Assembly: GCA_017534425.1 (NCBI GenBank) | Contig: JAFXWB010000002.1 | Location: forward strand, 1 to 62,998 | Length of the DNA: 62,998 nucleotides | Reading direction: 5' to 3' | Origin: Bacilli bacterium | GTDB lineage: Bacteria > Bacillota_I > Bacilli_A > RFN20 > CAG-826 | Part shown: one piece after another, positions 1 to 62,998 of the stretch | Layout: each line of letters opens with the position of its first letter | Position numbering within the stretch: the first letter of the stretch is position 1 | The notes under the pieces: generated by a model | Told to the model about the DNA's origin: nothing | Database searches by the model: none | Seen by the model: only the letters and a program-made list of their open reading frames with translations | Made by a program: the position numbers and the translations under genes

Positions 1-184
1 TCGACAAATGACTATTTGCAAGACTAAATAACATGCCCTTGGATCTTTTCGGAGTGCCCATGAAAGCTCACAGTTCCTTCGGGACGTATGAGAAAGGAAC
101 CATTTAAGTGTTGACAAATGTTTAGATTATATTTTAAATAATATATGAAGAACAATCATTTTTCCATTACCTCCCTCAGAAGTC

Positions 185-222
185 AAAACACACGACTTGC
201 CACCCAAGTTGTGTGTTTTTTG
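185..222 (+). terminator. Rho-independent terminator hairpin
   Basis: Stem AAAACACACGACTT / AAGTTGTGTGTTTT (one G-U) around the 7-nt loop GCCACCC, running into a T-run. Confidence 0.7.
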
Positions 223-277
223 TTGTTAAATAAAGAATACTGTATAAAAATTATCGGTTCTATGATATACTTGAATT

Positions 278-514
278 ATGAAGAAACCAATTACTAAAAA
301 AAAGACACTTGATTTATTTGTTAAAGGTGTTTTTATATATTTCATTCTTTTTGTATGCGTTGGTTGGATAACGTATTGGATAAAAGGGGATGTACCGGAA
401 TCACTTATTCAATTTGGTTTAGGTGGTGGTACTATTGAATTAGCATGTATGGCGGCTATTGAAATTTTAACAAATAAGAAAGTGGAGAAGAAAGACGATG
501 AAATGGTTGATTGA
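278..514 (+). CDS. Small membrane protein, possible holin
   Basis: 78 aa with a Lys-rich N-terminus, a TM segment GVFIYFILFVCVGWITYWI and a charged C-terminus. It sits directly upstream of the holin-like and endolysin genes. No clear SD. Confidence 0.4.
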   Translation: MKKPITKKKTLDLFVKGVFIYFILFVCVGWITYWIKGDVPESLIQFGLGGGTIELACMAAIEILTNKKVEKKDDEMVD

Positions 515-863
515 AAATTGGTCTTTATTAGTAGTTATTTTCGCTTGTGTATGTGTAGGTTTTGTTTATGTTAAAAAGTTTTTAGATAAACCAACTGACG
601 AACAAATGACGAAAATTAAAGAGTGGTTATTATATGCAGTAATGGAAGCAGAAGCACAATTCGGTAGTGGTACAGGTAAACTTAAATTACATTATGTATA
701 TGATATGTTTATCACAAGGTTCCCGAGTTTTATAGATATAATTAGTTTTGAAATGTTTAGTAAGTTAGTAGATGACGCATTAGATGAAATGAGAAACCTT
801 TTTAAATTTAATTTGGGTATTAAAGCATGTATAGTTCCTGATGAAGATATGGAGGATGAATAA
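498..863 (+). CDS. Holin-like protein (LL-H-type architecture)
   Basis: N-terminal TM LLVVIFACVCVGFVYV followed by a helical domain (EWLLYAVMEAEAQFGSGTGKLKL) resembling LL-H family holins. TAATG overlap with the endolysin start. Confidence 0.5.
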   Translation: MKWLIENWSLLVVIFACVCVGFVYVKKFLDKPTDEQMTKIKEWLLYAVMEAEAQFGSGTGKLKLHYVYDMFITRFPSFIDIISFEMFSKLVDDALDEMRNLFKFNLGIKACIVPDEDMEDE

Positions 864-1489
864 TGGCTAGTGCAGCTCAAGCAAAAGATTTCATCAAAAG
901 AATTGCACCAATTATTCAAAAAGAAGCAAAAGCACGTGGTTACAAAGTATGTTCACCAATTATAGCACAAGCATGTATTGAAAGTGCGTTTGATGGCTCA
1001 GTGCTTGCTTATAAGTATCATAACTACTTTGGTATGAAATGCGGTAGCTCATGGAAAGGTCGTAGTGTTAATTTACGTACTAAAGAAGAATATACAGTAG
1101 GTCAATTAACTACTATTCGTGATAATTTCAGAGCATATCAAACAATGGAAGATGGTGTTAAAGGATATTTTGAATTTATCAATACAAAGAGGTATGCAAA
1201 TTTAAAAACTGCCGAAACACCACAAGAATATTTAAAACGAATTAAAGCTGATGGTTATGCCACTTCTTCAACATATGTTAATACTAATATGAATTGTATT
1301 AGTAAATATAATCTTACTGAATGGGATTGGCAAACACCTAATATGGATAAATCAATTGATGAAATAGCAATAGAAGTAATTGACGGTAAATGGGGTGTAG
1401 GTGCAACACGTAAACAGTTACTTAGGGCAGCTGGTTATAATCCATCAATGGTACAGGCAAGAGTAAATGAAATCCTTAAAAATAAATAA
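863..1489 (+). CDS. Endolysin: GH73 N-acetylglucosaminidase domain plus C-terminal CW_7 (Cpl-7 type) repeat
   Basis: AQACIESAFDGS...YHNYFGMK...YATSSTYV is typical of mannosyl-glycoprotein endo-beta-N-acetylglucosaminidases. The C-terminal IDEIAIEVIDGKWGVGATRKQLLRAAGYNPSMVQARVNEIL matches the CW_7 repeat pattern. Confidence 0.8.
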   Translation: MASAAQAKDFIKRIAPIIQKEAKARGYKVCSPIIAQACIESAFDGSVLAYKYHNYFGMKCGSSWKGRSVNLRTKEEYTVGQLTTIRDNFRAYQTMEDGVKGYFEFINTKRYANLKTAETPQEYLKRIKADGYATSSTYVNTNMNCISKYNLTEWDWQTPNMDKSIDEIAIEVIDGKWGVGATRKQLLRAAGYNPSMVQARVNEILKNK

Positions 1490-1490
1490 G

Positions 1491-1518
1491 TTGACATTTA
1501 TTTTTATTGTGATATAAT
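1491..1518 (+). promoter_or_regulatory. Sigma-A type promoter
   Basis: TTGACA (1491-1496), 16-nt spacer, TATAAT (1513-1518) preceded by TGa (extended -10). Confidence 0.55.
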
Positions 1519-1555
1519 AAATAAAAAGTCAACATTATTTTTAAGGAGGTAATTT

Positions 1556-1837
1556 ATGGATAAACCAAATGTTCCCGATGTACCGTATATTGTACATGAA
1601 GAAGCCATGGTTAAACTAGAACGTACTATTAGACGCCTTTGGATACTTTGTATTATAATGTTTTTGGCTTTTGTAATTTCAAATGGTATTTGGGTATATT
1701 ATGAAAGTCAATGGCAATATGTTGAAACTACAAATATGAATGAAATCACACAGGATGTACAATCTGATGGTGATGCTACGATAGGAGATATAAATATCAA
1801 TGGCAGCGAGAGCAAGTCGGACAGTGAAAACAAGTAG
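1556..1837 (+). CDS. Membrane protein, unknown function
   Basis: 93 aa, SD AAGGAGG upstream, central TM LWILCIIMFLAFVISNGIWVYY, acidic Ser-rich tail. Confidence 0.6.
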   Translation: MDKPNVPDVPYIVHEEAMVKLERTIRRLWILCIIMFLAFVISNGIWVYYESQWQYVETTNMNEITQDVQSDGDATIGDININGSESKSDSENK

Positions 1838-1952
1838 TGTTACTAAAACAAGGGTTCCTAAAAGCGGTAACTACTCAAATACGGGATATAAACAATGTAA
1901 TATTTGCCACGGTACAGGAATTGTACGTAAATCATCTTCGAGGAAAGCATGA
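1800..1952 (+). CDS. Possible 50-aa basic ORF with a CxxCxGxG motif (below the ORF-track cutoff)
   Basis: ATG at 1800 in an alternative frame: MAARASRTVKTSSVTKTRVPKSGNYSNTGYKQCNICHGTGIVRKSSSRKA. Its stop overlaps the ATG at 1949 (ATGA). AGGAGA lies 11 nt upstream. Confidence 0.2.
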   Translation: MAARASRTVKTSSVTKTRVPKSGNYSNTGYKQCNICHGTGIVRKSSSRKA

Positions 1953-2152
1953 AAGATATAAACTTATCACGAACAGAAATAACACATCTTACTGATGAAT
2001 ATGTATTTAAAGAACGTGATAGAGCAATATTAAAAAGGCGATTATTAGATGGTATTTGTTATGAACCATTAGCAGAAGAATTTGATTTATCAGTAAGACA
2101 AGTAAAGAATATTGTATATAAAAATGAGAAACGAATGTTTCATTCATTATAA
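1949..2152 (+). CDS. Small sigma-70 region-4-like HTH protein
   Basis: 67 aa. ERDRAILKRRLLDGICYEPLAEEFDLSVRQVKNIVYKNEKRM resembles a region 4 / LuxR-type HTH. Confidence 0.5.
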   Translation: MKDINLSRTEITHLTDEYVFKERDRAILKRRLLDGICYEPLAEEFDLSVRQVKNIVYKNEKRMFHSL

Positions 2153-2162
2153 TTCTCCTTCA

Positions 2163-2201
2163 AAAAGTAGCTAACACATAAATGTTAGCTACTTTTGTTT
2201 T
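2163..2201 (+). terminator. Rho-independent terminator
   Basis: 11-14 bp stem AAAAGTAGCTAACA / TGTTAGCTACTTTT, 6-nt loop, T-run. Confidence 0.8.
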
Positions 2202-2277
2202 GTACAAAAATTGCACTTCTATTTCATTTTACTTTTCTTCATAACTTTTAAAATTAAATTATGAAGGAGGTAATTAT

Positions 2278-2673
2278 ATGAATCCTTATTTACCAAACAA
2301 TAATTCTTTATATCAAAATCCATATTTATCTTCCCCATATCAAAATAAATTAGATATTGTTCATGTTAATGGAGAAAATGGTGCTAAGGCATATCAAATG
2401 CCAGCTAATAGTAATACGTTACTTTTAGACGATACGGCTCCTATTGTTTGGTTAGCACAAACTGATGGTGCTGGCTATAAAACAGTTACACCTTATTCAA
2501 TAACACCTTATAAACCAGAACCGCCAGTTGATATAAAAGAACTAGAAAATCGTATTACAAAATTGGAGGATTTATTAAATGATAAATCAAAACAATCCGA
2601 TGTTATCAAAGCTGAACCACACACCGATACCTGGAAATCTTCAGAATATAAAACAGATGATAAGTATTTTTAA
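2278..2673 (+). CDS. Pro/Tyr/Asn-rich protein, unknown function
   Basis: 131 aa, SD GAAGGAGG. N-terminal NPYL / PYQN repeats, with a coiled-coil segment IKELENRITKLEDLL. Confidence 0.6.
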   Translation: MNPYLPNNNSLYQNPYLSSPYQNKLDIVHVNGENGAKAYQMPANSNTLLLDDTAPIVWLAQTDGAGYKTVTPYSITPYKPEPPVDIKELENRITKLEDLLNDKSKQSDVIKAEPHTDTWKSSEYKTDDKYF

Positions 2674-2845
2674 AAATGCAAATAATCCACAAGCTATGTT
2701 AAATAATATGCTTCAACAAAACCCTAATTATAATCAGATAATAAACTATGTAAAACAAAGTGGTGGCGACCCTAAAACTGCATTTTATAAAATGGCACAA
2801 GAAAAAGGAGTTAATCCTGATGAAATAATCAATATGTTGAAATAA
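2579..2845 (+). CDS. Asn/Gln-rich small protein, unknown function
   Basis: 88 aa. A strong SD GGAGGA lies 8 nt upstream of ATG 2579, although that start is 95 nt inside the preceding ORF. Confidence 0.55.
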   Translation: MINQNNPMLSKLNHTPIPGNLQNIKQMISIFKNANNPQAMLNNMLQQNPNYNQIINYVKQSGGDPKTAFYKMAQEKGVNPDEIINMLK

Positions 2846-2908
2846 GTACCGATTATTCGCTGCAGAGAATAACCGCTAACTTATAAAAATTATAAGGAGG
2901 AATTAAAT

Positions 2909-3598
2909 ATGGATAATGGTTTATCGGCTGCTGATGTTGCTCTTCTCAATCGTGATAATGATTTTGGATTTGGCGGTGGTGGTGCATTTATGTGGATTTT
3001 TGCACTACTTATTTTAGCCGGCGGTGGTTTCGGTGGTTTTGGTAACAACGGTTTTGCTAATGCTATCGGCTATGAAAACCTTGCTACAAGTAATGAAGTT
3101 CAGCGTGGATTTGATAATCAAAACAGTATGGCAAATCAACGTGAAATCCTTTCAGCAGTAAATGCAGGAACCGCACAGGCAGTAGCAGCAACTAATCAGA
3201 CATTCCATGATACACTTGGAATCATTCAGAATCGTTATGATGAACTTGCGAGAGATATTAGTGGTATTGCAGTTGCTCAAGCACAAACTGTTGCAAATCA
3301 AAATCAGTGCTGCTGCGATACTAAAATGCTTATTCAGCAAACTTCTGCTGATACTAACGCAAATATCGCACAGAGTAGGTATGATGCTGCAATGAATACT
3401 GCTAGTATCAATGCAACAACAACCGCTCAAACTCAGAGAATACTTGATGCTTTGGCACAAGATAAAATTGAAACATTGCAGAATCAAGTAAATCAGCTTC
3501 AACTTGCACAAGCAGTTGCTGGTGTAGTTAGATACCCAATGCAGTCTACATATTGTAGCGGAGCAAATCCATTTTGCGGTTGTGGCTGCGGTGCATAA
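2909..3598 (+). CDS. Gly-rich membrane-anchored protein with Cys clusters
   Basis: 229 aa, SD AAGGAGG. GFGGGGAFMWIFALLILAGGGFGGFG TM/Gly segment, long Ala/Gln/Asn-rich helical region, internal CCC, C-terminal CSGANPFCGCGCGA. Codon usage resembles the capsid and tail genes. Confidence 0.65.
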   Translation: MDNGLSAADVALLNRDNDFGFGGGGAFMWIFALLILAGGGFGGFGNNGFANAIGYENLATSNEVQRGFDNQNSMANQREILSAVNAGTAQAVAATNQTFHDTLGIIQNRYDELARDISGIAVAQAQTVANQNQCCCDTKMLIQQTSADTNANIAQSRYDAAMNTASINATTTAQTQRILDALAQDKIETLQNQVNQLQLAQAVAGVVRYPMQSTYCSGANPFCGCGCGA

Positions 3599-3634
3599 CT
3601 TGTTCTTAAATAGAGCGTATTAGTACGCCAAGTA

Positions 3635-3668
3635 AAAAGAGGTGTACGATAAATGGTACACCTCTTTT
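3635..3668 (+). terminator. Rho-independent terminator
   Basis: Stem AAAAGAGGTGTAC / GTACACCTCTTTT, 8-nt loop. Confidence 0.85.
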
Positions 3669-3744
3669 AAATTACAGAAATAATTACAGAAATTGATGAT
3701 TTAATCATGAAATTTGCAAATTTTTTGCAAAAAAGGAGGTTTAA

Positions 3745-4122
3745 ATGTTAGAAGCGTATAGTTTAAATGTTGAAGTTGCTGCTAATGCAGCTGTTCCTTT
3801 TAATAATGTTTCACTTGAAAAAGGGTGTACTGTAAAACTACAATCACCTGGCACTATTGCTCTTAATAAATGTGGTGTTTATATGGTTAGTTGTGATGCT
3901 AGTGCAGCTGCAACATCATCAATTCAACTTCATAAAGACGGTGTTGCGCAACCTCAAGCACAAGCAACAGGTGATACACCGTCATTTATTACTCTTGTTC
4001 AAGTAGACCATAATAATTGTGGTTGTTGTTGCTCTAGTCCTACAACACTTCAAGTATTAAATGTAGGAGATGCGGTGGCAACATTTACAAATATAAATGT
4101 AGCTGTAACAAAAGTATGCTAA
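3745..4122 (+). CDS. BclA C-terminal-domain-like (C1q/TNF-like jelly-roll) protein
   Basis: 125 aa, SD AAAGGAGG. The pattern AYSLN..VAANAAVPFNNV...GTIALNKCGVYMVSCDAS...IQLHKDGV...LQVLNVG...NINVAVTKV resembles exosporium BclA-type C-terminal domains. Contains CGCCC. Confidence 0.45.
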   Translation: MLEAYSLNVEVAANAAVPFNNVSLEKGCTVKLQSPGTIALNKCGVYMVSCDASAAATSSIQLHKDGVAQPQAQATGDTPSFITLVQVDHNNCGCCCSSPTTLQVLNVGDAVATFTNINVAVTKVC

Positions 4123-4373
4123 AAGAAAATGAACAACTTGGACTTCTTGATATTATTAGCATTATGAGTTTTATTATAGCGTTAATGAATTTAGATGAAA
4201 ACTTAACGCAAAATGATAAACAAGAACTTATAGAAGAATTGAGTAATAAAACTAATTTAATGCTAACTGAAATTCATACACATCTTGAAGTCCAAGATAA
4301 TAAACTTGATAAAATAATGGAGGCACTTAACAATGCTGGAATACTTCAAAAAACTGATGTGGGAAGAACTTGA
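4116..4373 (+). CDS. Hypothetical protein
   Basis: 85-aa ORF whose start overlaps the preceding stop. Hydrophobic N-terminal stretch followed by a helical region. Confidence 0.5.
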   Translation: MLKENEQLGLLDIISIMSFIIALMNLDENLTQNDKQELIEELSNKTNLMLTEIHTHLEVQDNKLDKIMEALNNAGILQKTDVGRT

Positions 4374-4635
4374 TGGTGCAAAAGAGTATATAAAACTTGC
4401 TCTTGAATTTAAAGCCACTTATCCAGAATGGGGAAAAATGTTTGTGGATATGAGTACAGCTGAATTAAATCATGCAACTAATATTTATAAAATGGCTGAA
4501 ATGTCATATACAGAAACAAAAGGTGCATATAAAGAAGTACCGGAATGGATTGATGAAATGTGGAAATGTATTGTAGACAAGTATGCACATTGTTCAGCAA
4601 AAATAAAATATATGCACGAGATGTATAACAAATGA
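4333..4635 (+). CDS. Hypothetical protein
   Basis: 100-aa ORF with SD GGAGG upstream. Confidence 0.55.
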   Translation: MLEYFKKLMWEELDGAKEYIKLALEFKATYPEWGKMFVDMSTAELNHATNIYKMAEMSYTETKGAYKEVPEWIDEMWKCIVDKYAHCSAKIKYMHEMYNK

Positions 4636-4958
4636 ATATAGATGAATATGCACTTCAATTAGCTGACAATTCATTAAGCCGAAACTTTGACCCTGAAGCA
4701 TATTTAGTAAAATATGTTGCTGAATTACGACTAAAACAACAATGCAATGACGATTTAGTCGAAGGAAGTACTATTGATGATAATATTCAATTGATGCTTC
4801 AAATTTTCGTTACATATTATAATGATAATACCGATGAAAATTTAAAACGTTTTCTTGCGGTATTAAAACAAATAATATGTGAATTATATTACACATGTAA
4901 TATACAATCTCAAAAAGAAGAAATACAAAAATTTTTATCAGAAATTACAAATATCTAA
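4632..4958 (+). CDS. Hypothetical protein
   Basis: 108-aa ORF with ATGA overlap to the preceding gene. Confidence 0.55.
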   Translation: MNIDEYALQLADNSLSRNFDPEAYLVKYVAELRLKQQCNDDLVEGSTIDDNIQLMLQIFVTYYNDNTDENLKRFLAVLKQIICELYYTCNIQSQKEEIQKFLSEITNI

Positions 4959-4963
4959 CTAAG

Positions 4964-4995
4964 AAACACGCAACTAAGGACTGTTGCGTGTTTTT
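4964..4995 (+). terminator. Rho-independent terminator
   Basis: Stem AAACACGCAAC / GTTGCGTGTTT, 8-nt loop, T-run. Confidence 0.85.
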
Positions 4996-5000
4996 ATTGT

Positions 5001-5029
5001 TTGACAATATATGTATAAAATGGTATTAT
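5001..5029 (+). promoter_or_regulatory. Consensus sigma-A promoter of the replication module
   Basis: TTGACA (5001-5006), 17-nt spacer, TATTAT (5024-5029) preceded by TGg. Confidence 0.7.
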
Positions 5030-5064
5030 AAATATAGCGAAACAATAAAAATGAAGGAGGTAAA

Positions 5065-6768
5065 ATGGTAACTATTGATATACAAAAACCTAAAAGCATA
5101 AACAATCAATATAGCGGTTTTGTTTCATTTACATATAATCCCAAAATAGTTGAAATCATGCGTAGTCTTCCGGTTAAACATTATTATGTTGAAAGTAAAC
5201 AATGGGAAATACCATTAAATAAAATTGAATGGGTATCACAAAGATTAAAAGACATAGGATTTGATACTACTATTACAGGTAATGTAGAAGCATTATTAAA
5301 AACTGTTGAAGATGAAAGTGTACCTGAAACGTTTAAGTTTAAAACAAAACCTTTTAAACATCAAGAAGAATCATTTAAGTATGGATTAAAACATAATTGT
5401 TGGTTTTTAGGCGATGAACAAGGAATTGGTAAAAGCAAGCAAAGTATTGATATTGCGGTAGCACGTAAACTAAAATATGGGTATAAACATTGTTTAATCG
5501 TCTGTGGTGTTAATACGTTAAAGTGGAATTGGGTTAATGAAATTGCAACTCATTCAGATGAAGGTTCATATATTTTAGGACAAAAACAATTAAAAAACGG
5601 CTCAATAAAAATAGGTTCAACGAATGACAAATTAAATGATTTACTTAAATTGTCAAACAATAAAGTAGAATTACCATATTTTATAATAACAAATGTTGAA
5701 AGTTTCAGAACTGAACCTATAGCAAAAACAATTCAAAAATTATGTAATGAAGGCATAATAAATATGTGTATTGCTGATGAATTACATAAAATGAAAAACC
5801 CTACAAGTCAACAAACAAAGGGATTTTTAAAATGTAATTGTGAGTGCAAAATAGCAATGACAGGTACACCACTAATGAATAACCCACTTGATTTGTATGT
5901 CTTATTAAGTTGGTTAGGGTATGAAGAACATTCATTTTATGCATTTAGAAATCATTATTGTGTATTAGGTGGATTTGGTGGTTATGAAATAATTGGTTAT
6001 AAAAACATGGAACAACTTACCAATGCAGTTCAAGACATAATGTTAAGGCGACTTAAAAAAGATGTATTTGATTTGCCTGAAAAAATATATGTTGATGAAT
6101 ATGTAGACATGACACCTAAACAAGCGATAATTTATAAAGAAGTTGAAACTGAAATTAAGTCTAACATTGATATGATTAAATTTGATAACAATCCTTTGTC
6201 TACTTTAATTCGTTTACGACAAGCAACAGGGTACACAGGAATATTATCAAGTGTAGTTAAAGAGTCGGCAAAGTTAGACCGAATGGAGGATATTATTGAA
6301 GAAGCAATATCAAACAATCAAAAAGTTCTTGTATTCAGTAATTGGACACAAATGACAGATGAAATATTTAATCGACTGTTTCCACATGAATACGGAATAC
6401 AACAAATTACAGGTGATACTCCTGACAATGTACGACAAAATATTGTAGATGCGTTTCAGAATACCGATATGACAAGGGTGTTAATAGGTACAATCGGTGC
6501 AATGGGAACAGGACTTACATTAACAGCAGCAACGGTTGTTATATTTGTTGATGAACCGTGGAATAAAGCATTATTCGACCAAGCCGTTGATAGGTGTCAT
6601 AGAATTGGTACTACATCAAATATCACGATTTATAGCTTGATGTGTAAAAATACTATTGATGAAAAAATACATAAACTAATATACAAAAAAGGTAAATTGA
6701 GTGACGCTATCATCGATGGACATATTATTGGTAATAAAGATGCAGTATTAAATTATCTTTTAAATTAA
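5065..6768 (+). CDS. SNF2-family helicase/ATPase
   Basis: 567 aa. Motif I LGDEQGIGKS, motif II ADELHKMKN, helicase-C region GTGLTLTAATVVIFVDEPWNKALFDQAVDRCHRIGT. Confidence 0.85.
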   Translation: MVTIDIQKPKSINNQYSGFVSFTYNPKIVEIMRSLPVKHYYVESKQWEIPLNKIEWVSQRLKDIGFDTTITGNVEALLKTVEDESVPETFKFKTKPFKHQEESFKYGLKHNCWFLGDEQGIGKSKQSIDIAVARKLKYGYKHCLIVCGVNTLKWNWVNEIATHSDEGSYILGQKQLKNGSIKIGSTNDKLNDLLKLSNNKVELPYFIITNVESFRTEPIAKTIQKLCNEGIINMCIADELHKMKNPTSQQTKGFLKCNCECKIAMTGTPLMNNPLDLYVLLSWLGYEEHSFYAFRNHYCVLGGFGGYEIIGYKNMEQLTNAVQDIMLRRLKKDVFDLPEKIYVDEYVDMTPKQAIIYKEVETEIKSNIDMIKFDNNPLSTLIRLRQATGYTGILSSVVKESAKLDRMEDIIEEAISNNQKVLVFSNWTQMTDEIFNRLFPHEYGIQQITGDTPDNVRQNIVDAFQNTDMTRVLIGTIGAMGTGLTLTAATVVIFVDEPWNKALFDQAVDRCHRIGTTSNITIYSLMCKNTIDEKIHKLIYKKGKLSDAIIDGHIIGNKDAVLNYLLN

Positions 6769-6777
6769 GGAGGAGAT

Positions 6778-7095
6778 ATGAAAGAATACAAATTAAAGGA
6801 CATTTGTGAAGAATTGCACATATCAAATTGGACTTTGAGAAATTGGTATATGTGGGAAAAGAAAGCATTGTCTGATGGTATTATTACAGAAACTCAATTA
6901 CCACAACCGATTAGACCGGAGCACACAAAAGGAACACCACGTATTTGGACAGAAGATATGGTTGAACAATTGAAAGAATTTCAACGTAATATAGTTTCAG
7001 GTCGTAATGGTATTTTTGGTGTATACTCAAATCCCAATTACAAAAATACTAAAAAATATGCAAAATTACATGGAGGAAATGATGGAACTGAATGA
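6778..7095 (+). CDS. HTH DNA-binding protein (MerR/excisionase-like N-terminus)
   Basis: 105 aa, SD AAGGAGG. N-terminal YKLKDICEELHISNWTLRNWY. Confidence 0.45.
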   Translation: MKEYKLKDICEELHISNWTLRNWYMWEKKALSDGIITETQLPQPIRPEHTKGTPRIWTEDMVEQLKEFQRNIVSGRNGIFGVYSNPNYKNTKKYAKLHGGNDGTE

Positions 7096-7459
7096 ACTGA
7101 TTAACAAATACTATTTAGAAAAAAGTGAATATGACAAACTGAAAAAAGTAGTAGACAGTGATAATGCAGAAATAAAAAAGATAATGTTAGAAAATAAAAG
7201 TGAAAACACTGAAACAGATAAGTGTAAAGCGTCATGCAAAATCATTGATAAAAGCTACTTTAATGAAACTAAACTTATTACCATATTAAAAGAACTTGGT
7301 GTTGAAGGTTGTATTAAAACAAAAGAATATGTTGACATGGAAGAACTTGAAAATGCAATTTACAACAATGAAGTTGATAGAGAAAAACTTTCAGTAGCAC
7401 TTGTACCAAAACAGGAAGTACGATTGACAGTAAAACTACTCAAAGAGGCTTCGATTTAA
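7082..7459 (+). CDS. Hypothetical coiled-coil protein
   Basis: The track ORF starts at 7007. ATG 7082 lies 5 nt after GGAGG (7072-7076) and is the likelier start. Confidence 0.5.
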   Translation: MELNELINKYYLEKSEYDKLKKVVDSDNAEIKKIMLENKSENTETDKCKASCKIIDKSYFNETKLITILKELGVEGCIKTKEYVDMEELENAIYNNEVDREKLSVALVPKQEVRLTVKLLKEASI

Positions 7460-7546
7460 CAAACTTTTATTGTTAAAAGGAACAAGTTATCAAAACCGAA
7501 ATAAAAACAGCAGAAACACAAGCATATTAACGGAGAGTAATATATT

Positions 7547-7789
7547 ATGAGTGAATTTAAAACTAAATCAATAAAATTTTCATCAAGGTTAAGTTGTAAT
7601 GTAGGAAATAGTTACTATACATTTGAAAGTACTATTGAAAAACAGTGTCCTGAAACATTTACTGAACAAGAGTACTTAGACGCAAAACAACAGTTGTGGG
7701 ATGAGTGTAATAATGAAGTAGATACACAACTTGAAAAAACACTAGAGTTTATTCAACAGCAAAAACAAAACTCCAATAAACGATATTGA
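7547..7789 (+). CDS. Hypothetical protein
   Basis: 80-aa ORF with SD GGAGAG upstream. Confidence 0.55.
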   Translation: MSEFKTKSIKFSSRLSCNVGNSYYTFESTIEKQCPETFTEQEYLDAKQQLWDECNNEVDTQLEKTLEFIQQQKQNSNKRY

Positions 7790-7813
7790 CAGATATTTTT
7801 ATTATACTATAAT
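7786..7813 (+). promoter_or_regulatory. Sigma-A type promoter
   Basis: TTGACA (7786-7791), 16-nt spacer, TATAAT (7808-7813). Confidence 0.6.
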
Positions 7814-7819
7814 AGTATT

Positions 7820-7950
7820 TGTGATTGATTTTCCATCAAACAACAGTAGGTTATGAAATGGTGGTTCATAGCTGAACACAATTAAATAACCTACAATAAC
7901 AAAAACTCATATTCATTAGTGCCACCATCACTTCTGAATATGAGTTTTTT
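7820..7950 (+). ncRNA. Structured leader or small RNA (promoter to intrinsic terminator, about 130 nt)
   Basis: A 9-bp hairpin GTAGGTTAT/ATAACCTAC (7846-7894) is followed by the terminator at 7901-7950. AUGGUGG (7858-7864) is complementary to the terminator apical loop CCACCAU (7922-7928). Confidence 0.4.
7901..7950 (+). terminator. Intrinsic terminator between a promoter and the replication initiator gene
   Basis: Stem AAAAACTCATATTCA / TGAATATGAGTTTTT with an inner AGTG/CACT extension and a T-run. Confidence 0.75.
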
Positions 7951-7972
7951 ATTTTCAAAGTAGGAGAGGGGT

Positions 7973-8806
7973 ATGGAACATAGTTTTGACATTGAAATAG
8001 CTGAAAAAGTCGGTGTTCATGCAGCTATAATATATAAACATATTAAATGGTGGTGCTTAAAAAACAAAGCAAATAACGTACATTTCCACGATGGTTATTA
8101 TTGGACATACAATTCTAAAAAAGCGTTCGCTGAATTATTTCCATATATGACAGAACGGCAGGTTGAGTATGCAATAAATAAATTATTAGAAGCTCAACTT
8201 ATAATCAAAGGAAATTATAATAAATCTCCTTATGATAAGACATTGTGGTATTCTGATATTTCTTGTTCATTCGATACAACAGAAATGTTTAATCAATCAA
8301 CGAGAATTGAAGAACCTATACCATATAGTAAACCACAAATTGAAAACAATAAAAATGATATATTATCTAAAGATAATATATCAGCGCAACAAACATCTGA
8401 AACATTTAGTTTTGGTAAACCTGAAAAACCAAAACAACGAAAAAGTGCAAATACTTTAGAATGTGATAATGCATTGATAGTTATAGGAGAATATACTGAA
8501 AATGTAATATTAAAGCGAGAGTTGACTAAATTGGTCAATTTAAAAAAAGAAATTGCGGGAAAACAACGGTATAAGTTTTATTGTAGTACGATAAAAAATT
8601 ATTTAGATGACCTCGATGAAACTTTTGGAAATGATGAACAACAAAAAATTGAAGCTGTCAAATTAAGTATTCGCTATAATGGTACTACACAAGTAATGAA
8701 GCCTAATAATATAAATACTAAAAATAATGTTAGAGAAAATATTGAAAAGATTGGGGAAAATGATTACTACAAATATGACCAAACTCAATCAGAAAGGGAA
8801 TTTTAA
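7973..8806 (+). CDS. Putative replication initiator / replisome organiser (N-terminal winged helix)
   Basis: 277 aa, SD AGGAGAGGGG. The N-terminal wHTH-like region is AEKVGVHAAIIYKHIKWW...ERQVEYAINKLLEAQLI. It sits directly upstream of the loader, helicase and primase genes. Confidence 0.45.
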   Translation: MEHSFDIEIAEKVGVHAAIIYKHIKWWCLKNKANNVHFHDGYYWTYNSKKAFAELFPYMTERQVEYAINKLLEAQLIIKGNYNKSPYDKTLWYSDISCSFDTTEMFNQSTRIEEPIPYSKPQIENNKNDILSKDNISAQQTSETFSFGKPEKPKQRKSANTLECDNALIVIGEYTENVILKRELTKLVNLKKEIAGKQRYKFYCSTIKNYLDDLDETFGNDEQQKIEAVKLSIRYNGTTQVMKPNNINTKNNVRENIEKIGENDYYKYDQTQSEREF

Positions 8807-9481
8807 ATGGATAATTCAAATTGTATTTATCAAGGATTATGTAGACATGAATGCCCATCAACATGTATTCAGTGGGTAGAAATGAAGTATATGCTTAAAC
8901 ATAGCAATATACCAAAAGCCAAACAGTGCGTACATAGACTAAAACCAAAAGAATGTGATATACCAGCATTTGAAAGACTTTCTTCAATTCAAATGGACAT
9001 TGAAAATTTTGTTGATAATGGCGGTGTATTATACATTTATAGTAAACAATGCGGTAATGGAAAGACAACTTGGTCTATTAAAATGTTATTACAGTACTTC
9101 AATGAAGTGTGGGACGGAAATGGTTTACATACAAGGGGTATTTTTGTTAATGTTCCATCTTTCATAATGAAGTGTAAAAGTGTAATATCTACACCCGATG
9201 ATGAATTTGAAGAACTTAGGTCACACCTAGATACTGTTGATTTAGTGGTGTTTGATGATGTATCGGCAATAGGGAAAGTGTCCGGATTTGATTATACAAG
9301 TTTATATGGGCATATTGATAGCAGGTGCTTACAAGGAAAAGCAATGATATTTACAGGTAATCATACACCTGAACAATTAAATGAAATACTAGGAGATAGA
9401 TTAGCAAGTCGTATATGTCAAGGTATTAATATTGAGTTAAAGGGAGGAGATATGCGGTCATGGTGCAAGAGCAATTATTGA
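8807..9481 (+). CDS. DnaC/IstB-like AAA+ helicase loader
   Basis: Walker A CGNGKTTW, Walker B DLVVFDDV, Cys-rich N-terminus. Immediately upstream of the DnaB-like helicase. Confidence 0.65.
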   Translation: MDNSNCIYQGLCRHECPSTCIQWVEMKYMLKHSNIPKAKQCVHRLKPKECDIPAFERLSSIQMDIENFVDNGGVLYIYSKQCGNGKTTWSIKMLLQYFNEVWDGNGLHTRGIFVNVPSFIMKCKSVISTPDDEFEELRSHLDTVDLVVFDDVSAIGKVSGFDYTSLYGHIDSRCLQGKAMIFTGNHTPEQLNEILGDRLASRICQGINIELKGGDMRSWCKSNY

Positions 9482-10734
9482 ACTTGGTATTAGCTAAAAA
9501 AGACTTTTCAATATTAGTTGATAACAATATAGACGAAAACTATTTCCCAGAATATATTGATGAATATAATTTTATAAAAGACCATGTTAATGAATATAAA
9601 GTTGTTCCTGATATAGAGTCATTTTGCTCTAAGTTTACAAGTTTCGATGTTTTAGATGTAACTGAAAGTGAAAGGTATTTAGTAAATACAATTCGTGAAG
9701 AGTATTTATACTCAAAAAGTGTTCCCGTAATTAAAAGAGCCGCTGAATTATTAAAGACTGATGCTAATGCAGCTTCACAATATTTACAGTCTGAATTAGT
9801 AAATTTAACACCTAATTACAGTACTCCTAGTGTTGATATTATTCACGATAATTCTCGTATGAACTTGTTTTCTGAAAAAGCACAAAACAAGGATAAGTAT
9901 TTCATACCGACAGGGTTTAAAGAATTGGACGATGTTGTGTGTGGTTGGCAACAAGGCGAGGAATATGTTGTTATATATGCTCGTACAGGAAATGGTAAAT
10001 CATGGGTACTTGTTAAGTCAATGCAACACGCATGGTTAATGGGTAAAAATGTTGGTTATATATCGCCCGAAATGTCGGCGGATAAAATAGGTTATCGTTT
10101 TGATACTTTATATAAACATTTTTCAAATACCGCTTTAACAAGAGGTAATCAGTCCGTAGTTACACTTGATGATTATAACAGTTACTTTGAAGAATTATCG
10201 AAGCAATCAAACAAATTTTTGGTAGCAACACCATTAGATTTTAATAAAAAGATAACTATAAGTAAATTGCGTACTTGGGTTACTAAAAATAAACTTGATG
10301 TTCTTGCAATTGACGGTATCACTTACCTATCTGATGAACGTTATAAAAAAGGAGATAATAAAACAATATCATTAACTAATTTATCAGAAGATTTAATTCA
10401 ATTGAGCGTTGAATTAAAAATCCCTATTTTGGTAGTTGTGCAATCAAACAGGGGTGGTGTAAAAGAGGAAGCAGATGCGACACCAGAACTTGAAGATATT
10501 AGGGATAGTGATGGTATAGCACATAATGCAACTAAAAGCATATCACTTAAAAAGAAAGATGACTCTTTGATTATGTCAATTAAGAAAAATCGTGATGGTG
10601 TTATGGGAACAAAACTTAAATATCAATGGGATGCTGACACCGGAGATTTTCAATATATTCCTGATAATGATATAGATAGACCACAACGTACTGCAAGTAA
10701 ACCGCAAAAACAAGAAGGGAAAGTAGCGTTTTGA
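9460..10734 (+). CDS. dnaB: DnaB-family replicative helicase
   Basis: 424 aa. Walker A ARTGNGKSW, DnaB C-terminal RecA-like domain (LAIDGITYL, VVVQSNRG). Confidence 0.85.
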   Translation: MVQEQLLNLVLAKKDFSILVDNNIDENYFPEYIDEYNFIKDHVNEYKVVPDIESFCSKFTSFDVLDVTESERYLVNTIREEYLYSKSVPVIKRAAELLKTDANAASQYLQSELVNLTPNYSTPSVDIIHDNSRMNLFSEKAQNKDKYFIPTGFKELDDVVCGWQQGEEYVVIYARTGNGKSWVLVKSMQHAWLMGKNVGYISPEMSADKIGYRFDTLYKHFSNTALTRGNQSVVTLDDYNSYFEELSKQSNKFLVATPLDFNKKITISKLRTWVTKNKLDVLAIDGITYLSDERYKKGDNKTISLTNLSEDLIQLSVELKIPILVVVQSNRGGVKEEADATPELEDIRDSDGIAHNATKSISLKKKDDSLIMSIKKNRDGVMGTKLKYQWDADTGDFQYIPDNDIDRPQRTASKPQKQEGKVAF

Positions 10735-11702
10735 TTAAAGTAAATGAGTCTTATATATCAGCTGAAATAAGCGATATAATAAAAGAATTAAAAACTGAAT
10801 TAGAATTAAATGGTATTAAACGATTTTATAAATCAATTGATACTCCAAAGAACTATATGGTGTGTTGTCCTTTTCATAAAAAAGGACAAGAGAAGAGACC
10901 ATCAATGGGAATATTGAAAAAAGATGGTACATCTCATTGTTTTGCTTGTCAGTGGACAGGTAGTATAACTGAAATGATTAGTAATTGCTTTGGTTATGAT
11001 GATTTTGGGATATTTGGAAGTAAATGGCTTATAAAAAATTTTTTGACATTAGAGGTAGAGAAACGCAATGACATTCAGCTTGATTTTAGCCGCAATAGCC
11101 GGATTGATAGTAATACTAATACTTATGTCAGACCCGAGGAACTAGATAAATATAGATGTTATCCACCACATCCATATTGGGCAAAAAGGGGTATAACAGA
11201 TGAACGTATCATTGAATTATTTGATTTGGGATATGACAAAGAAACCGATTGTATCACATTCCCAGTCCGAGATATTAAAGGCAATTGCTTGTTCATCGCT
11301 CGCAGGTCTGTACGCACAAAGTACTTTCATTATCCCTCAGGTGTTGAGAAACCGTTATATGGTATATATGAATTATATCAGCTAAATAATATGCCTAAAG
11401 AATTGATAATATGTGAAAGTATGTTAGATGCACTTACTTGTTGGCAATATGGTAAATATGCAGTAGCATTAAATGGTTTAGGAAACGAATTATCTATTGC
11501 ACAAATAAAGAAACTCCCATGTCGAAAAGTTATACTTGCAACTGATAAAGATGATGCTGGTAAAAAAGCAAGAATACGATTAAGAAAGGAGTTGAATAAT
11601 AAAATTGTTACTGAATTGAATTATAAAACATATCCAGACCATGCTAAAGATATGAATGATATGACAAGAGAAGAATTTTATGCATTAGGAGAAGTTTTTT
11701 AA
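10731..11702 (+). CDS. dnaG: DNA primase (CHC2 zinc finger + TOPRIM)
   Basis: TTG start overlapping the dnaB stop. CCPFHKKGQEKRPSMG...HCFACQWTG zinc finger. TOPRIM motifs ICESMLDALT and LATDKDDAGKKA. Confidence 0.85.
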   Translation: MIKVNESYISAEISDIIKELKTELELNGIKRFYKSIDTPKNYMVCCPFHKKGQEKRPSMGILKKDGTSHCFACQWTGSITEMISNCFGYDDFGIFGSKWLIKNFLTLEVEKRNDIQLDFSRNSRIDSNTNTYVRPEELDKYRCYPPHPYWAKRGITDERIIELFDLGYDKETDCITFPVRDIKGNCLFIARRSVRTKYFHYPSGVEKPLYGIYELYQLNNMPKELIICESMLDALTCWQYGKYAVALNGLGNELSIAQIKKLPCRKVILATDKDDAGKKARIRLRKELNNKIVTELNYKTYPDHAKDMNDMTREEFYALGEVF

Positions 11703-11703
11703 T

Positions 11704-11802
11704 ATGTATGGGTATATTTATAAAACAACTAATTTAATAAATGGAAAAATTTATATTGGTCAACATAAGTCACAAGTATTTGACAAAGAATATCATACCT
11801 GA
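11704..11802 (+). pseudogene. Truncated GIY-YIG homing endonuclease gene (first 32 codons only)
   Basis: MYGYIYKTTNLINGKIYIGQHKSQVFDKEYHT then stop. GYIYK...NGKIYIGQ is the GIY-YIG motif. Confidence 0.6.
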
Positions 11803-11869
11803 TGGTAAAAAAGATATTAACGATTTATCAGAGAATGAATTTAATTCTCTAAAGGAAATCTTTATTTGA
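11768..11869 (+). pseudogene. Relic duplicate of the primase 3' end
   Basis: The open frame ...TKNIIPDGKKDINDLSENEFNSLKEIFI* aligns with the primase C-terminus YKTYPDHAKDMNDMTREEFYALGEVF* (PD..KD.ND....EF..L.E.F). It has no start codon. Confidence 0.5.
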
Positions 11870-11871
11870 TA

Positions 11872-11900
11872 TTGTTTTATAAATTAGATTGTGTTACAAT
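11872..11900 (+). promoter_or_regulatory. Family promoter P1 (TAGATTGTGnTACAATA type)
   Basis: TTGTTT, 17-nt spacer, TACAAT (11895-11900), with the conserved TAGATTGTGT spacer end. Confidence 0.5.
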
Positions 11901-11948
11901 ATAATAGTAATGTTAAAACACCAAAAGACCAAAACACAAGGAGGCAAA

Positions 11949-12578
11949 ATGAAATACCAAAGCAAAAAAGACCCAACTATTACAGCAGCATTTGATTTTG
12001 AAAATGAAAAATTCAAAACAACACGTCTAATTTATCTAACAGGTTCAAAAGAAGGACAATCATTCGAGATTTCCAATTCAACATTAAAAAGATGGTGGAA
12101 GAAACTTGAAAGTGAAGAAGTTGAACAGAATGAAGTTCAAAAAGAAGAAGTGGTTGAAACTGTAGAAAATCCTTTAAATATTGATTTTGAAAAACTAGCT
12201 GAACCATATCACCCAGAAGTAACACCTCACTATATTCCAAAACCACAATCAGTAATTGAATATGAGGAAAAGAAACATAAAAGGGTAAAAGCAGATTTTG
12301 ATTACCCGAAGGATTACGAAACACTTGCTAATTTATTTGCTGAACGTAATATCAAAATGAAGAAAGTAAATCGTGGTTATATTTCATTGCCCGACAACTC
12401 AAAAATAAAAATATTGGTAGTTGGTATTGGTATTTTAGCGTCAGACGAATTAGCCGAGAAATTTGTTGCAAAGGGATTTCAAGCAAAACCCTGTATTGAA
12501 AAAGGCACACCATTTAGGTTTGATGTGAAAAATGCCGAAGAATACACAAAAATGTTGGAGGCACTTGCAGATGAATGA
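11949..12578 (+). CDS. Hypothetical protein
   Basis: 209 aa counted from ATG 11949 (SD AAGGAGG). The track start at 11889 is unlikely. Confidence 0.6.
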   Translation: MKYQSKKDPTITAAFDFENEKFKTTRLIYLTGSKEGQSFEISNSTLKRWWKKLESEEVEQNEVQKEEVVETVENPLNIDFEKLAEPYHPEVTPHYIPKPQSVIEYEEKKHKRVKADFDYPKDYETLANLFAERNIKMKKVNRGYISLPDNSKIKILVVGIGILASDELAEKFVAKGFQAKPCIEKGTPFRFDVKNAEEYTKMLEALADE

Positions 12579-13128
12579 CACGCTGAAATTACTTCAGCCA
12601 TTCATCAATTCGCAACTTGAAAACTTAACATTGGAGGAATTAGCATTTAAATATCAGTCTAACAATGAAACTATAATTTTAGCTACAAGTTTTAGTAAAA
12701 TATTCAAATTGGCTATACTTATTAAAAATGAATATTATGGTTTAGACGATACTGACATTGCTAGTTGGTGTTTGGAGAAGTTAGATTATTGTTTGAGGAC
12801 TTATAAAACAGGAAATTGTTTTACCACTTATTTTTCAGTTGTGTTTAAGAATAAACTTAGGGAAGAAACCGAAAAACTGAATTATAAAAAACGAAAGGGA
12901 ATTTTAGAGTCAATCAATGACATATTCGATATCGGTATATGCGATACATATAATTTAATTGATATGCTATTACCAAAAAACCTAACTGATAAAGAATATA
13001 CGTATTGTATATTAGCAAGTGAAGGATATGATAATTCATATATAGCTGATGAATTGAATGTATCTCGAATGACAATATCAAATATACGAAAATCTTTAAA
13101 AAACAAATGCTTAACTTTACAAATTTAA
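12571..13128 (+). CDS. Phage sigma-70-family (ECF-like) sigma factor candidate
   Basis: 185 aa from ATG 12571 (ATGAATGA overlap). Region-2-like FTTYFSVVFKNKLREE. Region-4 HTH LTDKEYTYCILASEGYDNSYIADELNVSRMTISNIRKSLKNK. Confidence 0.55.
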   Translation: MNDTLKLLQPFINSQLENLTLEELAFKYQSNNETIILATSFSKIFKLAILIKNEYYGLDDTDIASWCLEKLDYCLRTYKTGNCFTTYFSVVFKNKLREETEKLNYKKRKGILESINDIFDIGICDTYNLIDMLLPKNLTDKEYTYCILASEGYDNSYIADELNVSRMTISNIRKSLKNKCLTLQI

Positions 13129-13205
13129 TTCAATTACTATATATTTAATTGTACAAATTAAACCGACAAAAACACAAAAAGACCAAAAGTCGAAAGGAGA
13201 AATGT

Positions 13206-13865
13206 ATGGGAAGAATAAGTTTTGGTGACCTTGATAATTATGGGTCCAATGGTGCATATTTTCAGTTGAAAGACAACGGTAATAAAGCCAATGTACGTTT
13301 TTTGTATAATACCATTGATGATATTACACCTTATGTTGTTCATTCAATTCCTGATGGTACTTATCCAAATGGTAATCCTAAAACCGCATATGTTAACTGC
13401 CTTAGAAATTATGATGAACCTGTTGATAAGTGTCCGTTTTGTAAAGCAGGAATGACAGTTCAGCCAAAGTTAATGCTTAAACTGTATAACGAAGACGCAA
13501 AAGAGTGTCAAATTTGGGAGCGTGGTAAGGCATATGCGTCTCGTATGGCTAACTTAGCATCACATTTCAACCCACTTGTAAATGAAGTAATTGAAATTAC
13601 AAGGTGTGGTGCGAAGGGTGATAATCAGACAACATATGAGTTTATGCCTGTTGGTAATTCACCAGCTAATGTAGAGGATTTTGATTGTGTAGAACCACTT
13701 GGATTTAACATACTTGATAAAACTGCTGATGATATGGAAGCATATTTGAACCTCGGTGCATTTCCTGGTGATAGTGCAAATGTATCACAACAGAGAAATA
13801 ACAATAATCAGTATAACGGAAATGTTGTTAGACGTACACCGCCTACTAATTCAAGGGCATTTTAA
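13206..13865 (+). CDS. T4 gp32-like single-stranded DNA-binding protein
   Basis: ATG 13206 lies 5 nt after AAAGGAGA. YFQLKDNGNKANVRFL resembles the gp32 segment LKLD..GNG.AVIRFL. The Zn-site-like residues are C..(H)...CPFC. Confidence 0.55.
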   Translation: MGRISFGDLDNYGSNGAYFQLKDNGNKANVRFLYNTIDDITPYVVHSIPDGTYPNGNPKTAYVNCLRNYDEPVDKCPFCKAGMTVQPKLMLKLYNEDAKECQIWERGKAYASRMANLASHFNPLVNEVIEITRCGAKGDNQTTYEFMPVGNSPANVEDFDCVEPLGFNILDKTADDMEAYLNLGAFPGDSANVSQQRNNNNQYNGNVVRRTPPTNSRAF

Positions 13866-13874
13866 TTGAAGTGC

Positions 13875-13945
13875 AGGGGTATAGCCAAGCGGTAAGGCGG
13901 AGGACTTTGACTCCTTAATCGTTGGTTCGATTCCAACTATCCCTG
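13875..13945 (+). tRNA. tRNA-Gln (anticodon UUG)
   Basis: Cloverleaf by hand: acceptor AGGGGTA/TATCCCT, D-arm GCC-AAGCGGTAA-GGC, anticodon arm GAGGA-CUUUGAC-TCCTT, T-arm GTTGG-TTCGATT-CCAAC, discriminator G. Close to Firmicute tRNA-Gln. CCA is not encoded. Confidence 0.85.
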
Positions 13946-14461
13946 TTTGTCCTTTATAAGGACATAGAACTCCCATTACATCACATAAAGGTGCAGCCAC
14001 TTTGTAAAAAGTGCTTTATATGATGTAGGAATTTAATTATTAGTTATCATGCAGAGCATAACGAATTTTTAAATTCCAAAGTTGTTTATTATTGTTATGG
14101 TGCTATATCGATAATGAACAATCCTAGCAGTATTATTTTTTATGGTATGATTAACGCTGTGAAAAACTTGTTTATATCAATCGAATCGGCTATTACATAT
14201 CAGATAGCTTGGGTAACTATTAACTTGTGTGGATACCCATAAGATTATTTCATCTTGTGGTTAAGAAAAATAATCGTTTTCAAGTACATGACAACCTGAT
14301 TGATGTAGACCTTATCGTTTAAGTTTCACACTATATCTTCTCACTTCTTCCAAACCGAATAGACTTATAGTGAGGTTTATAAAACGATTTTAAATTGCAA
14401 ACCCATAATCCTTTCCTACCGAGGTTGGGTTGTTTGTTGTTTGTTTTTACCAAAGAGAGGT
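13946..14461 (+). ncRNA. Candidate large structured non-coding RNA (about 515 nt) between a tRNA and a tRNA-like element
   Basis: No ORF on either strand. Hand-found helices are:
- 13948-13964
- 13976-14028 (14 bp, capped by an inner CACTTT-GTAA-AAAGTG GNRA hairpin)
- 14028-14077 (GGAATTTAA/TTAAATTCC)
- 14082-14121 (11 bp)
- a long-range AATCGTTTT/AAAACGATT pairing (about 14272 with about 14382)
- CACTATA/TATAGTG
- ACCCA/TGGGT. Confidence 0.35.
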
Positions 14462-14544
14462 TGTAGTGTAACTCAGTTGGCTAGAGGAAGTTGTAAAGCC
14501 CATCCCTTTACAGTGTGTCGTGGGTTCAAGTCCCACCACTACAA
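14462..14544 (+). tRNA. tRNA-like element / aberrant tRNA (83 nt) with a non-canonical anticodon arm
   Basis: Acceptor TGTAGTG/CACTACA (8 bp if T14461-A14544 is included), D-loop AGTTGG, perfect T-arm GTGGG-TTCAAGT-CCCAC. The anticodon arm is a 7-8 bp stem TTGTAAAG/CTTTACAG with loop CCCAUCC (14499-14505), which lacks U33 and a purine at position 37. Confidence 0.5.
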
Positions 14545-14662
14545 TGCGCCCCTTTAGCCCAAAACGTGCGAGTCTTTATGGGACAATAAAGACGGGAACT
14601 AAGGTTGCGTAGTAGTATCAGCAGTGGTACTACTACGACCTATAAAAGAATAAGGAGTGATT

Positions 14663-16954
14663 ATGGCACTATTTGATTTACCAGAATCACGAAGTAATAG
14701 AGAAGCCGACAAAGCTGTTGTTAATAAGACCACCAACAAGCGGTCGGCTTCAATTGTTATGAAAGGTGATGGTATATTAGCTAAAATTTCAGCTATCAAT
14801 GCATTAGTTGAAAGTAAGTTAGGGCAATATAAAAATGAATATGATATTGCATGGGCAGATAATAATGTATTTGATACTGTAATTAAATCTTGTGTTAAGA
14901 ATGGTATATGTGCGATTGATACTGAAACAACCGGACTTAATCCTATTTCAGATGAAATAGTTGGTATGAGTATTTATACTCCTGATGAAAAGGCTATTTA
15001 TATTCCCATTCATCATGTAAGTTATATAACAGGTGTTGAAGTAGAAAATCAAATGCAAATAGATGAAATTCGTAAAGGATTACAATTACTTGTAGATAAT
15101 GATGTAAAAATCATTATGCACAATGCCAAGTTTGATATAAGGGTTATATGGAATAAAATTGGTATTAGACTTAAATGTTGGTTTGATACTCAATTAGCCG
15201 CACAATGCTTAAATGAAAATGAACCGCATAAATTAAAAATACTTCACCCTAAATATGTTCAAGGATTAACTGAAGAACAAAGAAAACAACAAGGTAAATT
15301 GTCGTTTGATGATTTATTTGAAGGTGTAACTTTTGATAAGATACCAATAAAAACGGGATTTGTATATGGTGCAAGGGACTCTATAATAACGTTTGAGTTA
15401 TACGAATTTCAGTTACCTTATTTAACGGTTGATAATCCAAAATGTATTGAGCAAGAATTACAAAGTGTTTGTAATGTATTCTGGAATATTGAAATGCCTT
15501 TTGTTGATGTAATAGTTGATTTAGAGCAAAACGGTATTTCATTAGATGTTGAATATGCACATAAACTTTCTGAAAAATATCATAAAATATTAGACCAAAA
15601 TATGAAAGATTATGAAAGTGTATTAGACAATTATAAAAAAGAAATTGAAGAATATAAAAAGAAAAATGTAAATCATAAATTATCAGACCCAATTTCAGTA
15701 TCAAGTCCAAAACAATTAGCCACTTTGATATATGATATTTTGAAAGTTGAACCACCCGATAAAGATAACCCACGTGGTACGGGAATTGAAATACTTGAAA
15801 AAATTGATAATCCATTATGTAAAGCAATATTAGCATGTAGGAAAACTGAAAAATTACTTAGTACTTATATTGATAAACTGCCTAACGAATTATTAAAAGA
15901 TGGTAAAATACATTGTTCTTTTAATCAATATGGTGCGAAGACAGGTAGGTTAAGTAGTGATAATCCCAACATGCAAAATATTCCATCACATAATAAAGAT
16001 GTGAGAAAAATGTTTGTTGCAAGTCCTGGAAACGTTTTAATATCATGCGATTTTTCACAACAGGAACCTCGTGTAATGACAGCTATGTGTGGTGACCCTG
16101 AAATGAGAAAAGCATATATTGAAGGACGTGATTTGTACGCTAGTATTGCAAGTATAGCATATAATGTATCATATGATGATTGTTTAGAAAAGTTTCCTGA
16201 TGGTACAACTAATCCTGAAGGAAAAGACCGGCGTGATAGTGCAAAAAGTATTTTCTTAGGTGTTTTGTATGGACGTGGTATAAACTCAATTGCAGAACAA
16301 TTACATACTACAAAACAAAAAGCACAAAAGATACAAAGTAGTATATTTAAAGAATTTCCTGCAATTAAACAATTCAGTGAAGATAGTTTAGACATGGTTG
16401 TTGAAAAAGGATATGTTACAACGTTTTGGGGAAGGAAAAGGCGACTTCCTGATATGCAATTACCCGAATATGAGTTTAAGTGGAAACCTGGTTATGGTGA
16501 TATAGACCCATTATCGTTTTATACAGAAGTAACTGAATTAGAAGTACCGGACGATATTGTTGAAGAATATACATATAAACTTAATAACTGTAATTGGAAA
16601 GATAAATCAAATATAAAACAACAAGCTGAAAAAGAAGGTATTATCATTATAGACAATGGTGGTAAAATTGCAGACGCAACCAGGCAAGTTGTTAATTCAC
16701 GTATTCAAGGTAGTGCGGCTGATATGTCAAAAATAGCTGGGATAAATATCAGTAAAAATGAACGATTAAAAGAATTGGGATTTAAATTATTAGTACCAAT
16801 ACATGATGAATACTTAGGCGAATGTCCGTATGAAAATAAAGATGAATGTGTTGAATTATTTAAACAATGCATGTGCGATGCTGCAAAAGAAACAGGATTG
16901 CCAATAAAAGTTGATGTAGTTGTATCTTATGAGTGGTACGGTGAAGCTATTTAA
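14663..16954 (+). CDS. polA: Family A DNA polymerase with 3'-5' exonuclease domain
   Basis: Exo I AIDTETTGL, Exo II HNAKFD, Pol motif A DFSQQEPR, motif B RRDSAKSIFLGVLYG, motif C VPIHDEY. ATG 14663 lies 5 nt after AAGGAG. Confidence 0.9.
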   Translation: MALFDLPESRSNREADKAVVNKTTNKRSASIVMKGDGILAKISAINALVESKLGQYKNEYDIAWADNNVFDTVIKSCVKNGICAIDTETTGLNPISDEIVGMSIYTPDEKAIYIPIHHVSYITGVEVENQMQIDEIRKGLQLLVDNDVKIIMHNAKFDIRVIWNKIGIRLKCWFDTQLAAQCLNENEPHKLKILHPKYVQGLTEEQRKQQGKLSFDDLFEGVTFDKIPIKTGFVYGARDSIITFELYEFQLPYLTVDNPKCIEQELQSVCNVFWNIEMPFVDVIVDLEQNGISLDVEYAHKLSEKYHKILDQNMKDYESVLDNYKKEIEEYKKKNVNHKLSDPISVSSPKQLATLIYDILKVEPPDKDNPRGTGIEILEKIDNPLCKAILACRKTEKLLSTYIDKLPNELLKDGKIHCSFNQYGAKTGRLSSDNPNMQNIPSHNKDVRKMFVASPGNVLISCDFSQQEPRVMTAMCGDPEMRKAYIEGRDLYASIASIAYNVSYDDCLEKFPDGTTNPEGKDRRDSAKSIFLGVLYGRGINSIAEQLHTTKQKAQKIQSSIFKEFPAIKQFSEDSLDMVVEKGYVTTFWGRKRRLPDMQLPEYEFKWKPGYGDIDPLSFYTEVTELEVPDDIVEEYTYKLNNCNWKDKSNIKQQAEKEGIIIIDNGGKIADATRQVVNSRIQGSAADMSKIAGINISKNERLKELGFKLLVPIHDEYLGECPYENKDECVELFKQCMCDAAKETGLPIKVDVVVSYEWYGEAI

Positions 16955-16963
16955 GGAGGAATT

Positions 16964-17941
16964 ATGAGTTTTGATTTGTATTTAGCATCGGCTGATGATG
17001 CTAAAATAATTGATTATATGTATGAAAATGACTATCCCTTGTTGTATAGTCAGTTGAATAACAGAAATTACATTTTAAAACACTTTGCTGCGCAAGAACA
17101 AAATATAACGCATGGTAAGTTGTTAGTTGATAGCGGTGCGCATTCTGCACATACTAAAGGCGTTAAACTTGATTTAGAAGAGTATATTGGTTTTGTAAAT
17201 GACAATATTGATAAAATGTCTTTATATGTACAAGTAGATAAAATTCCTGGTGTATATCGTAAACCAAAAACTGCAAAAGATTGGCTTGAAGCACCACAAT
17301 TAAGTTGGGAAAATTATTTGTATATGAAGGAAAAATCAAAGGACTGGACTAAACTTGTTCCTGTATTTCATCAAGGAGAGGATTATAAGTGGTTGGAAAA
17401 CTTGTGTGATTATGAGTTTTCAGACGGAAGTCATATACCATATATCGGACTTTCTCCTCGTGGTGATGTATCACTACAAGCTAAATATGATTTTTGTGCT
17501 AAGTGTTTTGCGGTAATTCAGAAAAGTAAAAACCCTAAAGTAAAAACTCATGCATTTGGAGCAACAAGTTTATCAATGTTGGAACGTTTACCATTTACAT
17601 CAGCAGATAGTACAACATGGGTACTTGTATCAGCATTTGGACAGGTGTGGATACCAACAGGAATAACAGGTGAAAGTGTTGATGATACAGTTGGAGTTAA
17701 ATTAGGGGTAAGTAAAGAAAACATAAATCATCAGACTGCAACATGGACATATTGGGAACAAAAACCTGAAATAAAAAAGAAGTTAGACGATTATTTTGAA
17801 AGTATTGGAACTAATATTGAAAAATTGTCTGAAAGTCATTCAGAGCGTAGTTTAGCCAGTGCTAAGTTTTGTCAAAATTGGGCTAAAAATTATCAATATA
17901 AAGGATTAGAAAAATTTACAAGTGTTAAGTCATTATTTTAA
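16964..17941 (+). CDS. dpdA: DpdA-like (TGT-fold) 7-deazaguanine DNA transglycosylase candidate
   Basis: 325 aa, SD AAGGAGG. The motifs LLVDSGAHSAH, VPVFHQGEDYKWLE, YIGLSPRG, THAFGATS and FTSADSTTW match the pattern of phage DpdA / archaeosine-TGT-like proteins. Confidence 0.6.
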   Translation: MSFDLYLASADDAKIIDYMYENDYPLLYSQLNNRNYILKHFAAQEQNITHGKLLVDSGAHSAHTKGVKLDLEEYIGFVNDNIDKMSLYVQVDKIPGVYRKPKTAKDWLEAPQLSWENYLYMKEKSKDWTKLVPVFHQGEDYKWLENLCDYEFSDGSHIPYIGLSPRGDVSLQAKYDFCAKCFAVIQKSKNPKVKTHAFGATSLSMLERLPFTSADSTTWVLVSAFGQVWIPTGITGESVDDTVGVKLGVSKENINHQTATWTYWEQKPEIKKKLDDYFESIGTNIEKLSESHSERSLASAKFCQNWAKNYQYKGLEKFTSVKSLF

Positions 17942-17950
17942 GGAGGAATT

Positions 17951-18574
17951 ATGATTTTATTTTTAGGAGACAGCTTAACGGAAGGCAGTAATAGCAAATT
18001 TTCATTTACTGATTATTTACCACCTGAGTATGAAATATTTAACTTAGGTGTAAGTGGAACTACAATTGGTGAATATTCTATATACCCTGTTGATGGTAAC
18101 AGTTTATTAGGTGTTATTGGAACTCATGGTGATTTGATACAGAGCGCAGATGAAATATTTATTGAATATGGTAGTAATGATGTATCAGCAATAATGTGTG
18201 GTTTTGCTACAATTCAAACTGTAATTGTGTCTTTTGTAAAAGCAATCGATTGGATAAAACAGTTAAATCCAAATGTTAGAATTCATTTTTTAGCATTTGG
18301 GGAAAGTGATAATATAATTTTAAGTCGTGGGATAAATATGTGTAATTACTTAGAAAAAGATTATTTTAGTAAATTTGATTTTAAATTTCCTGTAAGTATG
18401 TATGTAAGTACTTATAAAAAACTTATCTCACATATCAGTAAAGTCTGCGATATAATGTATATGTTTGACGATGAAATGATAAAAGATGAATTTTTGTCTG
18501 ACGATAATATTCACCCAAATGAAATCGGTCATGAGAGAATTGCTAAAAATATATTGAAACAAATTAGGGCTTAA
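17951..18574 (+). CDS. SGNH/GDSL-family hydrolase
   Basis: Block I FLGDSLTEG, block III YGSNDV, block V DDNIHPN. Confidence 0.75.
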   Translation: MILFLGDSLTEGSNSKFSFTDYLPPEYEIFNLGVSGTTIGEYSIYPVDGNSLLGVIGTHGDLIQSADEIFIEYGSNDVSAIMCGFATIQTVIVSFVKAIDWIKQLNPNVRIHFLAFGESDNIILSRGINMCNYLEKDYFSKFDFKFPVSMYVSTYKKLISHISKVCDIMYMFDDEMIKDEFLSDDNIHPNEIGHERIAKNILKQIRA

Positions 18575-18610
18575 CTTCATTTCCCTATTTGCATAATAAA
18601 ACTAAGGAGG
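18565..18610 (+). promoter_or_regulatory. Candidate preQ1-I-like riboswitch / translational leader of the YhhQ gene
   Basis: P1 UAGGG/CCCUA (18565-69 / 18583-87). Loop CUUA can pair with UAAG in the tail. The tail ...AAUAAAACUAAGGAGG resembles the canonical preQ1-I 3' tail and contains the SD. The tail is about 5 nt longer than typical. Confidence 0.3.
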
Positions 18611-18618
18611 ATAATTAA

Positions 18619-19299
18619 ATGAAGCAAAAACTAAAAAAGTATGAGGTGATGGCTTATTTCATGGCGGTGTATTGTACATTTACAGTTGTACAAAACCTCT
18701 TTGAAATGAAAACACTAGGAACAGACGCATTTGCGTTTGGTGGTGGTGGTGGTTTATTATCATGGGCAACATTTATGATAATAGATATTTCAACTGAATT
18801 GTTTGGTAAGAAAGATACAATCAAGTTGTACACTTTCGCAGGATTATTAAATTTATTTATTGTGGTAATTGCTCAAGTAATTATAGCATTACCGGGAGTA
18901 TATCCTGAACAAAACGAAGCATTTAGACTGATATTTAGTAATGGTATAAGAACAGCCTTTTCATCATTCGCAGCATTTTGGGTTGGTAATTTCATCAATA
19001 TGACTGTTATGATTAAGATGAAAGAACAAGCAGGTGAGCATGACAATAAATTCTTATTGTTTGTACGTGCGGTATTATCTACAATAGTTGGACAGTTTGT
19101 TGATAACTTTACATTTGCTACACTTGCATTTGCACCTATTGGTATTTCAGCATTTGAAATGACTTGGAAAGCAATATTTACATCATCATGTTTTGGAACA
19201 TTTATGGAAACTGTAAATGAAAGTATCTTTGTTCCATTTATTACAATTCCCTCTATTACAAAACTTAAGGGAAGATTTGAAGAGGAGCAAGTAGCATGA
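18619..19299 (+). CDS. yhhQ: YhhQ/VUT-family queuosine-precursor (7-deazapurine) transporter
   Basis: 226 aa, multi-TM. VRAVLSTIVGQFVDNFTFATLAF and the overall DUF165-like layout. Confidence 0.7.
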   Translation: MKQKLKKYEVMAYFMAVYCTFTVVQNLFEMKTLGTDAFAFGGGGGLLSWATFMIIDISTELFGKKDTIKLYTFAGLLNLFIVVIAQVIIALPGVYPEQNEAFRLIFSNGIRTAFSSFAAFWVGNFINMTVMIKMKEQAGEHDNKFLLFVRAVLSTIVGQFVDNFTFATLAFAPIGISAFEMTWKAIFTSSCFGTFMETVNESIFVPFITIPSITKLKGRFEEEQVA

Positions 19300-19856
19300 G
19301 TACAAAAACAAAGGTATTAACTACAATTGCATTGTCGGTGGCTATAAACATTGTTGGTAGTAAAATATCCTTGTTTTTAAGTTTACCGATATTTTTAGAT
19401 AGTATTGGTACAATTTTAGCTGGTGCTACGTTGGGACCGATAGCTGGATTAGTAACTGCATTGGTTGGTGGATTAGTAAATGGTGTATTGGGTGATATAT
19501 ATTCAATATATTTTGCACCCTCAGGAATGATAATGGGTTTACTTGCAGGTGTGGTATTATACCATAAAAAAGTTACAAAACTATCTGTAATATGGAAAAC
19601 TGCTTTAATTTCAGTACCGGCATCTTTTGTATCAGCACTTATTTCTACATATGTTTTTGGTGGTATTACATCAGCACTTCTTACAACAACTATTATTCAA
19701 GGGTTATCAAAAACTGTAATGGATTTATTTACAAGTGCTTTTGTAACACAAACATTAACTGATTATGTAGATAAACTTATTGCTGTGGTTTTAACACTTG
19801 TAATAATAAAACGTATACCACGTGGTATGTTGTATTTTGCTGATAACAAGCAATGA
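19296..19856 (+). CDS. ECF-transporter S-component-like membrane protein (QueT/QrtT-like by context)
   Basis: 186 aa, 5-6 TM. LDSIGTILAGATLGPIAGLVTALVGGLVNG is typical of ECF S components. Translationally coupled to yhhQ. Confidence 0.55.
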   Translation: MSTKTKVLTTIALSVAINIVGSKISLFLSLPIFLDSIGTILAGATLGPIAGLVTALVGGLVNGVLGDIYSIYFAPSGMIMGLLAGVVLYHKKVTKLSVIWKTALISVPASFVSALISTYVFGGITSALLTTTIIQGLSKTVMDLFTSAFVTQTLTDYVDKLIAVVLTLVIIKRIPRGMLYFADNKQ

Positions 19857-19885
19857 TTAAATGAGTATGTTATAAATTTACAAGA

Positions 19886-19926
19886 ATGCACTAATTACTA
19901 TATATTACGGTAGTTAGTGCATTTTT
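19886..19926 (+). terminator. Rho-independent terminator
   Basis: 12-bp stem TGCACTAATTAC / GTAGTTAGTGCA followed by TTTTT. Confidence 0.75.
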
Positions 19927-19936
19927 AAATTAGTCT

Positions 19937-19965
19937 TTGATATATTACATAGATTGTGATACAAT
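19937..19965 (+). promoter_or_regulatory. Family promoter P2
   Basis: TTGATA, 17-nt spacer ending in TAGATTGTGA, TACAAT (19960-19965). Confidence 0.55.
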
Positions 19966-20006
19966 ATAAATAGTTAAAAATAATATATTATTTTAAGGAT
20001 GTGTGT

Positions 20007-20183
20007 ATGAGTAAAAAAATTACTAATTTAGACAAACTACATGAAATGTTTCCTGATGTGCCATTTAATATTAATGGGTGCAAAGGGATTGATTGTAAAG
20101 AAGGTATTTGTCTTCACCGTAATGAATGTGAATGGAATAATTTTTGGTGCAAAGAATATAAAGGAGTAAACGGTAATGACTAA
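20007..20183 (+). CDS. Cys-rich small protein
   Basis: 58 aa from ATG 20007, with AAGGA 7 nt upstream. Six Cys residues. Confidence 0.5.
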   Translation: MSKKITNLDKLHEMFPDVPFNINGCKGIDCKEGICLHRNECEWNNFWCKEYKGVNGND

Positions 20184-20496
20184 AGTTTTAGAACCGTTAT
20201 ATTATTACAAGCTAAATGAAAGTACAGGCAAAATCATAAAAGTAAATATATTTAATTATGAAGAAGGAAGATTCACTAATTGTAGACGTTTTTATCGTTG
20301 GAAAAATAATAGTGGTATAACAATGTATTGCTATGAAAATGAAATTGATAAGGCAAAAGATTGGCGAGTATATACATTCAATAATAATGATGATTTTGCC
20401 AAACATATGTTGACAGAATATGTAAGAGCTAAATACACAAAATATGAAAGTGAAGCAAAACGTTATAAAAGGATTTTGAAATTATTGGAGGTATAA
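20176..20496 (+). CDS. Hypothetical protein
   Basis: 106-aa ORF with SD AAGGAG upstream. Confidence 0.55.
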   Translation: MTKVLEPLYYYKLNESTGKIIKVNIFNYEEGRFTNCRRFYRWKNNSGITMYCYENEIDKAKDWRVYTFNNNDDFAKHMLTEYVRAKYTKYESEAKRYKRILKLLEV

Positions 20497-20497
20497 A

Positions 20498-20860
20498 ATG
20501 ACAAGAGAAGAAGCCATAACAGTATTCAAAGCATTTATGGAAAATCCCTTATTTAGTGACGTACATAAAGCCGCCTTTAGTATCGCAATACATGACATTA
20601 AGCAACGTCACGATTGGGATATTAACAATTTGATTTTAATAAATAAAGATAATTATGAGCCATTAGAGCAAGAGCCAATTAAAGGACATTGGATATGTCA
20701 TATAAAACATTGTGAAATGAATAATTTAAGACCGAGTGGGTTAGGATGTTATTTTTGGTGTTCTAATTGTGATTGTGGTATTGATAGTAAGAATTTTAGT
20801 AGGGTGAATTATAACTATTGTCCTAACTGTGGTGCAGATATGAGAGAGGTAGAAGAATGA
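20498..20860 (+). CDS. Zinc-ribbon protein with EQEP-x-GHWI motif
   Basis: LEQEPIKGHWI followed by CSNCDCG...YCPNCGADM. Paralogous to the gene at 22103-22432. Confidence 0.6.
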   Translation: MTREEAITVFKAFMENPLFSDVHKAAFSIAIHDIKQRHDWDINNLILINKDNYEPLEQEPIKGHWICHIKHCEMNNLRPSGLGCYFWCSNCDCGIDSKNFSRVNYNYCPNCGADMREVEE

Positions 20861-21183
20861 CAAAACATGAGATAAGAGAGGTATTTATACATTCTATTGC
20901 AGAACAGTACGAAAATCATGGTGAGCGTATTCCTAGTTGGTTGCATATCGGAGATATTGAGTTTGAGGTAGAAGAACAAGAACCATTCAAGCCAATGGCT
21001 GAAATAGACCTTTATTCAGTTATCAAGCAAGAATACATTGAGCGTGAAATTCTCAACAAGATAAGAGCCGAGATTGAGTACACAATGAAATATCAATATG
21101 CTATTGGAGATGACCAATATGCAGAGGGATTTGAGAAAAGCCTAGAAATCATCGACAAGTACAAGGCAGAAAGTGAGGATTAA
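20857..21183 (+). CDS. Hypothetical protein
   Basis: 108-aa ORF. Its start lies within a junction-type sequence GAGGTAGAAGAATGA. Confidence 0.55.
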   Translation: MTKHEIREVFIHSIAEQYENHGERIPSWLHIGDIEFEVEEQEPFKPMAEIDLYSVIKQEYIEREILNKIRAEIEYTMKYQYAIGDDQYAEGFEKSLEIIDKYKAESED

Positions 21184-21483
21184 ATGGCAGATATAGAGTT
21201 AGTAATGAAAATATCAGAAGATTTTATTGATAAGATGGATTCGATTAAAGATGACAGGGAATTATCACGGGAACAGTTACTTACTGTGTACAGAGGATTT
21301 CATGCAATGTTACACCATGGCATACCACTTCCTAAAGGACATGGAAGATTAATTGATGAAAAAGAATTAAAGAAAGAAGCAATAAGATGTGAGTGGAGCA
21401 GGAATATGTATGACAAACTTGACTACACACTGTCTTACATGAAGCCAATCATAGAAGCAGATATTAGAGAGGTAAAAGAATGA
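21184..21483 (+). CDS. Hypothetical protein
   Basis: 99-aa ORF with SD GAGGA upstream. Confidence 0.55.
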   Translation: MADIELVMKISEDFIDKMDSIKDDRELSREQLLTVYRGFHAMLHHGIPLPKGHGRLIDEKELKKEAIRCEWSRNMYDKLDYTLSYMKPIIEADIREVKE

Positions 21484-21743
21484 CAAGAGAAGAAGCAATA
21501 GAATTTGGAAATATGTGGCTTCAAATAAATGAAGATTGTAAAGATAGTAGTACCTATGAATTTTTTCAAAAGGCAACTAAAGCCTTAGAGGAAGAAGCAG
21601 AACGTAAGCCAACAGGAACGTATGAGGAAATGATGACATTTCATCTTAGTGCAATTGCGGCAATACTTATAGATATATCCAAAAGCCTTGCGGTAATTGC
21701 TGACAAAGCAGAAAGTGAGGTAGAAGATGGCGAATGTAAATAA
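21480..21743 (+). CDS. Hypothetical protein
   Basis: 87-aa ORF with ATGA overlap. It ends ...AESEVEDGECK inside a junction repeat. Confidence 0.55.
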   Translation: MTREEAIEFGNMWLQINEDCKDSSTYEFFQKATKALEEEAERKPTGTYEEMMTFHLSAIAAILIDISKSLAVIADKAESEVEDGECK

Positions 21744-21933
21744 TGACGTAACAGTAACATTATCACAGGAGGATAAGGAACTACTGATAAAAGCTATTAA
21801 GACGTGTGAACAGATTGCAAAGAATTGTAATTATAATTGCGATATGTTCATTGATGCAGGAACAGTTTTTGCTGAAATCTTTGATGAATATAAGAATGGC
21901 GAACTTCCTACAGTAATACATTTATATGAGTGA
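21727..21933 (+). CDS. Hypothetical protein
   Basis: 68-aa ORF starting in the junction repeat AGTGAGGTAGAAGATGG. Confidence 0.55.
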   Translation: MANVNNDVTVTLSQEDKELLIKAIKTCEQIAKNCNYNCDMFIDAGTVFAEIFDEYKNGELPTVIHLYE

Positions 21934-21941
21934 GGTAGAAG

Positions 21942-22106
21942 ATGGGAATAATTAAGTTTGATGTAGATATTGGCAAATGGATATTACCCATAGCACTAGA
22001 ACTGAACTTGGTAGGGAATAACCATCGACCATATAACTTTATGATTAGGTTCTTATGTTTCAGTTTGATTATTTGTATTGATGAGGAAGCGAGGGATAAG
22101 GAATGA
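21942..22106 (+). CDS. Hypothetical 54-aa protein (below the ORF-track cutoff)
   Basis: ATG 21942 lies in a junction repeat: MGIIKFDVDIGKWILPIALELNLVGNNHRPYNFMIRFLCFSLIICIDEEARDKE. ATGA overlap with the next gene. Loosely resembles the 22926-23117 product. Confidence 0.45.
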   Translation: MGIIKFDVDIGKWILPIALELNLVGNNHRPYNFMIRFLCFSLIICIDEEARDKE

Positions 22107-22432
22107 GCGCAGAAGATATTGGTGATTATAAAGAATTTCCAACAAAAGAGTCGGCATTAGATTGGCTTGATAATTATTTAAGTCTTGATGAAAGAAACAA
22201 TCTTATAAGGGTATTAGAGCAAGAGCCAAAGACAGGGCATTGGATAGATACTAATAACCATCAATATTACAATGATGGAGATATTGAAACTACTGAACTA
22301 AAGTGTTCATGTTGTAATGAAGAAGTTGAATGGGATATAGAATTATTACATAAACCTTTTTTCTGTGAAAATTGCGGAGCAAAGATGGTTGAGCCACAGG
22401 AAAGTGAGGTAGAAAATGGGAATGACGATTGA
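22103..22432 (+). CDS. Zinc-ribbon protein with EQEP-x-GHWI motif
   Basis: LEQEPKTGHWI, CSCCNEE...FCENCGAKM. Ends ESEVENGNDD* in a junction repeat. Confidence 0.6.
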   Translation: MSAEDIGDYKEFPTKESALDWLDNYLSLDERNNLIRVLEQEPKTGHWIDTNNHQYYNDGDIETTELKCSCCNEEVEWDIELLHKPFFCENCGAKMVEPQESEVENGNDD

Positions 22433-22640
22433 TAAAACAATAGAATTTTTTAACGGATTAGAGTGCCATACTCCACAGGCTAAAGATGCAAGAGATGTGG
22501 CAGTTGACACCATGCGTAAGTATCAGAAGATTGAACAGATAGCTTTTCCTTTACAGTTTTGCACAACAGACAAACTAGAGCATGAAGCAATTATGAAAAT
22601 ATGCGAGGTATTAGAAGATGGGAATGACGGTAGGCAATAG
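22416..22640 (+). CDS. Hypothetical protein (MGMTID start)
   Basis: 74-aa ORF starting in a junction repeat. Confidence 0.55.
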   Translation: MGMTIDKTIEFFNGLECHTPQAKDARDVAVDTMRKYQKIEQIAFPLQFCTTDKLEHEAIMKICEVLEDGNDGRQ

Positions 22641-22836
22641 AATCACACTTGCTTTAAAAATGCGAGGTATATCACAAAAGGAATTAGCAAACAAAACACG
22701 AATGACAGAACAGACCATAAGTAGATACGTGCATGATGTTCGCACACCAAATGCAAAAGCAATAAAGATATTGTGCAAGGCTTTATGTGTAAGTGCTGAT
22801 TGGTTATTGGGAGTAGAAAATGGGAATGACGATTGA
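22618..22836 (+). CDS. XRE/Cro-type HTH transcriptional regulator
   Basis: LKMRGISQKELANKTRMTEQTISRYVHDVRTPNAKAIKILCKALCVSADWLLG. Confidence 0.7.
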   Translation: MGMTVGNRITLALKMRGISQKELANKTRMTEQTISRYVHDVRTPNAKAIKILCKALCVSADWLLGVENGNDD

Positions 22837-22933
22837 TACAGACCCAATATGTGAATCATGCAAGAAAGATTGGACTAAATGCGGTACTTGTCCTGTTATG
22901 ATGCAATGGGTAAAGGAGCATAAGCATGAATGA
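22820..22933 (+). CDS. 37-aa CxxC...CxxC mini-protein (below the ORF-track cutoff)
   Basis: MGMTIDTDPICESCKKDWTKCGTCPVMMQWVKEHKHE. It starts in a junction repeat and overlaps the next ATG. Confidence 0.45.
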   Translation: MGMTIDTDPICESCKKDWTKCGTCPVMMQWVKEHKHE

Positions 22934-23117
22934 TTTTGATTGGGGTAAGACCTTTGGTAGATTTTTTATCTCATTTATCATCAATGATGATTTCTTTGGA
23001 ATAGCAATTAGAATCGGAAAAGAGTATGCGGATGATGCAAGTTGTGGAGTTTTTCATTTAATAATACAGATAGGTTATGGACAATTTACCATAGGCATTG
23101 CAGAAAAGGAGTTGTGA
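22926..23117 (+). CDS. Hypothetical protein
   Basis: 63-aa ORF with SD AAGGAG upstream. Confidence 0.5.
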   Translation: MNDFDWGKTFGRFFISFIINDDFFGIAIRIGKEYADDASCGVFHLIIQIGYGQFTIGIAEKEL

Positions 23118-23119
23118 AG

Positions 23120-23266
23120 ATGGATGCAACAATTAACATATCAATGGGAACTAAAGACTATGAGTTTTACAATGTTCCCGAGAAAGTAGCAAAGGCAATA
23201 ATCACACTTCTGCATGAGTGTGAAAAAGATGATAGCACTATTGTTTCAGCTATCAGTGAGAGGTAG
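23120..23266 (+). CDS. Hypothetical 48-aa protein
   Basis: ATG 23120 lies 8 nt after AAAAGGAG. The track start at 23042 is unlikely. Confidence 0.5.
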   Translation: MDATINISMGTKDYEFYNVPEKVAKAIITLLHECEKDDSTIVSAISER

Positions 23267-23269
23267 AAG

Positions 23270-23530
23270 ATGGGAATGAGAACAATCATTATGCATCCAA
23301 CAGTTGAAAGAGCTACGCAAAATTGGTTACAGTTATGCAGAAATCACAAGTCTTTGATTAAAGAAGCAAAACGTAATCCTTTATCGGTCAAATTTATCAA
23401 TGGTGATATCTGGTACTTTAGAGGGGAAACAGAAGGTGCAAGGGCATACAAAGGTTATCATGCTGAAATGATTAGTGTTGATGATTTCCCGCTTGATGAC
23501 AAAATTGGTGAAGTTTTTGTAAAGGAGTAG
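23270..23530 (+). CDS. Hypothetical protein (MGM start)
   Basis: 86-aa ORF starting in a junction repeat. Confidence 0.55.
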   Translation: MGMRTIIMHPTVERATQNWLQLCRNHKSLIKEAKRNPLSVKFINGDIWYFRGETEGARAYKGYHAEMISVDDFPLDDKIGEVFVKE

Positions 23531-23533
23531 AAG

Positions 23534-23683
23534 ATGGGAATGACGATTGATATATCAGACGGGATGTTAGAATTGATGCTATACAAATTCAAAAAATGGC
23601 TTGGTTCAGTACCTAGAGAGTTACAGAACAGGCAGATTAAACATAAGCTGTATATGGAGGATGAAAATGGGAATGTCGATTGA
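23534..23683 (+). CDS. Hypothetical 49-aa protein (below the ORF-track cutoff)
   Basis: MGMTIDISDGMLELMLYKFKKWLGSVPRELQNRQIKHKLYMEDENGNVD. Both its start and its end lie in junction repeats. Confidence 0.45.
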   Translation: MGMTIDISDGMLELMLYKFKKWLGSVPRELQNRQIKHKLYMEDENGNVD

Positions 23684-23816
23684 GGAAGCAATAATAAGAT
23701 GCAAAAACAATGCCGAGTATGAGCGTACTCATGGTAATTTGCAAGGATGTTTAGAATTTAGACAGCTTGCGAAATGGTTAGAAGAGTTAAGGGCATATCT
23801 CAAATTGTTTAAGTAA
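23667..23816 (+). CDS. Hypothetical 49-aa protein (MGMSIE start)
   Basis: ATG 23667 lies in a junction repeat. The track start at 23601 is unlikely. Confidence 0.5.
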   Translation: MGMSIEEAIIRCKNNAEYERTHGNLQGCLEFRQLAKWLEELRAYLKLFK

Positions 23817-23830
23817 AAAGGAGTTAGAAG

Positions 23831-24148
23831 ATGAAAGTAGTCAGAGTAAATGATTTTGATATTCCGTCAGATGAAAATGATTATGACGAGTTAGTAGCTT
23901 TTGCAGACACAATGGCAAGTATTGAACAGTTTGAAGCAATCCCAAAAGACCAATACGAAGCAAGATTAAAGGCTGATATGGTGGCTATGCTTACAGAGAT
24001 ACAGTTGGAGATTGAAGACACTGGCGCATATGAGCAGGAAGTAAATGGGAAGACAGAGTATCTTAAAGGTATTAATTATGCTTATTCTGTTATCCAACAG
24101 AAAATCAATGAGTTAAAGGAGAATAAAGATGGCAGTAATAATAACTAA
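23831..24148 (+). CDS. Hypothetical acidic protein
   Basis: 105-aa ORF with SD AAGGAG upstream. Confidence 0.55.
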   Translation: MKVVRVNDFDIPSDENDYDELVAFADTMASIEQFEAIPKDQYEARLKADMVAMLTEIQLEIEDTGAYEQEVNGKTEYLKGINYAYSVIQQKINELKENKDGSNNN

Positions 24149-24431
24149 TATGGATATGCCTAAGAGTTGTTCTGATTGTAATCTTTGTTCATGTCAAAAA
24201 ATTGGACTATTTTATTGTGATATAACTACATCTTACATTGACATAGATAGTGAAGAACGTGATGCGGATTGTCCTCTTAAATCAACAGATGAAATCATCA
24301 AAGAATTTGGAAATGCTTCAAGCAACTATCCAGAAGATGATGATTATAACCAAGGCATTCATTACGGATTACATGTAGCGGAACAAATAATTGAGCATAT
24401 ATTGTACGGAGAGAACACAGATGAAAACTGA
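24129..24431 (+). CDS. Cys-rich hypothetical protein
   Basis: 100-aa ORF with SD AAGGAG. CSDCNLCSC...C motif. Confidence 0.55.
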   Translation: MAVIITNMDMPKSCSDCNLCSCQKIGLFYCDITTSYIDIDSEERDADCPLKSTDEIIKEFGNASSNYPEDDDYNQGIHYGLHVAEQIIEHILYGENTDEN

Positions 24432-24594
24432 TGACGCCTATACAAAAATAATTAACCAATTAGATGTGTTACACAGAGAAGTTTTAGCTATGATAAATTT
24501 ATTCCTTATTTCACAGGGAGTTGATGATACTGAACGAAATACATATTTAGGTACAATGATGAAAAAATGGGAAGATGAAAGGAAAAGATACTAA
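24421..24594 (+). CDS. Hypothetical 57-aa protein
   Basis: ATG 24421 lies 7 nt after GGAGAG. Confidence 0.45.
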   Translation: MKTDDAYTKIINQLDVLHREVLAMINLFLISQGVDDTERNTYLGTMMKKWEDERKRY

Positions 24595-24836
24595 TGAAAA
24601 TCAAAAGTATATTATCAATAATAGCATTAACCGTATTATTAACAGGCTGTAACAAACAGGTAGTGGATTTTAATTACACTTTTAACTATGCTATTATTCA
24701 GTTACCTAATGGAGAGATAGTTCAAGGATATGTTGAGTCGTGGACTGATTATGAGGATGGAGAACAGTTGCAGGTTAAGATAGACGGTGTAACATATCTC
24801 TGCTCTTCCTATAACTGTGTATTGATGCATAAGTGA
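24594..24836 (+). CDS. Lipoprotein
   Basis: The signal peptide MKIKSILSIIALTVLLTGC carries a lipobox LTGC. Confidence 0.65.
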   Translation: MKIKSILSIIALTVLLTGCNKQVVDFNYTFNYAIIQLPNGEIVQGYVESWTDYEDGEQLQVKIDGVTYLCSSYNCVLMHK

Positions 24837-24845
24837 GGAGAAGAA

Positions 24846-24977
24846 ATGATAGGATACATACTAGTAACAATAGGATTATGCTTTGTAAGTTATATATTAG
24901 GAATAATAGCAGGAACAAGACATTGTTTTGAATACTTGAAGGAAAAATTAAATGAAGCCAAAAGGAACGAGAAATAG
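24846..24977 (+). CDS. 43-aa single-TM peptide (below the ORF-track cutoff)
   Basis: SD GAGGAG. MIGYILVTIGLCFVSYILGIIAG TM followed by a charged tail. Confidence 0.4.
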   Translation: MIGYILVTIGLCFVSYILGIIAGTRHCFEYLKEKLNEAKRNEK

Positions 24978-25116
24978 TACAGCCTGTAAAAACTGTATAT
25001 ATTCAGAATTAACTTATTCACCTGTATTAAAAGCCTTAGTTATAACGTGTAATGCAGATATAGATAGATGTGAGGGGTGTAAAAAGGCACGGTCATATTA
25101 TAAGAATACTGATTAA
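24952..25116 (+). CDS. 54-aa Cys-rich peptide (below the ORF-track cutoff)
   Basis: SD GAAGGA. CKNC...C...CEGC. Confidence 0.35.
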   Translation: MKPKGTRNSTACKNCIYSELTYSPVLKALVITCNADIDRCEGCKKARSYYKNTD

Positions 25117-25173
25117 GTTTACATTTTATACATAAAAACTATATATTAAGTATATTTATTTAAGGAGGATTAT

Positions 25174-26250
25174 ATGGAACTTTCAATTAAAACATTAGAG
25201 TTGCAAGAAATGGTAGACAAAGTGGGAACATGTGTTAGTAATAATAAACTTATCCCACTTACATCATTATTAAGTATTGGTGTAAAAGACAAGCATCTAG
25301 TATTAACTGCTACTGATGCTACAAACTATTTTTATTCTTTAAGTAAATCAGAAGTTGATTGTGAAGATTTTGAAATTGCGGTAATTGCTGATTTGTTTAT
25401 TAAACTTATTCAGAAAATGACTTCTGAAAATATCACTATTACAGTAGATGAAAGTGTTAAGGTAAAAGGTAATGGTAATTATACACTTGCACTTATTTTA
25501 GATGAAAATGGTGGTAACATTAAATTTCCTAAAAAGTTTAGTCTTGATGAATTTAGAAATGATGGTGGTACATTAAAATTAACAACAATTAACACTATTT
25601 TGAATTATAATAAGCCATCACTTGCCACAAGTTTATCATTACCTGCACTTACTATGTATTATTGTGGCGATAAAGTAATTACTTCTGATAGATCAAAAAT
25701 GTGTTCTACACAAGTGAAAACATTCGATAAACCATATTTGATTTCTGCGAAACTAATGGAATTGTTAAGTAAAATGTCTGATGAAGATATTATGGTACTT
25801 ACAACTGATAAAGACTTAATATTTAGAACATCAAATGAGCTGATATATTCACCGATTGCAGACGGTATTGAAACTTTCCCTGTTAAAGTACTTGATGATT
25901 TAAGTACAAGTGCATTTCCATCAACTTGTAAAGTATCAAGGTCAGCTGTTGTAGAGGTACTTGATAGACTTGCATTGTTTGTTTCCGCATATGATAAAAA
26001 GGTAATAACACTTACATTTACACGTGATGGAATAATGTTTAGCAGTAAAAATTCTGATGGTGTTGAATTGATACCTTATATTTCAAGTACTGATTTTAAA
26101 GATTATCAATGTAGTTTAGATGTTGAAATGCTTAAATCACAAATTGCAACTCAATCAGAAGATGCTATTGAAATTGCATATGGCTCAGAAGTTGCGGTTA
26201 AATTGATATTGAATAATGTTATCCAAATTATAGCACTTGCGGAGGAATAA
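25174..26250 (+). CDS. dnaN: DNA polymerase III beta-type sliding clamp
   Basis: 358 aa, SD AAGGAGG. The N-terminus (LIPLTSLLSIGVKDKHLVLTATDATNYF) and the three-domain length are typical of DnaN. Confidence 0.7.
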   Translation: MELSIKTLELQEMVDKVGTCVSNNKLIPLTSLLSIGVKDKHLVLTATDATNYFYSLSKSEVDCEDFEIAVIADLFIKLIQKMTSENITITVDESVKVKGNGNYTLALILDENGGNIKFPKKFSLDEFRNDGGTLKLTTINTILNYNKPSLATSLSLPALTMYYCGDKVITSDRSKMCSTQVKTFDKPYLISAKLMELLSKMSDEDIMVLTTDKDLIFRTSNELIYSPIADGIETFPVKVLDDLSTSAFPSTCKVSRSAVVEVLDRLALFVSAYDKKVITLTFTRDGIMFSSKNSDGVELIPYISSTDFKDYQCSLDVEMLKSQIATQSEDAIEIAYGSEVAVKLILNNVIQIIALAEE

Positions 26251-26256
26251 TTACAT

Positions 26257-27045
26257 ATGGCAAGGAGTAAGGCACTTTTAAATGTACTTAACCTTGTAAA
26301 CACTCAAGAACTGCCAATAGAAAAGCAGTTCTTGAATGATTTAAAGGCAAGTATTGAATTGCAAGATGTGAAAAATTCACGTAAACCGAGCCAAACATAT
26401 AAACCCAGTTCATTACATTGTATTAGAAATATGGAATATCAGAGGATGGGTGTACCACTTCTAGGTTATAGAACAAGTAATGAATTGATTGGTATATGTG
26501 AAAGTGGGACTGATAGGCATGAGAGATTGCAAGAGGCTTGTATTGCTATGAAAGCTAATAACATTGACTGTGAATATATCAATGTAGCCGAATACGTCAA
26601 GCAACGCAAACTTGATTACTTAGAGGTGGTTAGTCAACAAGGTAATGAAACAAAGTTGTTTCATAAAGGATTAAATATGAGTTTCCTTTGTGATGGTATT
26701 ATCAAGTATAAAGGTCATTATTACATTTTAGAAATTAAAACTGAAACTTCAAGTAAGTGGTGGGAAAGACAGGGAGTAAATCCAGACCATATATTACAAG
26801 GTACTGCATATTCAGAAGCTCTTAAAATAAATGAAGTAATTTTCTTATATGAAAATAGAGATAGTTGTAATAAGAAAGCCTACTTATTAGTTGTAACAGA
26901 GCCGATGCGAGAACGACTTGTAGATAAAATACATGAATGTGAAGAATATGTGGCTAATAACATTATAGCACCTAAACCGTTAGATGTTCCTAAAAAGTAT
27001 TGTGCATACTGTCAATATTCTGAGAGGTGTAAACAAGATGGATAA
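26257..27045 (+). CDS. Cas4/RecB-like PD-(D/E)XK exonuclease with Fe-S Cys cluster
   Basis: CDG...YYILEIKT (D...E.K), N-terminal Cys (LHCIRN), C-terminal CAYCQYSERC. Confidence 0.65.
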   Translation: MARSKALLNVLNLVNTQELPIEKQFLNDLKASIELQDVKNSRKPSQTYKPSSLHCIRNMEYQRMGVPLLGYRTSNELIGICESGTDRHERLQEACIAMKANNIDCEYINVAEYVKQRKLDYLEVVSQQGNETKLFHKGLNMSFLCDGIIKYKGHYYILEIKTETSSKWWERQGVNPDHILQGTAYSEALKINEVIFLYENRDSCNKKAYLLVVTEPMRERLVDKIHECEEYVANNIIAPKPLDVPKKYCAYCQYSERCKQDG

Positions 27046-27054
27046 TGATGAAAT

Positions 27055-27537
27055 ATGGGGGTATACTGCATGGCAGTTAATAGAGGCAAGCAATTTGAGC
27101 AAGTTATAAGAGAAAGTTTTAATAGAGTTCCTAATACTAATGTGACTCGGTTAGCTGATGATATGGGAGGGTTCAAAGGAAAATCTCAGCCTTGTGATTT
27201 TTTAATTTTTCATTCACCTTATTTGTATGCAATAGAATGTAAATCAGTTCATGGTAATACATTTCCGTTATCTAATATAACTGACAATCAGTGGAAGGGG
27301 TTACAGGAAATGTCCACTGTTAATCGTGTTATAGCGGGAGTAATGATATGGTTTATTGATAAAGATGTTACCACATTTTATTCTATTAAAGCATTAAAAT
27401 GGTTTAAAGAACAAGGTGCAAAAAGTATTCGGTTTTCTGATGAATTATTTGGGATAACAATTCGTATGCAAGGTAAAAAGAAACGAGTATTTTTTGAGTA
27501 CGATGCTGAACAATTTTTTAGGGAGGCAGAACAATGA
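27055..27537 (+). CDS. recU: RecU-like Holliday junction resolvase
   Basis: PCDFLIFHSPYLYAIECKSVHGNTFPLSNITDNQWKGL matches the RecU core (D...E.K...FPL.NI..HQ). An alternative start is at 27070. Confidence 0.55.
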   Translation: MGVYCMAVNRGKQFEQVIRESFNRVPNTNVTRLADDMGGFKGKSQPCDFLIFHSPYLYAIECKSVHGNTFPLSNITDNQWKGLQEMSTVNRVIAGVMIWFIDKDVTTFYSIKALKWFKEQGAKSIRFSDELFGITIRMQGKKKRVFFEYDAEQFFREAEQ

Positions 27538-28055
27538 AACTTGAATTAAATGATTTAGAAGTAATTAAACAAAAAAGACAAAAAGTTGAGGTAGACGCAC
27601 ATCAATTAGATGAAATAGTTAGTGATATAACTACACCATATACTAAAGACTTAGATGCGTATGTTGATTTTATTCGTTCTATTTTAACTGATACACAAAA
27701 ACCACCAACAACACAAGAGTTAGATGATTTTTGCATGAATTTGTCTATGTATATTTACTATGCTAGTGGTATGCAAGAGCAGTTAGGTGTTAAAGATGAT
27801 ATTGCAAGGGCATTGTATAAAGAAATGTACCATTCACAACGAGATAGTATTGAAAAAGGGACTATTGCAGATAAAGACAGTATTGCAGAACTAAAAAGTC
27901 AAGAAGAGTATTTAGTCAGTGTTTTGTATAAACATGCTTATAATACTGTAAAAGCAAAAGTGGCATCAGCACAAGAATTACTTTCAAGTATTAAAAAAGT
28001 AATTTCAAGACGAATGGAAGAAATGAACTTAACGCATATTTCAGGAGGAATGTAA
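27534..28055 (+). CDS. Hypothetical helical protein
   Basis: 173-aa ORF with SD GGGAGG upstream. Confidence 0.55.
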   Translation: MKLELNDLEVIKQKRQKVEVDAHQLDEIVSDITTPYTKDLDAYVDFIRSILTDTQKPPTTQELDDFCMNLSMYIYYASGMQEQLGVKDDIARALYKEMYHSQRDSIEKGTIADKDSIAELKSQEEYLVSVLYKHAYNTVKAKVASAQELLSSIKKVISRRMEEMNLTHISGGM

Positions 28056-28234
28056 TGGTTAGGTATTCTGAATGTAAATTAGGATATAAATATGCATTAA
28101 CACAAAAGGGGTTTGAAGAAGGCAGGGTTAGAGCAAAATTTGATACTAATAACAGTAACTATAAGCAGTATTTGCATTATGTACCTACAAAGTGGATACA
28201 AGAAGGTTATGTTGTTGAAGTAAAGGAGAATTAG
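28055..28234 (+). CDS. Hypothetical 59-aa protein (below the ORF-track cutoff)
   Basis: TAATG overlap, SD AGGAGG. MVRYSECKLGYKYALTQKGFEEG... Confidence 0.4.
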   Translation: MVRYSECKLGYKYALTQKGFEEGRVRAKFDTNNSNYKQYLHYVPTKWIQEGYVVEVKEN

Positions 28235-28236
28235 TT

Positions 28237-28335
28237 ATGTTAGTAAATCCGTTTTACATGGGAATTTTTGTAACTTTAGCATGTGAAGCAATACTAATTA
28301 TAGTTGTTGCGATTATTTATGGAAGGAGGAAGTGA
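28237..28335 (+). CDS. 32-aa TM peptide (below the ORF-track cutoff)
   Basis: SD AAAGGAG. MLVNPFYMGIFVTLACEAILIIVVAIIYGRRK. Its stop overlaps the recA ATG. Confidence 0.35.
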   Translation: MLVNPFYMGIFVTLACEAILIIVVAIIYGRRK

Positions 28336-29441
28336 TGTCTAAACTTGATGAAATCGTAAAACAAGTTAATAAAGATTGGAAAGAGAATATAGCATCAAGA
28401 GGTGTAATATGGAAAAAATTACCTAAAATACCATTTACAAGTCCGAGATTAAATTATATGTTGTACGGTGGTATTCAGCGAGGACGTTTACATGAGTTTT
28501 CAGGACCGGAAGGTGGCGGTAAAACATCAACTGCATTAGATTTATGTAAAAATGCTCAAAAGTTGTTTCAAGAGGAATATGCAGAAAAACTGTCTAACGC
28601 AAAAGATGAAAAAGAAAAAGCATTTATTGAAGCAATAGGTCCACAAAAAGTAGTTTACGCTGATTGTGAAAATACACTTGATGAAGATTGGGCAAGGACA
28701 TTAGGTGTTGATGTAGATGGTATGTACATATTGAAACCACAAACACAAGCGGCAGAAGATATATTTCAAATAGTATTAGATATGCTTAATACAGGTGAAT
28801 GTGGTTTAGCTATAATTGATAGTTTGGGTGTTATGATGTCTAAACAAGCATATGAAAAAAGTATGGACGAAAAAACATATGGTGGTATATCAATGCCCCT
28901 TACATTGTTTAGTAAGAAAGCAGAACTTGCCTGTCATAAATATAATGCTACTGTTATCGGTATAAATCAAGAGCGTGCTGATATGAATAATCCTTATGGA
29001 GGTACAACAACACCAGGAGGTATGGGTTGGAAATACAATTGTACAACTAGATTGAGATTTTCAAAAGGTGATTTATTAGATGAAGACGGTAATAAATTAA
29101 CCCGTAGTTCAGAATTTGCAGCCGGGAATCGTGTAATGGTAGGTTTACTTAAACAAAAAGGGGATAAACCTGATAGGCGGTTAAGTTTTTATACATTAAC
29201 CTATAAAAATGGTATTGATGAAATAGCTGATTTGATTGAAGTTGCTCTTAAATATGGCTACATTCAAAAAGGTGGAGCATGGTTTAGTTTTGTTGATATA
29301 GAAACAGGTGAAGTTGTTACCGATGAAGAAGGTAAAGAGATTAAAGTACAAGGGCAATCAAATGTAGCTAAGTTACTTAGAGAAAATGATGTACTACTTG
29401 ATGAATTAAGAGCACAAATTGAAGGAGCAATGAATGGATAA
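28335..29441 (+). CDS. recA: RecA-family recombinase
   Basis: Walker A GPEGGGKTS, Walker B LAIIDSLG, RecA core length. ATG 28335 lies 5 nt after AAGGAGG. Confidence 0.8.
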   Translation: MSKLDEIVKQVNKDWKENIASRGVIWKKLPKIPFTSPRLNYMLYGGIQRGRLHEFSGPEGGGKTSTALDLCKNAQKLFQEEYAEKLSNAKDEKEKAFIEAIGPQKVVYADCENTLDEDWARTLGVDVDGMYILKPQTQAAEDIFQIVLDMLNTGECGLAIIDSLGVMMSKQAYEKSMDEKTYGGISMPLTLFSKKAELACHKYNATVIGINQERADMNNPYGGTTTPGGMGWKYNCTTRLRFSKGDLLDEDGNKLTRSSEFAAGNRVMVGLLKQKGDKPDRRLSFYTLTYKNGIDEIADLIEVALKYGYIQKGGAWFSFVDIETGEVVTDEEGKEIKVQGQSNVAKLLRENDVLLDELRAQIEGAMNG

Positions 29442-29967
29442 ATTATTATTACATAGTTGTTGTGCTCCTTGTAGTAGTGCCATAGTAGAAGAGCTATATA
29501 AACATTTTGATTTGACTTTGTATTACTATAATCCTTGTATAACAGATAAAGACGAGTATTATAAAAGGGCAGATGAATTAAAGAAATTTAGAAATAAAGC
29601 TACTATTATTATCGGTCCACATACACCTAATGCATTTTTTGAAATGGCAAAAGGAATGGAGCATTTTCCTGAAGGTGGTGCTAGATGTAGGTTGTGTTAT
29701 TATCAACGACTTAACAAAACTGCTGCATATGCAAAACAAAATGATTTTAGATATTTTTCTACAACATTAACTATTAGTCCTTATAAGGATTCTGCTACAA
29801 TAAATGCAATAGGTAAACAATGCGGATGGGATAATGATGTAATGTATATGCCTTTTGATTTTGGTTACTTATATATAAAGTCGTTGCAACTATGCAAAGA
29901 ATACAACTTGTATCAGCAAGATTATTGCGGATGCCCATATTCAAAGAATAACTGCACTCAACCTTGA
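29434..29967 (+). CDS. queH: QueH-type (DUF208) epoxyqueuosine reductase homologue
   Basis: LLLHSCCAPCS, YYYNPCI, GGARCRLCYYQRL, FSTTLTISPYK, YQQDYCGCPYS: the QueH Cys pattern. Confidence 0.75.
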   Translation: MDKLLLHSCCAPCSSAIVEELYKHFDLTLYYYNPCITDKDEYYKRADELKKFRNKATIIIGPHTPNAFFEMAKGMEHFPEGGARCRLCYYQRLNKTAAYAKQNDFRYFSTTLTISPYKDSATINAIGKQCGWDNDVMYMPFDFGYLYIKSLQLCKEYNLYQQDYCGCPYSKNNCTQP

Positions 29968-29980
29968 GTGCTTTTATTTT
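29954..29980 (+). terminator. Rho-independent terminator
   Basis: GCACTC / GAGTGC stem followed by TTTT. Overlaps the queH stop. Confidence 0.6.
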
Positions 29981-29985
29981 TATCT

Positions 29986-30014
29986 TTGTAATTTTGAATA
30001 GATTGTGTTACAAT
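29986..30014 (+). promoter_or_regulatory. Family promoter P3
   Basis: TTGTAA, 17-nt spacer TTTTGAATAGATTGTGT, TACAAT (30009-30014). Confidence 0.6.
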
Positions 30015-30058
30015 AAATTCATAATCAAAAAACAAACAATTTTAAGGAGGAAATTTTT

Positions 30059-30448
30059 GTGAAAATTATTACTGTAAGAGAGTCAGAAGCAAATGAAATG
30101 TTAGACAACTTTTTTGAAAATGGTGTATTCACATTTGAAGGGTTGGACTTATCAACAAAAGAAAAAGTTAAAGATTTTACTGTAAACTTTGAAAAAATTG
30201 CAAGAGAAACAGGTTTCACAGGTGATACTTTAGTTGCATATAAAGTTACAGGTGAAATGATGAACAGGCGTTATGAACTTACAGGAGAAAATGCATATGC
30301 AGATGACATAAATATCATATGTATACCGGGATATTACAATTCAGATATGAAACTGAAAATGGGGGCTCGTTGGTTTGATGATGTTTGCTGCTCGAACGCA
30401 ATTCGTGAAAATGCTATAAGGTGTGGTCAAGAACCGGATTTTGGTTGA
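30059..30448 (+). CDS. Hypothetical protein
   Basis: 129 aa. GTG start 8 nt after AAGGAGG. Confidence 0.55.
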   Translation: MKIITVRESEANEMLDNFFENGVFTFEGLDLSTKEKVKDFTVNFEKIARETGFTGDTLVAYKVTGEMMNRRYELTGENAYADDINIICIPGYYNSDMKLKMGARWFDDVCCSNAIRENAIRCGQEPDFG

Positions 30449-30460
30449 AAGGAGTAAACA

Positions 30461-30637
30461 ATGAGTATTGAAAGTAATCAGGTTTATACGTGTTGTATTT
30501 GCGGTGAAACATTTACAGGTTGGGGAAATAATCCTTGGCCCTTAAGTGATAATGAAGATGATAGGTGTTGTGATGATTGTAATAATTCAACAGTACTAAG
30601 CGCAAGATTAGAAATGATGTTTAAAAACAAACAATAA
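30461..30637 (+). CDS. 58-aa zinc-ribbon-like protein (below the ORF-track cutoff)
   Basis: SD AAAGGAG. CCICGE...CCDDC. Confidence 0.45.
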   Translation: MSIESNQVYTCCICGETFTGWGNNPWPLSDNEDDRCCDDCNNSTVLSARLEMMFKNKQ

Positions 30638-30654
30638 GGTAAGGAGAACAACAA

Positions 30655-30882
30655 ATGACTTTAGTAGAATTACATGGTATTATGGGTGATAGAATTAACG
30701 TTACAGTGAATGATGATTTAACACAGGAACAGAGAGAAATTGAAAATGAACAGACTAAAATTATCATCGGTGTAGCAAAGCAGATGATAAACAATGGTAA
30801 GCTTATTCTCGAATATGAAAAAGCTCTTGCTCAGACAAAATCACTTGAACATTCAGTGTTGAAGGATATGATAGGAGAGTAA
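30655..30882 (+). CDS. Hypothetical protein
   Basis: 75-aa ORF with SD AAGGAGA upstream. Confidence 0.55.
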   Translation: MTLVELHGIMGDRINVTVNDDLTQEQREIENEQTKIIIGVAKQMINNGKLILEYEKALAQTKSLEHSVLKDMIGE

Positions 30883-30883
30883 T

Positions 30884-31858
30884 ATGCCTAAAGTAAGAAT
30901 ACTTTTTACACAAGAACAAGATATATGGTTGTATAGTCAAAGTAGGGCAAAAAAGTGGAAAAGTATAGCTGATTTTACAAATGCATTTAATAAAGCGTTC
31001 GGTGTTTCAAAATCACCGGACGCTATTGCAAATCATATGCGTAGGCAAAATATGCCTAAGGTTGATTGTCTTACTACTGATTTTAATAAAGCGTGGTCTA
31101 AAGAATATAGAGAATGGATTGAAAATAATCTTAATACAGGTGTATTTAAAGATAAAAAGCATTTCTTAAAAGTGTTTAATGCGGTCTTTAATGAAACAAA
31201 AACCTTAAATGCATTAACACAATATATGAAGAAAAATAATCTAACACTTAGTACACCATACAATTTAGCACGCTATACTGAAGAACAAGAAGAATGGATA
31301 AAAGAAAATTGCTCTAAGTATGAAGTGTTTGCAGAATTTGTTAAAGACTTTAACCTTAAATTTGGCACAAGTAAATCACATTCAGGATTAACTAGCAAAT
31401 GTGAAAGTTTAGGGTTAAGGTTTTCTAACCCCTCAAGACGCAGGAATAGTGGTAACTTCAAAAAGGGAATAAACTATGGCATAGAAGAATGCCCTATAGG
31501 AACTATACGTCTTAATAAACAAACTAATCTTTATTATATCAAAGTACAGTTGTGCAATGGTATAGCACCAAGAGAGAACGGTCATAATTATAAGGAACCA
31601 TATTGGAAGATGTTGCAGAATAAAATATGGGAAGATAATTATGGTAAAATACCTGATGGGTATATAGCATGTTCATTAACTAATGACCCCTATGAACAAA
31701 ATATTGAGAATATTGCGCTTATAGATAAAAGAGGAAAAAGTGTGATGGGTAGAAAAGAGTGGTGGTCAGATAATGCTAAGTTTACTGCAACAGGTGTTCA
31801 GTGGTGTAATCTGTATTTTACTGCAAAAGACAATGGGGTATTAAGTGATGAAAAATAA
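30884..31858 (+). CDS. HNH_3-like homing-endonuclease-related protein with three Myb/SANT-like N-terminal repeats
   Basis: Three repeats of about 50 aa (W..E...W/I....F...F...F......L...M....). The C-terminal segment KIWEDNYGKIPDGYIACSLTNDPYEQNIENIALID resembles the HNH_3 core, but the first His is replaced. Confidence 0.45.
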   Translation: MPKVRILFTQEQDIWLYSQSRAKKWKSIADFTNAFNKAFGVSKSPDAIANHMRRQNMPKVDCLTTDFNKAWSKEYREWIENNLNTGVFKDKKHFLKVFNAVFNETKTLNALTQYMKKNNLTLSTPYNLARYTEEQEEWIKENCSKYEVFAEFVKDFNLKFGTSKSHSGLTSKCESLGLRFSNPSRRRNSGNFKKGINYGIEECPIGTIRLNKQTNLYYIKVQLCNGIAPRENGHNYKEPYWKMLQNKIWEDNYGKIPDGYIACSLTNDPYEQNIENIALIDKRGKSVMGRKEWWSDNAKFTATGVQWCNLYFTAKDNGVLSDEK

Positions 31859-32195
31859 AAAAGCAACTAGGTATTTTAGTTCAACTCAAGAGAAAAAAGT
31901 AGCTAAAGCGGTTAAAGGGAAAACAGTTTCAAACAGCGGGGCGCCACTTTTTGTTGCTGGCGATGTACAATCTGATAATTGGCTGTTTGAATGTAAGACT
32001 AAAACAAGTGATAGTCAATCAATATCAATAAAAAAAGAATGGCTGGAAAAACTTGAAGAAGAAAAGTTTGCAATGGGTAAAGAACATTGTGCATTATGTT
32101 TTGATTTTGGTGTTTTACAAAATAGTGAAAGATACTATATATTAAACGAAAAAACATTTAAGTATTTTTTACGATTGGAGGAACAAGATGAATAA
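31845..32195 (+). CDS. PD-(D/E)XK nuclease-fold protein
   Basis: 116 aa. AGDVQSDNWLFECKTK (D...E.K) core. Confidence 0.4.
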   Translation: MMKNKKATRYFSSTQEKKVAKAVKGKTVSNSGAPLFVAGDVQSDNWLFECKTKTSDSQSISIKKEWLEKLEEEKFAMGKEHCALCFDFGVLQNSERYYILNEKTFKYFLRLEEQDE

Positions 32196-32406
32196 ACATC
32201 AATTAGTTAAAGAACATCTGATAAAACATGGTAGTATCACAAGTTGGGAAGCAATACAGAAGTACGGTGCAACACGATTGTCTGCAATTATCTTCAATTT
32301 GCGTAAACATGGTTATGATATTGATACTATAATGCGTGAAGAAAGTGATAGATATGGTAATACTTGTCAGTATGCTAATTATGTTTTGAAAGGGATTGAA
32401 AAATGA
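32188..32406 (+). CDS. Small winged-helix DNA-binding protein
   Basis: 72 aa. GSITSWEAIQKYGATRLSAIIFNLRKHGYDI. Confidence 0.45.
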   Translation: MNKHQLVKEHLIKHGSITSWEAIQKYGATRLSAIIFNLRKHGYDIDTIMREESDRYGNTCQYANYVLKGIEK

Positions 32407-32936
32407 GTGAAGCATTAGCTATTAAATATCGTCCTAAAACATTTGATGATGTTACAGAACAAGGCGCAATTAAAACTATATTAGAGCAACAATTAAAAAG
32501 TAATGATATTAAGCATGGTTATTTGTTTTGTGGACCTTCGGGCTGTGGGAAGACAACAGCAGCCAGGATATTTGCAAATGAAATTAACAAAGGAAAAGGT
32601 TCACCAATTGAACTTGATGCTGCAAGTAATAATAGCGTGGATGATATTAGGGAAATGACGGAAGAAGCGCAAAGGCGTTCATTAGATAGTGATTATAAGA
32701 TTTTTATTTTGGACGAGGCGCACATGATAACACCACAAGGATTTAATGCGTTTTTGAAAACACTTGAAGAACCACCTGCAATGACTATATTCATCATGTG
32801 TACAACTGACCCAGAACGTATACCTAAAACCATTTTGAGCCGAGTTCAGCGTTACAATTTTCAGAAAATAAGTACGCAAGGTATTGTGAATAGGTTGACT
32901 TATATACTTGAGCAGGAAGGTTATACTTGTGAATAA
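32403..32936 (+). CDS. dnaX: Clamp-loader large subunit (DnaX-like), N-terminal AAA+ fragment
   Basis: YRPKTFDDV, Walker A GPSGCGKTT, Walker B FILDEAHM, LEEPP, TILSRVQRY. The homology stops at ...LEQEG, followed by 4 non-homologous residues and a stop. Confidence 0.85.
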   Translation: MSEALAIKYRPKTFDDVTEQGAIKTILEQQLKSNDIKHGYLFCGPSGCGKTTAARIFANEINKGKGSPIELDAASNNSVDDIREMTEEAQRRSLDSDYKIFILDEAHMITPQGFNAFLKTLEEPPAMTIFIMCTTDPERIPKTILSRVQRYNFQKISTQGIVNRLTYILEQEGYTCE

Positions 32937-33640
32937 TTACATTGTCTATAAGCATACAAGTCCTTCAAATAAAGTGTATATAGGAATAACTTGTAGGACT
33001 ATGCAAACTCGAGCTGGAAAAGATGGTGTAGGTTATTTTGGTAATGAATATTTTAAGAGAGCAATTCAGAAATATGGATGGGATAATTTTAAGCATGAAG
33101 TATTGTATGAAAACCTCACTAAACAACAAGCTTGTGATAAAGAAATAGAGCTGATATCTAAATATAAATCTACGAATGAAAGATTTGGGTATAATATTTG
33201 TGCTGGTGGTGAAGGTAGGTTAGAAAGTAAGCAATCAGAAGAAACCAAGAAGAAAATATCGGAAGCATCGAAAAAACATTGGGCAAATCCTGAAACTCGG
33301 CAAAAAATAATTGAAAGTCTTAAAGGAAGGGAAGTTTCAGAGGAAACTAAAAATAAAATAAAGGAAGCTAAGATAGGTAAATATGTACCGCCGGAAGTAG
33401 GAAGAAAAATAAGCGAAACCAAGAAGGGTAAACATCCGTGGAATTATGGTAAAAAGTGTGGCCCACGTTCTTAAGAAACTAAAGCAAAAATTAGTGCTTA
33501 TAATAAGGGAAAAACAATATCGGACGAACAGAAACAAGCCATTAGTAAAAAACTTAAGGGTCGTGAAATTACTCCGGAACATCGAGCCAAAATTAGTGCA
33601 ACTTTGAAAGCACGAAATGCAGAGAGGAGGAAGCGGAATG
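32922..33640 (+). mobile_element. Free-standing GIY-YIG homing endonuclease insertion that splits the dnaX-like gene
   Basis: The 719-nt intervening sequence sits between in-frame dnaX homology blocks and is almost entirely occupied by the endonuclease reading frame. Confidence 0.6.
32929..33474 (+). CDS. GIY-YIG homing endonuclease with NUMOD3 repeats (in-frame TAA at 33472; frame stays open to 33651)
   Basis: GTG 32929 lies 8 nt after AGGAAGG. YIVYKHTSPSNKVYIGIT, R...H, FGYNICAGGEG, followed by NUMOD3-like repeats. Three more repeats follow the TAA in the same frame. Confidence 0.7.
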   Translation: MNNYIVYKHTSPSNKVYIGITCRTMQTRAGKDGVGYFGNEYFKRAIQKYGWDNFKHEVLYENLTKQQACDKEIELISKYKSTNERFGYNICAGGEGRLESKQSEETKKKISEASKKHWANPETRQKIIESLKGREVSEETKNKIKEAKIGKYVPPEVGRKISETKKGKHPWNYGKKCGPRS

Positions 33641-34141
33641 AAAACATATAGTAAAGAGGCTGTTGAATATATAGCTAAATTATGTGATGGCGGGCTTAGG
33701 GATGGCATTACACTTCTCGATAAGTGTTTAGCATATTCAAACGAATTGACTCTTCAAAATGTAGTATCAGCTCTTGGTGTTGTTGACTATGATTGTATGA
33801 TTGAATTAACTGATATTATAACCGATAAAAATACTCAAGCAATGATAGTTTCTGTTGAAAATATATATAATAGTGGTAAAGACATTAAACAATTCGTTAA
33901 GCAATACGTTCAGTTTTTATTAGACGTAAATAAGTACTTTGTAGGTTGTAGTTGGGAGTATATTGGTATTCCAAAACTTGAGAAGTATGAAGCATGGTTA
34001 AAAGATAATTGTACTGAATATTATGTGAATAAAATACGTGATTTACTTTCCACTATGGTTGATTTAGACGGTAGGATAAAATACAGTAGTTCACCTAAAT
34101 ATGATATTGAAGCTACACTACTTTTGGAGATTACAAAATGA
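33638..34141 (+). CDS. dnaX: Clamp-loader large subunit (DnaX-like), C-terminal fragment
   Basis: ATG 33638 lies 7 nt after GAGGAGG. KTYSKEAVEYIAKLCDGGLRDGITLLDK continues the DnaX domain II/III consensus exactly where the N-fragment stops. Confidence 0.75.
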   Translation: MKTYSKEAVEYIAKLCDGGLRDGITLLDKCLAYSNELTLQNVVSALGVVDYDCMIELTDIITDKNTQAMIVSVENIYNSGKDIKQFVKQYVQFLLDVNKYFVGCSWEYIGIPKLEKYEAWLKDNCTEYYVNKIRDLLSTMVDLDGRIKYSSSPKYDIEATLLLEITK

Positions 34142-34965
34142 TTGGACAAAAAGAATTAATAATGAGGTTAAATGATTTAATAAATATTGGTAAATTCCCT
34201 AGTTTTTGTATATTAGTCGGTCCTCGTGGTAGTGGTAAAAAGTTGATGGCGGATAATATTGTATCCTGGTTAAAATCATCTGATATGTATCCTAATCATA
34301 TTGTTAAATATACATTACCAGATTTAAGGGTTGATACAGTTAGACAAATGATTGAAGATGCGTATACTATAAAAGAGTTTACTGTAATGATAATAGAAGA
34401 CGCAGATACAATGTCATTAAATGCTAAAAATGCATTGTTGAAAATAACTGAAGAACCGCCTGAAAATGTTATATTCATAATGACTTTAAGAGATTTGTCT
34501 AACACTTTACCGACAATAAAAAGTCGAGCAAATTACTTTCAAATGGACATATATACAATAGACGAGATTTTAGAGTATGCAAAATTGTCTAACGAAGATT
34601 CAAGAATTTTGTCGGTATGTGAAACACCCGGGGAAGTTGATTTGATGAAAAAATGTGGAATAAAAGAATTGTCTGAATATGTTAATCTTGTTATTGATAA
34701 TATTGCAGAAGTTCAGCCAGCAAATGCATTTAAAAGTTCATCTAAACTTGCATTGAAAACAGATGAAGGTATTGATTTAGGATTATTTTGGAAAGTATTT
34801 ATAGACCAATGTGCATACAGGATGATATATGGTGGGGATAAAAAGAAATATGCGCAAGGAGTATTGTGTACTGCTGATTTTGTTAAATGTTTGAATAGTA
34901 ATAATGTTAATAAATCTCAATTATATGATTCTTGGGTATTTGATATACGAAAGGTTTGGGGATAA
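34138..34965 (+). CDS. holB: Clamp-loader small subunit (delta-prime-like AAA+)
   Basis: Walker A GPRGSGKK, MIIEDAD, LKITEEPP, TIKSRA. Confidence 0.6.
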   Translation: MIGQKELIMRLNDLINIGKFPSFCILVGPRGSGKKLMADNIVSWLKSSDMYPNHIVKYTLPDLRVDTVRQMIEDAYTIKEFTVMIIEDADTMSLNAKNALLKITEEPPENVIFIMTLRDLSNTLPTIKSRANYFQMDIYTIDEILEYAKLSNEDSRILSVCETPGEVDLMKKCGIKELSEYVNLVIDNIAEVQPANAFKSSSKLALKTDEGIDLGLFWKVFIDQCAYRMIYGGDKKKYAQGVLCTADFVKCLNSNNVNKSQLYDSWVFDIRKVWG

Positions 34966-35897
34966 TGGACTTATTAGAACTAAAAAGTCAAATAATGCAC
35001 AATGAATTATCTAATTTTTATATATTTACAGGTACTGAAATCAGTATTCAGCGAATATATTTAAATCAAATTTCTAAAGTACTCAATATGCCAATAAATC
35101 GAGTAGATAGCGTAGCGAGTATATATGGCATGTGTACAACAAAAGGACTATTTGGTAATACAAATAGTCTTTATGTAATTAGAGAAGACCGAGATATAAT
35201 GAAACAAGAAAAAGTATATGAAACATTATCAAAAGACATAGGCGGTAATGTGATTATACTATTGTATGAAAAGATTGATAGTAGGTTAAAGTTTGGTAAA
35301 TACTTTAAAAACGTAATTGTTCCTTTTGAAAAACTGTCTAACAATGTCCTTAAAATGTACATTAAAAAAGAAATTGACCTCGACCAAAAACACCTCGAAG
35401 ACTTGTCTAACAAAGTTTCTGGCTCATATGACATTGCGCTGCTCGAAGCGGATAAGATAAAAAAATTCAGCGAAGCACAAAACATTTCAGCAAATTCTGC
35501 AATGGATAAACTTGTTCAGATGGGAATGATTGTACAAGAAGAAGATACTGATGTATTTAGATGGGTTGCGGCTGTAATGAATAGACAGGTTACATTGTCG
35601 TTTCATTTAGCTAAAATTTTATTAAATAAAGGAACTCAGCCAATAAATATGTTAGGTACTTTATATAATAGTGTAAAAACAGTACTATTAATTCAATGTT
35701 GTGAAGGCAGAGATATTAGTGGTATTACCGGATTAGATGGTGGTCAGATATATTTCAATAAACCATATATTAATGTATATCAAACATATGAATTGGTAGA
35801 TAGTATGAAGAGGCTTTCGAGAATCATCAATAATATAAAAAATGGTACAATTGATAATCAATTTGCTATTGATTTAGCGCTGACACAGATGCTTTGA
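34965..35897 (+). CDS. holA: Clamp-loader delta-like subunit
   Basis: TAATG-coupled ATG 34965. The length of about 310 aa and the N-terminal FYIFTGTE..IQRIYLNQI pattern are typical of HolA. Position follows the other loader subunits. Confidence 0.45.
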   Translation: MDLLELKSQIMHNELSNFYIFTGTEISIQRIYLNQISKVLNMPINRVDSVASIYGMCTTKGLFGNTNSLYVIREDRDIMKQEKVYETLSKDIGGNVIILLYEKIDSRLKFGKYFKNVIVPFEKLSNNVLKMYIKKEIDLDQKHLEDLSNKVSGSYDIALLEADKIKKFSEAQNISANSAMDKLVQMGMIVQEEDTDVFRWVAAVMNRQVTLSFHLAKILLNKGTQPINMLGTLYNSVKTVLLIQCCEGRDISGITGLDGGQIYFNKPYINVYQTYELVDSMKRLSRIINNIKNGTIDNQFAIDLALTQML

Positions 35898-35966
35898 TTC
35901 TGATATGTGTTTTTACTATTATAATATGAAGTAATTTTTTCGTCTTAAATTTGTTAAAAATAACCT

Positions 35967-35995
35967 TTGCAATTTTGAATAGATTGTAATACAAT
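35967..35995 (+). promoter_or_regulatory. Family promoter P4
   Basis: TTGCAA, 17-nt spacer TTTTGAATAGATTGTAA, TACAAT (35990-35995). Confidence 0.6.
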
Positions 35996-36037
35996 AAAAT
36001 CACAACAACAAAACAACAACTTTAAGGAGGAAAAATT

Positions 36038-36286
36038 ATGTTGAATAAGGAAACCATTGATAAAAGGGTACAGGAGTTACATGACAAGGCAAATCGTATT
36101 TCAACTTTTGTAGAAATTTATGAAAAGGTTGAAACTGAGATGAAGTGGAATGCAATGGATTGGCATGAACAGGACGAGGAACACGAGAACACATGGTTCA
36201 CTGAACCCACACCTGAAAGTTATAGATACAATGCATTTTGCGCATATCAGGAAGCTCTTGAGGCGATTGAGAAGTTGATGAAATAA
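36038..36286 (+). CDS. Hypothetical acidic protein
   Basis: 82-aa ORF with SD AAGGAGG upstream. Confidence 0.55.
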   Translation: MLNKETIDKRVQELHDKANRISTFVEIYEKVETEMKWNAMDWHEQDEEHENTWFTEPTPESYRYNAFCAYQEALEAIEKLMK

Positions 36287-36298
36287 GTAGGGCATTAT

Positions 36299-36511
36299 AT
36301 GTATACAGATATAAATTTTAAGACTAAAAAAGCACTTAAGGAAGCAGTTGCAAGTGGTAAGAAAGTGACATACTATCAACCAGGTGGATTTTTTAGTGGT
36401 GAAGTTCCACAGAATGGTACAATTTGTGTAGAAGGACCGCACTATCCCGAACCTCATAGGTGGTATGCGGAATGTAAAGTTGAAAATGGGGTAATTATTT
36501 CAGTAAAATAA
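36299..36511 (+). CDS. Hypothetical protein
   Basis: 70-aa ORF. Confidence 0.5.
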   Translation: MYTDINFKTKKALKEAVASGKKVTYYQPGGFFSGEVPQNGTICVEGPHYPEPHRWYAECKVENGVIISVK

Positions 36512-36524
36512 AAAGGGGATAAAA

Positions 36525-36695
36525 ATGAGGGTATTTGTTTATAGCAAGAAAACAAGTAAAACAGTAGCACAAATAAATCATGTAGAAAGTGTTAGTGAGC
36601 CTGAAGGTGGCTCACTAATTACTTTTACAACAGAAAGTGGCGAACATTTTTCATTCAACAAGAAAGAAGTTAAAACTACCACATATCAGAATTAA
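36525..36695 (+). CDS. Hypothetical 56-aa protein (below the ORF-track cutoff)
   Basis: SD AAAGGGGA. MRVFVYSKKTSKTVAQINHVESVSEPEGGSLITFTTESGEHFSFNKKEVKTTTYQN. Confidence 0.4.
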   Translation: MRVFVYSKKTSKTVAQINHVESVSEPEGGSLITFTTESGEHFSFNKKEVKTTTYQN

Positions 36696-36705
36696 GGAGA
36701 ATATT

Positions 36706-37092
36706 ATGACATATTTAGAAAAACAGATTAGAGATGAATTGGTAAGAAGGGATTTATTATTAGTAGAAGGAACAATTGAATCTGCTGCTCAGTATATCGA
36801 GCAGCAGAATGAAAATTGTGATGAAATATATACTATTCGTATGTGGATAGAAGACACACGTAAAAATTATCCAGGACAAATTGAGGATTGGCGTAGGGTT
36901 TGTAATAGAGTAACTTGTTACTTCACTGAACAAGATGCAATGTGTTTAGACCAGACTGGAAGATTACCAAATATGGTAGATTATATTGGTGCAGCTGAAA
37001 GTGAAGACTTTAGGGATAAAGTTGGTTATCCTGTAACTCTTGAAACTTATTTTAGATTACTTATGAAATGGTATGAGGAAAGTATATGTTAA
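36706..37092 (+). CDS. Hypothetical protein
   Basis: 128 aa from ATG 36706 (SD AAGGAGA). The track start at 36637 is unlikely. Confidence 0.55.
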   Translation: MTYLEKQIRDELVRRDLLLVEGTIESAAQYIEQQNENCDEIYTIRMWIEDTRKNYPGQIEDWRRVCNRVTCYFTEQDAMCLDQTGRLPNMVDYIGAAESEDFRDKVGYPVTLETYFRLLMKWYEESIC

Positions 37093-37247
37093 AAACACAT
37101 TGTATTCGTTGTGGACGGAAGTTGAAAACATTAGAATCACAAGAATTAGGTTTTGGTAAAATATGTTGGGAAAAGTGGAACAGTGGTAGTAATATTAAGC
37201 CACTGTTTACTTTGGAGGATATGAATGTTAAGAAAGATAATAAGTGA
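37086..37247 (+). CDS. 53-aa DUF6011-like zinc-ribbon peptide (below the ORF-track cutoff)
   Basis: CIRCGRKLKTLESQELGFGKICWEKW fits the C..CGR.L....S...G.G..C pattern. Confidence 0.4.
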   Translation: MLKTHCIRCGRKLKTLESQELGFGKICWEKWNSGSNIKPLFTLEDMNVKKDNK

Positions 37248-37779
37248 TAGTGTATTAACCGGATTTACTGCAATACTACTTGTAACTAATCAGCCGGAAG
37301 TTATAGTTGAAACAGAAGTATATAATCAAGAAGTTGCTATTGAAGATACTGAAATACCAACTAGGGTTTTACATTCAGATAATACAGTTGATGAAGAACA
37401 AGATGAAATTCGTAATGAAATCATGTATGGCGAGATTGAAGAATTAGCACTGTTAATTCAAGCTGAAGCCGGAAATCAAGATGAATTAGGGAAACGATAT
37501 GTAGCAGATTGCGTATTAAATAGGGTTGATGATAGTGTATTCCCAGAAAATATACATGATGTGATATATCAGATAAATCCTGTTCAGTTTTCAACTACAA
37601 AAGATGGTAGTATTGAGAAAGCGGGATATGAAGTGACCGAAGATTGTTTTACTATTGCATTAGAGGAATATGAAAATAGAACAAATACTGATATAATATA
37701 TTTTAGAACAGACCATTACAGTGAATGTGGTAAGCCAGCATTTAAACATGGAGACCATTATTTCAGCACAGGTAGGTGA
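37225..37779 (+). CDS. SleB-type (Hydrolase_2) cell-wall hydrolase with N-terminal membrane anchor
   Basis: LALLIQAEAGNQDELGKRYVADCVLNRVDDSVFPENIHDVIYQINPVQFSTT is the SleB-family core. N-terminal TM VLTGFTAILLV. Confidence 0.7.
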   Translation: MLRKIISDSVLTGFTAILLVTNQPEVIVETEVYNQEVAIEDTEIPTRVLHSDNTVDEEQDEIRNEIMYGEIEELALLIQAEAGNQDELGKRYVADCVLNRVDDSVFPENIHDVIYQINPVQFSTTKDGSIEKAGYEVTEDCFTIALEEYENRTNTDIIYFRTDHYSECGKPAFKHGDHYFSTGR

Positions 37780-37782
37780 ATT

Positions 37783-38181
37783 ATGCAGAGTAACTCTCAA
37801 TTGATATATAAATTACAAGTAGCATTGAATAGTAGGGGGTTAAGAGTACTTTGTAATAGGTCACAATTTTATTCTTCCCAGCAAAATAGACCTGTAACTA
37901 TATATAAAGTGGCTCAATCCATTACTAACCCAGTTACAATGAAAAATAATCACAAAGAATTATTCAGTTCGGCAAGTGAAATTCAAGTTGTTTTATTTAT
38001 GCGGAATTTATGGTATGCAGTAAATGGATGGGATATACCACCAACAAATAAGATGAAAGGAGCAGACGTATTTGAAGCGGCATGGAGAAATTTTGAAGAA
38101 AATGAATTGAAATCTGTTTTAGAATTGTCTAACAATACGTATGAAAATACGTCTGATAATCCAGAAAGCAATGAAGAATAG
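37783..38181 (+). CDS. Hypothetical protein
   Basis: 132-aa ORF. Confidence 0.5.
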   Translation: MQSNSQLIYKLQVALNSRGLRVLCNRSQFYSSQQNRPVTIYKVAQSITNPVTMKNNHKELFSSASEIQVVLFMRNLWYAVNGWDIPPTNKMKGADVFEAAWRNFEENELKSVLELSNNTYENTSDNPESNEE

Positions 38182-38320
38182 ACCATGTGAAAACTGTTAC
38201 AGAAAATTTGAACAACATTGTTGTCCTTGCCGGGAATATCAGAAATGGGAAAAACTCAATGAACAAGAAACATACTATGTAGATAGATTAAACCGAGTAC
38301 TAAGCTACCTTAAAGGGTAG
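38171..38320 (+). CDS. 49-aa Cys-rich peptide (below the ORF-track cutoff)
   Basis: MKNRPCENCYRKFEQHCCPCREYQKW.... Weak SD. Its 3' end lies in the terminator. Confidence 0.3.
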   Translation: MKNRPCENCYRKFEQHCCPCREYQKWEKLNEQETYYVDRLNRVLSYLKG

Positions 38321-38328
38321 CTTTTTTA
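38302..38328 (+). terminator. Rho-independent terminator
   Basis: AAGCTACC / GGTAGCTT stem followed by TTTTT. Confidence 0.75.
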
Positions 38329-38342
38329 TTACAAAATAATCT

Positions 38343-38371
38343 TTGCATTTTACAATAGATTGTATTACAAT
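38343..38371 (+). promoter_or_regulatory. Family promoter P5
   Basis: TTGCAT, 17-nt spacer TTTACAATAGATTGTAT, TACAAT (38366-38371). Confidence 0.55.
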
Positions 38372-38460
38372 ATAATTAACAACAAACAACAGTAAGTCCC
38401 ACTGCTGCTAAGTATACCTTCGGTAGTGGTACTGAAAATTAAGATGAAAGGGTATGTGAT

Positions 38461-38691
38461 ATGTTTGGAAAATATGTACATATTAAAGGAACAGAAAAGT
38501 TAGGAAAATACTATTGTGAAGACTGCAAGAGTTGGTTTGATGAACCTAATGTAATTGAATACGATGAATCAAGAGGCGAGTATTGGGGAATTCCTTGTTC
38601 AGAGCATATGGTTGAATGGTATTGTCCATATTGTAATGAAGAAGGAATAATTAGTGCTAATGATATTATTATTGACGAGGAGGAAGAATAA
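38461..38691 (+). CDS. Acidic zinc-ribbon protein
   Basis: 76 aa. CEDC...CPYC. Confidence 0.55.
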   Translation: MFGKYVHIKGTEKLGKYYCEDCKSWFDEPNVIEYDESRGEYWGIPCSEHMVEWYCPYCNEEGIISANDIIIDEEEE

Positions 38692-38692
38692 T

Positions 38693-38839
38693 ATGATTTT
38701 AGAAGAGATAATGAAAATAATCCAGGATTGTGAAGATATACAGGAAAGTCACGAAAGTGCATATACAAAAGAGCAAGCTAAAATTCATGCATATGAAGAA
38801 ATTAAGGAATTAACCATAGTAAGAAAAGAGGAAAAGTGA
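38693..38839 (+). CDS. Hypothetical 48-aa protein
   Basis: ATG 38693 follows GAGGAGGAAGAA. The track start at 38654 is unlikely. Confidence 0.45.
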   Translation: MILEEIMKIIQDCEDIQESHESAYTKEQAKIHAYEEIKELTIVRKEEK

Positions 38840-39075
38840 TGGATATTATATTTGTAAGACGTGGTAGTACAGAATACTATAAATCATTTGAAGAAATTCC
38901 ATATAAAGTTAGGGGTTATTCAGAAGATTTATCTGAATTAAGAGCACAAGGACGTTGTGTTCATCGTGCTGAACTTGATAACAAGCCGGAATATGAGGGA
39001 TTTATAGGACCAATGTGGGACGGTGGTAGATTTAGATATGAAACTCAGGAAGTTTACGATATTCTGAGTATGTGA
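38839..39075 (+). CDS. Hypothetical protein
   Basis: 78 aa with TGATG coupling and SD AGAGGAAAA. Confidence 0.55.
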   Translation: MDIIFVRRGSTEYYKSFEEIPYKVRGYSEDLSELRAQGRCVHRAELDNKPEYEGFIGPMWDGGRFRYETQEVYDILSM

Positions 39076-39083
39076 GGTGTTAG

Positions 39084-39197
39084 ATGAAATATTATATTGT
39101 TTGGTTTACAGATATTGATATGCAAGAAGAATATGAAACGTATGTAATATTCCAAGCTAAAGATTTGAAAGACGCAAACGAAAAGGCGTTTAAAATA
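39084..39197 (+). CDS. Possible 37-aa ORF
   Basis: SD GAGGTG. A second open frame continues to 39238 without a start codon. Confidence 0.25.
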
Positions 39198-39251
39198 GCT
39201 GGTGATTATGTTATTTCTGTAGAACCATATAATCCTTGAAAGGAGTAGAGT

Positions 39252-39491
39252 ATGAAGTGCGGTTGTGAGAATTGTAAACACTGTAAAGTCTATAAGGGTG
39301 ATTATTGGACACCTGATGATTATGATTGTACTAAGGCAGATGAATTAACTATGTCAGAAGAAATGTTTGTAAGGGTTTGGGAAAACTGTGAAACATGGGA
39401 AAGTGGCGAAGAACCATTATGCGAACAATGGGAAGAAGTTACAGATGAATATTGGGATAAATATGCATACGAAGAGAGGTATACAGAATGA
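39252..39491 (+). CDS. Highly acidic Cys-containing small protein
   Basis: 79 aa, SD AAAGGAG. Rich in D/E/W (…CEQWEEVTDEYWDKYAYEERYTE). Confidence 0.55.
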   Translation: MKCGCENCKHCKVYKGDYWTPDDYDCTKADELTMSEEMFVRVWENCETWESGEEPLCEQWEEVTDEYWDKYAYEERYTE

Positions 39492-39835
39492 GTTGTAAAG
39501 CAATAAACTGTTACATGTATAAGACATGCTTGGCTAAATATGATTGTGCAGATTTTTGTTGTGCAGATTACAGAATGAAAGAGGATAAACCGAAGTCAGA
39601 AAAACAAAGAATATTAGAAATGAAATCTATTGCATATTATTCAGGATTGAATGGCTTAGAAATAAAAACTATTGAATACGGAATAGACAATTACGTTTTG
39701 TGTGTTTCAGGTGTATGGAACGGAAAACCGCAGCCACACAAGGTTAGACTTTATTGTGATAGTAAAGGTAATTACTACTTTAAAGTATACTATTTTAAAG
39801 TATACTTAAGTGAATGTATAAGGATGGGTGTATAA
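39488..39835 (+). CDS. Hypothetical protein
   Basis: 115-aa ORF with ATGA overlap. Confidence 0.55.
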   Translation: MSCKAINCYMYKTCLAKYDCADFCCADYRMKEDKPKSEKQRILEMKSIAYYSGLNGLEIKTIEYGIDNYVLCVSGVWNGKPQPHKVRLYCDSKGNYYFKVYYFKVYLSECIRMGV

Positions 39836-39837
39836 TT

Positions 39838-40008
39838 ATGAAGAAAATTAGGTTAAGAAATGATTTGAAGATTTCAGGTTATGGTATGATACTTAAAGGC
39901 ACTGAATATAAGGTAGAAAAATATAATACAAGATATGTCTATATTAGAGTAGAAAGTGGCGCATTACTAAGATTAGCAAGACGTGGTGATTGTGAGGTGG
40001 TTTACTAA
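39838..40008 (+). CDS. Hypothetical 56-aa protein
   Basis: The ATG at 39838 gives MKKIRLRN.... The track start at 39814 is unlikely. Confidence 0.45.
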   Translation: MKKIRLRNDLKISGYGMILKGTEYKVEKYNTRYVYIRVESGALLRLARRGDCEVVY

Positions 40009-40148
40009 TGATAGTATATGAAGATGGGGTAGCAATCGTTTACTGCGATTGCTGCGGTAATGAATGTCTGGACGGATATGAAAATATTGATGGGATGGAC
40101 ATCTGTCTGAACTGCGTAAATGAAAATAACCTTTGTAATTTTGAATAG
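40008..40148 (+). CDS. 46-aa zinc-ribbon peptide (below the ORF-track cutoff)
   Basis: TAATG coupling, SD GAGGTGG. CDCCGNEC...CLNC. Confidence 0.4.
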   Translation: MIVYEDGVAIVYCDCCGNECLDGYENIDGMDICLNCVNENNLCNFE

Positions 40149-40161
40149 ATTGTGATACAAT
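40133..40161 (+). promoter_or_regulatory. Family promoter P6
   Basis: TTGTAA, 17-nt spacer TTTTGAATAGATTGTGA, TACAAT (40156-40161). Confidence 0.6.
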
Positions 40162-40209
40162 AAATACATAATAAAACAACAAATAACACAACAATGAAAG
40201 AAGTATGCT

Positions 40210-40485
40210 ATGACACCAAATCAATTAGAGGAAAGAATTAAAATGGTTAGGGCAATGGAAACAATTGCAAAGAGTATCAACAACGAAGAAATATTAGAAA
40301 GTTGGCTGATGTGTGGTGTTGCAGATGGTGACATTACAGAAGAAACAACTGACGGAGAGTTATATGATTATGTTGAAGATGACATATTTAAAGACTTGAT
40401 GGATTGTTTCATGAAGTGCATGAAAAATGCATACCGAGACGGCGGTTTATATTGTGGTGGAATTACAGGAGGTACAAGGGAATGA
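40210..40485 (+). CDS. Acidic hypothetical protein
   Basis: 91-aa ORF. Confidence 0.5.
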   Translation: MTPNQLEERIKMVRAMETIAKSINNEEILESWLMCGVADGDITEETTDGELYDYVEDDIFKDLMDCFMKCMKNAYRDGGLYCGGITGGTRE

Positions 40486-40700
40486 TTAAAATGACAGCTA
40501 ATACATATTTCAGTAAACACCCTGAAGAACGTAATTATCCTGAGCATATTGGTGCTAAGTATTTTTACGTTTCCACTAATGAAAATTGTCCATGTATTGG
40601 AGTTGAATACGTGACAGGTGATGTTTTCGTGTTCGGGGCAAGATATGACCGAAAAATCGAAGACTTAGATGAATTAGAATTTTATTTAAATAAGGAGTAA
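40482..40700 (+). CDS. Hypothetical 72-aa protein
   Basis: ATGA-coupled ATG 40482 follows AGGAGG. The track start at 40404 is unlikely. Confidence 0.5.
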   Translation: MIKMTANTYFSKHPEERNYPEHIGAKYFYVSTNENCPCIGVEYVTGDVFVFGARYDRKIEDLDELEFYLNKE

Positions 40701-40704
40701 TAAT

Positions 40705-41133
40705 ATGAGTGCATTTATCTGTGATAATAAAACTATCAGTGCAATAGCATTAGCTTTTGTGCAGTATCAGGTAAGTTTTGATGGTTTGCCGCCAAAATCC
40801 GGTATAGACATCGTGTTAGTTGATTTACATAAGGAAGCAACACGTATCGGTCAGGCGTTACTTGAGCAGAATTATGCTAGTGTAAATTATCGATATAGGG
40901 AGAATACTGAAACACCAGAATTTGTTCTTGAAGATGTAAAAATCGATGAAGGGATAGTTATTGGTTGCATGGAATGCTATGAATATCAGGCATGTGAAAC
41001 TGATGATTGGAAAAATAGTTATATCAGAAACAATTTATTAAGATTGCAGCAAAAAATCTTATACAGATTATTATATGCAAGAAATATGCATATTCCTTAC
41101 GGCTATGATGGATTCAATATGATGGAGGGATAA
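40705..41133 (+). CDS. Hypothetical protein
   Basis: 142-aa ORF with SD AAGGAG upstream. Confidence 0.55.
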   Translation: MSAFICDNKTISAIALAFVQYQVSFDGLPPKSGIDIVLVDLHKEATRIGQALLEQNYASVNYRYRENTETPEFVLEDVKIDEGIVIGCMECYEYQACETDDWKNSYIRNNLLRLQQKILYRLLYARNMHIPYGYDGFNMMEG

Positions 41134-41136
41134 ATA

Positions 41137-41400
41137 GTGCTAGCAGCAATATTCATGGTTACTGCATATAGTTGTGGATGGATATTAGCACTTATTGTTA
41201 GAATTTTATTAGAATGCAGTAAGCCAAAAACTGAAAAATTAAATATAACTATTTCAGATAGATATTTATTATACAGTTTAAAAGACCAAAAAATAGTTGG
41301 AAGTAGTAATGACTATCAAATAGCATTTAAACTAAAAACACAATTAGGTAGCGGGGTAATGATAAAGGATACAAAATTTGTTAAGAAAAGAAGAATATGA
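41137..41400 (+). CDS. Small membrane protein
   Basis: GTG start 7 nt after GGAGGG. N-terminal TM AAIFMVTAYSCGWILALIVRILL. Confidence 0.5.
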   Translation: MLAAIFMVTAYSCGWILALIVRILLECSKPKTEKLNITISDRYLLYSLKDQKIVGSSNDYQIAFKLKTQLGSGVMIKDTKFVKKRRI

Positions 41401-41406
41401 TACAAT

Positions 41407-41438
41407 AAAGAGGGGTAAATAAAAAAGCCCCTCTTTTT
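41407..41438 (+). terminator. Rho-independent terminator
   Basis: AAAGAGGGG / CCCCTCTTT stem followed by TTT. Confidence 0.8.
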
Positions 41439-41629
41439 GTCACTATAAATAATACCCTTATAAAAACCACTCATAAAATAAACCAGCGAGGGGAGCGGGG
41501 AAGAGTTAAACTAAAAGGAGATGTAATATAGCATTAGCTACAACAAGTATTTATATCAAGTTATGCTATATGTAAAGCATCAAATTAGTAAAAAACCAGC
41601 CAGATTCCGGGAAAGTGAGGAATGAAAAA

Positions 41630-42076
41630 ATGGTATCAGCTCAAATAATACCTAAGCTAAATATATTAACAAATAATACATTTACATTAAGAGAATTAGC
41701 TTTTATAACTTCATATTTAGCAAGTGGTAATGCAAGTCAAGCTGTAAGAGATGCTGGTTACAAAAGTAAAGCACCGGATAAATATGGTAGCGCCCTGCTC
41801 GCCAGAGATGGTATAAGGAAAGAAATCTCCGCACAGATAGAGGCACGTGAACAAGCTAAAATAGCGAAACCTACAGAGATACTGCAATTCTACTCATCAG
41901 TAATGCGTGGAGAAATACTAGACCAATTTGGTATTGAAGCATCGCTTGATACTAGAATTAAAGCAGCTAATGAGTTAGCTAAACATCAAATTGAAATTCC
42001 TATGAAGCTTCAACAGAAATCTAATGATAATATAGGCAGTATTACTCTTAATTTTATACCTAGAAATGAAGAATAA
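41630..42076 (+). CDS. terS: Terminase small subunit
   Basis: LTNNTFTLRELAFITSYLASGNASQAVRDAGYKSKAPDKYGSALL matches the Terminase_2-type N-terminal HTH pattern. ATG 41630 lies 8 nt after GTGAGGAA. Confidence 0.7.
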   Translation: MVSAQIIPKLNILTNNTFTLRELAFITSYLASGNASQAVRDAGYKSKAPDKYGSALLARDGIRKEISAQIEAREQAKIAKPTEILQFYSSVMRGEILDQFGIEASLDTRIKAANELAKHQIEIPMKLQQKSNDNIGSITLNFIPRNEE

Positions 42077-42106
42077 TTGTGCATTTTATATAGTTTGGGT
42101 ATAGTG

Positions 42107-42154
42107 AAAAGACAGGGTTGATTGTGCATATTGCATAAAATCCTGTCTTTTTTA
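42107..42154 (+). terminator. Rho-independent terminator
   Basis: AAAAGACAGG / CCTGTCTTTT stem with a large structured loop, followed by a T-run. Confidence 0.65.
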
Positions 42155-42182
42155 GTGTATTTTCCGCCCAGCAACACAGAAT

Positions 42183-42230
42183 TGTCTAACAAAATTTGTC
42201 TAACTATGTGAGTTTCTATCTATTTAGACA
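42183..42230 (+). repeat. TGTCTAAC motif cluster A
   Basis: Forward copies at 42183 and 42197, and an inverted partial copy (TTAGACA) at 42224 inside the TCTATCT/AGATAGA inverted repeat. Confidence 0.6.
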
Positions 42231-42259
42231 GATAGATGTAAGTTTCTAGGCAGAAAAAG

Positions 42260-42426
42260 GAAGAAAAATGAATTGTGTGAAGAAAAGACACAATTTGTAC
42301 CTGGATAGAATACCCCTTGGTTGACCTACTTCTTAATTTCTTCAAAGAAATTGTCTTGTTTTTACCCCTATGAAATACAAAAATGTAAGCGAAGAAAAAT
42401 GAATTGTGTCCGGCTTAGATACAATT
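42260..42426 (+). repeat. Two 19-nt direct repeats, each leading into an AATTGTGT...ACAATT inverted repeat
   Basis: GAAGAAAAATGAATTGTGT at 42260-42278 and 42391-42409. Inverted repeats at 42271-78/42288-95 and 42402-09/42419-26. Confidence 0.6.
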
Positions 42427-42449
42427 TAAAAATAGTCTTTTAAAAAGTA

Positions 42450-42478
42450 TTGACATATTATTCATTATGATGTAATAT
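42450..42478 (+). promoter_or_regulatory. Consensus sigma-A promoter P7
   Basis: TTGACA (42450-55), 17-nt spacer, TAATAT (42473-78). Confidence 0.65.
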
Positions 42479-42544
42479 ATAATCAACAACAAACAACAAA
42501 CCGATTTACATAATCGGTACTTATTCAATAGGAGGAATGTAATT

Positions 42545-43120
42545 ATGGCAACAACAAAAAAGACAAACACAAAAACTAACACTAAGAAAACAAAAGAAGT
42601 TAAGGCAAAGGAAGTTATTCAGGAAACTGTGGATCCGGTAGTTGAAACTGAAAACAAGGAAAAAACACCGAAGGCGAAGAAGGAAAAGAAAGTAACTATC
42701 ACTGTACCGCAGATGAATAACAGTGAATTGAAGGATCTCTTCACTGAAAATGGTTGTAAAGCAACCGGAGCACCAAAGGATACATCGAATGTAGTTTATA
42801 ATACATTTGGAACAGCATCAAGGATCTTGCAGCAGAATAAGGCATATCAGTTATTACTTACCAATGGGAAAGTTAAGGTAAAGAAGGAAGTAGTTGATGC
42901 TCCTTACAATGATGTTGATAGATTTAAGAAGTTTTATGAGGAATTAACTGACGAGGAAAAGAAATCAATTTCAGGTTTTGATACAATGGAAAGTACAAAG
43001 TTAGCTGATAGTGAATTCCCGAGAGAGAAAACAGTTAAGATAATCAGTAAAGAGATCTTGGTTAAGTTTATTCAGTTCATGGCAACATTTGAAGAAAATC
43101 AGGTTGTTGTTGCTAAATAA
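42545..43120 (+). CDS. Lys-rich protein, unknown function (paralogue of the 44203-44613 product)
   Basis: 191 aa, SD AGGAGG. N-terminal TKKTNTKTNTKKTKEVKAKE. ENGCKATGAPKDTSN aligns with KNGIKVTTAPTTTLN. Uses AAG codons more than neighbouring genes. Confidence 0.6.
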   Translation: MATTKKTNTKTNTKKTKEVKAKEVIQETVDPVVETENKEKTPKAKKEKKVTITVPQMNNSELKDLFTENGCKATGAPKDTSNVVYNTFGTASRILQQNKAYQLLLTNGKVKVKKEVVDAPYNDVDRFKKFYEELTDEEKKSISGFDTMESTKLADSEFPREKTVKIISKEILVKFIQFMATFEENQVVVAK

Positions 43121-43148
43121 TAATAGCATACTCATATTCATTAGAATT

Positions 43149-43177
43149 GACCGGAGTGTTGTTGCTCCGGTCTTTTC
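43149..43177 (+). terminator. Rho-independent terminator
   Basis: GACCGGAG / CTCCGGTC stem followed by TTTT. Confidence 0.8.
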
Positions 43178-43181
43178 ATTT

Positions 43182-43225
43182 TGTCTAACAATCTCTCGCT
43201 AAATGTCTAACAATTTCTGTCTAAC
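43182..43225 (+). repeat. TGTCTAAC motif cluster B
   Basis: Forward copies at 43182, 43204 and 43218. Confidence 0.6.
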
Positions 43226-43382
43226 GAGAATTCGCTAATTGGCTAGGAAGAAATCTTGCTAGACAACTATTATATCCGGACAGAATACGTGCGGTATAGT
43301 ATCTGGATGGATATATACCAAATATGAAAAACACGCCGGCTTGATGGTGTGAAAATAATTCAGGTTATTTTAGTAAAAACAC

Positions 43383-43410
43383 TTTACATTTATATTTATT
43401 ATGATACAAT
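43383..43410 (+). promoter_or_regulatory. Promoter P8
   Basis: TTTACA, 16-nt spacer, TGaTACAAT (the -10 hexamer is at 43405-43410). Confidence 0.5.
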
Positions 43411-43457
43411 AATTATAGTAACAAACAACAAATATTTAAATGATTGGTGGTGATTAT

Positions 43458-43805
43458 ATGAAATTTGAGTACAACAATGAAATTGTAAATGTAAATATGT
43501 TTTATTATGAACTTGATTGGGAAAATCATAGTTGTGGTCAATATTCACAACTACGTGAGTTGTGGTGCGATATGTTAAAAATAATATTTAATCATGACTT
43601 AAATGATGATGAAATAGTACAATATAGTGATAAGTCATGGTTTTATGTATATAACTACAATAATAAATTATATCGTGTTTGGTGGTATAATGACGGTTTA
43701 ATGTACGTACAATATATTGATAATGGTGATAGTGTTGATGATATAATTGATGATTATACTTATGATGTACGTGATATAATAACCGCAATATTAAATGATA
43801 AATAA
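43458..43805 (+). CDS. Hypothetical Tyr/Asn/Asp-rich protein
   Basis: 115 aa from ATG 43458. Confidence 0.5.
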   Translation: MKFEYNNEIVNVNMFYYELDWENHSCGQYSQLRELWCDMLKIIFNHDLNDDEIVQYSDKSWFYVYNYNNKLYRVWWYNDGLMYVQYIDNGDSVDDIIDDYTYDVRDIITAILNDK

Positions 43806-43809
43806 TGAA

Positions 43810-43846
43810 AATGCGCCGGTGAGTTACATAGCCGGCATTTATTTTT
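43810..43846 (+). terminator. Rho-independent terminator
   Basis: ATGCGCCGG / GCCGGCAT stem (one bulge) followed by a T-rich tail. Confidence 0.6.
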
Positions 43847-43874
43847 ATAGCAAGAAAATCTTTCTAGCCATATT

Positions 43875-43932
43875 TGTCTAACACTGTCTTGTTATTTAGA
43901 ATTGTCTAACTATCTAGCAAGAATTGTCTAAC
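43875..43932 (+). repeat. TGTCTAAC motif cluster C
   Basis: Forward copies at 43875, 43903 and 43925. Confidence 0.6.
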
Positions 43933-44037
43933 ACTTTTTATCTCGCTGGCGATATGTACTTGGCTAGGCGGCGAAAACCGAATTTTAGAAAATTTTTGAA
44001 TTGTTTGAAAAATATACACAATTCGATACAATTCATC

Positions 44038-44053
44038 AATTGTACGTACAATT
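44038..44053. promoter_or_regulatory. Perfect 16-bp palindrome AATTGTACGTACAATT (operator-like)
   Basis: Read directly from the sequence. Further ACAATT half-sites lie at 44018 and 44028, and an AATTGT half-site at 43999. Confidence 0.45.
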
Positions 44054-44107
44054 ATATTGTTATGCAATATATACAAAAATATATGGGAATGTTTGTGCAC
44101 TTCACCG

Positions 44108-44136
44108 ATGACAACATATTTATTATGATGTAATAT
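44108..44136 (+). promoter_or_regulatory. Promoter P9 (duplicate of P7 from the spacer onward)
   Basis: ATGACA, 17-nt spacer, TAATAT (44131-36). A 36-nt stretch at 44122-44157 is identical to 42464-42499. Confidence 0.55.
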
Positions 44137-44202
44137 ATAATCAACAACAAACAACAAGTGCATATTATATGCACACCAACAAATGAAAGTGAGTGAGTGA
44201 AT

Positions 44203-44613
44203 ATGAGTAAAACAAACAACAAAAAAACTAATGTAATTATCAACTTTGAACAATTACATAATGAATTGAAAGTCGCAACTTGTAAAAATGATATGGTTAA
44301 TGCATACCAAAAAAACGGTATTAAAGTAACCACTGCACCAACAACAACATTGAATACTAATGATTTATATGCACAATTTCGTCAAAATAAATGTGGTGAC
44401 GAAAGTCGGTTACAAACAACAAAAACACGTATTAAATTATTTGTTAGTAATGCATTACGTGATTATATTGTATCAAAAAATGATAAACTGGTATTTGTTG
44501 ATTATAATGATGGTTCAATTCGTAAAAATCAATTAGTTGTGTCGAATACACTTGAAAATTTCACTGAAATGTTACAATATTTTATTGATTTTGGTATTGT
44601 TGAAACAATGTAA
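44203..44613 (+). CDS. Hypothetical protein (paralogue of the 42545-43120 product)
   Basis: 136 aa from ATG 44203. The alignment with the 191-aa protein is given in that feature. Confidence 0.55.
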   Translation: MSKTNNKKTNVIINFEQLHNELKVATCKNDMVNAYQKNGIKVTTAPTTTLNTNDLYAQFRQNKCGDESRLQTTKTRIKLFVSNALRDYIVSKNDKLVFVDYNDGSIRKNQLVVSNTLENFTEMLQYFIDFGIVETM

Positions 44614-44620
44614 ACAATTT

Positions 44621-44653
44621 GTCGGTGGTGCATACCGTACCACCGACTTTTTT
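44621..44653 (+). terminator. Rho-independent terminator
   Basis: GTCGGTGGT / ACCACCGAC stem followed by TTTTTT. Confidence 0.85.
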
Positions 44654-44677
44654 AGTCAATTTCGTCCGCTCATAACT

Positions 44678-44905
44678 TTCTTGCTCGAATATTTTTCGTA
44701 TTACTGTTTCTAGGTCGCTATCACAACATTCTTGCTCCTATATTTTTCACATTACTGACTCCAGGTCGCTAATATTCTTGTTCTGCTATTTTTAACTATA
44801 CTGTTGCCAGGTCAATGACTTTCTTGTTCTGCTATTATTCTTTATTATTCTATATTCGTAGATTTTTCGCTGCTATTTTTCTTGTATATTGTTCCCGGAT
44901 TGTTA
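44678..44905 (+). repeat. Tandem direct repeats of 46-51 bp (3 good units plus degenerate units) just upstream of terL
   Basis: Units start at 44678, 44729, 44775 and 44821. The shared core is TTCTTG(C/T)TC..(A/C)TATTTTT..A(T/C)TACTG....CCAGGTC. Confidence 0.7.
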
Positions 44906-44928
44906 TATAATATTTATGAGGTGAATAT

Positions 44929-46263
44929 ATGGCTAATATTTCAGTTGATTTAGATGTATCGAAATTATGGATTAAGAAATTTGATGTTGTATTTCAGGAT
45001 ATTATGCAACATAAACATACTCATTATGATTTCCCGGGAGGTCGTGGTAGTACTAAATCATCATTTATTGGTGGTCGTACTATCCCTTTACTTCTTATCG
45101 CTAACCCGAATTGCCATGCGGTTGTTTATAGGAGGTTTGGGAATACTTTAAAAACAAGTGTTTATGCTCAAATACAGTGGGGAATTTATGATTTAGGGTT
45201 GCAGGATTATTTTATTTTTCATAGCAATCCTTTAGAGATAATTTACAGGACTACAGGGCAAAAAATACTATTTTTAGGCATGGACGACCCGGGTAAAGTA
45301 AAATCAATAAAATTACCGTTTGGGTATATAGGGATTACATGGTGGGAGGAGTTAGACCAATTTGAAGGAGAGGCTCAAATTCGTAAAGCTCAACAATCAA
45401 CAATGCGTGGCGGGCCTATTTATTGGAATTTTATGTCTTATAATCCACCTATTTCAGTCAATAATTGGGCTAATGAATTTACAGAAGATTGCGAGAGAAA
45501 TAGGAAGGACGATACTTTAGTTGTTCGGACGACTTACTTAGATGTACCGCAGGAATGGCTAGGTCAACAGTTCATTGAAGAAGCAGAATATTTACAACAA
45601 ACTAATCCACGTGCTTATGAAAATGAGTATATGGGAATTCCTGTCGGTACAGGCGGGAATGTTTTTGATAATGTTGAGCATATGGATATGCCTGACAGTC
45701 TTATTGCTACTTTTGACCGGATTTACAATGGTTTAGACTGGGGTTTTGCTAATGACCCTAACCATTTTGTTAAAGTGCATTTTGATAGTGCTAGGCAAGA
45801 TTTATATATATTTGCAGAGCATAGGGCAACCCATGAAACTAATATTCAACTCTTTGAATTTTTGTATAAAGAAAACCATTTTAAAAAGAGGGTTTGGAAA
45901 ATTGTTGATGGACAAGAGATGGTGGAATTTATAGACGCACCGTTAATGGAAATGAATGAATTGATAACTGCAGATAGTGCTGACCCTAAATCAATTGCAG
46001 ACTTTAAAGCGTATGGGTGTTTTATGCGTGGTGCGGAAAAAGGACCAGAATCAGTTCGTTACGGAATTAAATGGCTTCAATCATTACGACATATTTATAT
46101 AGATAAACATAGGTGCCCGGATACTTATGATGAATTTATTAAATATGAGTTTGAAAGGGACAAAGAAGGGAAAATTATCAGTGTTCCTCCGGATAAAAAC
46201 AATCACAGCGTCGATTCCATTCGATATGCTCTTGAACGTTACTATAAGCATAAAGGTCAGTAA
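44929..46263 (+). CDS. terL: Terminase large subunit
   Basis: 444 aa, SD GAGGTGA. Walker A-like FPGGRGSTKSSF, Walker B-like ITWWEELDQ, and a C-terminal nuclease region (ADSADPKS...HSVDSIRYAL). Confidence 0.8.
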   Translation: MANISVDLDVSKLWIKKFDVVFQDIMQHKHTHYDFPGGRGSTKSSFIGGRTIPLLLIANPNCHAVVYRRFGNTLKTSVYAQIQWGIYDLGLQDYFIFHSNPLEIIYRTTGQKILFLGMDDPGKVKSIKLPFGYIGITWWEELDQFEGEAQIRKAQQSTMRGGPIYWNFMSYNPPISVNNWANEFTEDCERNRKDDTLVVRTTYLDVPQEWLGQQFIEEAEYLQQTNPRAYENEYMGIPVGTGGNVFDNVEHMDMPDSLIATFDRIYNGLDWGFANDPNHFVKVHFDSARQDLYIFAEHRATHETNIQLFEFLYKENHFKKRVWKIVDGQEMVEFIDAPLMEMNELITADSADPKSIADFKAYGCFMRGAEKGPESVRYGIKWLQSLRHIYIDKHRCPDTYDEFIKYEFERDKEGKIISVPPDKNNHSVDSIRYALERYYKHKGQ

Positions 46264-46409
46264 TTGTAATTGATGTATTGACATACGCACTAGACTTAAT
46301 ATGGCATAATCCCGATAAATACACAAGTAATTAACTACTATATTTATCTAGATTATTGTATAATGAAACTGACGAAGGTTTTAAATATCAAGTCAGAAAG
46401 GTTTATGAG

Positions 46410-46745
46410 ATGATAACACAAATACTGCCTGTTTTTCAGACTATTTTAGCATTTTGCAATATTGTTTTGATTGGGTATGGTCTTTTTAGGTTTTTAAGTA
46501 AACCGCATAACAATTTAGAAAATAGAGTTAATACTTTGGAAGTAAAAGTTAAAGAAATTGATAATAGTTTAAAGATTGGCAATGACCATTTTAGAGATTT
46601 AGATGAAAAAAGTGAAGTTTTTATGGAATGTATGTTAGCTTTTATTGATTTTGAAATTGCATACTGCCAAGCTACAGGGTATGCTCAAACAGAAGACATA
46701 GTTAAAGCTAAAAGTGCATTACGTAATTATCTTAAAAAGAGATGA
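46410..46745 (+). CDS. Membrane-anchored coiled-coil protein
   Basis: 111 aa from ATG 46410. TM ILPVFQTILAFCNIVLIGYGLF. Confidence 0.5.
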   Translation: MITQILPVFQTILAFCNIVLIGYGLFRFLSKPHNNLENRVNTLEVKVKEIDNSLKIGNDHFRDLDEKSEVFMECMLAFIDFEIAYCQATGYAQTEDIVKAKSALRNYLKKR

Positions 46746-46764
46746 TTTATAGCGGAGGGCTGAA

Positions 46765-48342
46765 ATGAATTTCATTGAAAAACTGAAAGGAGTATTTAGA
46801 CGAATGTTTTCATCAGAAAGTTTAAAACAAACAATAAACCTTCAACCCATACTTTCCGCCCCTATGAAAGATGCTATTGAATTGTGGGAAATGATGTATA
46901 AAGACGAAAGCCCGTGGCTTTATGAAGATAATAATTTGAAGTCACTTGGACTTGCTTCTATGATTGCAAGTGCGAAAGCTCGTACTGCTACTATTGAAAT
47001 GGAATTGAAAGTAACAGGTGATGGTGAAAGACGAGATTTTATTGACGATTTCTTAAAGACAAAAATTGAGCATAGTATTAGGAAACAATTAGAATACGGG
47101 ATTGCATTAGGTGGCATTGTTTTTAAACCCTATGTCTATAAAGTTGGTAATAAGTACAAAGTTGGAATGAATTATGTTAAAGCAACTGATTTTTATCCAC
47201 TTGCATTTAATAGTGAAGGTGATGTTACTGACGCTGCTTTTATAGATAGGATAATAACAAAAGATAATATTTACAGTAAAGTTGAACGTTATCACCTTAT
47301 AGACACAACTTTATATGTAAGTAATATGGCATTTAAACAAAGTAACAAAGATTCTAGTATAGCGATACATAACATATCAACATTAGGAGAACCTATACCA
47401 CTTTCATCAGTACCAGAATGGTCGAATATTGACTCAGAAGCAGTCATTAACGATACTGATAATATAATGTTCGCATACTTCAAGATGCCTCAAGCAAACA
47501 CCATAGATTTGAATAGTCCACTTGGTGTAAGTGGTTTTTCAAAAGCAACTGATTTGATTAAACATGCTGATGAATTATATTCTAATTTACTTTGGGAGTT
47601 TGAAGGTGGACAGTTAGCAGTTGATGTTGATAGAACAGCAGTTAACCCATTACTTGATAATAACGGTAATATGGCTAATTTGTTACCACATTTGCAAGAC
47701 AGATTGTTCAGGCGTAATTTGGATTTGGGTGATGAAGCGGCGTATAATGTATTTAGTCCGCAATTACGTGATGAAAGTATCATAAATGGATTGAACAATG
47801 TTTTAATGCATATCGAAGATATTTGTGATTTAGGTCGTGGTGAATTGTCAATGGTTACATATCAAGAAGCAAGGACCGCAACTGAATTGAAAATCCTTAA
47901 ACAACGTAGTTATTCAGCTAACTGGGATGTTCAAAAAGAACTTGAAAAAGCACTTAGAAAAACTGTTGATATTGTAGATAAGTATTGTGATTTATACAAT
48001 ATAACACCTTCCGGTAAATTTGAAGTTGCGTATAAGTGGGACGATTCTATACTTGTTGATGCTGAAGCTGAACGTAATTCAGATGTCATTGATATTACAA
48101 ATGGTCTTATGAGTAGGGTTGAATATAGAATGAAATGGTTCGGTGAAACTAAAGACCAAGCTATGCAGTCTGTTAAGGAAATTGATGAAGAAAAACTCAC
48201 TCAAATGGAACAACAACAGGAAATGTTTGCTCAATTTTCAGAAAAACCTGATACACAAGAAGGTTCACCGAATAATAAAGATGGTTCAGCAGATAAATCA
48301 AATAAAGATACCACTCAGTACACAAAAACAAAGAGTGACTAA
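46765..48342 (+). CDS. Portal protein (SPP1 gp6-like)
   Basis: 525 aa, located immediately after terL, with an acidic/Gln-rich C-terminus. Size and position are typical of a portal protein. Confidence 0.7.
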   Translation: MNFIEKLKGVFRRMFSSESLKQTINLQPILSAPMKDAIELWEMMYKDESPWLYEDNNLKSLGLASMIASAKARTATIEMELKVTGDGERRDFIDDFLKTKIEHSIRKQLEYGIALGGIVFKPYVYKVGNKYKVGMNYVKATDFYPLAFNSEGDVTDAAFIDRIITKDNIYSKVERYHLIDTTLYVSNMAFKQSNKDSSIAIHNISTLGEPIPLSSVPEWSNIDSEAVINDTDNIMFAYFKMPQANTIDLNSPLGVSGFSKATDLIKHADELYSNLLWEFEGGQLAVDVDRTAVNPLLDNNGNMANLLPHLQDRLFRRNLDLGDEAAYNVFSPQLRDESIINGLNNVLMHIEDICDLGRGELSMVTYQEARTATELKILKQRSYSANWDVQKELEKALRKTVDIVDKYCDLYNITPSGKFEVAYKWDDSILVDAEAERNSDVIDITNGLMSRVEYRMKWFGETKDQAMQSVKEIDEEKLTQMEQQQEMFAQFSEKPDTQEGSPNNKDGSADKSNKDTTQYTKTKSD

Positions 48343-48488
48343 TATTTACAACAGATAATTTATATTATATAATAATAATGTAGAAAGACCCTAGCGTAAA
48401 GGGATATAAAGAAACGCACATTCAGGCGGAAACTGTAAACCGCAGTTATAAATAACAGATATAAAGAATGTAAAGGAGATTTAGTAGT

Positions 48489-49124
48489 ATGGTATTAAAA
48501 GAGGTCTTTGACAAAGCCGAGAATGGTTCGTTAACTTGGGAGCAATTTCAAGCACTAGCGAAAGATGCAAAATTCGTTGATTTAAACGAAGGTAACTACT
48601 ATTCAAAGGCAAAACATGCAGATGAGCTTGAAGCAAAAGACAAGCAAATCACTACTCTTAATGAAACCATTAAGACAAGAGATACTGATTTAGCAACACT
48701 CAAGCAACAACTTGCAGATGCAGGTACTGATGCCGCAAAACTTGAGGAGTTGAACGGTCAGCTTACTGATTGGCAAACTAAGTATGACAAGGATACAAAG
48801 TCATACAAAGAACAATTGAAGAAGCAGGCTTATGAATTTGCTGCAAAGGAGTATGCTAATTCCCTTGATTTTTCAAGTGAAGCTGCAAAGAGAGACTTTA
48901 CACAATCATTGATTGCGAAAAATCTCCAAATGGAAAAAGATACAATATTAGGTGCAGACGACTTTTTGAATGTTTATAAACAGTCAAATGAAAAAGCGTT
49001 TGTGGTAAAAGAACCAGAACCTGAAACACCACCAGCACCGAGTTTCGGACAACCAACACCACCTACACCACAATCAGATGTAGATGATTTTTCAAAGTTA
49101 TTTACTTTTGATGGTGTAAGGTAA
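48489..49124 (+). CDS. Scaffolding protein
   Basis: 211 aa, long coiled coil, Pro-rich C-terminal segment. Lies between the portal and capsid genes. Confidence 0.65.
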   Translation: MVLKEVFDKAENGSLTWEQFQALAKDAKFVDLNEGNYYSKAKHADELEAKDKQITTLNETIKTRDTDLATLKQQLADAGTDAAKLEELNGQLTDWQTKYDKDTKSYKEQLKKQAYEFAAKEYANSLDFSSEAAKRDFTQSLIAKNLQMEKDTILGADDFLNVYKQSNEKAFVVKEPEPETPPAPSFGQPTPPTPQSDVDDFSKLFTFDGVR

Positions 49125-49144
49125 TATAACGAGGAGGAAACATT

Positions 49145-50086
49145 ATGCCAGCAGGAGCAGGAGTAACAAATCCAACAGCACTCAATTACGCTGAAAAGTA
49201 TCAAAGAGCACTTGCTAATCAGTTCCCATATGTACTTTACTTTGGTGACCTGTATAATCAGACAAGTGACGGAAATTACAAGTGGGTTGATGAAAAGACT
49301 ATCAAGATTCCTAGACTTACAACAACCGGACGTGTAAATGCTAACCGTGATACAATCGGAACAGCAGCACGTAACTATGACAATTCATGGGAGACAAAGA
49401 CACTTGAGCATGAAAGAAAGTGGTCTACACTTGTTCACCCAATGGATATTAAGCAGACCAACATTGTTGCGTCTATTGCTAATATCACAAAGACATTCAA
49501 TGAGTTTCAGAAATTTCCTGAAATGGACGCTTATCTTATCTCTAAGTTGTACGAGAGATGGACAACTACTGTTTCAGCAGAAGGATACACAGGAAAGACA
49601 GCAGATACAACCGCACTTACAACAGGTGATGCCGTACTTGCTATGTTCGATAAGTTCATGCTTGCTATGGACAATGCAAGAGTTCCTGTTACAGGACGTA
49701 TACTTTACTGCACACATGAAGTTAAAGCACTTCTTAAGAATGCTGCTTCAATCGCAAAGAGATGGGAAGTTCAGCAGAGCGGTGGCGCTATCAATCGTGC
49801 GGTAGAGTACCTTGATGGTGTTAAGGTTAATGCTGTTCCTAAGGAACTCATGAAGACTGCTTACAACTTCACTGAAGGTTGGACACCAGCTACAACAGCA
49901 GGACAGATTGATATGTGGATGGTACATAAGGGAGCAATCATTACTCCTATTTCTTACACATTCGCACAACTTTCCGCTCCATCTGCACTTTCAGAAGGTA
50001 AGTATGTTTACTACGAGGAGTCATTCGAGGATGCATTTATTCTGAATAACAGAGCGGATGCACTTCAATTCCACGTAACTACTTGA
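49145..50086 (+). CDS. Major capsid protein
   Basis: 313 aa, SD GAGGAGG. Codon usage shifts toward a high-expression pattern. Position follows the scaffold gene. Confidence 0.65.
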   Translation: MPAGAGVTNPTALNYAEKYQRALANQFPYVLYFGDLYNQTSDGNYKWVDEKTIKIPRLTTTGRVNANRDTIGTAARNYDNSWETKTLEHERKWSTLVHPMDIKQTNIVASIANITKTFNEFQKFPEMDAYLISKLYERWTTTVSAEGYTGKTADTTALTTGDAVLAMFDKFMLAMDNARVPVTGRILYCTHEVKALLKNAASIAKRWEVQQSGGAINRAVEYLDGVKVNAVPKELMKTAYNFTEGWTPATTAGQIDMWMVHKGAIITPISYTFAQLSAPSALSEGKYVYYEESFEDAFILNNRADALQFHVTT

Positions 50087-50098
50087 TAAGGAGTATTT

Positions 50099-50356
50099 AT
50101 GGAAACTATTACAGTTGTAAGAGGAAATGAAGAACTGGACGTTCCAGCAGACCAGAAAGAGCGCTATAAAAAGTTAGGTTATCATGTAATTGATAAGAAA
50201 ACAGGTAAAGTACTTGAAAAAGCACCTCTTACCGATGTAGCGTCTCTTCAAAGTCTTGTTGTGAAACTTGAAAACGAGAACAAGGAACTTAAAGCCGAAA
50301 TTCAAAAACTCAAGAAAGACACAACAAAGAAAGCGTCTACTTCAACTAAAGAATAA
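50099..50356 (+). CDS. Small head-associated protein (unknown function)
   Basis: 85-aa ORF with SD AAGGAG and a C-terminal coiled coil. Confidence 0.45.
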   Translation: METITVVRGNEELDVPADQKERYKKLGYHVIDKKTGKVLEKAPLTDVASLQSLVVKLENENKELKAEIQKLKKDTTKKASTSTKE

Positions 50357-50371
50357 GGAGTGAAGCGTCTA

Positions 50372-50776
50372 ATGGAACCATTTGAAAGCTATTTAACTTA
50401 TGAAGAATATCAGGAGTTGGGTGGCACATTGCCATTAGACGCTTTTACTACTTATGAACGTAAAGCTCAAAGATGGCTTGATTATGTCACATTCAACAGA
50501 GTAAAAAGTTTAACAGTTATACCTAATGAAGTTAAAGAAGTTATAACTGAATTTATAGGTAGGTTAGACGATAATGAACAACGCAAAAAGAGTGGCGACA
50601 TATTAAAACAGTATAGTAATGGTGTAGAACAACTTACATTCGTTGCGCAAACTGAAGGCGATATGAAAAAAGAGCTTTACAAACTTGCACAAGAATGGCT
50701 ACCTGACTATTTAACTTATAGAGGAGTAAATTTCGATGTTGGAGAATATTTACAAAGAAACAGTGACAATTCTTAA
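50372..50776 (+). CDS. Head-tail connector protein (gp6/gp15-like by position)
   Basis: 134 aa from ATG 50372. First gene of the connector block. Confidence 0.45.
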   Translation: MEPFESYLTYEEYQELGGTLPLDAFTTYERKAQRWLDYVTFNRVKSLTVIPNEVKEVITEFIGRLDDNEQRKKSGDILKQYSNGVEQLTFVAQTEGDMKKELYKLAQEWLPDYLTYRGVNFDVGEYLQRNSDNS

Positions 50777-51158
50777 TAAGTTAAAAAGAACAGATAGTTT
50801 AACCACTAAAGATGTTTGGTACAAAACAGTTATTCATAATGCTGCTTTGTATACAGATGCGGAACGTGAAGCTGGTTCTAATTCAGTATTCATAGGCAGA
50901 TATGTAACTGTATTGATACCATTTAGCGATACTTATTTACCATATCGAGATTGGCGAAAGTTTGGCAATCAAGATGCGCATTATACCATGTCTATTGGAG
51001 ATTATATTGTTAAAGGTATTGTTGAAGAAGACATTACCGCAGAAAACATTGTAAGGATTCTTCAAGGATATGGCGAAGATGTATGTTTAGTAAAATACCA
51101 TAATGAATGTTATGATAGATTTGGAGCCACTGTTCAACTTAAAGTACAAGGAGTTTGA
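50736..51158 (+). CDS. Head-tail adaptor / head closure protein (by position)
   Basis: 140-aa ORF with SD GAGGAG. Confidence 0.4.
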   Translation: MLENIYKETVTILNKLKRTDSLTTKDVWYKTVIHNAALYTDAEREAGSNSVFIGRYVTVLIPFSDTYLPYRDWRKFGNQDAHYTMSIGDYIVKGIVEEDITAENIVRILQGYGEDVCLVKYHNECYDRFGATVQLKVQGV

Positions 51159-51541
51159 CTATGGCTAAGTCTGGTATAAATTTTCAATGGGACAAATCAC
51201 GTACATTGATTATTCGGGATAAAGGTTTTACAAAAGACTTTTATCAAGAATTAGGGCAAATAATGGAACGTCATATGTACAAGTATACACCATATGACAG
51301 TACACGAGTATCCGGTAAGCATTTAGCTGATAGTACTCAAATAAAAGCTACTGATACAGACGTTACGATTCATTATACAAAACGATACGCAAATAGACAA
51401 TATTATGGTGCTCCTACTTGGAAACGTGATTTATCATACCACCCACTTGCTACATCAAAGTGGGACCAAACATGCTGGGTTAATGAAAAATGGGTAATCG
51501 GTAGAGAAGCAAATGCAGCGAGAAAGAGGTATGCTCAATGA
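51155..51541 (+). CDS. Minor capsid / tail-to-head joining protein (by position)
   Basis: 128-aa ORF with SD AAGGAG. Confidence 0.4.
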   Translation: MTMAKSGINFQWDKSRTLIIRDKGFTKDFYQELGQIMERHMYKYTPYDSTRVSGKHLADSTQIKATDTDVTIHYTKRYANRQYYGAPTWKRDLSYHPLATSKWDQTCWVNEKWVIGREANAARKRYAQ

Positions 51542-51969
51542 GTGTGAATAAACATGAAGTAATGCGGGATTGGGTTGATGAATTTTTAGGCTCACATGGT
51601 TTATTATACTTTGAGAATGCCGATGCTGAATTTGGTGTACGTGTATTAGTTCCTAATTATGGTGATTACGTAAACAGAACAGACATTCTCGGTAATAAAT
51701 ATAAATCGTATTCGTTTGTATTTGTAGGGTACGAAACTATTGACCCCGGAACATCTGATGTTAATATTAGAAATATGCAACTATTTGATGATTTTGTAGA
51801 ATGGTGTGAAACGCAGAAAGCTAATAATAATTTTCCGGATTTCGGTACAAATTGTAGCGATTATGATATAATAATATTACAGAATATGGCAAATATGTCA
51901 GCTATGTCAGAAGATTACCTAGCAAAATATATGTTAGGGGTACGAATAGATTATACAGAGGAGGGATAA
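51538..51969 (+). CDS. Tail completion protein (by position)
   Basis: 143-aa ORF with ATGA overlap. Confidence 0.4.
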   Translation: MSVNKHEVMRDWVDEFLGSHGLLYFENADAEFGVRVLVPNYGDYVNRTDILGNKYKSYSFVFVGYETIDPGTSDVNIRNMQLFDDFVEWCETQKANNNFPDFGTNCSDYDIIILQNMANMSAMSEDYLAKYMLGVRIDYTEEG

Positions 51970-51973
51970 TACC

Positions 51974-52507
51974 ATGGCAGATGCAGCAGCTTTCAACCTT
52001 CAAGATAACCAGAAAGCCGAAAGAAAATTACTTGTAACCGCCGTTAATGTAGGTGATAGCGTTACCGATGTATCCGGAACACCTGAGTGGCAAATTGTTG
52101 GTGTTGGTGTTGAAGATTCAGCGATTGAGTTCAACCCTGATACTGAAACTGTAACTGATATTCTTGGAATTACAGAAACAACTGTAAATAAGTTTGAGAC
52201 TTCACAATCTCTTGAACCTATGACAGTTCGTGGTGGTTCTAAGCTCGCAGTTAAACTTTACAATCAGGTTAAGTACAACAGAATGTCTGAGTTTTCAATG
52301 TATGAAGTAATGCAGATTCATGCTTATGTTGGCTCAACAGGTTCTTATGAAGCAGAAGTTCATAAGAATTGCACACTTACACCTCAATCAATTGGCGGAA
52401 GTTCTTATGTAGACATGCCAATTGACATTAACTATTCAAATGATAAGGTTCATGGAACAGTTAATGATTATAAGTACGGTTCTACAATTACATTTACAGC
52501 ACTTTGA
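51974..52507 (+). CDS. Major tail protein
   Basis: 177 aa, SD GAGGAGGG, high-expression-type codon usage. Lies upstream of the chaperone and tape-measure genes. Confidence 0.6.
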   Translation: MADAAAFNLQDNQKAERKLLVTAVNVGDSVTDVSGTPEWQIVGVGVEDSAIEFNPDTETVTDILGITETTVNKFETSQSLEPMTVRGGSKLAVKLYNQVKYNRMSEFSMYEVMQIHAYVGSTGSYEAEVHKNCTLTPQSIGGSSYVDMPIDINYSNDKVHGTVNDYKYGSTITFTAL

Positions 52508-52519
52508 TAAGGAGTATAT

Positions 52520-52909
52520 ATGGAAAGTTTAAAAATTAGGACTGGCGCAATAAACCTTGAAATTTTAGGTGATGATGGTGTAAGTCGTGGTATATTTACA
52601 TTTAACCCGGATGATATTGAGTCTGCAAAACAAGTATTCGCTATTCAACAGGAATATGAAGTAAAACAAAAAGAGTTTGAAGAGCGAGCAAAGGCTTGCG
52701 AAACACCGGAAGATAAAATCAACCTTATGTCCGAGATAGTTGACTATATGGAAAGTTCGATTGATAGGTGTTTTGGTAATGGTTCAAGCGAAATACTTTT
52801 TGGCAAAGCAAAAACACTTTCCATGTTTGAAGATTTCTTCAAAGGTATAATTCCTTATTATCAGAATGCCAAAAAAGCGAGAATCAGTAAATATACACAA
52901 AATAAATAA
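52520..52909 (+). CDS. Tail assembly chaperone (by position)
   Basis: 129-aa ORF with SD AAGGAG. Confidence 0.45.
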   Translation: MESLKIRTGAINLEILGDDGVSRGIFTFNPDDIESAKQVFAIQQEYEVKQKEFEERAKACETPEDKINLMSEIVDYMESSIDRCFGNGSSEILFGKAKTLSMFEDFFKGIIPYYQNAKKARISKYTQNK

Positions 52910-52935
52910 AGACAAGTGGCATAAAACCACTTAGA

Positions 52936-52965
52936 TAAAAGGTGGGTCAAACCACCTTTTATTTT
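52936..52965 (+). terminator. Hairpin terminator/attenuator inside the tail operon
   Basis: AAAAGGTGG / CCACCTTTT stem followed by a T-run, and preceded by a second hairpin AAGTGG/CCACTT. Confidence 0.6.
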
Positions 52966-52976
52966 TAGGTAAATGT

Positions 52977-53531
52977 ATGGATAAATATTCGTTACCAACA
53001 AGTACAGAAATAAGCGGTATTCAGTGTGAGTTTAATACAGATTACAGAAAAATTTTATATATTTTTCAAGCATTAAATGACCCTGACTTACTTGAAGATG
53101 AAAAAATTATAGTTGCATTAGAACTTTTTTATAAAACTGAAGACTATAAAACTGATTTAGACAAAGCAATAAAAGAAATGTTTTTCTTTTTGACTATGGA
53201 AGAACCAAGTAATTCACCAAAACCTGAAAAGAAGCCATTATATGATTGGGAAAAAGATTTTAATATTATAATTGCTCCCATAAATCATATTATCGGTAAA
53301 GATGTTAGGGGTATGGAATATTTACATTGGTGGACATTTTTAAATGCATTTATGGAAATCGGTGAATGTACTTTTAGTACTTATGTAGGTATTAGAGATA
53401 AATTAAATCGTGGCGTCAAACTTGAAAAATACGAAGAAAAACTAATGAAAGACCATCGTGACGCTATTGTATTAAAGAAAAAAGTTGATATTACAACCCA
53501 AGCACTTATGGACGAAATATTGGGGGTATAA
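52977..53531 (+). CDS. Gp15-family tail assembly protein
   Basis: 184 aa. The N-terminus (SLPTSTEISGIQCEFNTDYRKILYIFQALNDPDL) resembles the Bacteriophage Gp15 family. Lies directly upstream of the tape-measure gene. Confidence 0.45.
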   Translation: MDKYSLPTSTEISGIQCEFNTDYRKILYIFQALNDPDLLEDEKIIVALELFYKTEDYKTDLDKAIKEMFFFLTMEEPSNSPKPEKKPLYDWEKDFNIIIAPINHIIGKDVRGMEYLHWWTFLNAFMEIGECTFSTYVGIRDKLNRGVKLEKYEEKLMKDHRDAIVLKKKVDITTQALMDEILGV

Positions 53532-53534
53532 ATT

Positions 53535-56500
53535 ATGGCACATGGTGGAACTGCTTATGGTGCAGATGGAACAATTACAATAGGTACTTCTGTTGATATG
53601 TACGGTATGAATACCGGACTTAAAAAGATACAAAAATCAATCGGAAAATTAAAATTTGCTATGGGCGCAGCTTTAGGATTAGGTGGCACTTTTGGTTTTG
53701 GTGCAATCAGTAAAGCTGCTCTTAATGCTGCATCTGATTTACAAGAAGTACAGAATATTGTAGACGTATCATTTGGTGAAATGAGTGATATGGTAGAAAA
53801 ATTTGCAGCTACTTCTGTTGAAAAATTCGGTATGTCAGAACTTGCCGCAAAACAAACAGCCGGTTCATTCATGGCTATGGGTAAAGCACTCGGACTTTCA
53901 ATGGAAGATGCAGCTAAAATGTCAATTTCATTAACTGCATTAACAGGTGATATGTCTTCATTTTATAATATTTCACAAGATTATGCGAGAGTTGCATTAT
54001 CAGCTGTTTATACGGGTGAAACTGAAACACTTAAAAGGTATGGTATTGTACTTACAGAGGCAAACTTGCAAGAATATGCTTCAACTTTAGGTATTAAAAC
54101 TAAAGTAAAAGCAATGGACGCAAGTACTAAAGCTATTTTGCGTTATAAATATATATTAGAAGCAACTAAAGATATTACAGGCGACTTTGTTAGAACAGAA
54201 AGTACATGGGCAAACCAGGTTCGTGTATTACAACAAAGGTGGAATCAGTTACTTATTACAATGGGTAGTGGTTTAATCACAATATTCACACCTATGATTA
54301 AAGCACTTAATGCATTGATTGAAAGAACAATTTATTTTGCAAATGTATTGGGTGCAGTATTAGGTAAAATATTCGGTATTCAATGGCAAGATTTTACCGA
54401 ACAAATGAGCCAATTAAGTAATGCAGAAGCTGACATTTCAGGTGGTCTTGATGATGCTGGTGATGCTGCGGAAAAAGCGGGTAAAAAAGTTAAAAAGACA
54501 CTAGCACCATGGGATGAGTTAACCGACTTAATGAAAAATACTGCTGATACAGGTGAAGATGTAGCTGTTTCATTTGAAATACCTGATATTGGTAGTTTAA
54601 TAGGTGATTTTGATGGTAAACTATTTGACTTTGATATTCCAAATATTCAAAGTTTATTCCATTTAGGTAAATGGTTTTCAGAAATGATTTCTGACTTCCT
54701 TGAAAATATTGATTGGGAAATTATTCGTGAAAAAGCAAAAAAGTTAGGTCAAGATATTGCTGATTTCTTGAATGGTTTAATAAATCCAAGGTTGTTTAGT
54801 GATTTAGGCGCAACTTTAGCTCAAGGTTTAAATACTTTGATGGAAATAATGAATGGTTTTGTTACAAGATTTAGTTGGGCTAATTTAGGTCAATCAATTG
54901 CAGCTGGAATAAATAGTTTTTTTAAAACCTTTGATTTTACATTATTGGCTCAAAATATAAATAATTTCTTAAATGGTTTACTTGATATGATGTTACAACT
55001 TGTAGAAAAGTTGGATTGGGGTTTAATTGGTAATAGGATTGGATATTTATTACTAAGTATTGATTGGTTAAAACTTGTAAGTAAAACTTTAAAAGTTTTA
55101 TATAAAACCCTTAGCGGAATTGCAAAAGCATGGCAGAAATCATTTGATAAAGCACCACTTGAAACCATTATTGCATCTTTAGTTGTATTTAAAGGGTTAT
55201 TGAAGCTATCAATTGTAAAGAATTTTATTAGAGGTATAAGTGATTTAAATAAGCAATTTGGATTATTTAGTGACGCTGTTAATTTAAGCGATAGGCAATT
55301 TAATGGTTTGCTTAGAACTGTTGGTGGGTCCAATTCTTTATTTGGTTCAGTTTTATCTGGTGTACGTGCATTTTCAACTAATGGCGGAAATTTATTTCAA
55401 AATTTAGGTGCAGGCATTACAGCTTTTTCTAATAGTCTTTCACCTGTTATTAAAACACTTGGTTCGTTAGCTGTAGGACTTACAGAATTTTTTGTGGTTA
55501 AAAATTTATTTTCCGAATTACTTGAACAAACCCATGATTTTGATGGTAACATAAGTAGCCTAATTGGTATAATTGGAGAATTAGTTCTAGCTATTGGTAT
55601 AGCAGCGGGTGCATTTACATTACTTTTAGGATTTCCAGCAGGTATTATAGCTGCCGGTGTTGTTGCAGCAATCGCAGCTTTTACTGGATTTATTGAGTTT
55701 CTTAATGATATAAACTTAGATAATTTAAGTAATGGTATACATGATATGCTTACACAACCTGGTGGCGTGCCAATAGAAGACCTTGTAGATGAAGTTGCAG
55801 GAAATATTGGTTCTATTGGTGATGAATTTAAAGCTATTGCTGATAAATCAGATGAACTTGATAGAGCAGAACAAAATGTAGCCGATGTTGTAGATGAAAT
55901 AAAAGAAATGCAACTTAAACTAGAAGCAGGTGTTTTATCTGCTGAAGAAGCTGTGCCAAAACATGTAGAATTATATGGTAAATTGGGAGATGCAATTATT
56001 ACTAAACTAGGTGCAGCTGAAGACGTACTCTTACAAGCTTGGGGCGAAGGTGGCTCCATTACAACTGCATTTGAAAAAGCAGGTATTAGTGGCGAAGAAG
56101 CTAGAGATAAAATTGTAAATTCATTTAGTGACCAAGAAAAACAAGTTAATGACCTTGTAACTGCAATAAATTATTGGAGGGAAGTTAATCCCAATAACCC
56201 GCAATTACCGATTCTCGAAGAACAGCTAATGAAAATAGCTACTGAAACTGATGAAGTTAAAAATGCTCAAAATGCACTTGATACTTATATATCAGGTAAT
56301 CCCATAAATTGGGAAGCATTCCTTAATGAAGACGGTTTTGATACTGAAAAATTCTTTTCTAGTATGCAAGGTTTACAAGATAAAACTAAAGAAACAACGG
56401 GTTTAATTGAAGAAGAAACTCAAAAAGCTGTAAATGTAATGAAACAGTATATAGATGACCCAGAATTTTTAGGCAGAATTGAAAAAGCTCTACCTGATGC

Positions 56501-57950
56501 ACTAGATACTATGAAAGGTGATGTATCATCTCAAGTAGAACAAGTTACTAATATTATGCAAGATGAAATGGTTGGTGGTATAACAGGTACTTTGACACAA
56601 GCTGAAGAAGATTGGTCTAAAATGTCTTGGTGGGAAAAATTATTTTTATATGGTAATGACTTTGATACGTTTGCAGCGGAAAAAGTCGATAATTATAAGA
56701 AACAATATATAGACCCGCTTAATGATAGTTTGGAAAAGTGGTATAAACAATTAGGTATAGATGGTAATGTATACGCATCTAAAGCTGGTGAAGAAATAAT
56801 TAAAGGACTATTTACACCTGTACAAGAAACAATTGCAGACCCTTTATCTGGTACTTCACATACTGTTACAGTTAGTAAACTTAAAGATAACTGGAAAGAA
56901 CTCGGTGTAGATTTAGTCGATGGTACAATTGAAGGTCTTAAAGGTAAAAATGATGATTTAACAGACCAAGTTTCAACTACAATGGGGAATACTGTCGATG
57001 CTGCTAAAGATACACTAGATTCAAACTCACCATCTAAGGTATATTTTGAAATTGGTGAAGACATGATACAAGGTTCAATAAATGGTGTTAAGAGTAAAGG
57101 TGATGAACTTACAAAAGCTGTTGCCACTGTTGTAAATAACGCCACTAAAGAATTTACTAAATTAGAAAGTAATAATAATGTATTAGGTAAATTCAATACT
57201 ATGATAAATACCATGACTAAGAAAGTAGAAACAAGTGGTAAAGAGTTATTGAATAATGTCACTGATATATCACGAGATGTTACTGTTAAATTTAATGAGC
57301 TCTTGACCGGAGCTTCAAATAAATTTAATAATGTTAGTACTTCACTCAAAACTAAACTACAAACGTTAGCAAGTGACTTCTCTTCAAATTTCATCAACAG
57401 AATTTCAAGTATCATTGACACGTTTGTAGTTAATAATGTAGGCAGTGCTGCTGATACATTTGTAAAATTATGGCAAAGCGCAACTAATTCAGCTAGCGAT
57501 TTGTTTGATACTCTCGGCACGTCAATTGTTACTATAATAACATCTGCCATAAATGGTATAATAAATACAGTAGTAGACGGTATAAATGAAATACTTGATA
57601 AAGTTGAAGATGCACTTAATAGCATATTGAGTATCGGCAATGCTATTAGTAATCTACCATCAATGCCAGAATTCAACTTTGAAAGCTACAACATACCTGG
57701 ATTGGCAAAAGGTGCAGTAATACCGCCTAATAAACAATTCCTTGCAATGTTAGGAGACCAAAAGAGTGGCACTAACATTGAAGCACCGCTTGATACGATT
57801 AAACAAGCATTTATGGAAACATTAAGTGGAATAAACTTTGGTGGCGGTGATGGTGACATTGTAGTTCAAATAGATGGTTATGAAGTATTTAGAGCTGTAA
57901 GGTCACAAAATGATAACTTTAGAAATACAACGGGATACAGTGCATTTTAA
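53535..57950 (+). CDS. Tail tape measure protein (TP901-family core)
   Basis: 1471 aa. N-terminal core DLQEVQNIVDVSFGEMS...FGMSELAAKQTAGSFMAMGKALGLS...LTGDMSSFYN, a central TM/Gly-rich region, and long helical repeats. Confidence 0.85.
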   Translation: MAHGGTAYGADGTITIGTSVDMYGMNTGLKKIQKSIGKLKFAMGAALGLGGTFGFGAISKAALNAASDLQEVQNIVDVSFGEMSDMVEKFAATSVEKFGMSELAAKQTAGSFMAMGKALGLSMEDAAKMSISLTALTGDMSSFYNISQDYARVALSAVYTGETETLKRYGIVLTEANLQEYASTLGIKTKVKAMDASTKAILRYKYILEATKDITGDFVRTESTWANQVRVLQQRWNQLLITMGSGLITIFTPMIKALNALIERTIYFANVLGAVLGKIFGIQWQDFTEQMSQLSNAEADISGGLDDAGDAAEKAGKKVKKTLAPWDELTDLMKNTADTGEDVAVSFEIPDIGSLIGDFDGKLFDFDIPNIQSLFHLGKWFSEMISDFLENIDWEIIREKAKKLGQDIADFLNGLINPRLFSDLGATLAQGLNTLMEIMNGFVTRFSWANLGQSIAAGINSFFKTFDFTLLAQNINNFLNGLLDMMLQLVEKLDWGLIGNRIGYLLLSIDWLKLVSKTLKVLYKTLSGIAKAWQKSFDKAPLETIIASLVVFKGLLKLSIVKNFIRGISDLNKQFGLFSDAVNLSDRQFNGLLRTVGGSNSLFGSVLSGVRAFSTNGGNLFQNLGAGITAFSNSLSPVIKTLGSLAVGLTEFFVVKNLFSELLEQTHDFDGNISSLIGIIGELVLAIGIAAGAFTLLLGFPAGIIAAGVVAAIAAFTGFIEFLNDINLDNLSNGIHDMLTQPGGVPIEDLVDEVAGNIGSIGDEFKAIADKSDELDRAEQNVADVVDEIKEMQLKLEAGVLSAEEAVPKHVELYGKLGDAIITKLGAAEDVLLQAWGEGGSITTAFEKAGISGEEARDKIVNSFSDQEKQVNDLVTAINYWREVNPNNPQLPILEEQLMKIATETDEVKNAQNALDTYISGNPINWEAFLNEDGFDTEKFFSSMQGLQDKTKETTGLIEEETQKAVNVMKQYIDDPEFLGRIEKALPDALDTMKGDVSSQVEQVTNIMQDEMVGGITGTLTQAEEDWSKMSWWEKLFLYGNDFDTFAAEKVDNYKKQYIDPLNDSLEKWYKQLGIDGNVYASKAGEEIIKGLFTPVQETIADPLSGTSHTVTVSKLKDNWKELGVDLVDGTIEGLKGKNDDLTDQVSTTMGNTVDAAKDTLDSNSPSKVYFEIGEDMIQGSINGVKSKGDELTKAVATVVNNATKEFTKLESNNNVLGKFNTMINTMTKKVETSGKELLNNVTDISRDVTVKFNELLTGASNKFNNVSTSLKTKLQTLASDFSSNFINRISSIIDTFVVNNVGSAADTFVKLWQSATNSASDLFDTLGTSIVTIITSAINGIINTVVDGINEILDKVEDALNSILSIGNAISNLPSMPEFNFESYNIPGLAKGAVIPPNKQFLAMLGDQKSGTNIEAPLDTIKQAFMETLSGINFGGGDGDIVVQIDGYEVFRAVRSQNDNFRNTTGYSAF

Positions 57951-57961
57951 GGAGGCGTGAA

Positions 57962-58372
57962 ATGGCATTTAGTGGCTACTTAATTCGCATAGGCGGTCAA
58001 GACGAGTTCTTTGAACATTATATAGTATGTCAAACATATAAGGTTTCAAAGAAAATGCTTGATTATGGCAGTTTTAGAGATAGTGATGGTGTTTTAAAAA
58101 GAACTTGTCTTGACCATGTATCCTATATAATTCAGTTTGATATTAAACCTTGTGATAATACAAAGCTTGCCGCATTTATGGCGGCTATAAAAAACAACTT
58201 TTCTGTTCCAAAAGAACGTAAAGTATCAATACAGTTTTATAATGCAGAAGATGATAATTACATTACAGGTGATTTTTATATGCCTGACCCCGAATTTCCG
58301 ATAGACCATATTGATAAAACTACCAATAAGGTTTATTTTAAACAAACTACCATTAAGTTTATTGGATATTAA
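57962..58372 (+). CDS. Distal tail protein (by position)
   Basis: 136 aa, located immediately after the tape-measure gene. Confidence 0.4.
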   Translation: MAFSGYLIRIGGQDEFFEHYIVCQTYKVSKKMLDYGSFRDSDGVLKRTCLDHVSYIIQFDIKPCDNTKLAAFMAAIKNNFSVPKERKVSIQFYNAEDDNYITGDFYMPDPEFPIDHIDKTTNKVYFKQTTIKFIGY

Positions 58373-58384
58373 AGGAGAATTTAA

Positions 58385-60436
58385 ATGGTTGCAGATGTAC
58401 CAGAAAAAGTTAAAGCATTATTTGAACAAGACAGTATAAGAAAAAATTTTAGAGTTCAAGTATTAGAAGAGTATAATGGCGAAATGCAAGTAGACTACAC
58501 ACTTGTCAACTCTGATATTGTTTCCGAATCTGTTGTATTAACTGAATCTATAAGTTCTTCCACTCCAATTAAATTTGGGTTATCAGAAAATGCTTCACTT
58601 GAATTTAAAACATTTTCGGATATAAATATTACAGGTAAGCAGATAAGGGCATATATTGAAATTGACATTACATCTATTCCCTATAGTGAAGTACACGGGC
58701 AAACAACATCTGATGTTCCATATAGATATTATCGAATTCCTTACGGTACATTTTATGTTGATTCTTGTAAGAAAGATGCAAACACTGATATAAGAACAGT
58801 TATTGCATATAGGTCAAAGAAAACTGAATTGTATCCGTCATTTGATAAAAAAGAAGAAACTCAAATACAACAGTTATTGTCTAGTTTTTTCATGCACTCT
58901 ACAAAGGAATTTACTGATTTTAAAAATGTTAGGTTGAAATTTTTTCCATTCCTTATGAAAGTTGATAGTGGAAATACTAAATGGTTAGATACCATTGGAA
59001 TTTCATATTCAACAAATTCACCGAATTTACGACTTATTGAAAATTGGCCTGAATTTTACATTAACACTGACCTTAAATATGTTGGTCCATCGCCCTCTCC
59101 TTCCACTAGTTCTGATGATGATATTATAATTATTGAAGATTTAGACTTACCATTGGGTGTAGAATATGATTTTTTCTTAAAAACATGGACAATAACGTCT
59201 GTAAATAATTTTCTTGGCATTACTCGAAATATTGGAGACGAGCCAACTAATTATTCGGGTAATTCTCAGACTGTTTCTAACACTGAAAAGTTTAATCCTA
59301 ATAATTTTTATCGAATAGATTGGGAAGAGCCTAATACGCATTATTTTAGACAATCAACAGGCTATGATTTAAAATTTGATGCTTATATGTCAATTAAGTC
59401 AAATTTAACCAATAGAATAGTAGAAGACCAAGCGCATATAGATTATAGGGACAGAAATTACAACAGTAAAGTTGGTATAGTTGGATATAGTAGAAAAATT
59501 CCAAGTCCTAGTGGTGGTGACTATTACCTTAAAGGAGTTAATTTTTGCCCTTGTATAGACGGAATGCATGACTATTTATCTTATGCTAATTATTTACAAA
59601 ATTGTGATATAGAACTACACATACCAATAGGAATAGATGTCAAAAAAACAACTATTTATTCTGGTGCTGCTATAACTTCATGGCAATATTATTCATTTTA
59701 TGAAAACGGTGACCCGTATATAGGTATTGGGGAATATCAATTACCTGACCTTAACTATTATATAAACATTCCGGTAAAACAAGCTAGTGCCAATAACTCA
59801 GATGGCTCTAGTGCATACGAATATACAATGGATACTTCTAATTTAATTAGTTCAGGTGAGGTTTTAATTCAATTTTTTGAAATAAATGGATACTTTTTAC
59901 AAAAGGACCGAATATATAATAAATGGGTAATGAAGAGAGTGCAACATGCGGACTCATTATATCCTGCAAACAATTTATATCCTAGTAACTCACTATATCC
60001 AGCAGAAGCAACTGCGTTAATTGCCACTAATTTATGTAAATCAGCATGGTTTGATGATAACATTACCTGTCCATATGATATAGTAGAGTACGCATATAAC
60101 GATAATTATTTTAAAGCTAACATTGTTGATGATGTGCCCGAAGAAGGTGAAGATAATACTTATGTGCATTACACTATATCTGATAATAAGTTTTTAGAGG
60201 CATGTTGTACGGACAATCGTTTATTTGCAAACGTTCAAGCCATCTTGGATTCAATGGCGAATAAGTTAAAACAAATTTATTACTATAAAACAAATATTCA
60301 AATGAGAGCATTACCATATATTGAAGCAGGTGATGACTTGTTGGTACTTACAAAAAATGATGGAATAACAACATTTGCACTAAAACATCGAATATCAGGT
60401 GTTCAATGTTTGATGGATAGTATTGAAGCGAATTAA
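58385..60436 (+). CDS. Tail-associated / baseplate structural protein (Tal position)
   Basis: 683 aa, second gene after the tape-measure gene. Confidence 0.5.
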   Translation: MVADVPEKVKALFEQDSIRKNFRVQVLEEYNGEMQVDYTLVNSDIVSESVVLTESISSSTPIKFGLSENASLEFKTFSDINITGKQIRAYIEIDITSIPYSEVHGQTTSDVPYRYYRIPYGTFYVDSCKKDANTDIRTVIAYRSKKTELYPSFDKKEETQIQQLLSSFFMHSTKEFTDFKNVRLKFFPFLMKVDSGNTKWLDTIGISYSTNSPNLRLIENWPEFYINTDLKYVGPSPSPSTSSDDDIIIIEDLDLPLGVEYDFFLKTWTITSVNNFLGITRNIGDEPTNYSGNSQTVSNTEKFNPNNFYRIDWEEPNTHYFRQSTGYDLKFDAYMSIKSNLTNRIVEDQAHIDYRDRNYNSKVGIVGYSRKIPSPSGGDYYLKGVNFCPCIDGMHDYLSYANYLQNCDIELHIPIGIDVKKTTIYSGAAITSWQYYSFYENGDPYIGIGEYQLPDLNYYINIPVKQASANNSDGSSAYEYTMDTSNLISSGEVLIQFFEINGYFLQKDRIYNKWVMKRVQHADSLYPANNLYPSNSLYPAEATALIATNLCKSAWFDDNITCPYDIVEYAYNDNYFKANIVDDVPEEGEDNTYVHYTISDNKFLEACCTDNRLFANVQAILDSMANKLKQIYYYKTNIQMRALPYIEAGDDLLVLTKNDGITTFALKHRISGVQCLMDSIEAN

Positions 60437-60447
60437 GGAGGTTAGTT

Positions 60448-61329
60448 ATGGCATATACAAGGGTATATCAAAATCGAATAAATTGGAAAAATTCACCGAA
60501 TACCACTACACCACTTGGACAATCTAACCTCAATAAGATGGATTATGCGTTAAATCAAATTGATGGTACATTAAATACCTGGGATACATATAAAGCAAAT
60601 GCTGGTGATGTAGCAAATAGTATTAGTAATATAAATAATTCAATTACAACACTCAATACTACCAAAGCTAATAAAAGTGAAATGCTTACAGATGTTGTAA
60701 ATGTCAGTTACAATACTACGACAGGAGTATGGACATTTACTCGAAGAAATGGCTCTACTTTTACATATGACCAGAATATAGAAAAGATTCCTGCATCATT
60801 CAGTATGGATGCTAATGGTGTTATCACCATGAAAACTGCTGATGGTACTGTATACACTGCTGATATTAGTTCTCAAATTAAGCCGTATAACTTTGATGAT
60901 GGTACAATTATTGACTTCACAAAGACAACTGATTCTAGTGGCAATTATCATGTAACTGCTGATATCAAAAGTGGTTCTATTACTGAAAGTAAATTACAAC
61001 CTAATTTCTTAGCTAATTGTCGTACTTATGCTAATAATGCTCATAGTGATGCTATATTAGCACAATCATATACAAAAGGTGATACTGAATTACGACCAGG
61101 TGAAGAAACTGATAATGCAACATACTATTATCAAGGCGCAAAATCAGCGGAAGAACAAGCAAAAACATATAGAGACCAAGCAGAAGCTATTGCAGGTATT
61201 CAAATAGCAACAACTGAGGTGTTTGGTATAGTAAAACCTGATGGTAATACCATTGATATAAATAATGGAATATTATCAACAGGAATACCGGATTCTCAAT
61301 GGAGTTATATACAAAATCTGTACCAATAA
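60448..61329 (+). CDS. Tail fibre / receptor-binding protein
   Basis: The N-terminus (YQNRINWKNSPNTTTPLGQSNLNKMDYALNQID) is typical of Gram-positive phage fibre N-termini. Confidence 0.55.
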   Translation: MAYTRVYQNRINWKNSPNTTTPLGQSNLNKMDYALNQIDGTLNTWDTYKANAGDVANSISNINNSITTLNTTKANKSEMLTDVVNVSYNTTTGVWTFTRRNGSTFTYDQNIEKIPASFSMDANGVITMKTADGTVYTADISSQIKPYNFDDGTIIDFTKTTDSSGNYHVTADIKSGSITESKLQPNFLANCRTYANNAHSDAILAQSYTKGDTELRPGEETDNATYYYQGAKSAEEQAKTYRDQAEAIAGIQIATTEVFGIVKPDGNTIDINNGILSTGIPDSQWSYIQNLYQ

Positions 61330-61357
61330 TGTATAATAATATTATAGGAGGTGTGCC

Positions 61358-61567
61358 ATGATTAAAGTTATGTCCATTGAAAATAACGACCTAAATACTA
61401 ATGATTATTTAGTATCTCTTTTTGCTGACACTAAAGCAGAAGTTGAAGCAGGTGGTGAAATTGTTGGTTTACCACAAAATGCCGGAATTGAATTTGGTAG
61501 TAAAGTAATAACTGCTGATGGTCAGTTAGCGTATATGCAATCAGACGGTAATTGGAAATGGCAATGA
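61358..61567 (+). CDS. Hypothetical protein
   Basis: 69-aa ORF with SD AGGAGG. Confidence 0.5.
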   Translation: MIKVMSIENNDLNTNDYLVSLFADTKAEVEAGGEIVGLPQNAGIEFGSKVITADGQLAYMQSDGNWKWQ

Positions 61568-61580
61568 TGGAGGGTAAGTC

Positions 61581-61871
61581 ATGGGAAATGCAGTAGGTTT
61601 GACAGGTGAGGAAGCCCTCATCTTAGCTAAAAGAAATACGCAAGAAGTTGTTGAAGGTCATGGCTTTGTTCAGGGTAAATCTGCTTATGAAATAGCTGTT
61701 GAAAATGGTTATACGGGAACAGAACAACAGTGGTTAGACTCACTTGAGGGAGAACAAGGACCTCAAGGAGAAAAGGGTGACAAAGGAGATAAAGGTGACC
61801 CAGGAGCAGGTGGAGTAGAGTTCTCTTATGATTCCAATACAGAAACAGTAACAGTAATTTCTTTTAGTTAA
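61581..61871 (+). CDS. Collagen-repeat-containing fibre protein
   Basis: GEQGPQGEKGDKGDKGDPGAGG Gly-X-Y repeats. Confidence 0.55.
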   Translation: MGNAVGLTGEEALILAKRNTQEVVEGHGFVQGKSAYEIAVENGYTGTEQQWLDSLEGEQGPQGEKGDKGDKGDPGAGGVEFSYDSNTETVTVISFS

Positions 61872-61929
61872 TTGCACAATAGTGTGTAATTATAAATAAT
61901 CTTATTTCTTTAGAAAGGAGAACAAAGAT

Positions 61930-62490
61930 ATGCCAGATATCAATTATTTACAGAAACTCGTTCTTCCCATTAACGTGGAAGGGACAATCACCAATGTTGA
62001 GTATACCATCAAAGACGCAGAAGCAAGGCAGATGATTGAAGACCTTGGACATGCCCTTTATTGGATGGGTGTTACTACAACAGAAATGTCTGACGGACTT
62101 ACAACCGCTGATGTAACAATCAATGGCGAAACTGTTACACCTAACATCGGTGGACTTGTTTCTTACAGTGGTTCAGAGTTCGTATGGAATGGTTCAGCAT
62201 GGCAAGAGCTGGGCAAGAATAACTTTGGCGCACTTGCGTTTAAGTCTTCTGCATCAGGTTCTTACACACCTGCAGGTACTATCACTGTTACTGATGGTGC
62301 TGATACAACTACTAATATCACACCTCTTGGTTCTGCTGGTACTGCACCTTCATGGTCTGTGTCTAATGAAACAGCTACATTCAATGCTGGTTCAGCCGCA
62401 ACTGCTGGTACAGCTGTTGATGTAGTTACTGCTTCAGGTGCAAGAACAGCATCCTTCGAAGGAACAGCTGCAACAATCACAGTATCTTAA
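61930..62490 (+). CDS. Tail fibre-associated protein (Thr/Ala/Gly-rich)
   Basis: 186 aa, SD AAAGGAG. Composition and codon usage resemble the other abundant structural genes. Confidence 0.5.
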   Translation: MPDINYLQKLVLPINVEGTITNVEYTIKDAEARQMIEDLGHALYWMGVTTTEMSDGLTTADVTINGETVTPNIGGLVSYSGSEFVWNGSAWQELGKNNFGALAFKSSASGSYTPAGTITVTDGADTTTNITPLGSAGTAPSWSVSNETATFNAGSAATAGTAVDVVTASGARTASFEGTAATITVS

Positions 62491-62496
62491 TTTCAA

Positions 62497-62532
62497 AGTG
62501 GGTAGTAATGAAACACTTACTACCCACTCTTT
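62497..62532 (+). terminator. 12-bp hairpin (weak terminator)
   Basis: AGTGGGTAGTAA / TTACTACCCACT stem with only a short T tail. Confidence 0.4.
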
Positions 62533-62548
62533 CAAAAGGAGTAAGATT

Positions 62549-62740
62549 ATGGCAGATATATCAGTATTAAACTTTGGAGATGGTGGTGGCAATAGAAATA
62601 TAAAAGACGCCAGTGCTGCCAGAAGTATAAAAGTACATGGAGTTTCACAGACAATAACAAATAATGCTGTGGACTTAAATATATATAATAATATGTTTAC
62701 AGATACAAATTGGACAGCAATTTTAGCTCTGTATTCATAA
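62549..62740 (+). CDS. Hypothetical 63-aa protein
   Basis: ATG 62549 follows AAAAGGAG. The track start at 62438 is unlikely. Confidence 0.5.
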   Translation: MADISVLNFGDGGGNRNIKDASAARSIKVHGVSQTITNNAVDLNIYNNMFTDTNWTAILALYS

Positions 62741-62757
62741 AAGAAAGGAGAAAAGGA

Positions 62758-62998
62758 ATGCATACGTTTAAAGAATATGCTGACCTTGTAAAAAAGGAAC
62801 ATGCATTAAATAAAACGATAGCACCTAATGAAACAGGAACCACTGCTTCAAAAGCATATGCAGTAGGAGACCACTTCATCAGAAATGGTATTCTGTATAA
62901 AGTAACAACTGCTATTGCTTCTGGAGCTACATGGGCTAATATCAGTTCAAGTTACACAACCGAAAAAGACATTAGTTCGTCAATTCAAAATTTATCGA
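62758..62998 (+). CDS. Fibre-region protein, 3'-truncated by the window end
   Basis: SD AAAGGAG. MHTFKEYADLVKKEHALNKTIAPNETGTTASKAYAVGDHFIRNGILYKVTTAIASGATW.... The frame is still open at nt 62998. Confidence 0.55.
   Translation, partial: MHTFKEYADLVKKEHALNKTIAPNETGTTASKAYAVGDHFIRNGILYKVTTAIASGATWANISSSYTTEKDISSSIQNLS

Follow-up and report, generated by a model that had tools for sequence, protein, structure and literature searches.

The queH gene and its product

The window, the whole stretch of 62,998 nucleotides analysed here, carries at positions 29434..29967 of the + strand a queH gene, which encodes a phage-type QueH-family Fe-S enzyme of 177 aa. Its upstream neighbour is recA (28332..29441, +), identified by PF00154 and PF21096. 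The start of queH overlaps the stop of recA by 8 nt. The start codon is ATG and a GAAGGAG Shine-Dalgarno sequence lies 6 nt upstream of it. QueH proteins have one known reaction, the last step of queuosine formation on tRNA, in which oQ is converted to Q.

A preliminary description of this DNA assigned the ORF to the QueH family from its cysteine pattern, and the assignment is borne out by profile, cysteines and fold. The pattern is as claimed, with CCAPCS at residues 9-14, RCRLC at 84-88 and YCGC at 164-167, and the seven cysteines (C9, C10, C13, C85, C88, C165 and C167), which follow the metal-binding pattern CCxx[C/D], CxxC and CxC of the family, are invariant in an alignment of 32 relatives. 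The HMM search against DUF208/QueH that was proposed at the time has been run and gives a full-length match to PF02677 (IPR003828) far above the cutoff (E = 6e-55, 186.4 bits, cutoff 23.5, model positions 1-174 of 175). The QueH of T. maritima is matched by phmmer in the PDB (E = 3e-20). An AlphaFold2 model of the protein (pLDDT 93) is aligned by Foldseek to 7lc5 with a TM of 0.85 and an rmsd of 2.2 A; 7lc7 and 9d86 are also matched, and the next-best folds reach a TM of at most 0.64. The identity as QueH is thus far beyond chance. No NCBIfam model matches the protein, and its PHROG match, phrog_3217, is annotated 'unknown function'.

The residues E80, R84, R92, K118 and D142, together with all of the cysteines, are common to cellular and phage QueHs. 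Comparison with an 88%-identical copy gives a dN/dS of 0.24, and the gene is under purifying selection. From sequence and modelled structure the ORF is predicted to encode an active, selected QueH-family iron-sulfur epoxyqueuosine reductase. No RNA sequencing run containing the queH locus was found.

The adjacency to recA, to which the preliminary description had drawn attention, is real in the window but fails as a functional clue, because the position of QueH varies in relatives. In one of them QueH lies between a Cas4-like nuclease and RecU, and another has a DUF1653 gene between recA and QueH. The adjacency is therefore one of synteny, and recA was rejected as a functional partner of QueH.

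A phage-only branch of QueH

The closest cellular relatives of the window QueH are from gut Firmicutes. It is about 50% identical to the QueHs of Clostridia and Bacilli, and the best cellular match reaches about 52%. The window protein belongs to a monophyletic phage clade with 98% neighbour-joining bootstrap support, in which 21 phage-type QueHs that are 54-88% identical share 50 invariant columns. A search of 185,579 species genomes for QueH gave no phage-type copy in its 80 best matches. The branch is phage-only and is found on phage contigs only.

The fold is common to the phage-type and the cellular QueHs (T. maritima 7lc5 and gut Firmicutes; TM 0.85), and the seven cysteine positions are kept, although residue 13, which is Cys in the window and in Firmicutes, is Asp in T. 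maritima. A difference lies in one loop. The cellular D-F-K-K-x-x-G-Y becomes D-F-[G/S]-[Y/F]-L-Y in 37/37 phage-type QueHs (replacement motif F-D-F-G-[Y/F]-L), with the deletion of two residues. The K-K pair is kept in 160/161 related cellular QueHs, and three distant cellular QueHs also have a dibasic loop (N-F-R-K in T. maritima, N-W-R-K in Acinetobacter, D-F-K-K in S. aureus). The dibasic loop is defined here as K-K or R-K, then x-x-G, after D/N-F/W; this is our own empirical rule, drawn from the 161 cellular sequences plus those of T. maritima, Acinetobacter and S. aureus, and has no published definition. The window loop, D-F-G-Y-L-Y, falls outside it. The strong conservation of the replacement motif suggests that recognition of the substrate or of a partner has changed.

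Two further features of the nearest cellular QueHs, an N-terminal extension of approximately 20 aa and a basic tail at the C terminus, are missing from the phage-type proteins. The pI of the phage-type proteins ranges from approximately 4.7 to 8.2 and is mostly below 6.5, whereas that of cellular QueHs is mostly around 8-9. Because several cellular QueHs are acidic too, overall pI was rejected as proof of lost RNA binding, and on sequence grounds the local loop rather than the pI is judged diagnostic of the phage type. The replacement of Arg by Gln in the LYRQ motif (LYQQ) was likewise rejected as a phage-specific change, since Gln is also present in the QueHs of Acinetobacter and of E. coli prophages.

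Phage-type QueH occurs in rumen phages of three or more unrelated lineages, with differing neighbours: the approximately 60-kb family of the window phage, T4-like phages (for example the 142-kb contig IMGVR_UViG_3300045988_128404), and a 153-kb contig (L023, IMGVR_UViG_3300021400_000130). It has moved horizontally between these phages. In eight T4-like rumen phage loci the order is always gp23, QueH and a 244-aa protein. No Q-related gene lies within 10 kb of QueH at these loci, and neither DpdA nor Que genes are present in the 20 kb seen. On L023 QueH is two genes from a nucleoside 2-deoxyribosyltransferase (NDT) and three from a permease of the xanthine/uracil family. The T4-like contigs and L023 are absent from the DpdA profile matches in IMG/VR (best 80 of 320 and best 80 of 241). 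Searches of Pfam, PHROG and the PDB with the 244-aa and 166-aa proteins encoded beside QueH in these contigs gave nothing informative.

In GenBank phages, megablast with the 8 kb around queH returned nothing. Twenty-five records were found by tblastn, 18 of them short unannotated faecal contigs, and Escherichia phage HannyBb (PP925841) is the only annotated phage genome. Two of the records, Acinetobacter MD-2021a and Staphylococcus SA 1306 Kay, were rejected as bacterial chromosome contigs mislabelled as phage. Cellular-type QueH is present in 995 of the 5,426 complete E. coli genomes (18%), and PGAP annotation already names it in a Qin-like lambdoid prophage. The E. coli prophage protein is of the proteobacterial type, 229 aa long and 37% identical, and it retains N-W-R-K-x-G-G. 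As in the window, the QueH gene of HannyBb and of the Qin-like prophage comes with neither tgt nor queA in the phage genome, and it lies amid accessory genes, outside any Q operon. The E. coli QueH phages differ in being temperate and in lacking DpdA and transporters, both of which the window phage has.

The DpdA-associated genes and their linkage to QueH

The preliminary description had also named DpdA, YhhQ and an ECF-S protein as co-residents of QueH, and each is confirmed by profile matches. A dpdA-like gene for a 7-deazaguanine DNA transglycosylase of the TGT superfamily lies at 16964..17941 (+). Its product has no Pfam hit and no PDB sequence hit, but matches phrog_887 (E = 1e-45), annotated 'queuine tRNA-ribosyltransferase'. 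The motifs DSGA (D56-S-G-A), FG and S213-x-D215-S-T-x-W are invariant in nine relatives, and orthologues adjoin QueC-QueD-QueE-FolE(-QueF) cassettes in related phages. By homology and the putative catalytic Asp motif the protein fits the phage DpdA/TGT-like group. Between dpdA and yhhQ is a gene for an SGNH/GDSL hydrolase (17951..18574, +; PF13472 and PF00657). All 154 homologues of this hydrolase are on contigs of at most 65 kb, and the family is phage-restricted. The yhhQ/QPTR gene for a queuosine-precursor transporter (18619..19299, +; PF02592 Vut_1, E = 8e-29) scores 56.8 bits against TIGR00697, over the cutoff of 50.95 for the QPTR/YhhQ (COG1738) equivalog. The ECF transporter S component (19296..19856, +) matches the generic PF12822 alone and has no QueT match in Pfam or NCBIfam; its best NCBIfam match, NF045596 (CD3073 family), scores 87.9 bits and is under the cutoff of 180. 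The position of ECF-S genes beside dpdA in sister phages suggests that the transporter carries a related cargo.

Genes for preQ0/preQ1 synthesis (FolE, QueD, QueE, QueC) are absent from the window phage. The tblastn queries against the window comprised QueC/D/E/F, FolE, QueT-like, NDT and related cassette proteins; tgt and queA were sought by a Pfam scan of the non-structural ORFs of at least 115 aa, which revealed neither of them. The tRNA genes are limited to a tRNA-Gln(UUG) and a tRNA-like element with a CAU loop, and no tRNA has a GUN anticodon. A preQ1 riboswitch, sought as a clue to the ligand, was not found. The window phage thus fits group 3 of Hutinet 2019, phages with DpdA but no preQ0 genes, some of which have YhhQ (PMC6884629). 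To that group it adds QueH, the SGNH hydrolase and ECF-S, none of which has an assigned step in the known routes. The phage probably modifies its own DNA with salvaged 7-deazaguanine bases.

A survey of related genomes for linkage between queH and dpdA, suggested in the preliminary description, supports linkage at the level of genome and lineage, but in one direction only. DpdA-SGNH-YhhQ is present in 8/8 QueH-positive members of the approximately 60-kb family, in which QueH is seen only alongside the SGNH-YhhQ salvage cassette. About 70 further IMG/VR DpdA loci have no QueH within the fetched flanks of up to 10 kb; their slots contain de novo preQ0/preQ1 cassettes, ECF-S only, YhhQ only, or are empty. 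DpdA is 85% identical both in the QueH-positive sister L003 and in the QueH-negative sisters L005 and L006, so that DpdA does not co-vary with QueH. Nor is QueH ever found in the cargo slot directly downstream of dpdA, which holds QueC/D/E/FolE/QueF, YhhQ, ECF-S, nucleoside hydrolase, NDT or SDR genes and is the place of every other deazaguanine gene. It lies 4-12 kb from dpdA, amid replication and recombination genes. QueH therefore shares genome and lineage with the DpdA-SGNH-YhhQ(-ECF-S) set, outside that cassette, and the co-occurrence, which comes from a single clade, is confounded by shared ancestry.

The cargo slot varies among relatives of the window phage. In the sisters L029, L032 and L033 an ECF-S gene replaces the SGNH-YhhQ pair beside dpdA, and in L035 and L096 NDT-like genes adjoin DpdA-YhhQ. 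In L029 the genes beside dpdA encode ECF-S and a nucleoside hydrolase of the IU type, a pair that resembles queK-qrtT of the C. difficile salvage operon queK-qrtT-queL, which includes an ECF S component and a nucleoside hydrolase (PMC11477304). The likeness is incomplete: no QueL lyase was seen, the L029 hydrolase is nearer to generic IunH than to the family of PDB entry 8db6, and the window phage has no nucleoside hydrolase and an ECF-S protein that is under every NCBIfam cutoff and without a Pfam QueT match.

The substrate of the phage-type enzyme

The 2019 survey reported no QueA, QueG or QueH in the viruses analysed (PMC6884629), and in the 2023 follow-up survey QueH is named only in the reference list. 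Neither survey accounts for a QueH branch that is under selection, confined to phages and spread over three or more unrelated lineages of rumen phages. The preliminary description offered two readings, manipulation of host tRNA Q status or action on an epoxyqueuine-type base destined for or already in DNA, and these are still the serious options. Its view that either would be unusual is softened by the QueH of E. coli prophages.

The second of these, in which phage-type QueH serves 7-deazaguanine salvage or DNA modification and its target is not tRNA but an epoxyqueuine-type base, free or in DNA, is the main rival, though rather unlikely. In a salvage variant a base or nucleoside would be imported by YhhQ or ECF-S, reduced, and put into DNA by DpdA (elsewhere by NDT); in a DNA variant QueH would reduce an epoxyqueuine-type moiety already in phage DNA. 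The presence of DpdA-SGNH-YhhQ in every QueH-positive phage of the approximately 60-kb family, and of QueH in none of the roughly 70 relatives with other slots, within the flanks fetched, favours it. The loss of the dibasic loop and basic extensions is as expected if polyanionic tRNA is no longer bound. QueH near NDT and a permease on L023, and NDT-like genes beside DpdA-YhhQ in two relatives, point the same way. In PDB entries, free queuosine (9deu) and GMP (7lc7) are both ligands of the T. maritima QueH. The DpdA-ECF-S-hydrolase arrangement of L029, by its likeness to queK-qrtT, suggests that Q-family nucleosides may be imported (PMC11477304), although its hydrolase is the closer to generic IunH. 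Against it, DNA bases of the epoxy- or queuine-type are so far unreported, and the known DNA-modification routes make no use of QueH (PMC6884629, PMC10516641). The phage has no queA with which to make the epoxide, QueH never adjoins dpdA, and DpdA is nearly identical in sisters without QueH. Neither DpdA nor Que genes were seen in the 20 kb available for each T4-like carrier, and the co-occurrence is that of one clade. We also know of no source of free epoxyqueuine. That the phage-only QueH works off tRNA and, with DpdA, YhhQ/ECF-S and SGNH, gives a queuosine-type base in phage DNA is unlikely. If the substrate were a free or DNA-borne base, phage DNA hypermodification chemistry would extend to queuosine-type bases, a modification so far undescribed, and functions would follow for the DpdA-associated SGNH hydrolase and transporters.

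It is less probable still that the [4Fe-4S]/Fe reductive chemistry has been kept for another substrate, a 7-deazaguanine intermediate or an unrelated metabolite, perhaps together with a partner protein, from phage or host, that binds to the new hydrophobic FDFG[Y/F]L surface. A monophyletic phage-restricted clade with a strongly conserved replacement motif, the persistence of QueH on three phage backbones that are unrelated and differ in its neighbours, and the phrog_3217 annotation agree with such a new function. The unchanged fold and the retention of E80, R84, R92, K118, D142 and all cysteines argue against it, and no neighbour points to an alternative substrate. The absence of queH from close sister phages would fit a recently captured host gene with no role in infection. 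This is highly improbable and is effectively refuted by the distance to cellular QueHs (about 52% identity at best and no phage-type copy among the best 80 matches), by the depth of a clade under purifying selection, and by the strong Shine-Dalgarno sequence and translational coupling to recA.

We tentatively favour, at something short of an even chance, an auxiliary role of the window QueH in reducing oQ to Q on host tRNA. What the data establish is the family, the conserved metal ligands, the fold, purifying selection, the phage-only distribution and the gene contexts, whereas the substrate and any gain for the phage are inferred. An intact enzyme kept by selection is in keeping with this role. 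The location of QueH outside the dpdA cargo slot, together with the lack of co-variation with DpdA, argues for a role separate from DpdA. The retention of phage-type QueH without detectable DpdA in T4-like phages counts for the tRNA substrate, and the QueHs of HannyBb and the Qin-like prophage, also without DpdA, provide a precedent. It has been proposed that DpdA-less phages with Q-pathway genes may raise tRNA Q (Hutinet 2019, PMC6884629). On the other side are the loss of the dibasic loop, with a strongly conserved motif in its place, and of the N-terminal extension and basic tail, the restriction of QueH in the approximately 60-kb family to phages with the SGNH-YhhQ cassette (8/8), and the lack of tgt, queA and a GUN-anticodon tRNA in the phage. 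Moreover, the presumed hosts are gut Firmicutes, the group with the closest cellular QueHs, so a QueH may already be present in the host. To our knowledge, oQ-tRNA and Q-tRNA have yet to be shown to differ in their effect on fitness.

Were the tRNA substrate true, phages of the virulent type would be finishing an anticodon modification of their host, apparently something not described before, and the gene would be a natural experiment on the role of the QueH dibasic loop. During infection the phage QueH would convert the oQ found at position 34 of four host tRNAs (Asn, Asp, His and Tyr) to Q, with Tgt and QueA supplied by the host. It would offer a cobalamin-independent completion of Q where the last step of the host is missing or limiting. 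Completed Q might then aid the decoding of a phage genome rich in U-ending Asn, Asp, His and Tyr codons; the NAU fraction of these codons is 0.78-0.87 in the phage genome.

Phage-restricted branch of the QueH family

The queH gene (29434-29967, + strand; 177 aa) has an ATG start preceded 6 nt 5' by a Shine-Dalgarno sequence (GAAGGAG), and it overlaps the stop codon of its 5' neighbor recA (28332-29441, + strand) by 8 nt. The protein matches PF02677 (QueH) end to end, over model positions 1-174 of 175, with a score of 186 bits (cutoff 23.5). This HMM search bears out the family call of the preliminary description, and the cysteine motifs it listed are indeed present as CCAPCS (residues 9-14), RCRLC (84-88) and YCGC (164-167). 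In the PDB the sequence matches T. maritima QueH (E = 3e-20). An AlphaFold2 model (pLDDT 93) superimposes on 7lc5 with a TM score of 0.85 and an rmsd of 2.2 A, and the closest folds after QueH, those of other PP-loop/AANH proteins, reach TM scores of at most 0.64. No NCBIfam model matches the protein, and PHROGs assigns it to phrog_3217, labelled 'unknown function'.

The QueH matches from a search of 5.8 billion proteins fall into two sharply distinct groups. Phage-type QueHs are 53-88% identical to the window QueH, lack a C-terminal tail and are found on IMG/VR contigs of up to about 154 kb. They are 172-183 aa long with the CC motif at residues 9-11, apart from one of 190 aa, which was called with a longer N-terminus and has the motif at residue 23. 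Cellular-type QueHs, from Oscillospiraceae, Acutalibacteraceae, Bacilli and relatives, share 53% identity or less, are mostly 195-235 aa long, carry the CC motif after an N-terminal extension and often end in a basic tail. The groups also differ in the loop that follows an invariant D-F, which is K-K-x-x-G-Y in the cellular type (K-K in 160 of 161) and [G/S]-[Y/F]-L-Y, two residues shorter, in the phage type (37 of 37). The dibasic pair is conserved across very distant cellular QueHs, since T. maritima (N-F-R-K-G-G), Acinetobacter (N-W-R-K-N-G-G) and S. aureus (D-F-K-K-S-K-G) all keep it, and from this conservation and its charge we infer a role for the loop. Neither group shows any variation at the seven cysteines, E80, R84, R92, K118 or D142.

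Phage-type QueHs are monophyletic in a neighbor-joining tree (98% bootstrap), and their sister group is the QueHs of gut Firmicutes. Patterns built from the phage-type motifs were also scanned against the genomes of 185,579 bacterial and archaeal species, one per species. This yielded 195 QueHs, and the best 80 are all cellular-type, with no more than 52% identity to the window QueH. A phage-type copy (at least 54% identity) would rank first. Against an 88%-identical copy the dN/dS of queH is 0.24 (0.10 for the adjacent recA segment), and 50 columns are invariant among 21 phage-type sequences. The branch is under purifying selection, and the window QueH is a genuine variant of a known enzyme family, maintained by selection and restricted to phages.

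Carriers and precedents

Eight distinct members of the ~60-kb phage family carry QueH: the window and the comparison loci L002, L003, L004 and L187-L190 (L002 and L030 are one IMG/VR contig, counted once). All eight share the layout PolA, DpdA-SGNH-YhhQ-clamp ... RecA ... QueH, in some with a glycosyltransferase-like gene between PolA and DpdA. QueH follows recA in seven, once with a DUF1653 gene in between, whereas L003 has it between the Cas4-like nuclease and RecU. The position beside recA that had drawn attention is thus real in the window but carries no functional weight. In L189 RecA (8005-9999) has 664 aa against the usual ~368 aa, which suggests an intein or other insertion.

Eight QueH loci belong to T4-like myophages, on contigs up to 142 kb, and every one of them combines gp23 and homing endonucleases with QueH and a 244-aa protein of unknown function. 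In the T4-like rumen phages (L018-L024, about 4300-10000) the major capsid gene adjoining QueH, gp23, is in pieces, interrupted by GIY-YIG and HNH homing endonuclease genes. On the 153-kb contig L023, the genes after QueH are a 166-aa ORF, a nucleoside 2-deoxyribosyltransferase (NDT) and a xanthine/uracil-family permease. The T4-like and L023 QueHs nest within the diversity of the ~60-kb family, which suggests that the gene has passed from phage to phage. These contigs are not among the best 160 DpdA-bearing contigs, and the 20 kb read for each holds no Q-related gene within 10 kb of QueH.

Hutinet et al. 2019 report that they found no homologues of QueA, QueG or QueH among the viruses they studied (PMC6884629). 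QueH appears in Cui et al. 2023 only in the reference list, and searches of the literature turned up no article about a QueH from a phage. In the lambdoid Escherichia phage HannyBb (PP925841, L025 19926-20612) the nin region includes a QueH of the cellular type. This gene also occurs in 995 of 5,426 complete E. coli genomes, and the one context examined (L271 6022-6687, NZ_CP014111; labelled QueH by PGAP) is the nin region of a Qin-like prophage. Because of these copies, a phage-borne QueH without DpdA is not unique; what is unique is the phage-only variant. Two GenBank records, 'Acinetobacter phage MD-2021a' (L026, CAKLQH020000001, 328 kb; soxR and cynX around QueH) and 'Staphylococcus phage SA 1306 Kay' (L027, OR844989, 283 kb; unannotated, UNVERIFIED_ORG), resemble bacterial chromosome contigs, and records of this type inflate counts of phage QueH.

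The window phage and its dpdA slot

The window is a nearly complete phage (about 63 kb, 32.5% G+C, almost all genes on the + strand) found repeatedly in ruminant and bovine gut metagenomes of several studies. Its endolysin, a glucosaminidase with a CW_7 repeat, and a SleB-like hydrolase indicate a Gram-positive host. The replication module runs DnaB, primase, SSB, tRNA-Gln, PolA, DpdA-like, SGNH/GDSL hydrolase, YhhQ and ECF-S, then ~16 small ORFs, beta clamp, Cas4-like nuclease, RecU, RecA, QueH, HNH and clamp loader. DpdA, YhhQ and ECF-S therefore do reside with QueH in one genome, as was first described. YhhQ scores above the NCBIfam equivalog cutoff for the queuosine-precursor transporter, and ECF-S below every NCBIfam cutoff.

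Pfam found no FolE, QueC, QueD, QueE, QueF, QueA or Tgt among 20 further non-structural ORFs of at least 115 aa. Window-wide tblastn with cassette proteins from related phages found no QueC, QueD, QueE, FolE, QueF, QueT-like, NDT or related cassette protein, the window has no preQ1 riboswitch, and the phage encodes none of the earlier steps of tRNA Q synthesis. Because no synthesis genes were found, the phage needs its host or salvage for any 7-deazaguanine base, and its gene content predicts salvage.

Its only tRNAs are a tRNA-Gln(UUG) (13874-13946) and a tRNA-like element whose loop contains CAU (14462-14544), both in a ~700-bp non-coding stretch between SSB and PolA (within 13874-14656). 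The element scores 39 bits with Rfam, was missed by ARAGORN, and carries the loop CCCAUCC on an anticodon stem of 7 bp. A GP20-a RNA motif (48385-48482; RF02991, 68 bits) sits between a 525-aa ORF (46765-48342) and a structural-module ORF (48489-49124). The large DnaX-like clamp-loader gene is split (32403-34141) into residues 1-173 (32403-32936) and, in a different frame, about 185-339 (33617-34141), with a GIY-YIG/NUMOD3 homing endonuclease ORF (32908-33474) between them. Rfam finds no group I intron, and in L187 the counterpart is a single uninterrupted ORF of 342 aa.

A large IMG/VR superfamily (320 matches) has DpdA as its core, and the slot just 3' of dpdA holds variable cargo (L029 9998-12544 and about 80 DpdA loci, L005-L102). 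The cargo is QueC-QueD-QueE-FolE, in some with QueF (motifs SGGxDS, CxxxHGH, CxxxCxxC, CEHH and the QueF motif); YhhQ alone or with an SDR, NDT-like or QueC-like gene; a QueT-like membrane protein; ECF-S; or nothing. The ECF-S of L029 is accompanied by an IU-type nucleoside hydrolase, a pair that is reminiscent of queK-qrtT, the salvage genes of C. difficile (PMC11477304; PMC11130926), and suggests by analogy that nucleoside salvage may feed DpdA. In the window an SGNH/GDSL hydrolase (17951-18574) lies between dpdA and yhhQ. Its family is phage-restricted (154 homologues, none on a contig longer than 65 kb) and occurs in every QueH-positive relative. We know of no step assigned to it in any deazaguanine route.

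Among DpdA loci, QueH was detected only where the slot has its SGNH-YhhQ version. It lies 4-12 kb away (4-8 kb in relatives, 12.5 kb in the window). The larger distance in the window is due to the ~16 small ORFs (54-120 aa; 19856-25174) between ECF-S and the clamp gene; the relatives lack these ORFs, and there the clamp directly follows YhhQ. The suggested linkage is partial: all QueH-positive ~60-kb members have DpdA-SGNH-YhhQ, but QueH is never inside the slot and some sisters are without it. The sister loci L005 and L006, with 85% identical DpdA and both SGNH and YhhQ, lack QueH in the 4-5 kb that follow recA. SGNH homologues (about 150) outnumber phage-type QueH clusters outside the T4-like subclade (roughly 25), and contig sizes in the QueH and SGNH match lists give a rough estimate of QueH in about a quarter of the SGNH clade. 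Because this is one clade, co-occurrence is inseparable from shared ancestry and shared host. On these four counts the dpdA-QueH link is weak.

Candidate substrates of phage-type QueH

The preliminary description proposed either manipulation of host tRNA Q status or action on an epoxyqueuine-type base for, or already in, DNA. We lean tentatively, at slightly under an even chance, to the former, in which phage-type QueH would turn oQ to Q on tRNA, to our knowledge the only known reaction of the family. The catalytic core is intact, and the gene is located outside the dpdA slot, shows no co-variation with DpdA and persists in phages without visible DpdA. There is also the precedent of the prophage QueH in E. 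coli, a species that itself uses the cobalamin-dependent QueG as oQ reductase. In the window U is the third base in 78-87% of the codons for Asn, Asp, His and Tyr, which is a further argument for tRNA. Against it, the dibasic loop and other basic extensions are gone, with a conserved hydrophobic motif instead, and the presumed hosts' groups possess their own QueH. These facts would fit a free-base or DNA substrate, as would the exclusive occurrence of QueH with the salvage cassette in the ~60-kb family, the NDT and nucleobase permease near QueH in L023, and PDB entries in which QueH binds free queuosine and GMP; such a substrate is possible, if less likely. Both of the original proposals thus stay in play.

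Two new facts, the lost loop and the restriction to phages, make the question of the substrate worth an experiment. Some other, new function of phage-type QueH is unlikely, and that a gene conserved in this way is a neutral passenger is highly improbable.

What the first reader, a model, noticed from the sequence alone, without database searches (positions are those of the whole stretch)
32403..34141. Clamp-loader large subunit cleanly split into two separately translated genes by a free-standing GIY-YIG endonuclease gene
**What the sequence shows.**
- DnaX homology runs to ...RLTYILEQEG (ending at nt 32921), followed by 4 foreign residues and a stop.
- Homology resumes exactly at KTYSKEAVEYIAKLCDGGLRD from ATG 33638, which has its own strong SD (GAGGAGG, 7 nt upstream).
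- Joining 32921 to 33641 would be in frame with nothing missing.
- The 719-nt insert is filled by the endonuclease frame (GTG 32929, frame open to 33651), which leaves no room for a group I ribozyme core.

**Inference.** This looks like gene fragmentation caused by a homing endonuclease, comparable to the split nrdA and topoisomerase genes of T-even phages. It implies a clamp loader assembled from two polypeptides.
Basis: partly seen in the sequence, partly recalled or inferred. Interest (0 to 1): 0.65.

Follow-up and report, generated by a model that had tools for sequence, protein, structure and literature searches.

The report
Phage clamp-loader gene split by endonuclease
A gut phage's clamp-loader ATPase gene (dnaX) is cut into two separately translated genes by a selfish, mobile GIY-YIG homing-endonuclease gene; this is a new example of the known "genes in pieces" phenomenon, and here the endonuclease gene carries a premature stop codon.

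Summary
The core observation holds, with two corrections. DnaX homology runs one codon further than reported, to Y174 at nt 32924, so the insert is 32925-33640 (716 nt). The endonuclease frame is not open to 33651. An in-frame TAA at 33472-33474 truncates it to 181 codons where 16 orthologue clusters read E, D or Q.

The insert is a free-standing GIY-YIG/NUMOD3 homing endonuclease gene, not an intron:
- Neither the window nor five orthologous loci match any Rfam group I model.
- The insert RNA has no excess structure (z = +1.17).
- No guide sequence is conserved.
- Third codon positions vary most in every 20-codon block of the insert.

Five other distinct phage contigs carry the same gene at the same dnaX site. 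Each has a stop just after EGY and a ribosome-binding site plus ATG for the downstream half. Thousands of relatives have an uninterrupted dnaX of about 340 aa.

Two of those contigs share a practically identical endonuclease gene plus 37 and 95 nt of flank, while the rest of their dnaX differs at about 60% of synonymous sites. That pattern indicates recent homing with co-conversion.

The split lies in a loop of the AAA+ lid domain. Splicing and assembly of the two polypeptides remain untested experimentally. This is a new member of a known kind.

The parts
32403..32936 (+). dnaX-N cistron (177 aa). It holds the Walker A motif GPSGCGKTT, the Walker B motif ILDEAH, sensor 1, the SRV arginine-finger motif and the first lid helix. 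Native dnaX sequence ends at Y174 (nt 32924) and is followed by TCE and a TAA stop.
   Evidence: Pfam DNA_pol3_delta2 E 6e-31 and AAA E 4.5e-16. phrog_5846 positions 3-170 of 380. Alignment to uninterrupted homologues.
32914..32920 (+). AGGAAGG, a Shine-Dalgarno-like sequence for the endonuclease gene, 8 nt before GTG 32929. It is made of the dnaX codons for Q-E-G.
   Evidence: Read directly from the sequence. All six split loci have AGGAGGG or AGGAAGG at this position.
32925..33640 (+). Inserted homing-endonuclease cassette (716 nt), absent from uninterrupted dnaX alleles.
   Evidence: Junction defined against L009/P0083 (EGY|KKY) and L001. Orthologous inserts in the other loci measure 716-722 nt.
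32929..33474 (+). Truncated GIY-YIG/NUMOD3 homing endonuclease ORF (GTG start, 181 codons). The catalytic domain keeps all invariant residues, including Y7, Y17, R28, E72 and N89.
   Evidence: NUMOD3 E 2e-12. GIY-YIG E 1.3e-3, which is below the Pfam cutoff. phrog_314 E 8e-33. Orthologues of 239-249 aa at 61-78% identity. Invariant columns.
33472..33474 (+). In-frame TAA nonsense codon at HEG codon 182. The orthologues have E, D or Q at this position.
   Evidence: Present without differences in contigs from runs X1-X4 and X5.
33475..33651 (+). Untranslated remnant of the HEG 3' coding part (58 codons and TAG, same frame). It carries further NUMOD3-like repeats, a W-to-H change at a conserved Trp, and the translation signals for dnaX-C. 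Its stop codon lies inside the dnaX-C sequence.
   Evidence: NUMOD3 E 5e-6. Alignment with 16 orthologue clusters. Codon-type variation across codons 181-240 among orthologues.
33625..33630 (+). AGGAGG Shine-Dalgarno sequence for dnaX-C, 7 nt before ATG 33638.
   Evidence: SD-like purine runs precede the downstream ATG in all six split loci.
33638..34141 (+). dnaX-C cistron (167 aa). An added Met is followed by the rest of the lid domain, including the sensor-2 motif GGLRD, and the collar domain III.
   Evidence: DNAX_ATPase_lid positions 17-48 of 49 and DNA_pol3_gamma3. phrog_5846 positions 176-287. Alignment.
34138..35897 (+). Downstream clamp-loader partner genes. The delta'-like gene is 34138..34965 and the delta-like gene is 34956..35897. 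Both overlap their neighbours, and no + strand terminator-like site lies in between.
   Evidence: Pfam DNA_pol3_delta2 E 2e-20 and DNA_pol3_delta_C E 9e-7. phrog_20214. Terminator scan.

Best explanation
**What it is.** A free-standing GIY-YIG homing endonuclease gene (HEG) has inserted into the phage's dnaX gene. It has an I-TevI/Seg-like catalytic domain followed by NUMOD3 DNA-binding repeats. dnaX encodes the gamma-type clamp-loader ATPase.

**Where it sits.** The insertion lies between the codons for Y174 and the following K. In the protein this is the loop between the first and second helices of the AAA+ lid domain.

**What the cassette supplies.**
- A stop codon for the upstream half.
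- Its own start codon, GTG 32929. This start uses the dnaX Q-E-G codons as its ribosome-binding site (SD) and overlaps the dnaX-N stop, which suggests translational coupling.
- An AGGAGG plus ATG at its 3' end that restarts translation of the downstream half.

**Consequence.** dnaX is therefore expressed as two polypeptides from one transcript.
- DnaX-N (177 aa) carries the P-loop, Walker B, sensor 1 and the arginine finger.
- DnaX-C (167 aa) carries sensor 2, the rest of the lid and the collar.
- I infer that the two associate non-covalently, through the lid helical bundle, to form a working gamma subunit alongside the phage's delta', delta and beta.

**Spread and decay.** The element spreads among related gut and rumen phages by cleaving HEG-less dnaX alleles and being copied in by recombinational repair, dragging short flanks with it. 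In this window the HEG is decaying. A GAA-to-TAA nonsense mutation at codon 182 removes the most conserved part of the DNA-binding region. Its 3' remnant persists and still provides the start signals for dnaX-C.

**Shown versus inferred.**
- Shown: the architecture, orthology, site identity, mobility signature and coding-type evolution of the insert.
- Inferred: absence of splicing, translation of both halves, their assembly, and loss of endonuclease activity.
For: **The architecture is real and recurrent**
- Both halves match contiguous parts of clamp-loader profiles.
- Fused, they align over 98-99% of their length with thousands of uninterrupted proteins of 340-350 aa.
- Six distinct loci share the arrangement: the window, L003 (=L004), L005, L006, L007 (=L008) and L011.
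- In all six, the N fragment ends EGY plus 3-4 foreign residues and a stop, the orthologous HEG follows, and an SD plus ATG starts the C fragment.
- The C-terminal tails of most of the 16 HEG orthologue clusters (NENL, NENI and similar) are what dnaX-C sequence encodes in the HEG's frame. That indicates the same insertion site.

**The HEG is mobile**
- L003 and L011 have HEGs with no synonymous differences (pS 0.000), plus identical flanks of 37 nt upstream and 95 nt downstream.
- The rest of their dnaX differs at pS of about 0.57-0.60.
- The window's nearest dnaX relative, L001, has no HEG.

**It is not an intron**
- No Rfam hit at E up to 10 in the window or up to 5 in five orthologous loci.
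- Third-position variation exceeds first, which exceeds second, in every 20-codon block across the whole insert.
- The insert RNA folds no better than shuffled sequence (z +1.17).
- No conserved P1 or guide-sequence pairing exists; the best matches are 4 bp at non-homologous positions.

**Both halves are maintained**
- Both ORFs are intact in all six loci.
- dN/dS is 0.08-0.13 for N and 0.22-0.48 for C, similar to comparisons with unsplit alleles.

**The site is structurally permissive**
- An AlphaFold model of the uninterrupted P0083 (pLDDT 89) places the junction in loop 172-177, between helices 157-171 and 178-188.
- This segment varies in length among homologues.

**Other points**
- The nonsense codon is real: 16 orthologue clusters read E, D or Q there, and contigs from several runs carry the TAA.
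- No + strand terminator-like site lies between the cistrons.
- HEG-split phage genes that still function are documented precedents (PMC2988022).
Against: - No RNA or protein data bear directly on this phage.
  - The only metatranscriptome signal is a 307-nt contig of a related variant that crosses the 5' junction unspliced.
  - That could be pre-mRNA or contaminating DNA.
- The exon-1 end is U and the insert ends in G in all six loci. This fits group I splice-site rules, although both are also forced by the TAT and ATG codons.
- dN/dS between split alleles includes time before each insertion, so post-split constraint is not isolated.
- C fragments are much more diverged (35-55% aa identity, 68% for L003/L011) than N fragments.
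- The endonuclease domain match to Pfam GIY-YIG is below the curated cutoff for this copy (19.5 bits against 22.6).
- No solved structure matched the endonuclease by sequence.
Confidence: 0.78

Rival explanations
1. dnaX is a pseudogene. The HEG insertion killed it, the two ORFs are non-functional leftovers, and the phage relies on the host clamp loader or needs none.
For: - There is no expression or assembly evidence.
- C fragments evolve fast, with dN/dS up to 0.48 and 35-55% aa identity in most pairs.
- The HEG can be re-seeded by homing, so its presence alone does not prove that the split host gene works.
Against: - Both halves are full-length and free of stops or frameshifts in six diverged loci.
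- The HEG family has diverged to near synonymous saturation (pS 0.53-0.80) while residing at this one site.
- An SD plus ATG for the C fragment is preserved in every locus, and by a different solution in L007.
- dN/dS is well below 1 and similar to comparisons with unsplit alleles.
- The partner genes delta', delta and beta are intact.
Confidence: 0.12
2. The insert is a mobile group I intron whose ribozyme overlaps the endonuclease coding sequence. The mRNA is spliced and a single DnaX protein is made.
For: - The last exon-1 base is U and the last insert base is G in all six loci.
- Related endonucleases are often annotated by their sources as 'group I intron endonuclease'.
- Phage replication genes commonly host such introns (general knowledge).
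Against: - No match to any Rfam intron model in six loci, even at permissive E-values.
- Every 20-codon block of the insert shows coding-type variation, with third positions free to vary at 0.33-0.54.
- There is no excess RNA structure (z +1.17) and no conserved guide sequence.
- Only 4-8 nt precede the HEG start, and the HEG stop lies in exon 2.
- A conserved SD plus ATG placed exactly at the downstream junction, and a conserved stop after the upstream one, would be unnecessary if the RNA were spliced.
Confidence: 0.05
3. The halves are rejoined some other way, such as split-intein trans-splicing or translational bypassing, or the structure is an assembly or sequencing artefact.
For: - 'Fractured genes' with a HEG between split-intein halves exist in metagenomes (PMC2677866, abstract).
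- T4 gene 60 shows translational bypassing (general knowledge).
Against: - Only 3 residues (TCE) follow the native N half and only Met precedes the native C half. That leaves no room for intein halves.
- A gap of 716 nt is far beyond known bypassing.
- Separately assembled contigs match with zero differences.
- Five other loci from other samples share the architecture.
Confidence: 0.02

Closest known systems
Aeromonas phage Aeh1 nrdA-a / mobE / nrdA-b (split ribonucleotide reductase large subunit)
   Same: A free-standing homing endonuclease gene sits inside an essential DNA-metabolism gene that is contiguous in related phages. It produces two separately translated polypeptides. The split NrdA was shown to be fully functional (PMC2988022).
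   Different: - The host gene here is an AAA+ clamp-loader ATPase, not RNR.
- The endonuclease family is GIY-YIG/NUMOD3, whereas MobE is HNH.
- The phage group differs: Dp-1/phiCTP1-like gut phages rather than T4-like.
- Function of the split product is untested here.
T4 gene 39 / mobA / gene 60 (split topoisomerase subunit) and phage 25 gene 43A / seg43 / 43B (split DNA polymerase)
   Same: Replication genes are split at a HEG insertion, and the pieces reassemble. The 43A and 43B products co-purify (PMC2988022).
   Different: - For gene 43, the HEG may have invaded a gene that was already split.
- Here, HEG-less alleles are all contiguous, and the HEG cassette itself supplies the stop and restart signals.
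- No translational bypass element is involved.
I-TevI / Seg-type GIY-YIG homing endonucleases of T-even phages
   Same: - An N-terminal GIY-YIG catalytic domain with the expected invariant Tyr, Tyr, Arg, Glu and Asn.
- A C-terminal modular DNA-binding region with NUMOD3 repeats.
- Homing with co-conversion of flanks.
- Best hits among isolated phages are annotated as Seg-like or GIY-YIG endonucleases, at 35-52% identity.
   Different: - It is not intron-encoded, unlike I-TevI.
- It shares at most 52% identity with any isolate-phage protein.
- This copy is truncated by a nonsense codon.
- The cleavage site and activity are unknown.
Fractured genes: a HEG between split-intein halves (Dassa et al. 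2009, PMC2677866)
   Same: A metagenomic gene, often a replication gene, is broken in two with a free-standing HEG in the gap.
   Different: No intein halves are present. The extensions are 3 aa and 1 aa, so the products cannot be ligated by protein splicing.
Bacterial DnaX (gamma/tau) clamp-loader subunit, e.g. E. coli gamma (PDB 1JR3, 1NJF, 3GLI)
   Same: - Same domain order and motifs.
- phmmer E 2e-43 to E. coli gamma/tau.
- Encoded next to delta' and delta homologues and a beta clamp.
   Different: - It is gamma-length only (about 340 aa).
- Its alignment to E. coli gamma skips about 15 residues (chain residues 67-80). From memory, this is where the Zn module lies.
- It is encoded as two polypeptides, split at the position aligning to about E194/H195 of E. 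coli gamma.

Membership tests
Free-standing GIY-YIG homing endonuclease gene | GIY-YIG catalytic domain with conserved Tyr, Tyr, Arg, Glu and Asn | tested here: met
   - All 23 invariant N-terminal columns of a 30-sequence alignment are present in the window copy, including Y7, Y17, R28, E72 and N89.
- PHROG homing-endonuclease families match: phrog_314 at E 8e-33 and phrog_5123 (GIY-YIG) at E 9e-8.
- The Pfam GIY-YIG score of 19.5 bits is below the 22.6 cutoff for this copy.
- PF01541 is on record for orthologues P0125 and P0131.
Free-standing GIY-YIG homing endonuclease gene | Not embedded in a self-splicing intron or an intein | tested here: met
   - No Rfam intron hit in six loci.
- Coding-type variation across the whole insert.
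- Folding z-score +1.17.
- No conserved guide sequence.
- No room for intein halves.
- Splicing was not tested on RNA.
Free-standing GIY-YIG homing endonuclease gene | Presence/absence polymorphism at a fixed site, with evidence of horizontal transfer (homing, co-conversion) | tested here: met
   - Six loci share the same site, against thousands of uninterrupted alleles.
- L003 and L011 have an identical HEG and flanks within diverged dnaX.
Free-standing GIY-YIG homing endonuclease gene | Site-specific cleavage of the HEG-less allele | not testable with these tools
   This needs an in vitro cleavage assay. The window copy is truncated at codon 182 and is probably inactive.
HEG-generated 'genes in pieces' (Aeh1 nrdA type) | The host gene is contiguous in relatives, and the halves are collinear with nothing missing | tested here: met
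   - Fused halves align over 98-99% of their length with proteins of 340-350 aa.
- P0083 reads EGY|KKYEKEAL across the junction.
HEG-generated 'genes in pieces' (Aeh1 nrdA type) | Each half has its own translation stop and start signals | tested here: met
   - TAA at 32934-32936.
- AGGAGG at 33625-33630 and ATG at 33638.
- Equivalent signals in all six loci.
HEG-generated 'genes in pieces' (Aeh1 nrdA type) | The two polypeptides reassemble into an active enzyme | not testable with these tools
   Only indirect support is available:
- Both ORFs are intact with dN/dS well below 1.
- The split lies in an inter-helix loop.
Group I intron with an intron-encoded endonuclease | Conserved ribozyme core (P3-P9) and P1 guide pairing | tested here: not met
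   - No hit to any Rfam model at E up to 10 in the window or up to 5 in five other loci.
- No block with suppressed third-position variation.
- No excess structure.
- P1-like pairing is no better than in shuffled sequence.
Group I intron with an intron-encoded endonuclease | U at the end of the 5' exon and G at the end of the intron | tested here: inconclusive
   Both are present in all six loci. Both are also dictated by the TAT (Tyr) and ATG (start) codons, so this does not discriminate.
Split-intein 'fractured gene' | N- and C-intein halves flanking the break | tested here: not met
   The non-native extensions are TCE (3 aa) and Met (1 aa) only.
DnaX (gamma-type) clamp-loader subunit | AAA+ module with Walker A, Walker B, sensor 1, an SRC-type arginine finger and sensor 2, plus a collar domain, encoded alongside delta and delta' | tested here: met
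   - Pfam DNA_pol3_delta2, AAA, DNAX_ATPase_lid and DNA_pol3_gamma3 all match.
- E 2e-43 to E. coli gamma/tau structures.
- The motifs GPSGCGKTT, ILDEAH, SRV and GGLRD are read from the sequence.
- delta' and delta lie downstream, and a beta clamp is at 25174..26250.

The most novel reading that the evidence does not exclude
The split has outlived its cause. In this lineage the endonuclease is dead, through a nonsense codon at residue 182 and loss of a conserved Trp. The phage nevertheless keeps a two-piece gamma subunit whose AAA+ lid, including sensor 2, is supplied in trans. The HEG's 3' remnant is retained because it now serves as the intercistronic translation-initiation region for DnaX-C. 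This would be a natural, obligate fragment-complemented clamp-loader ATPase, and an example of a host gene becoming dependent on a selfish element's leftovers.
Probability: 0.3. Interest if true: 0.55.

Novelty: new member of a known kind. Interest (0 to 1): 0.45.

Why it matters
**For homing-endonuclease biology.** HEG-driven "genes in pieces" are known from a handful of T4-like phage genes. This extends the phenomenon to a bacterial-type clamp-loader ATPase in uncultured Dp-1/phiCTP1-like gut and rumen phages.
- It provides a clean natural data set: at least 6 loci, about 16 HEG clusters and thousands of empty sites.
- Within it, active homing, co-conversion tract length and HEG decay can all be read directly from metagenomes.

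**For AAA+ enzymology.** It offers a naturally permissive split point in the lid domain. The split separates the P-loop and arginine-finger module from sensor 2 and the collar, which could be exploited for fragment-complementation or mechanistic studies of clamp loaders.

**For annotation.** Split dnaX halves in such phages should not be called pseudogenes by default.

Tried and rejected
- **Near-identical DNA in isolate phages.** Megablast of the region against 50,697 phage records found nothing. Only distant protein-level relatives exist, namely Dp-1, MS1 and phiCTP1 at about 45%.
- **RNA-level test of splicing.**
  - Only one metatranscriptome (X8, bovine gut) holds related sequence. It gives fragmentary contigs, one crossing the 5' junction unspliced and none showing a joint at the HEG borders.
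  - A second attempt through L011 was uninformative. Its single joint, 2125 to 3481, is not at the junction and has a 20-nt side, so it is probably a cross-match between paralogous AAA+ genes.
- **Sequence match of the HEG to solved structures.** Neither the single sequence nor a 30-sequence profile gave a significant hit.
- **Stop-codon recoding or suppression of the TAA.** Rejected. The only tRNA is tRNA-Gln(TTG), and TAA is used as an ordinary stop, for example at the end of dnaX-N.
- **TTG 32908 as the HEG start.** Rejected in favour of GTG 32929, which aligns with the ATG starts of L003, L007 and L011.
- **A clear co-conversion tract in the window itself.** Only a modest dip in identity to L001 appears within about 100 nt of the junction (57-70% against about 80%). 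This is suggestive, not conclusive.
Full report
**1. What is in the sequence**

The ORFs listed and the sequence give this layout on the + strand:
- ATG 32403 to TAA 32934-32936, 177 codons.
- GTG 32929 to TAA 33472-33474, 181 codons.
- The same frame then continues to TAG 33649-33651.
- ATG 33638 to TGA 34139-34141, 167 codons.
- Two overlapping genes follow, at 34138..34965 and 34956..35897.

Family searches identify the pieces:
- The first ORF is the N-terminal part of a DnaX/gamma clamp-loader subunit. It matches Pfam DNA_pol3_delta2 (E 6e-31), AAA (E 4.5e-16), and phrog_5846 positions 3-170 of 380.
- The third ORF is the remainder. It matches DNAX_ATPase_lid positions 17-48 of 49, DNA_pol3_gamma3, and phrog_5846 positions 176-287.
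- The middle ORF is a GIY-YIG/NUMOD3 homing endonuclease. It matches NUMOD3 (E 2e-12) and phrog_314 (E 8e-33). Its Pfam GIY-YIG score of 19.5 bits is just under the curated cutoff.
- The two downstream genes are delta'-like and delta-like.

The window is a phage genome segment of about 63 kb at 32.5% GC, with all long ORFs on one strand. It carries DnaB, PolA, a beta clamp and a RecA-like gene. Its DnaX is about 45% identical to those of Streptococcus phages Dp-1 and MS1 and Clostridium phage phiCTP1.

**2.

Most of it stands. The fused halves align over 98-99% of their length with thousands of uninterrupted proteins of 340-350 aa from metagenomic phage contigs. The best is P0001, at 78% identity and E 4e-172. 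AGGAGG at 33625-33630 lies 7 nt before ATG 33638.

Two details are wrong.

The first is the junction position.
- Homology continues through Y174 (TAT, 32922-32924).
- All split alleles end in EGY, and EGY is common among uninterrupted homologues.
- One uninterrupted homologue, P0083, reads QQEGY|KKYEKEAL, against the window's EQEGY|(M)KTYSKEAV.
- The insert is therefore 32925-33640 (716 nt), with three foreign residues (TCE) before the stop.

The second is the endonuclease frame.
- It is interrupted by an in-frame TAA at 33472-33474.
- Contigs from four runs match the region with zero differences, and a fifth run covers the TAA itself. Three of the four look like the same data.
- So the stop codon is not an assembly error in this window.

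**3. The arrangement recurs**

The closest homologues of the read-through endonuclease are 239-249 aa long, 61-78% identical, and cover 97-100% of the 240 codons. I looked up the genomic context of four of them and found one more in IMG/VR.
- Every one sits between a dnaX-N ORF of 176-178 aa and a dnaX-C ORF of 164-169 aa. These are L003 (=L004), L005, L006, L007 (=L008) and L011.
- All six loci, counting the window, share the same design:
  - The dnaX codons (C)AGGAGGG or AGGAAGG serve as the endonuclease's Shine-Dalgarno sequence.
  - The endonuclease start is GTG, TTG or ATG, 4-8 nt after TAT.
  - The dnaX-N stop overlaps endonuclease codons 2-3.
  - The endonuclease 3' end contains a purine-rich SD and the ATG of dnaX-C.
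  - The endonuclease stop lies a few codons into dnaX-C.
- L007 uses a different ATG, 15 nt further upstream, with its own AAAGGAG. The function (restart of translation) is conserved rather than the sequence.
- The C-terminal tails of most of the 16 orthologue clusters (NENL, NENI, GDI and similar) are what dnaX-C sequence encodes in the endonuclease frame. This implies the same insertion site for them as well.

**4. The endonuclease gene is mobile**

- L003 and L011 have endonuclease genes with no synonymous differences (pS 0.000). Their dnaX-N and dnaX-C differ at pS 0.60 and 0.57, and dnaX-C is only 68% identical in protein.
- The nucleotide alignment shows one block with a single mismatch. 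It runs from 37 nt upstream of the insert to 95 nt downstream. Flanks at about 80-85% and 60-70% identity surround it. This is the signature of recent homing with co-conversion of flanking markers.
- The window's nearest dnaX relative, L001 (82% and 72% aa identity for the two halves), is uninterrupted.
- Identity between the window and L001 dips from about 80% to 57-70% within about 100 nt of the junction. That is compatible with an older co-conversion tract.

**5. Intron or free-standing gene?**

Four independent tests argue against a group I intron.
- *Rfam.* No family is matched at E up to 10 in window 32000-34500, nor at E up to 5 in the five other loci. Only tRNAs and chance hits appear.
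- *Codon-position variation.* In a codon alignment of the six endonuclease genes, mean pairwise differences are 0.23, 0.16 and 0.45 at positions 1, 2 and 3.
  - Position 3 is the most variable (0.33-0.54) in every 20-codon block from codon 1 to 240.
  - So no stretch carries the extra nucleotide-level constraint that a ribozyme core would impose.
- *RNA folding.* The 716-nt insert folds no better than its dinucleotide shuffles (z +1.17).
- *Guide sequence.* No conserved internal guide sequence exists. The best P1-like pairings are 4 bp at non-homologous positions, and 25-79% of shuffles do as well.

The U before and G at the end of the insert fit group I rules. They are also forced by the Tyr codon TAT and the start codon ATG.

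A stop conserved just after the upstream junction, and an SD plus ATG conserved at the downstream junction, would serve no purpose in a spliced gene.

A split intein is excluded because the extensions are only 3 and 1 residues. Translational bypassing across 716 nt is implausible.

RNA data could not settle the matter. The single relevant metatranscriptome gives fragmentary contigs, one crossing the 5' junction unspliced and none joined.

**6. State of the endonuclease in this window**

- The catalytic domain retains every invariant residue of a 30-sequence alignment (Y7, H9, Y17, G19, R28, E72, N89 and others).
- Codon 182 is TAA where all 16 orthologue clusters have E, D or Q, in the motif S-E/D-ETKAKIS. 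This lies in the most conserved protein segment, codons 161-200.
- Downstream, a Trp conserved in 14 of 15 orthologues (TPEW) is His in the window.
- No suppressor tRNA is encoded. The only tRNA is tRNA-Gln(TTG).

I conclude that this copy is a decaying endonuclease gene that has lost about a quarter of its DNA-binding region. Loss of activity is an inference. Its 3' remnant still carries the SD and ATG on which dnaX-C depends.

**7. How the split gene probably works**

- No + strand terminator-like site lies between 31800 and 36200. The cistrons overlap or abut, so one transcript probably carries dnaX-N, the endonuclease gene, dnaX-C, delta' and delta.
- DnaX-N holds the Walker A motif GPSGCGKTT, the Walker B motif ILDEAH, sensor 1 and the SRV arginine-finger motif.
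- DnaX-C holds GGLRD (sensor 2), the remaining lid helices and the collar.
- In an AlphaFold model of the uninterrupted P0083 (mean pLDDT 89), the junction falls in loop 172-177, between helices 157-171 and 178-188. It aligns to about E194/H195 of E. coli gamma.
- This loop is the most length-variable part of the protein family, which makes it a structurally permissive site.
- Reassembly through the lid helical bundle is therefore plausible but untested.
- Both halves are intact in all six loci. dN/dS is 0.08-0.13 for N and 0.22-0.48 for C, similar to comparisons that involve unsplit alleles.
- The endonuclease family has diverged to near synonymous saturation (pS 0.53-0.80) while apparently living only at this site. 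This argues that split dnaX is compatible with phage viability over long periods.

**8. Comparison with what is known**

- This matches the "genes in pieces" cases reviewed for T4-like phages: mobE in nrdA of Aeh1 (shown to be functional), mobA between genes 39 and 60 of T4, and seg43 in gene 43 of phage 25 (PMC2988022).
- It differs from "fractured genes", which carry split inteins (PMC2677866).
- Full-text searches found no paper describing a dnaX or clamp-loader gene split by a homing endonuclease.
- No isolated phage in the collection carries this endonuclease. The best match is 52% identity over part of the protein.
- I classify it as a new member of a known kind.

**9. Verdict**

The finding is real.
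- Confidence that this is a free-standing endonuclease gene splitting dnaX into two translated cistrons: about 0.78.
- Main rival, a pseudogene: about 0.12.
- Group I intron: about 0.05.
- Interest is moderate at 0.45. It is a tidy, well-populated natural example, with some value for AAA+ and clamp-loader studies and for the study of homing dynamics, but it is not a new principle.

Noticed in passing
window 30884..31858 (+): A 324-aa ORF matches the PHROG HNH endonuclease family phrog_1891 (E 2e-20) but has no Pfam hit. It sits where the closest HEG-less relative, L001, has only a 60-aa ORF (L001 9093..9275). It is probably a second free-standing homing endonuclease gene, about 0.5 kb upstream of dnaX.
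   Followed up: partly
window 29434..29967 and 16964..17941 (+): The window encodes QueH, an epoxyqueuosine reductase (Pfam E 6e-55), and a queuine tRNA-ribosyltransferase-like gene (phrog_887, E 1e-45). These suggest a 7-deazaguanine pathway. From memory, phage Dp-1, whose DnaX is a distant relative, carries similar genes; this was not checked here.
   Followed up: no
window 9460..10734, 14657..16954, 25174..26250, 28332..29441: The phage carries a bacterial-type sliding clamp and a gamma/delta'/delta clamp loader. It combines them with a family A (PolA-type) DNA polymerase, a DnaB-like helicase and a RecA-like protein. The PolA Pfam match comes in two stretches, which was not examined.
   Followed up: no
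window 33577..33582 (HEG remnant, codons for E-H): A Trp conserved in 14 of 15 orthologous endonucleases (motif TPEW) is His in the window copy, downstream of the nonsense codon. This fits relaxed constraint after truncation.
   Followed up: partly
L003 5211..5459; L006 5237..5440: Two of the split-dnaX relatives carry an extra small ORF (82 and 67 aa, no Pfam hit) between dnaX-C and delta'. The window and L001 lack it.
   Followed up: no
L007 262..1053 and 2772..2922: This relative has another GIY-YIG/NUMOD3 endonuclease gene and two tRNA genes a few kb upstream of its split dnaX. These phages appear to be rich in homing endonuclease genes.
   Followed up: no
window 32830..33725 compared with L001: Nucleotide identity to the nearest uninterrupted relative is about 80% across the region. 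It drops to 57-70% within about 100 nt on either side of the endonuclease insertion. This may be an old co-conversion tract from the donor genome.
   Followed up: partly
window 13874..13946 (+): A single tRNA gene, tRNA-Gln(TTG), is present. No suppressor tRNA was found, so the in-frame TAA in the endonuclease gene is unlikely to be decoded.
   Followed up: yes
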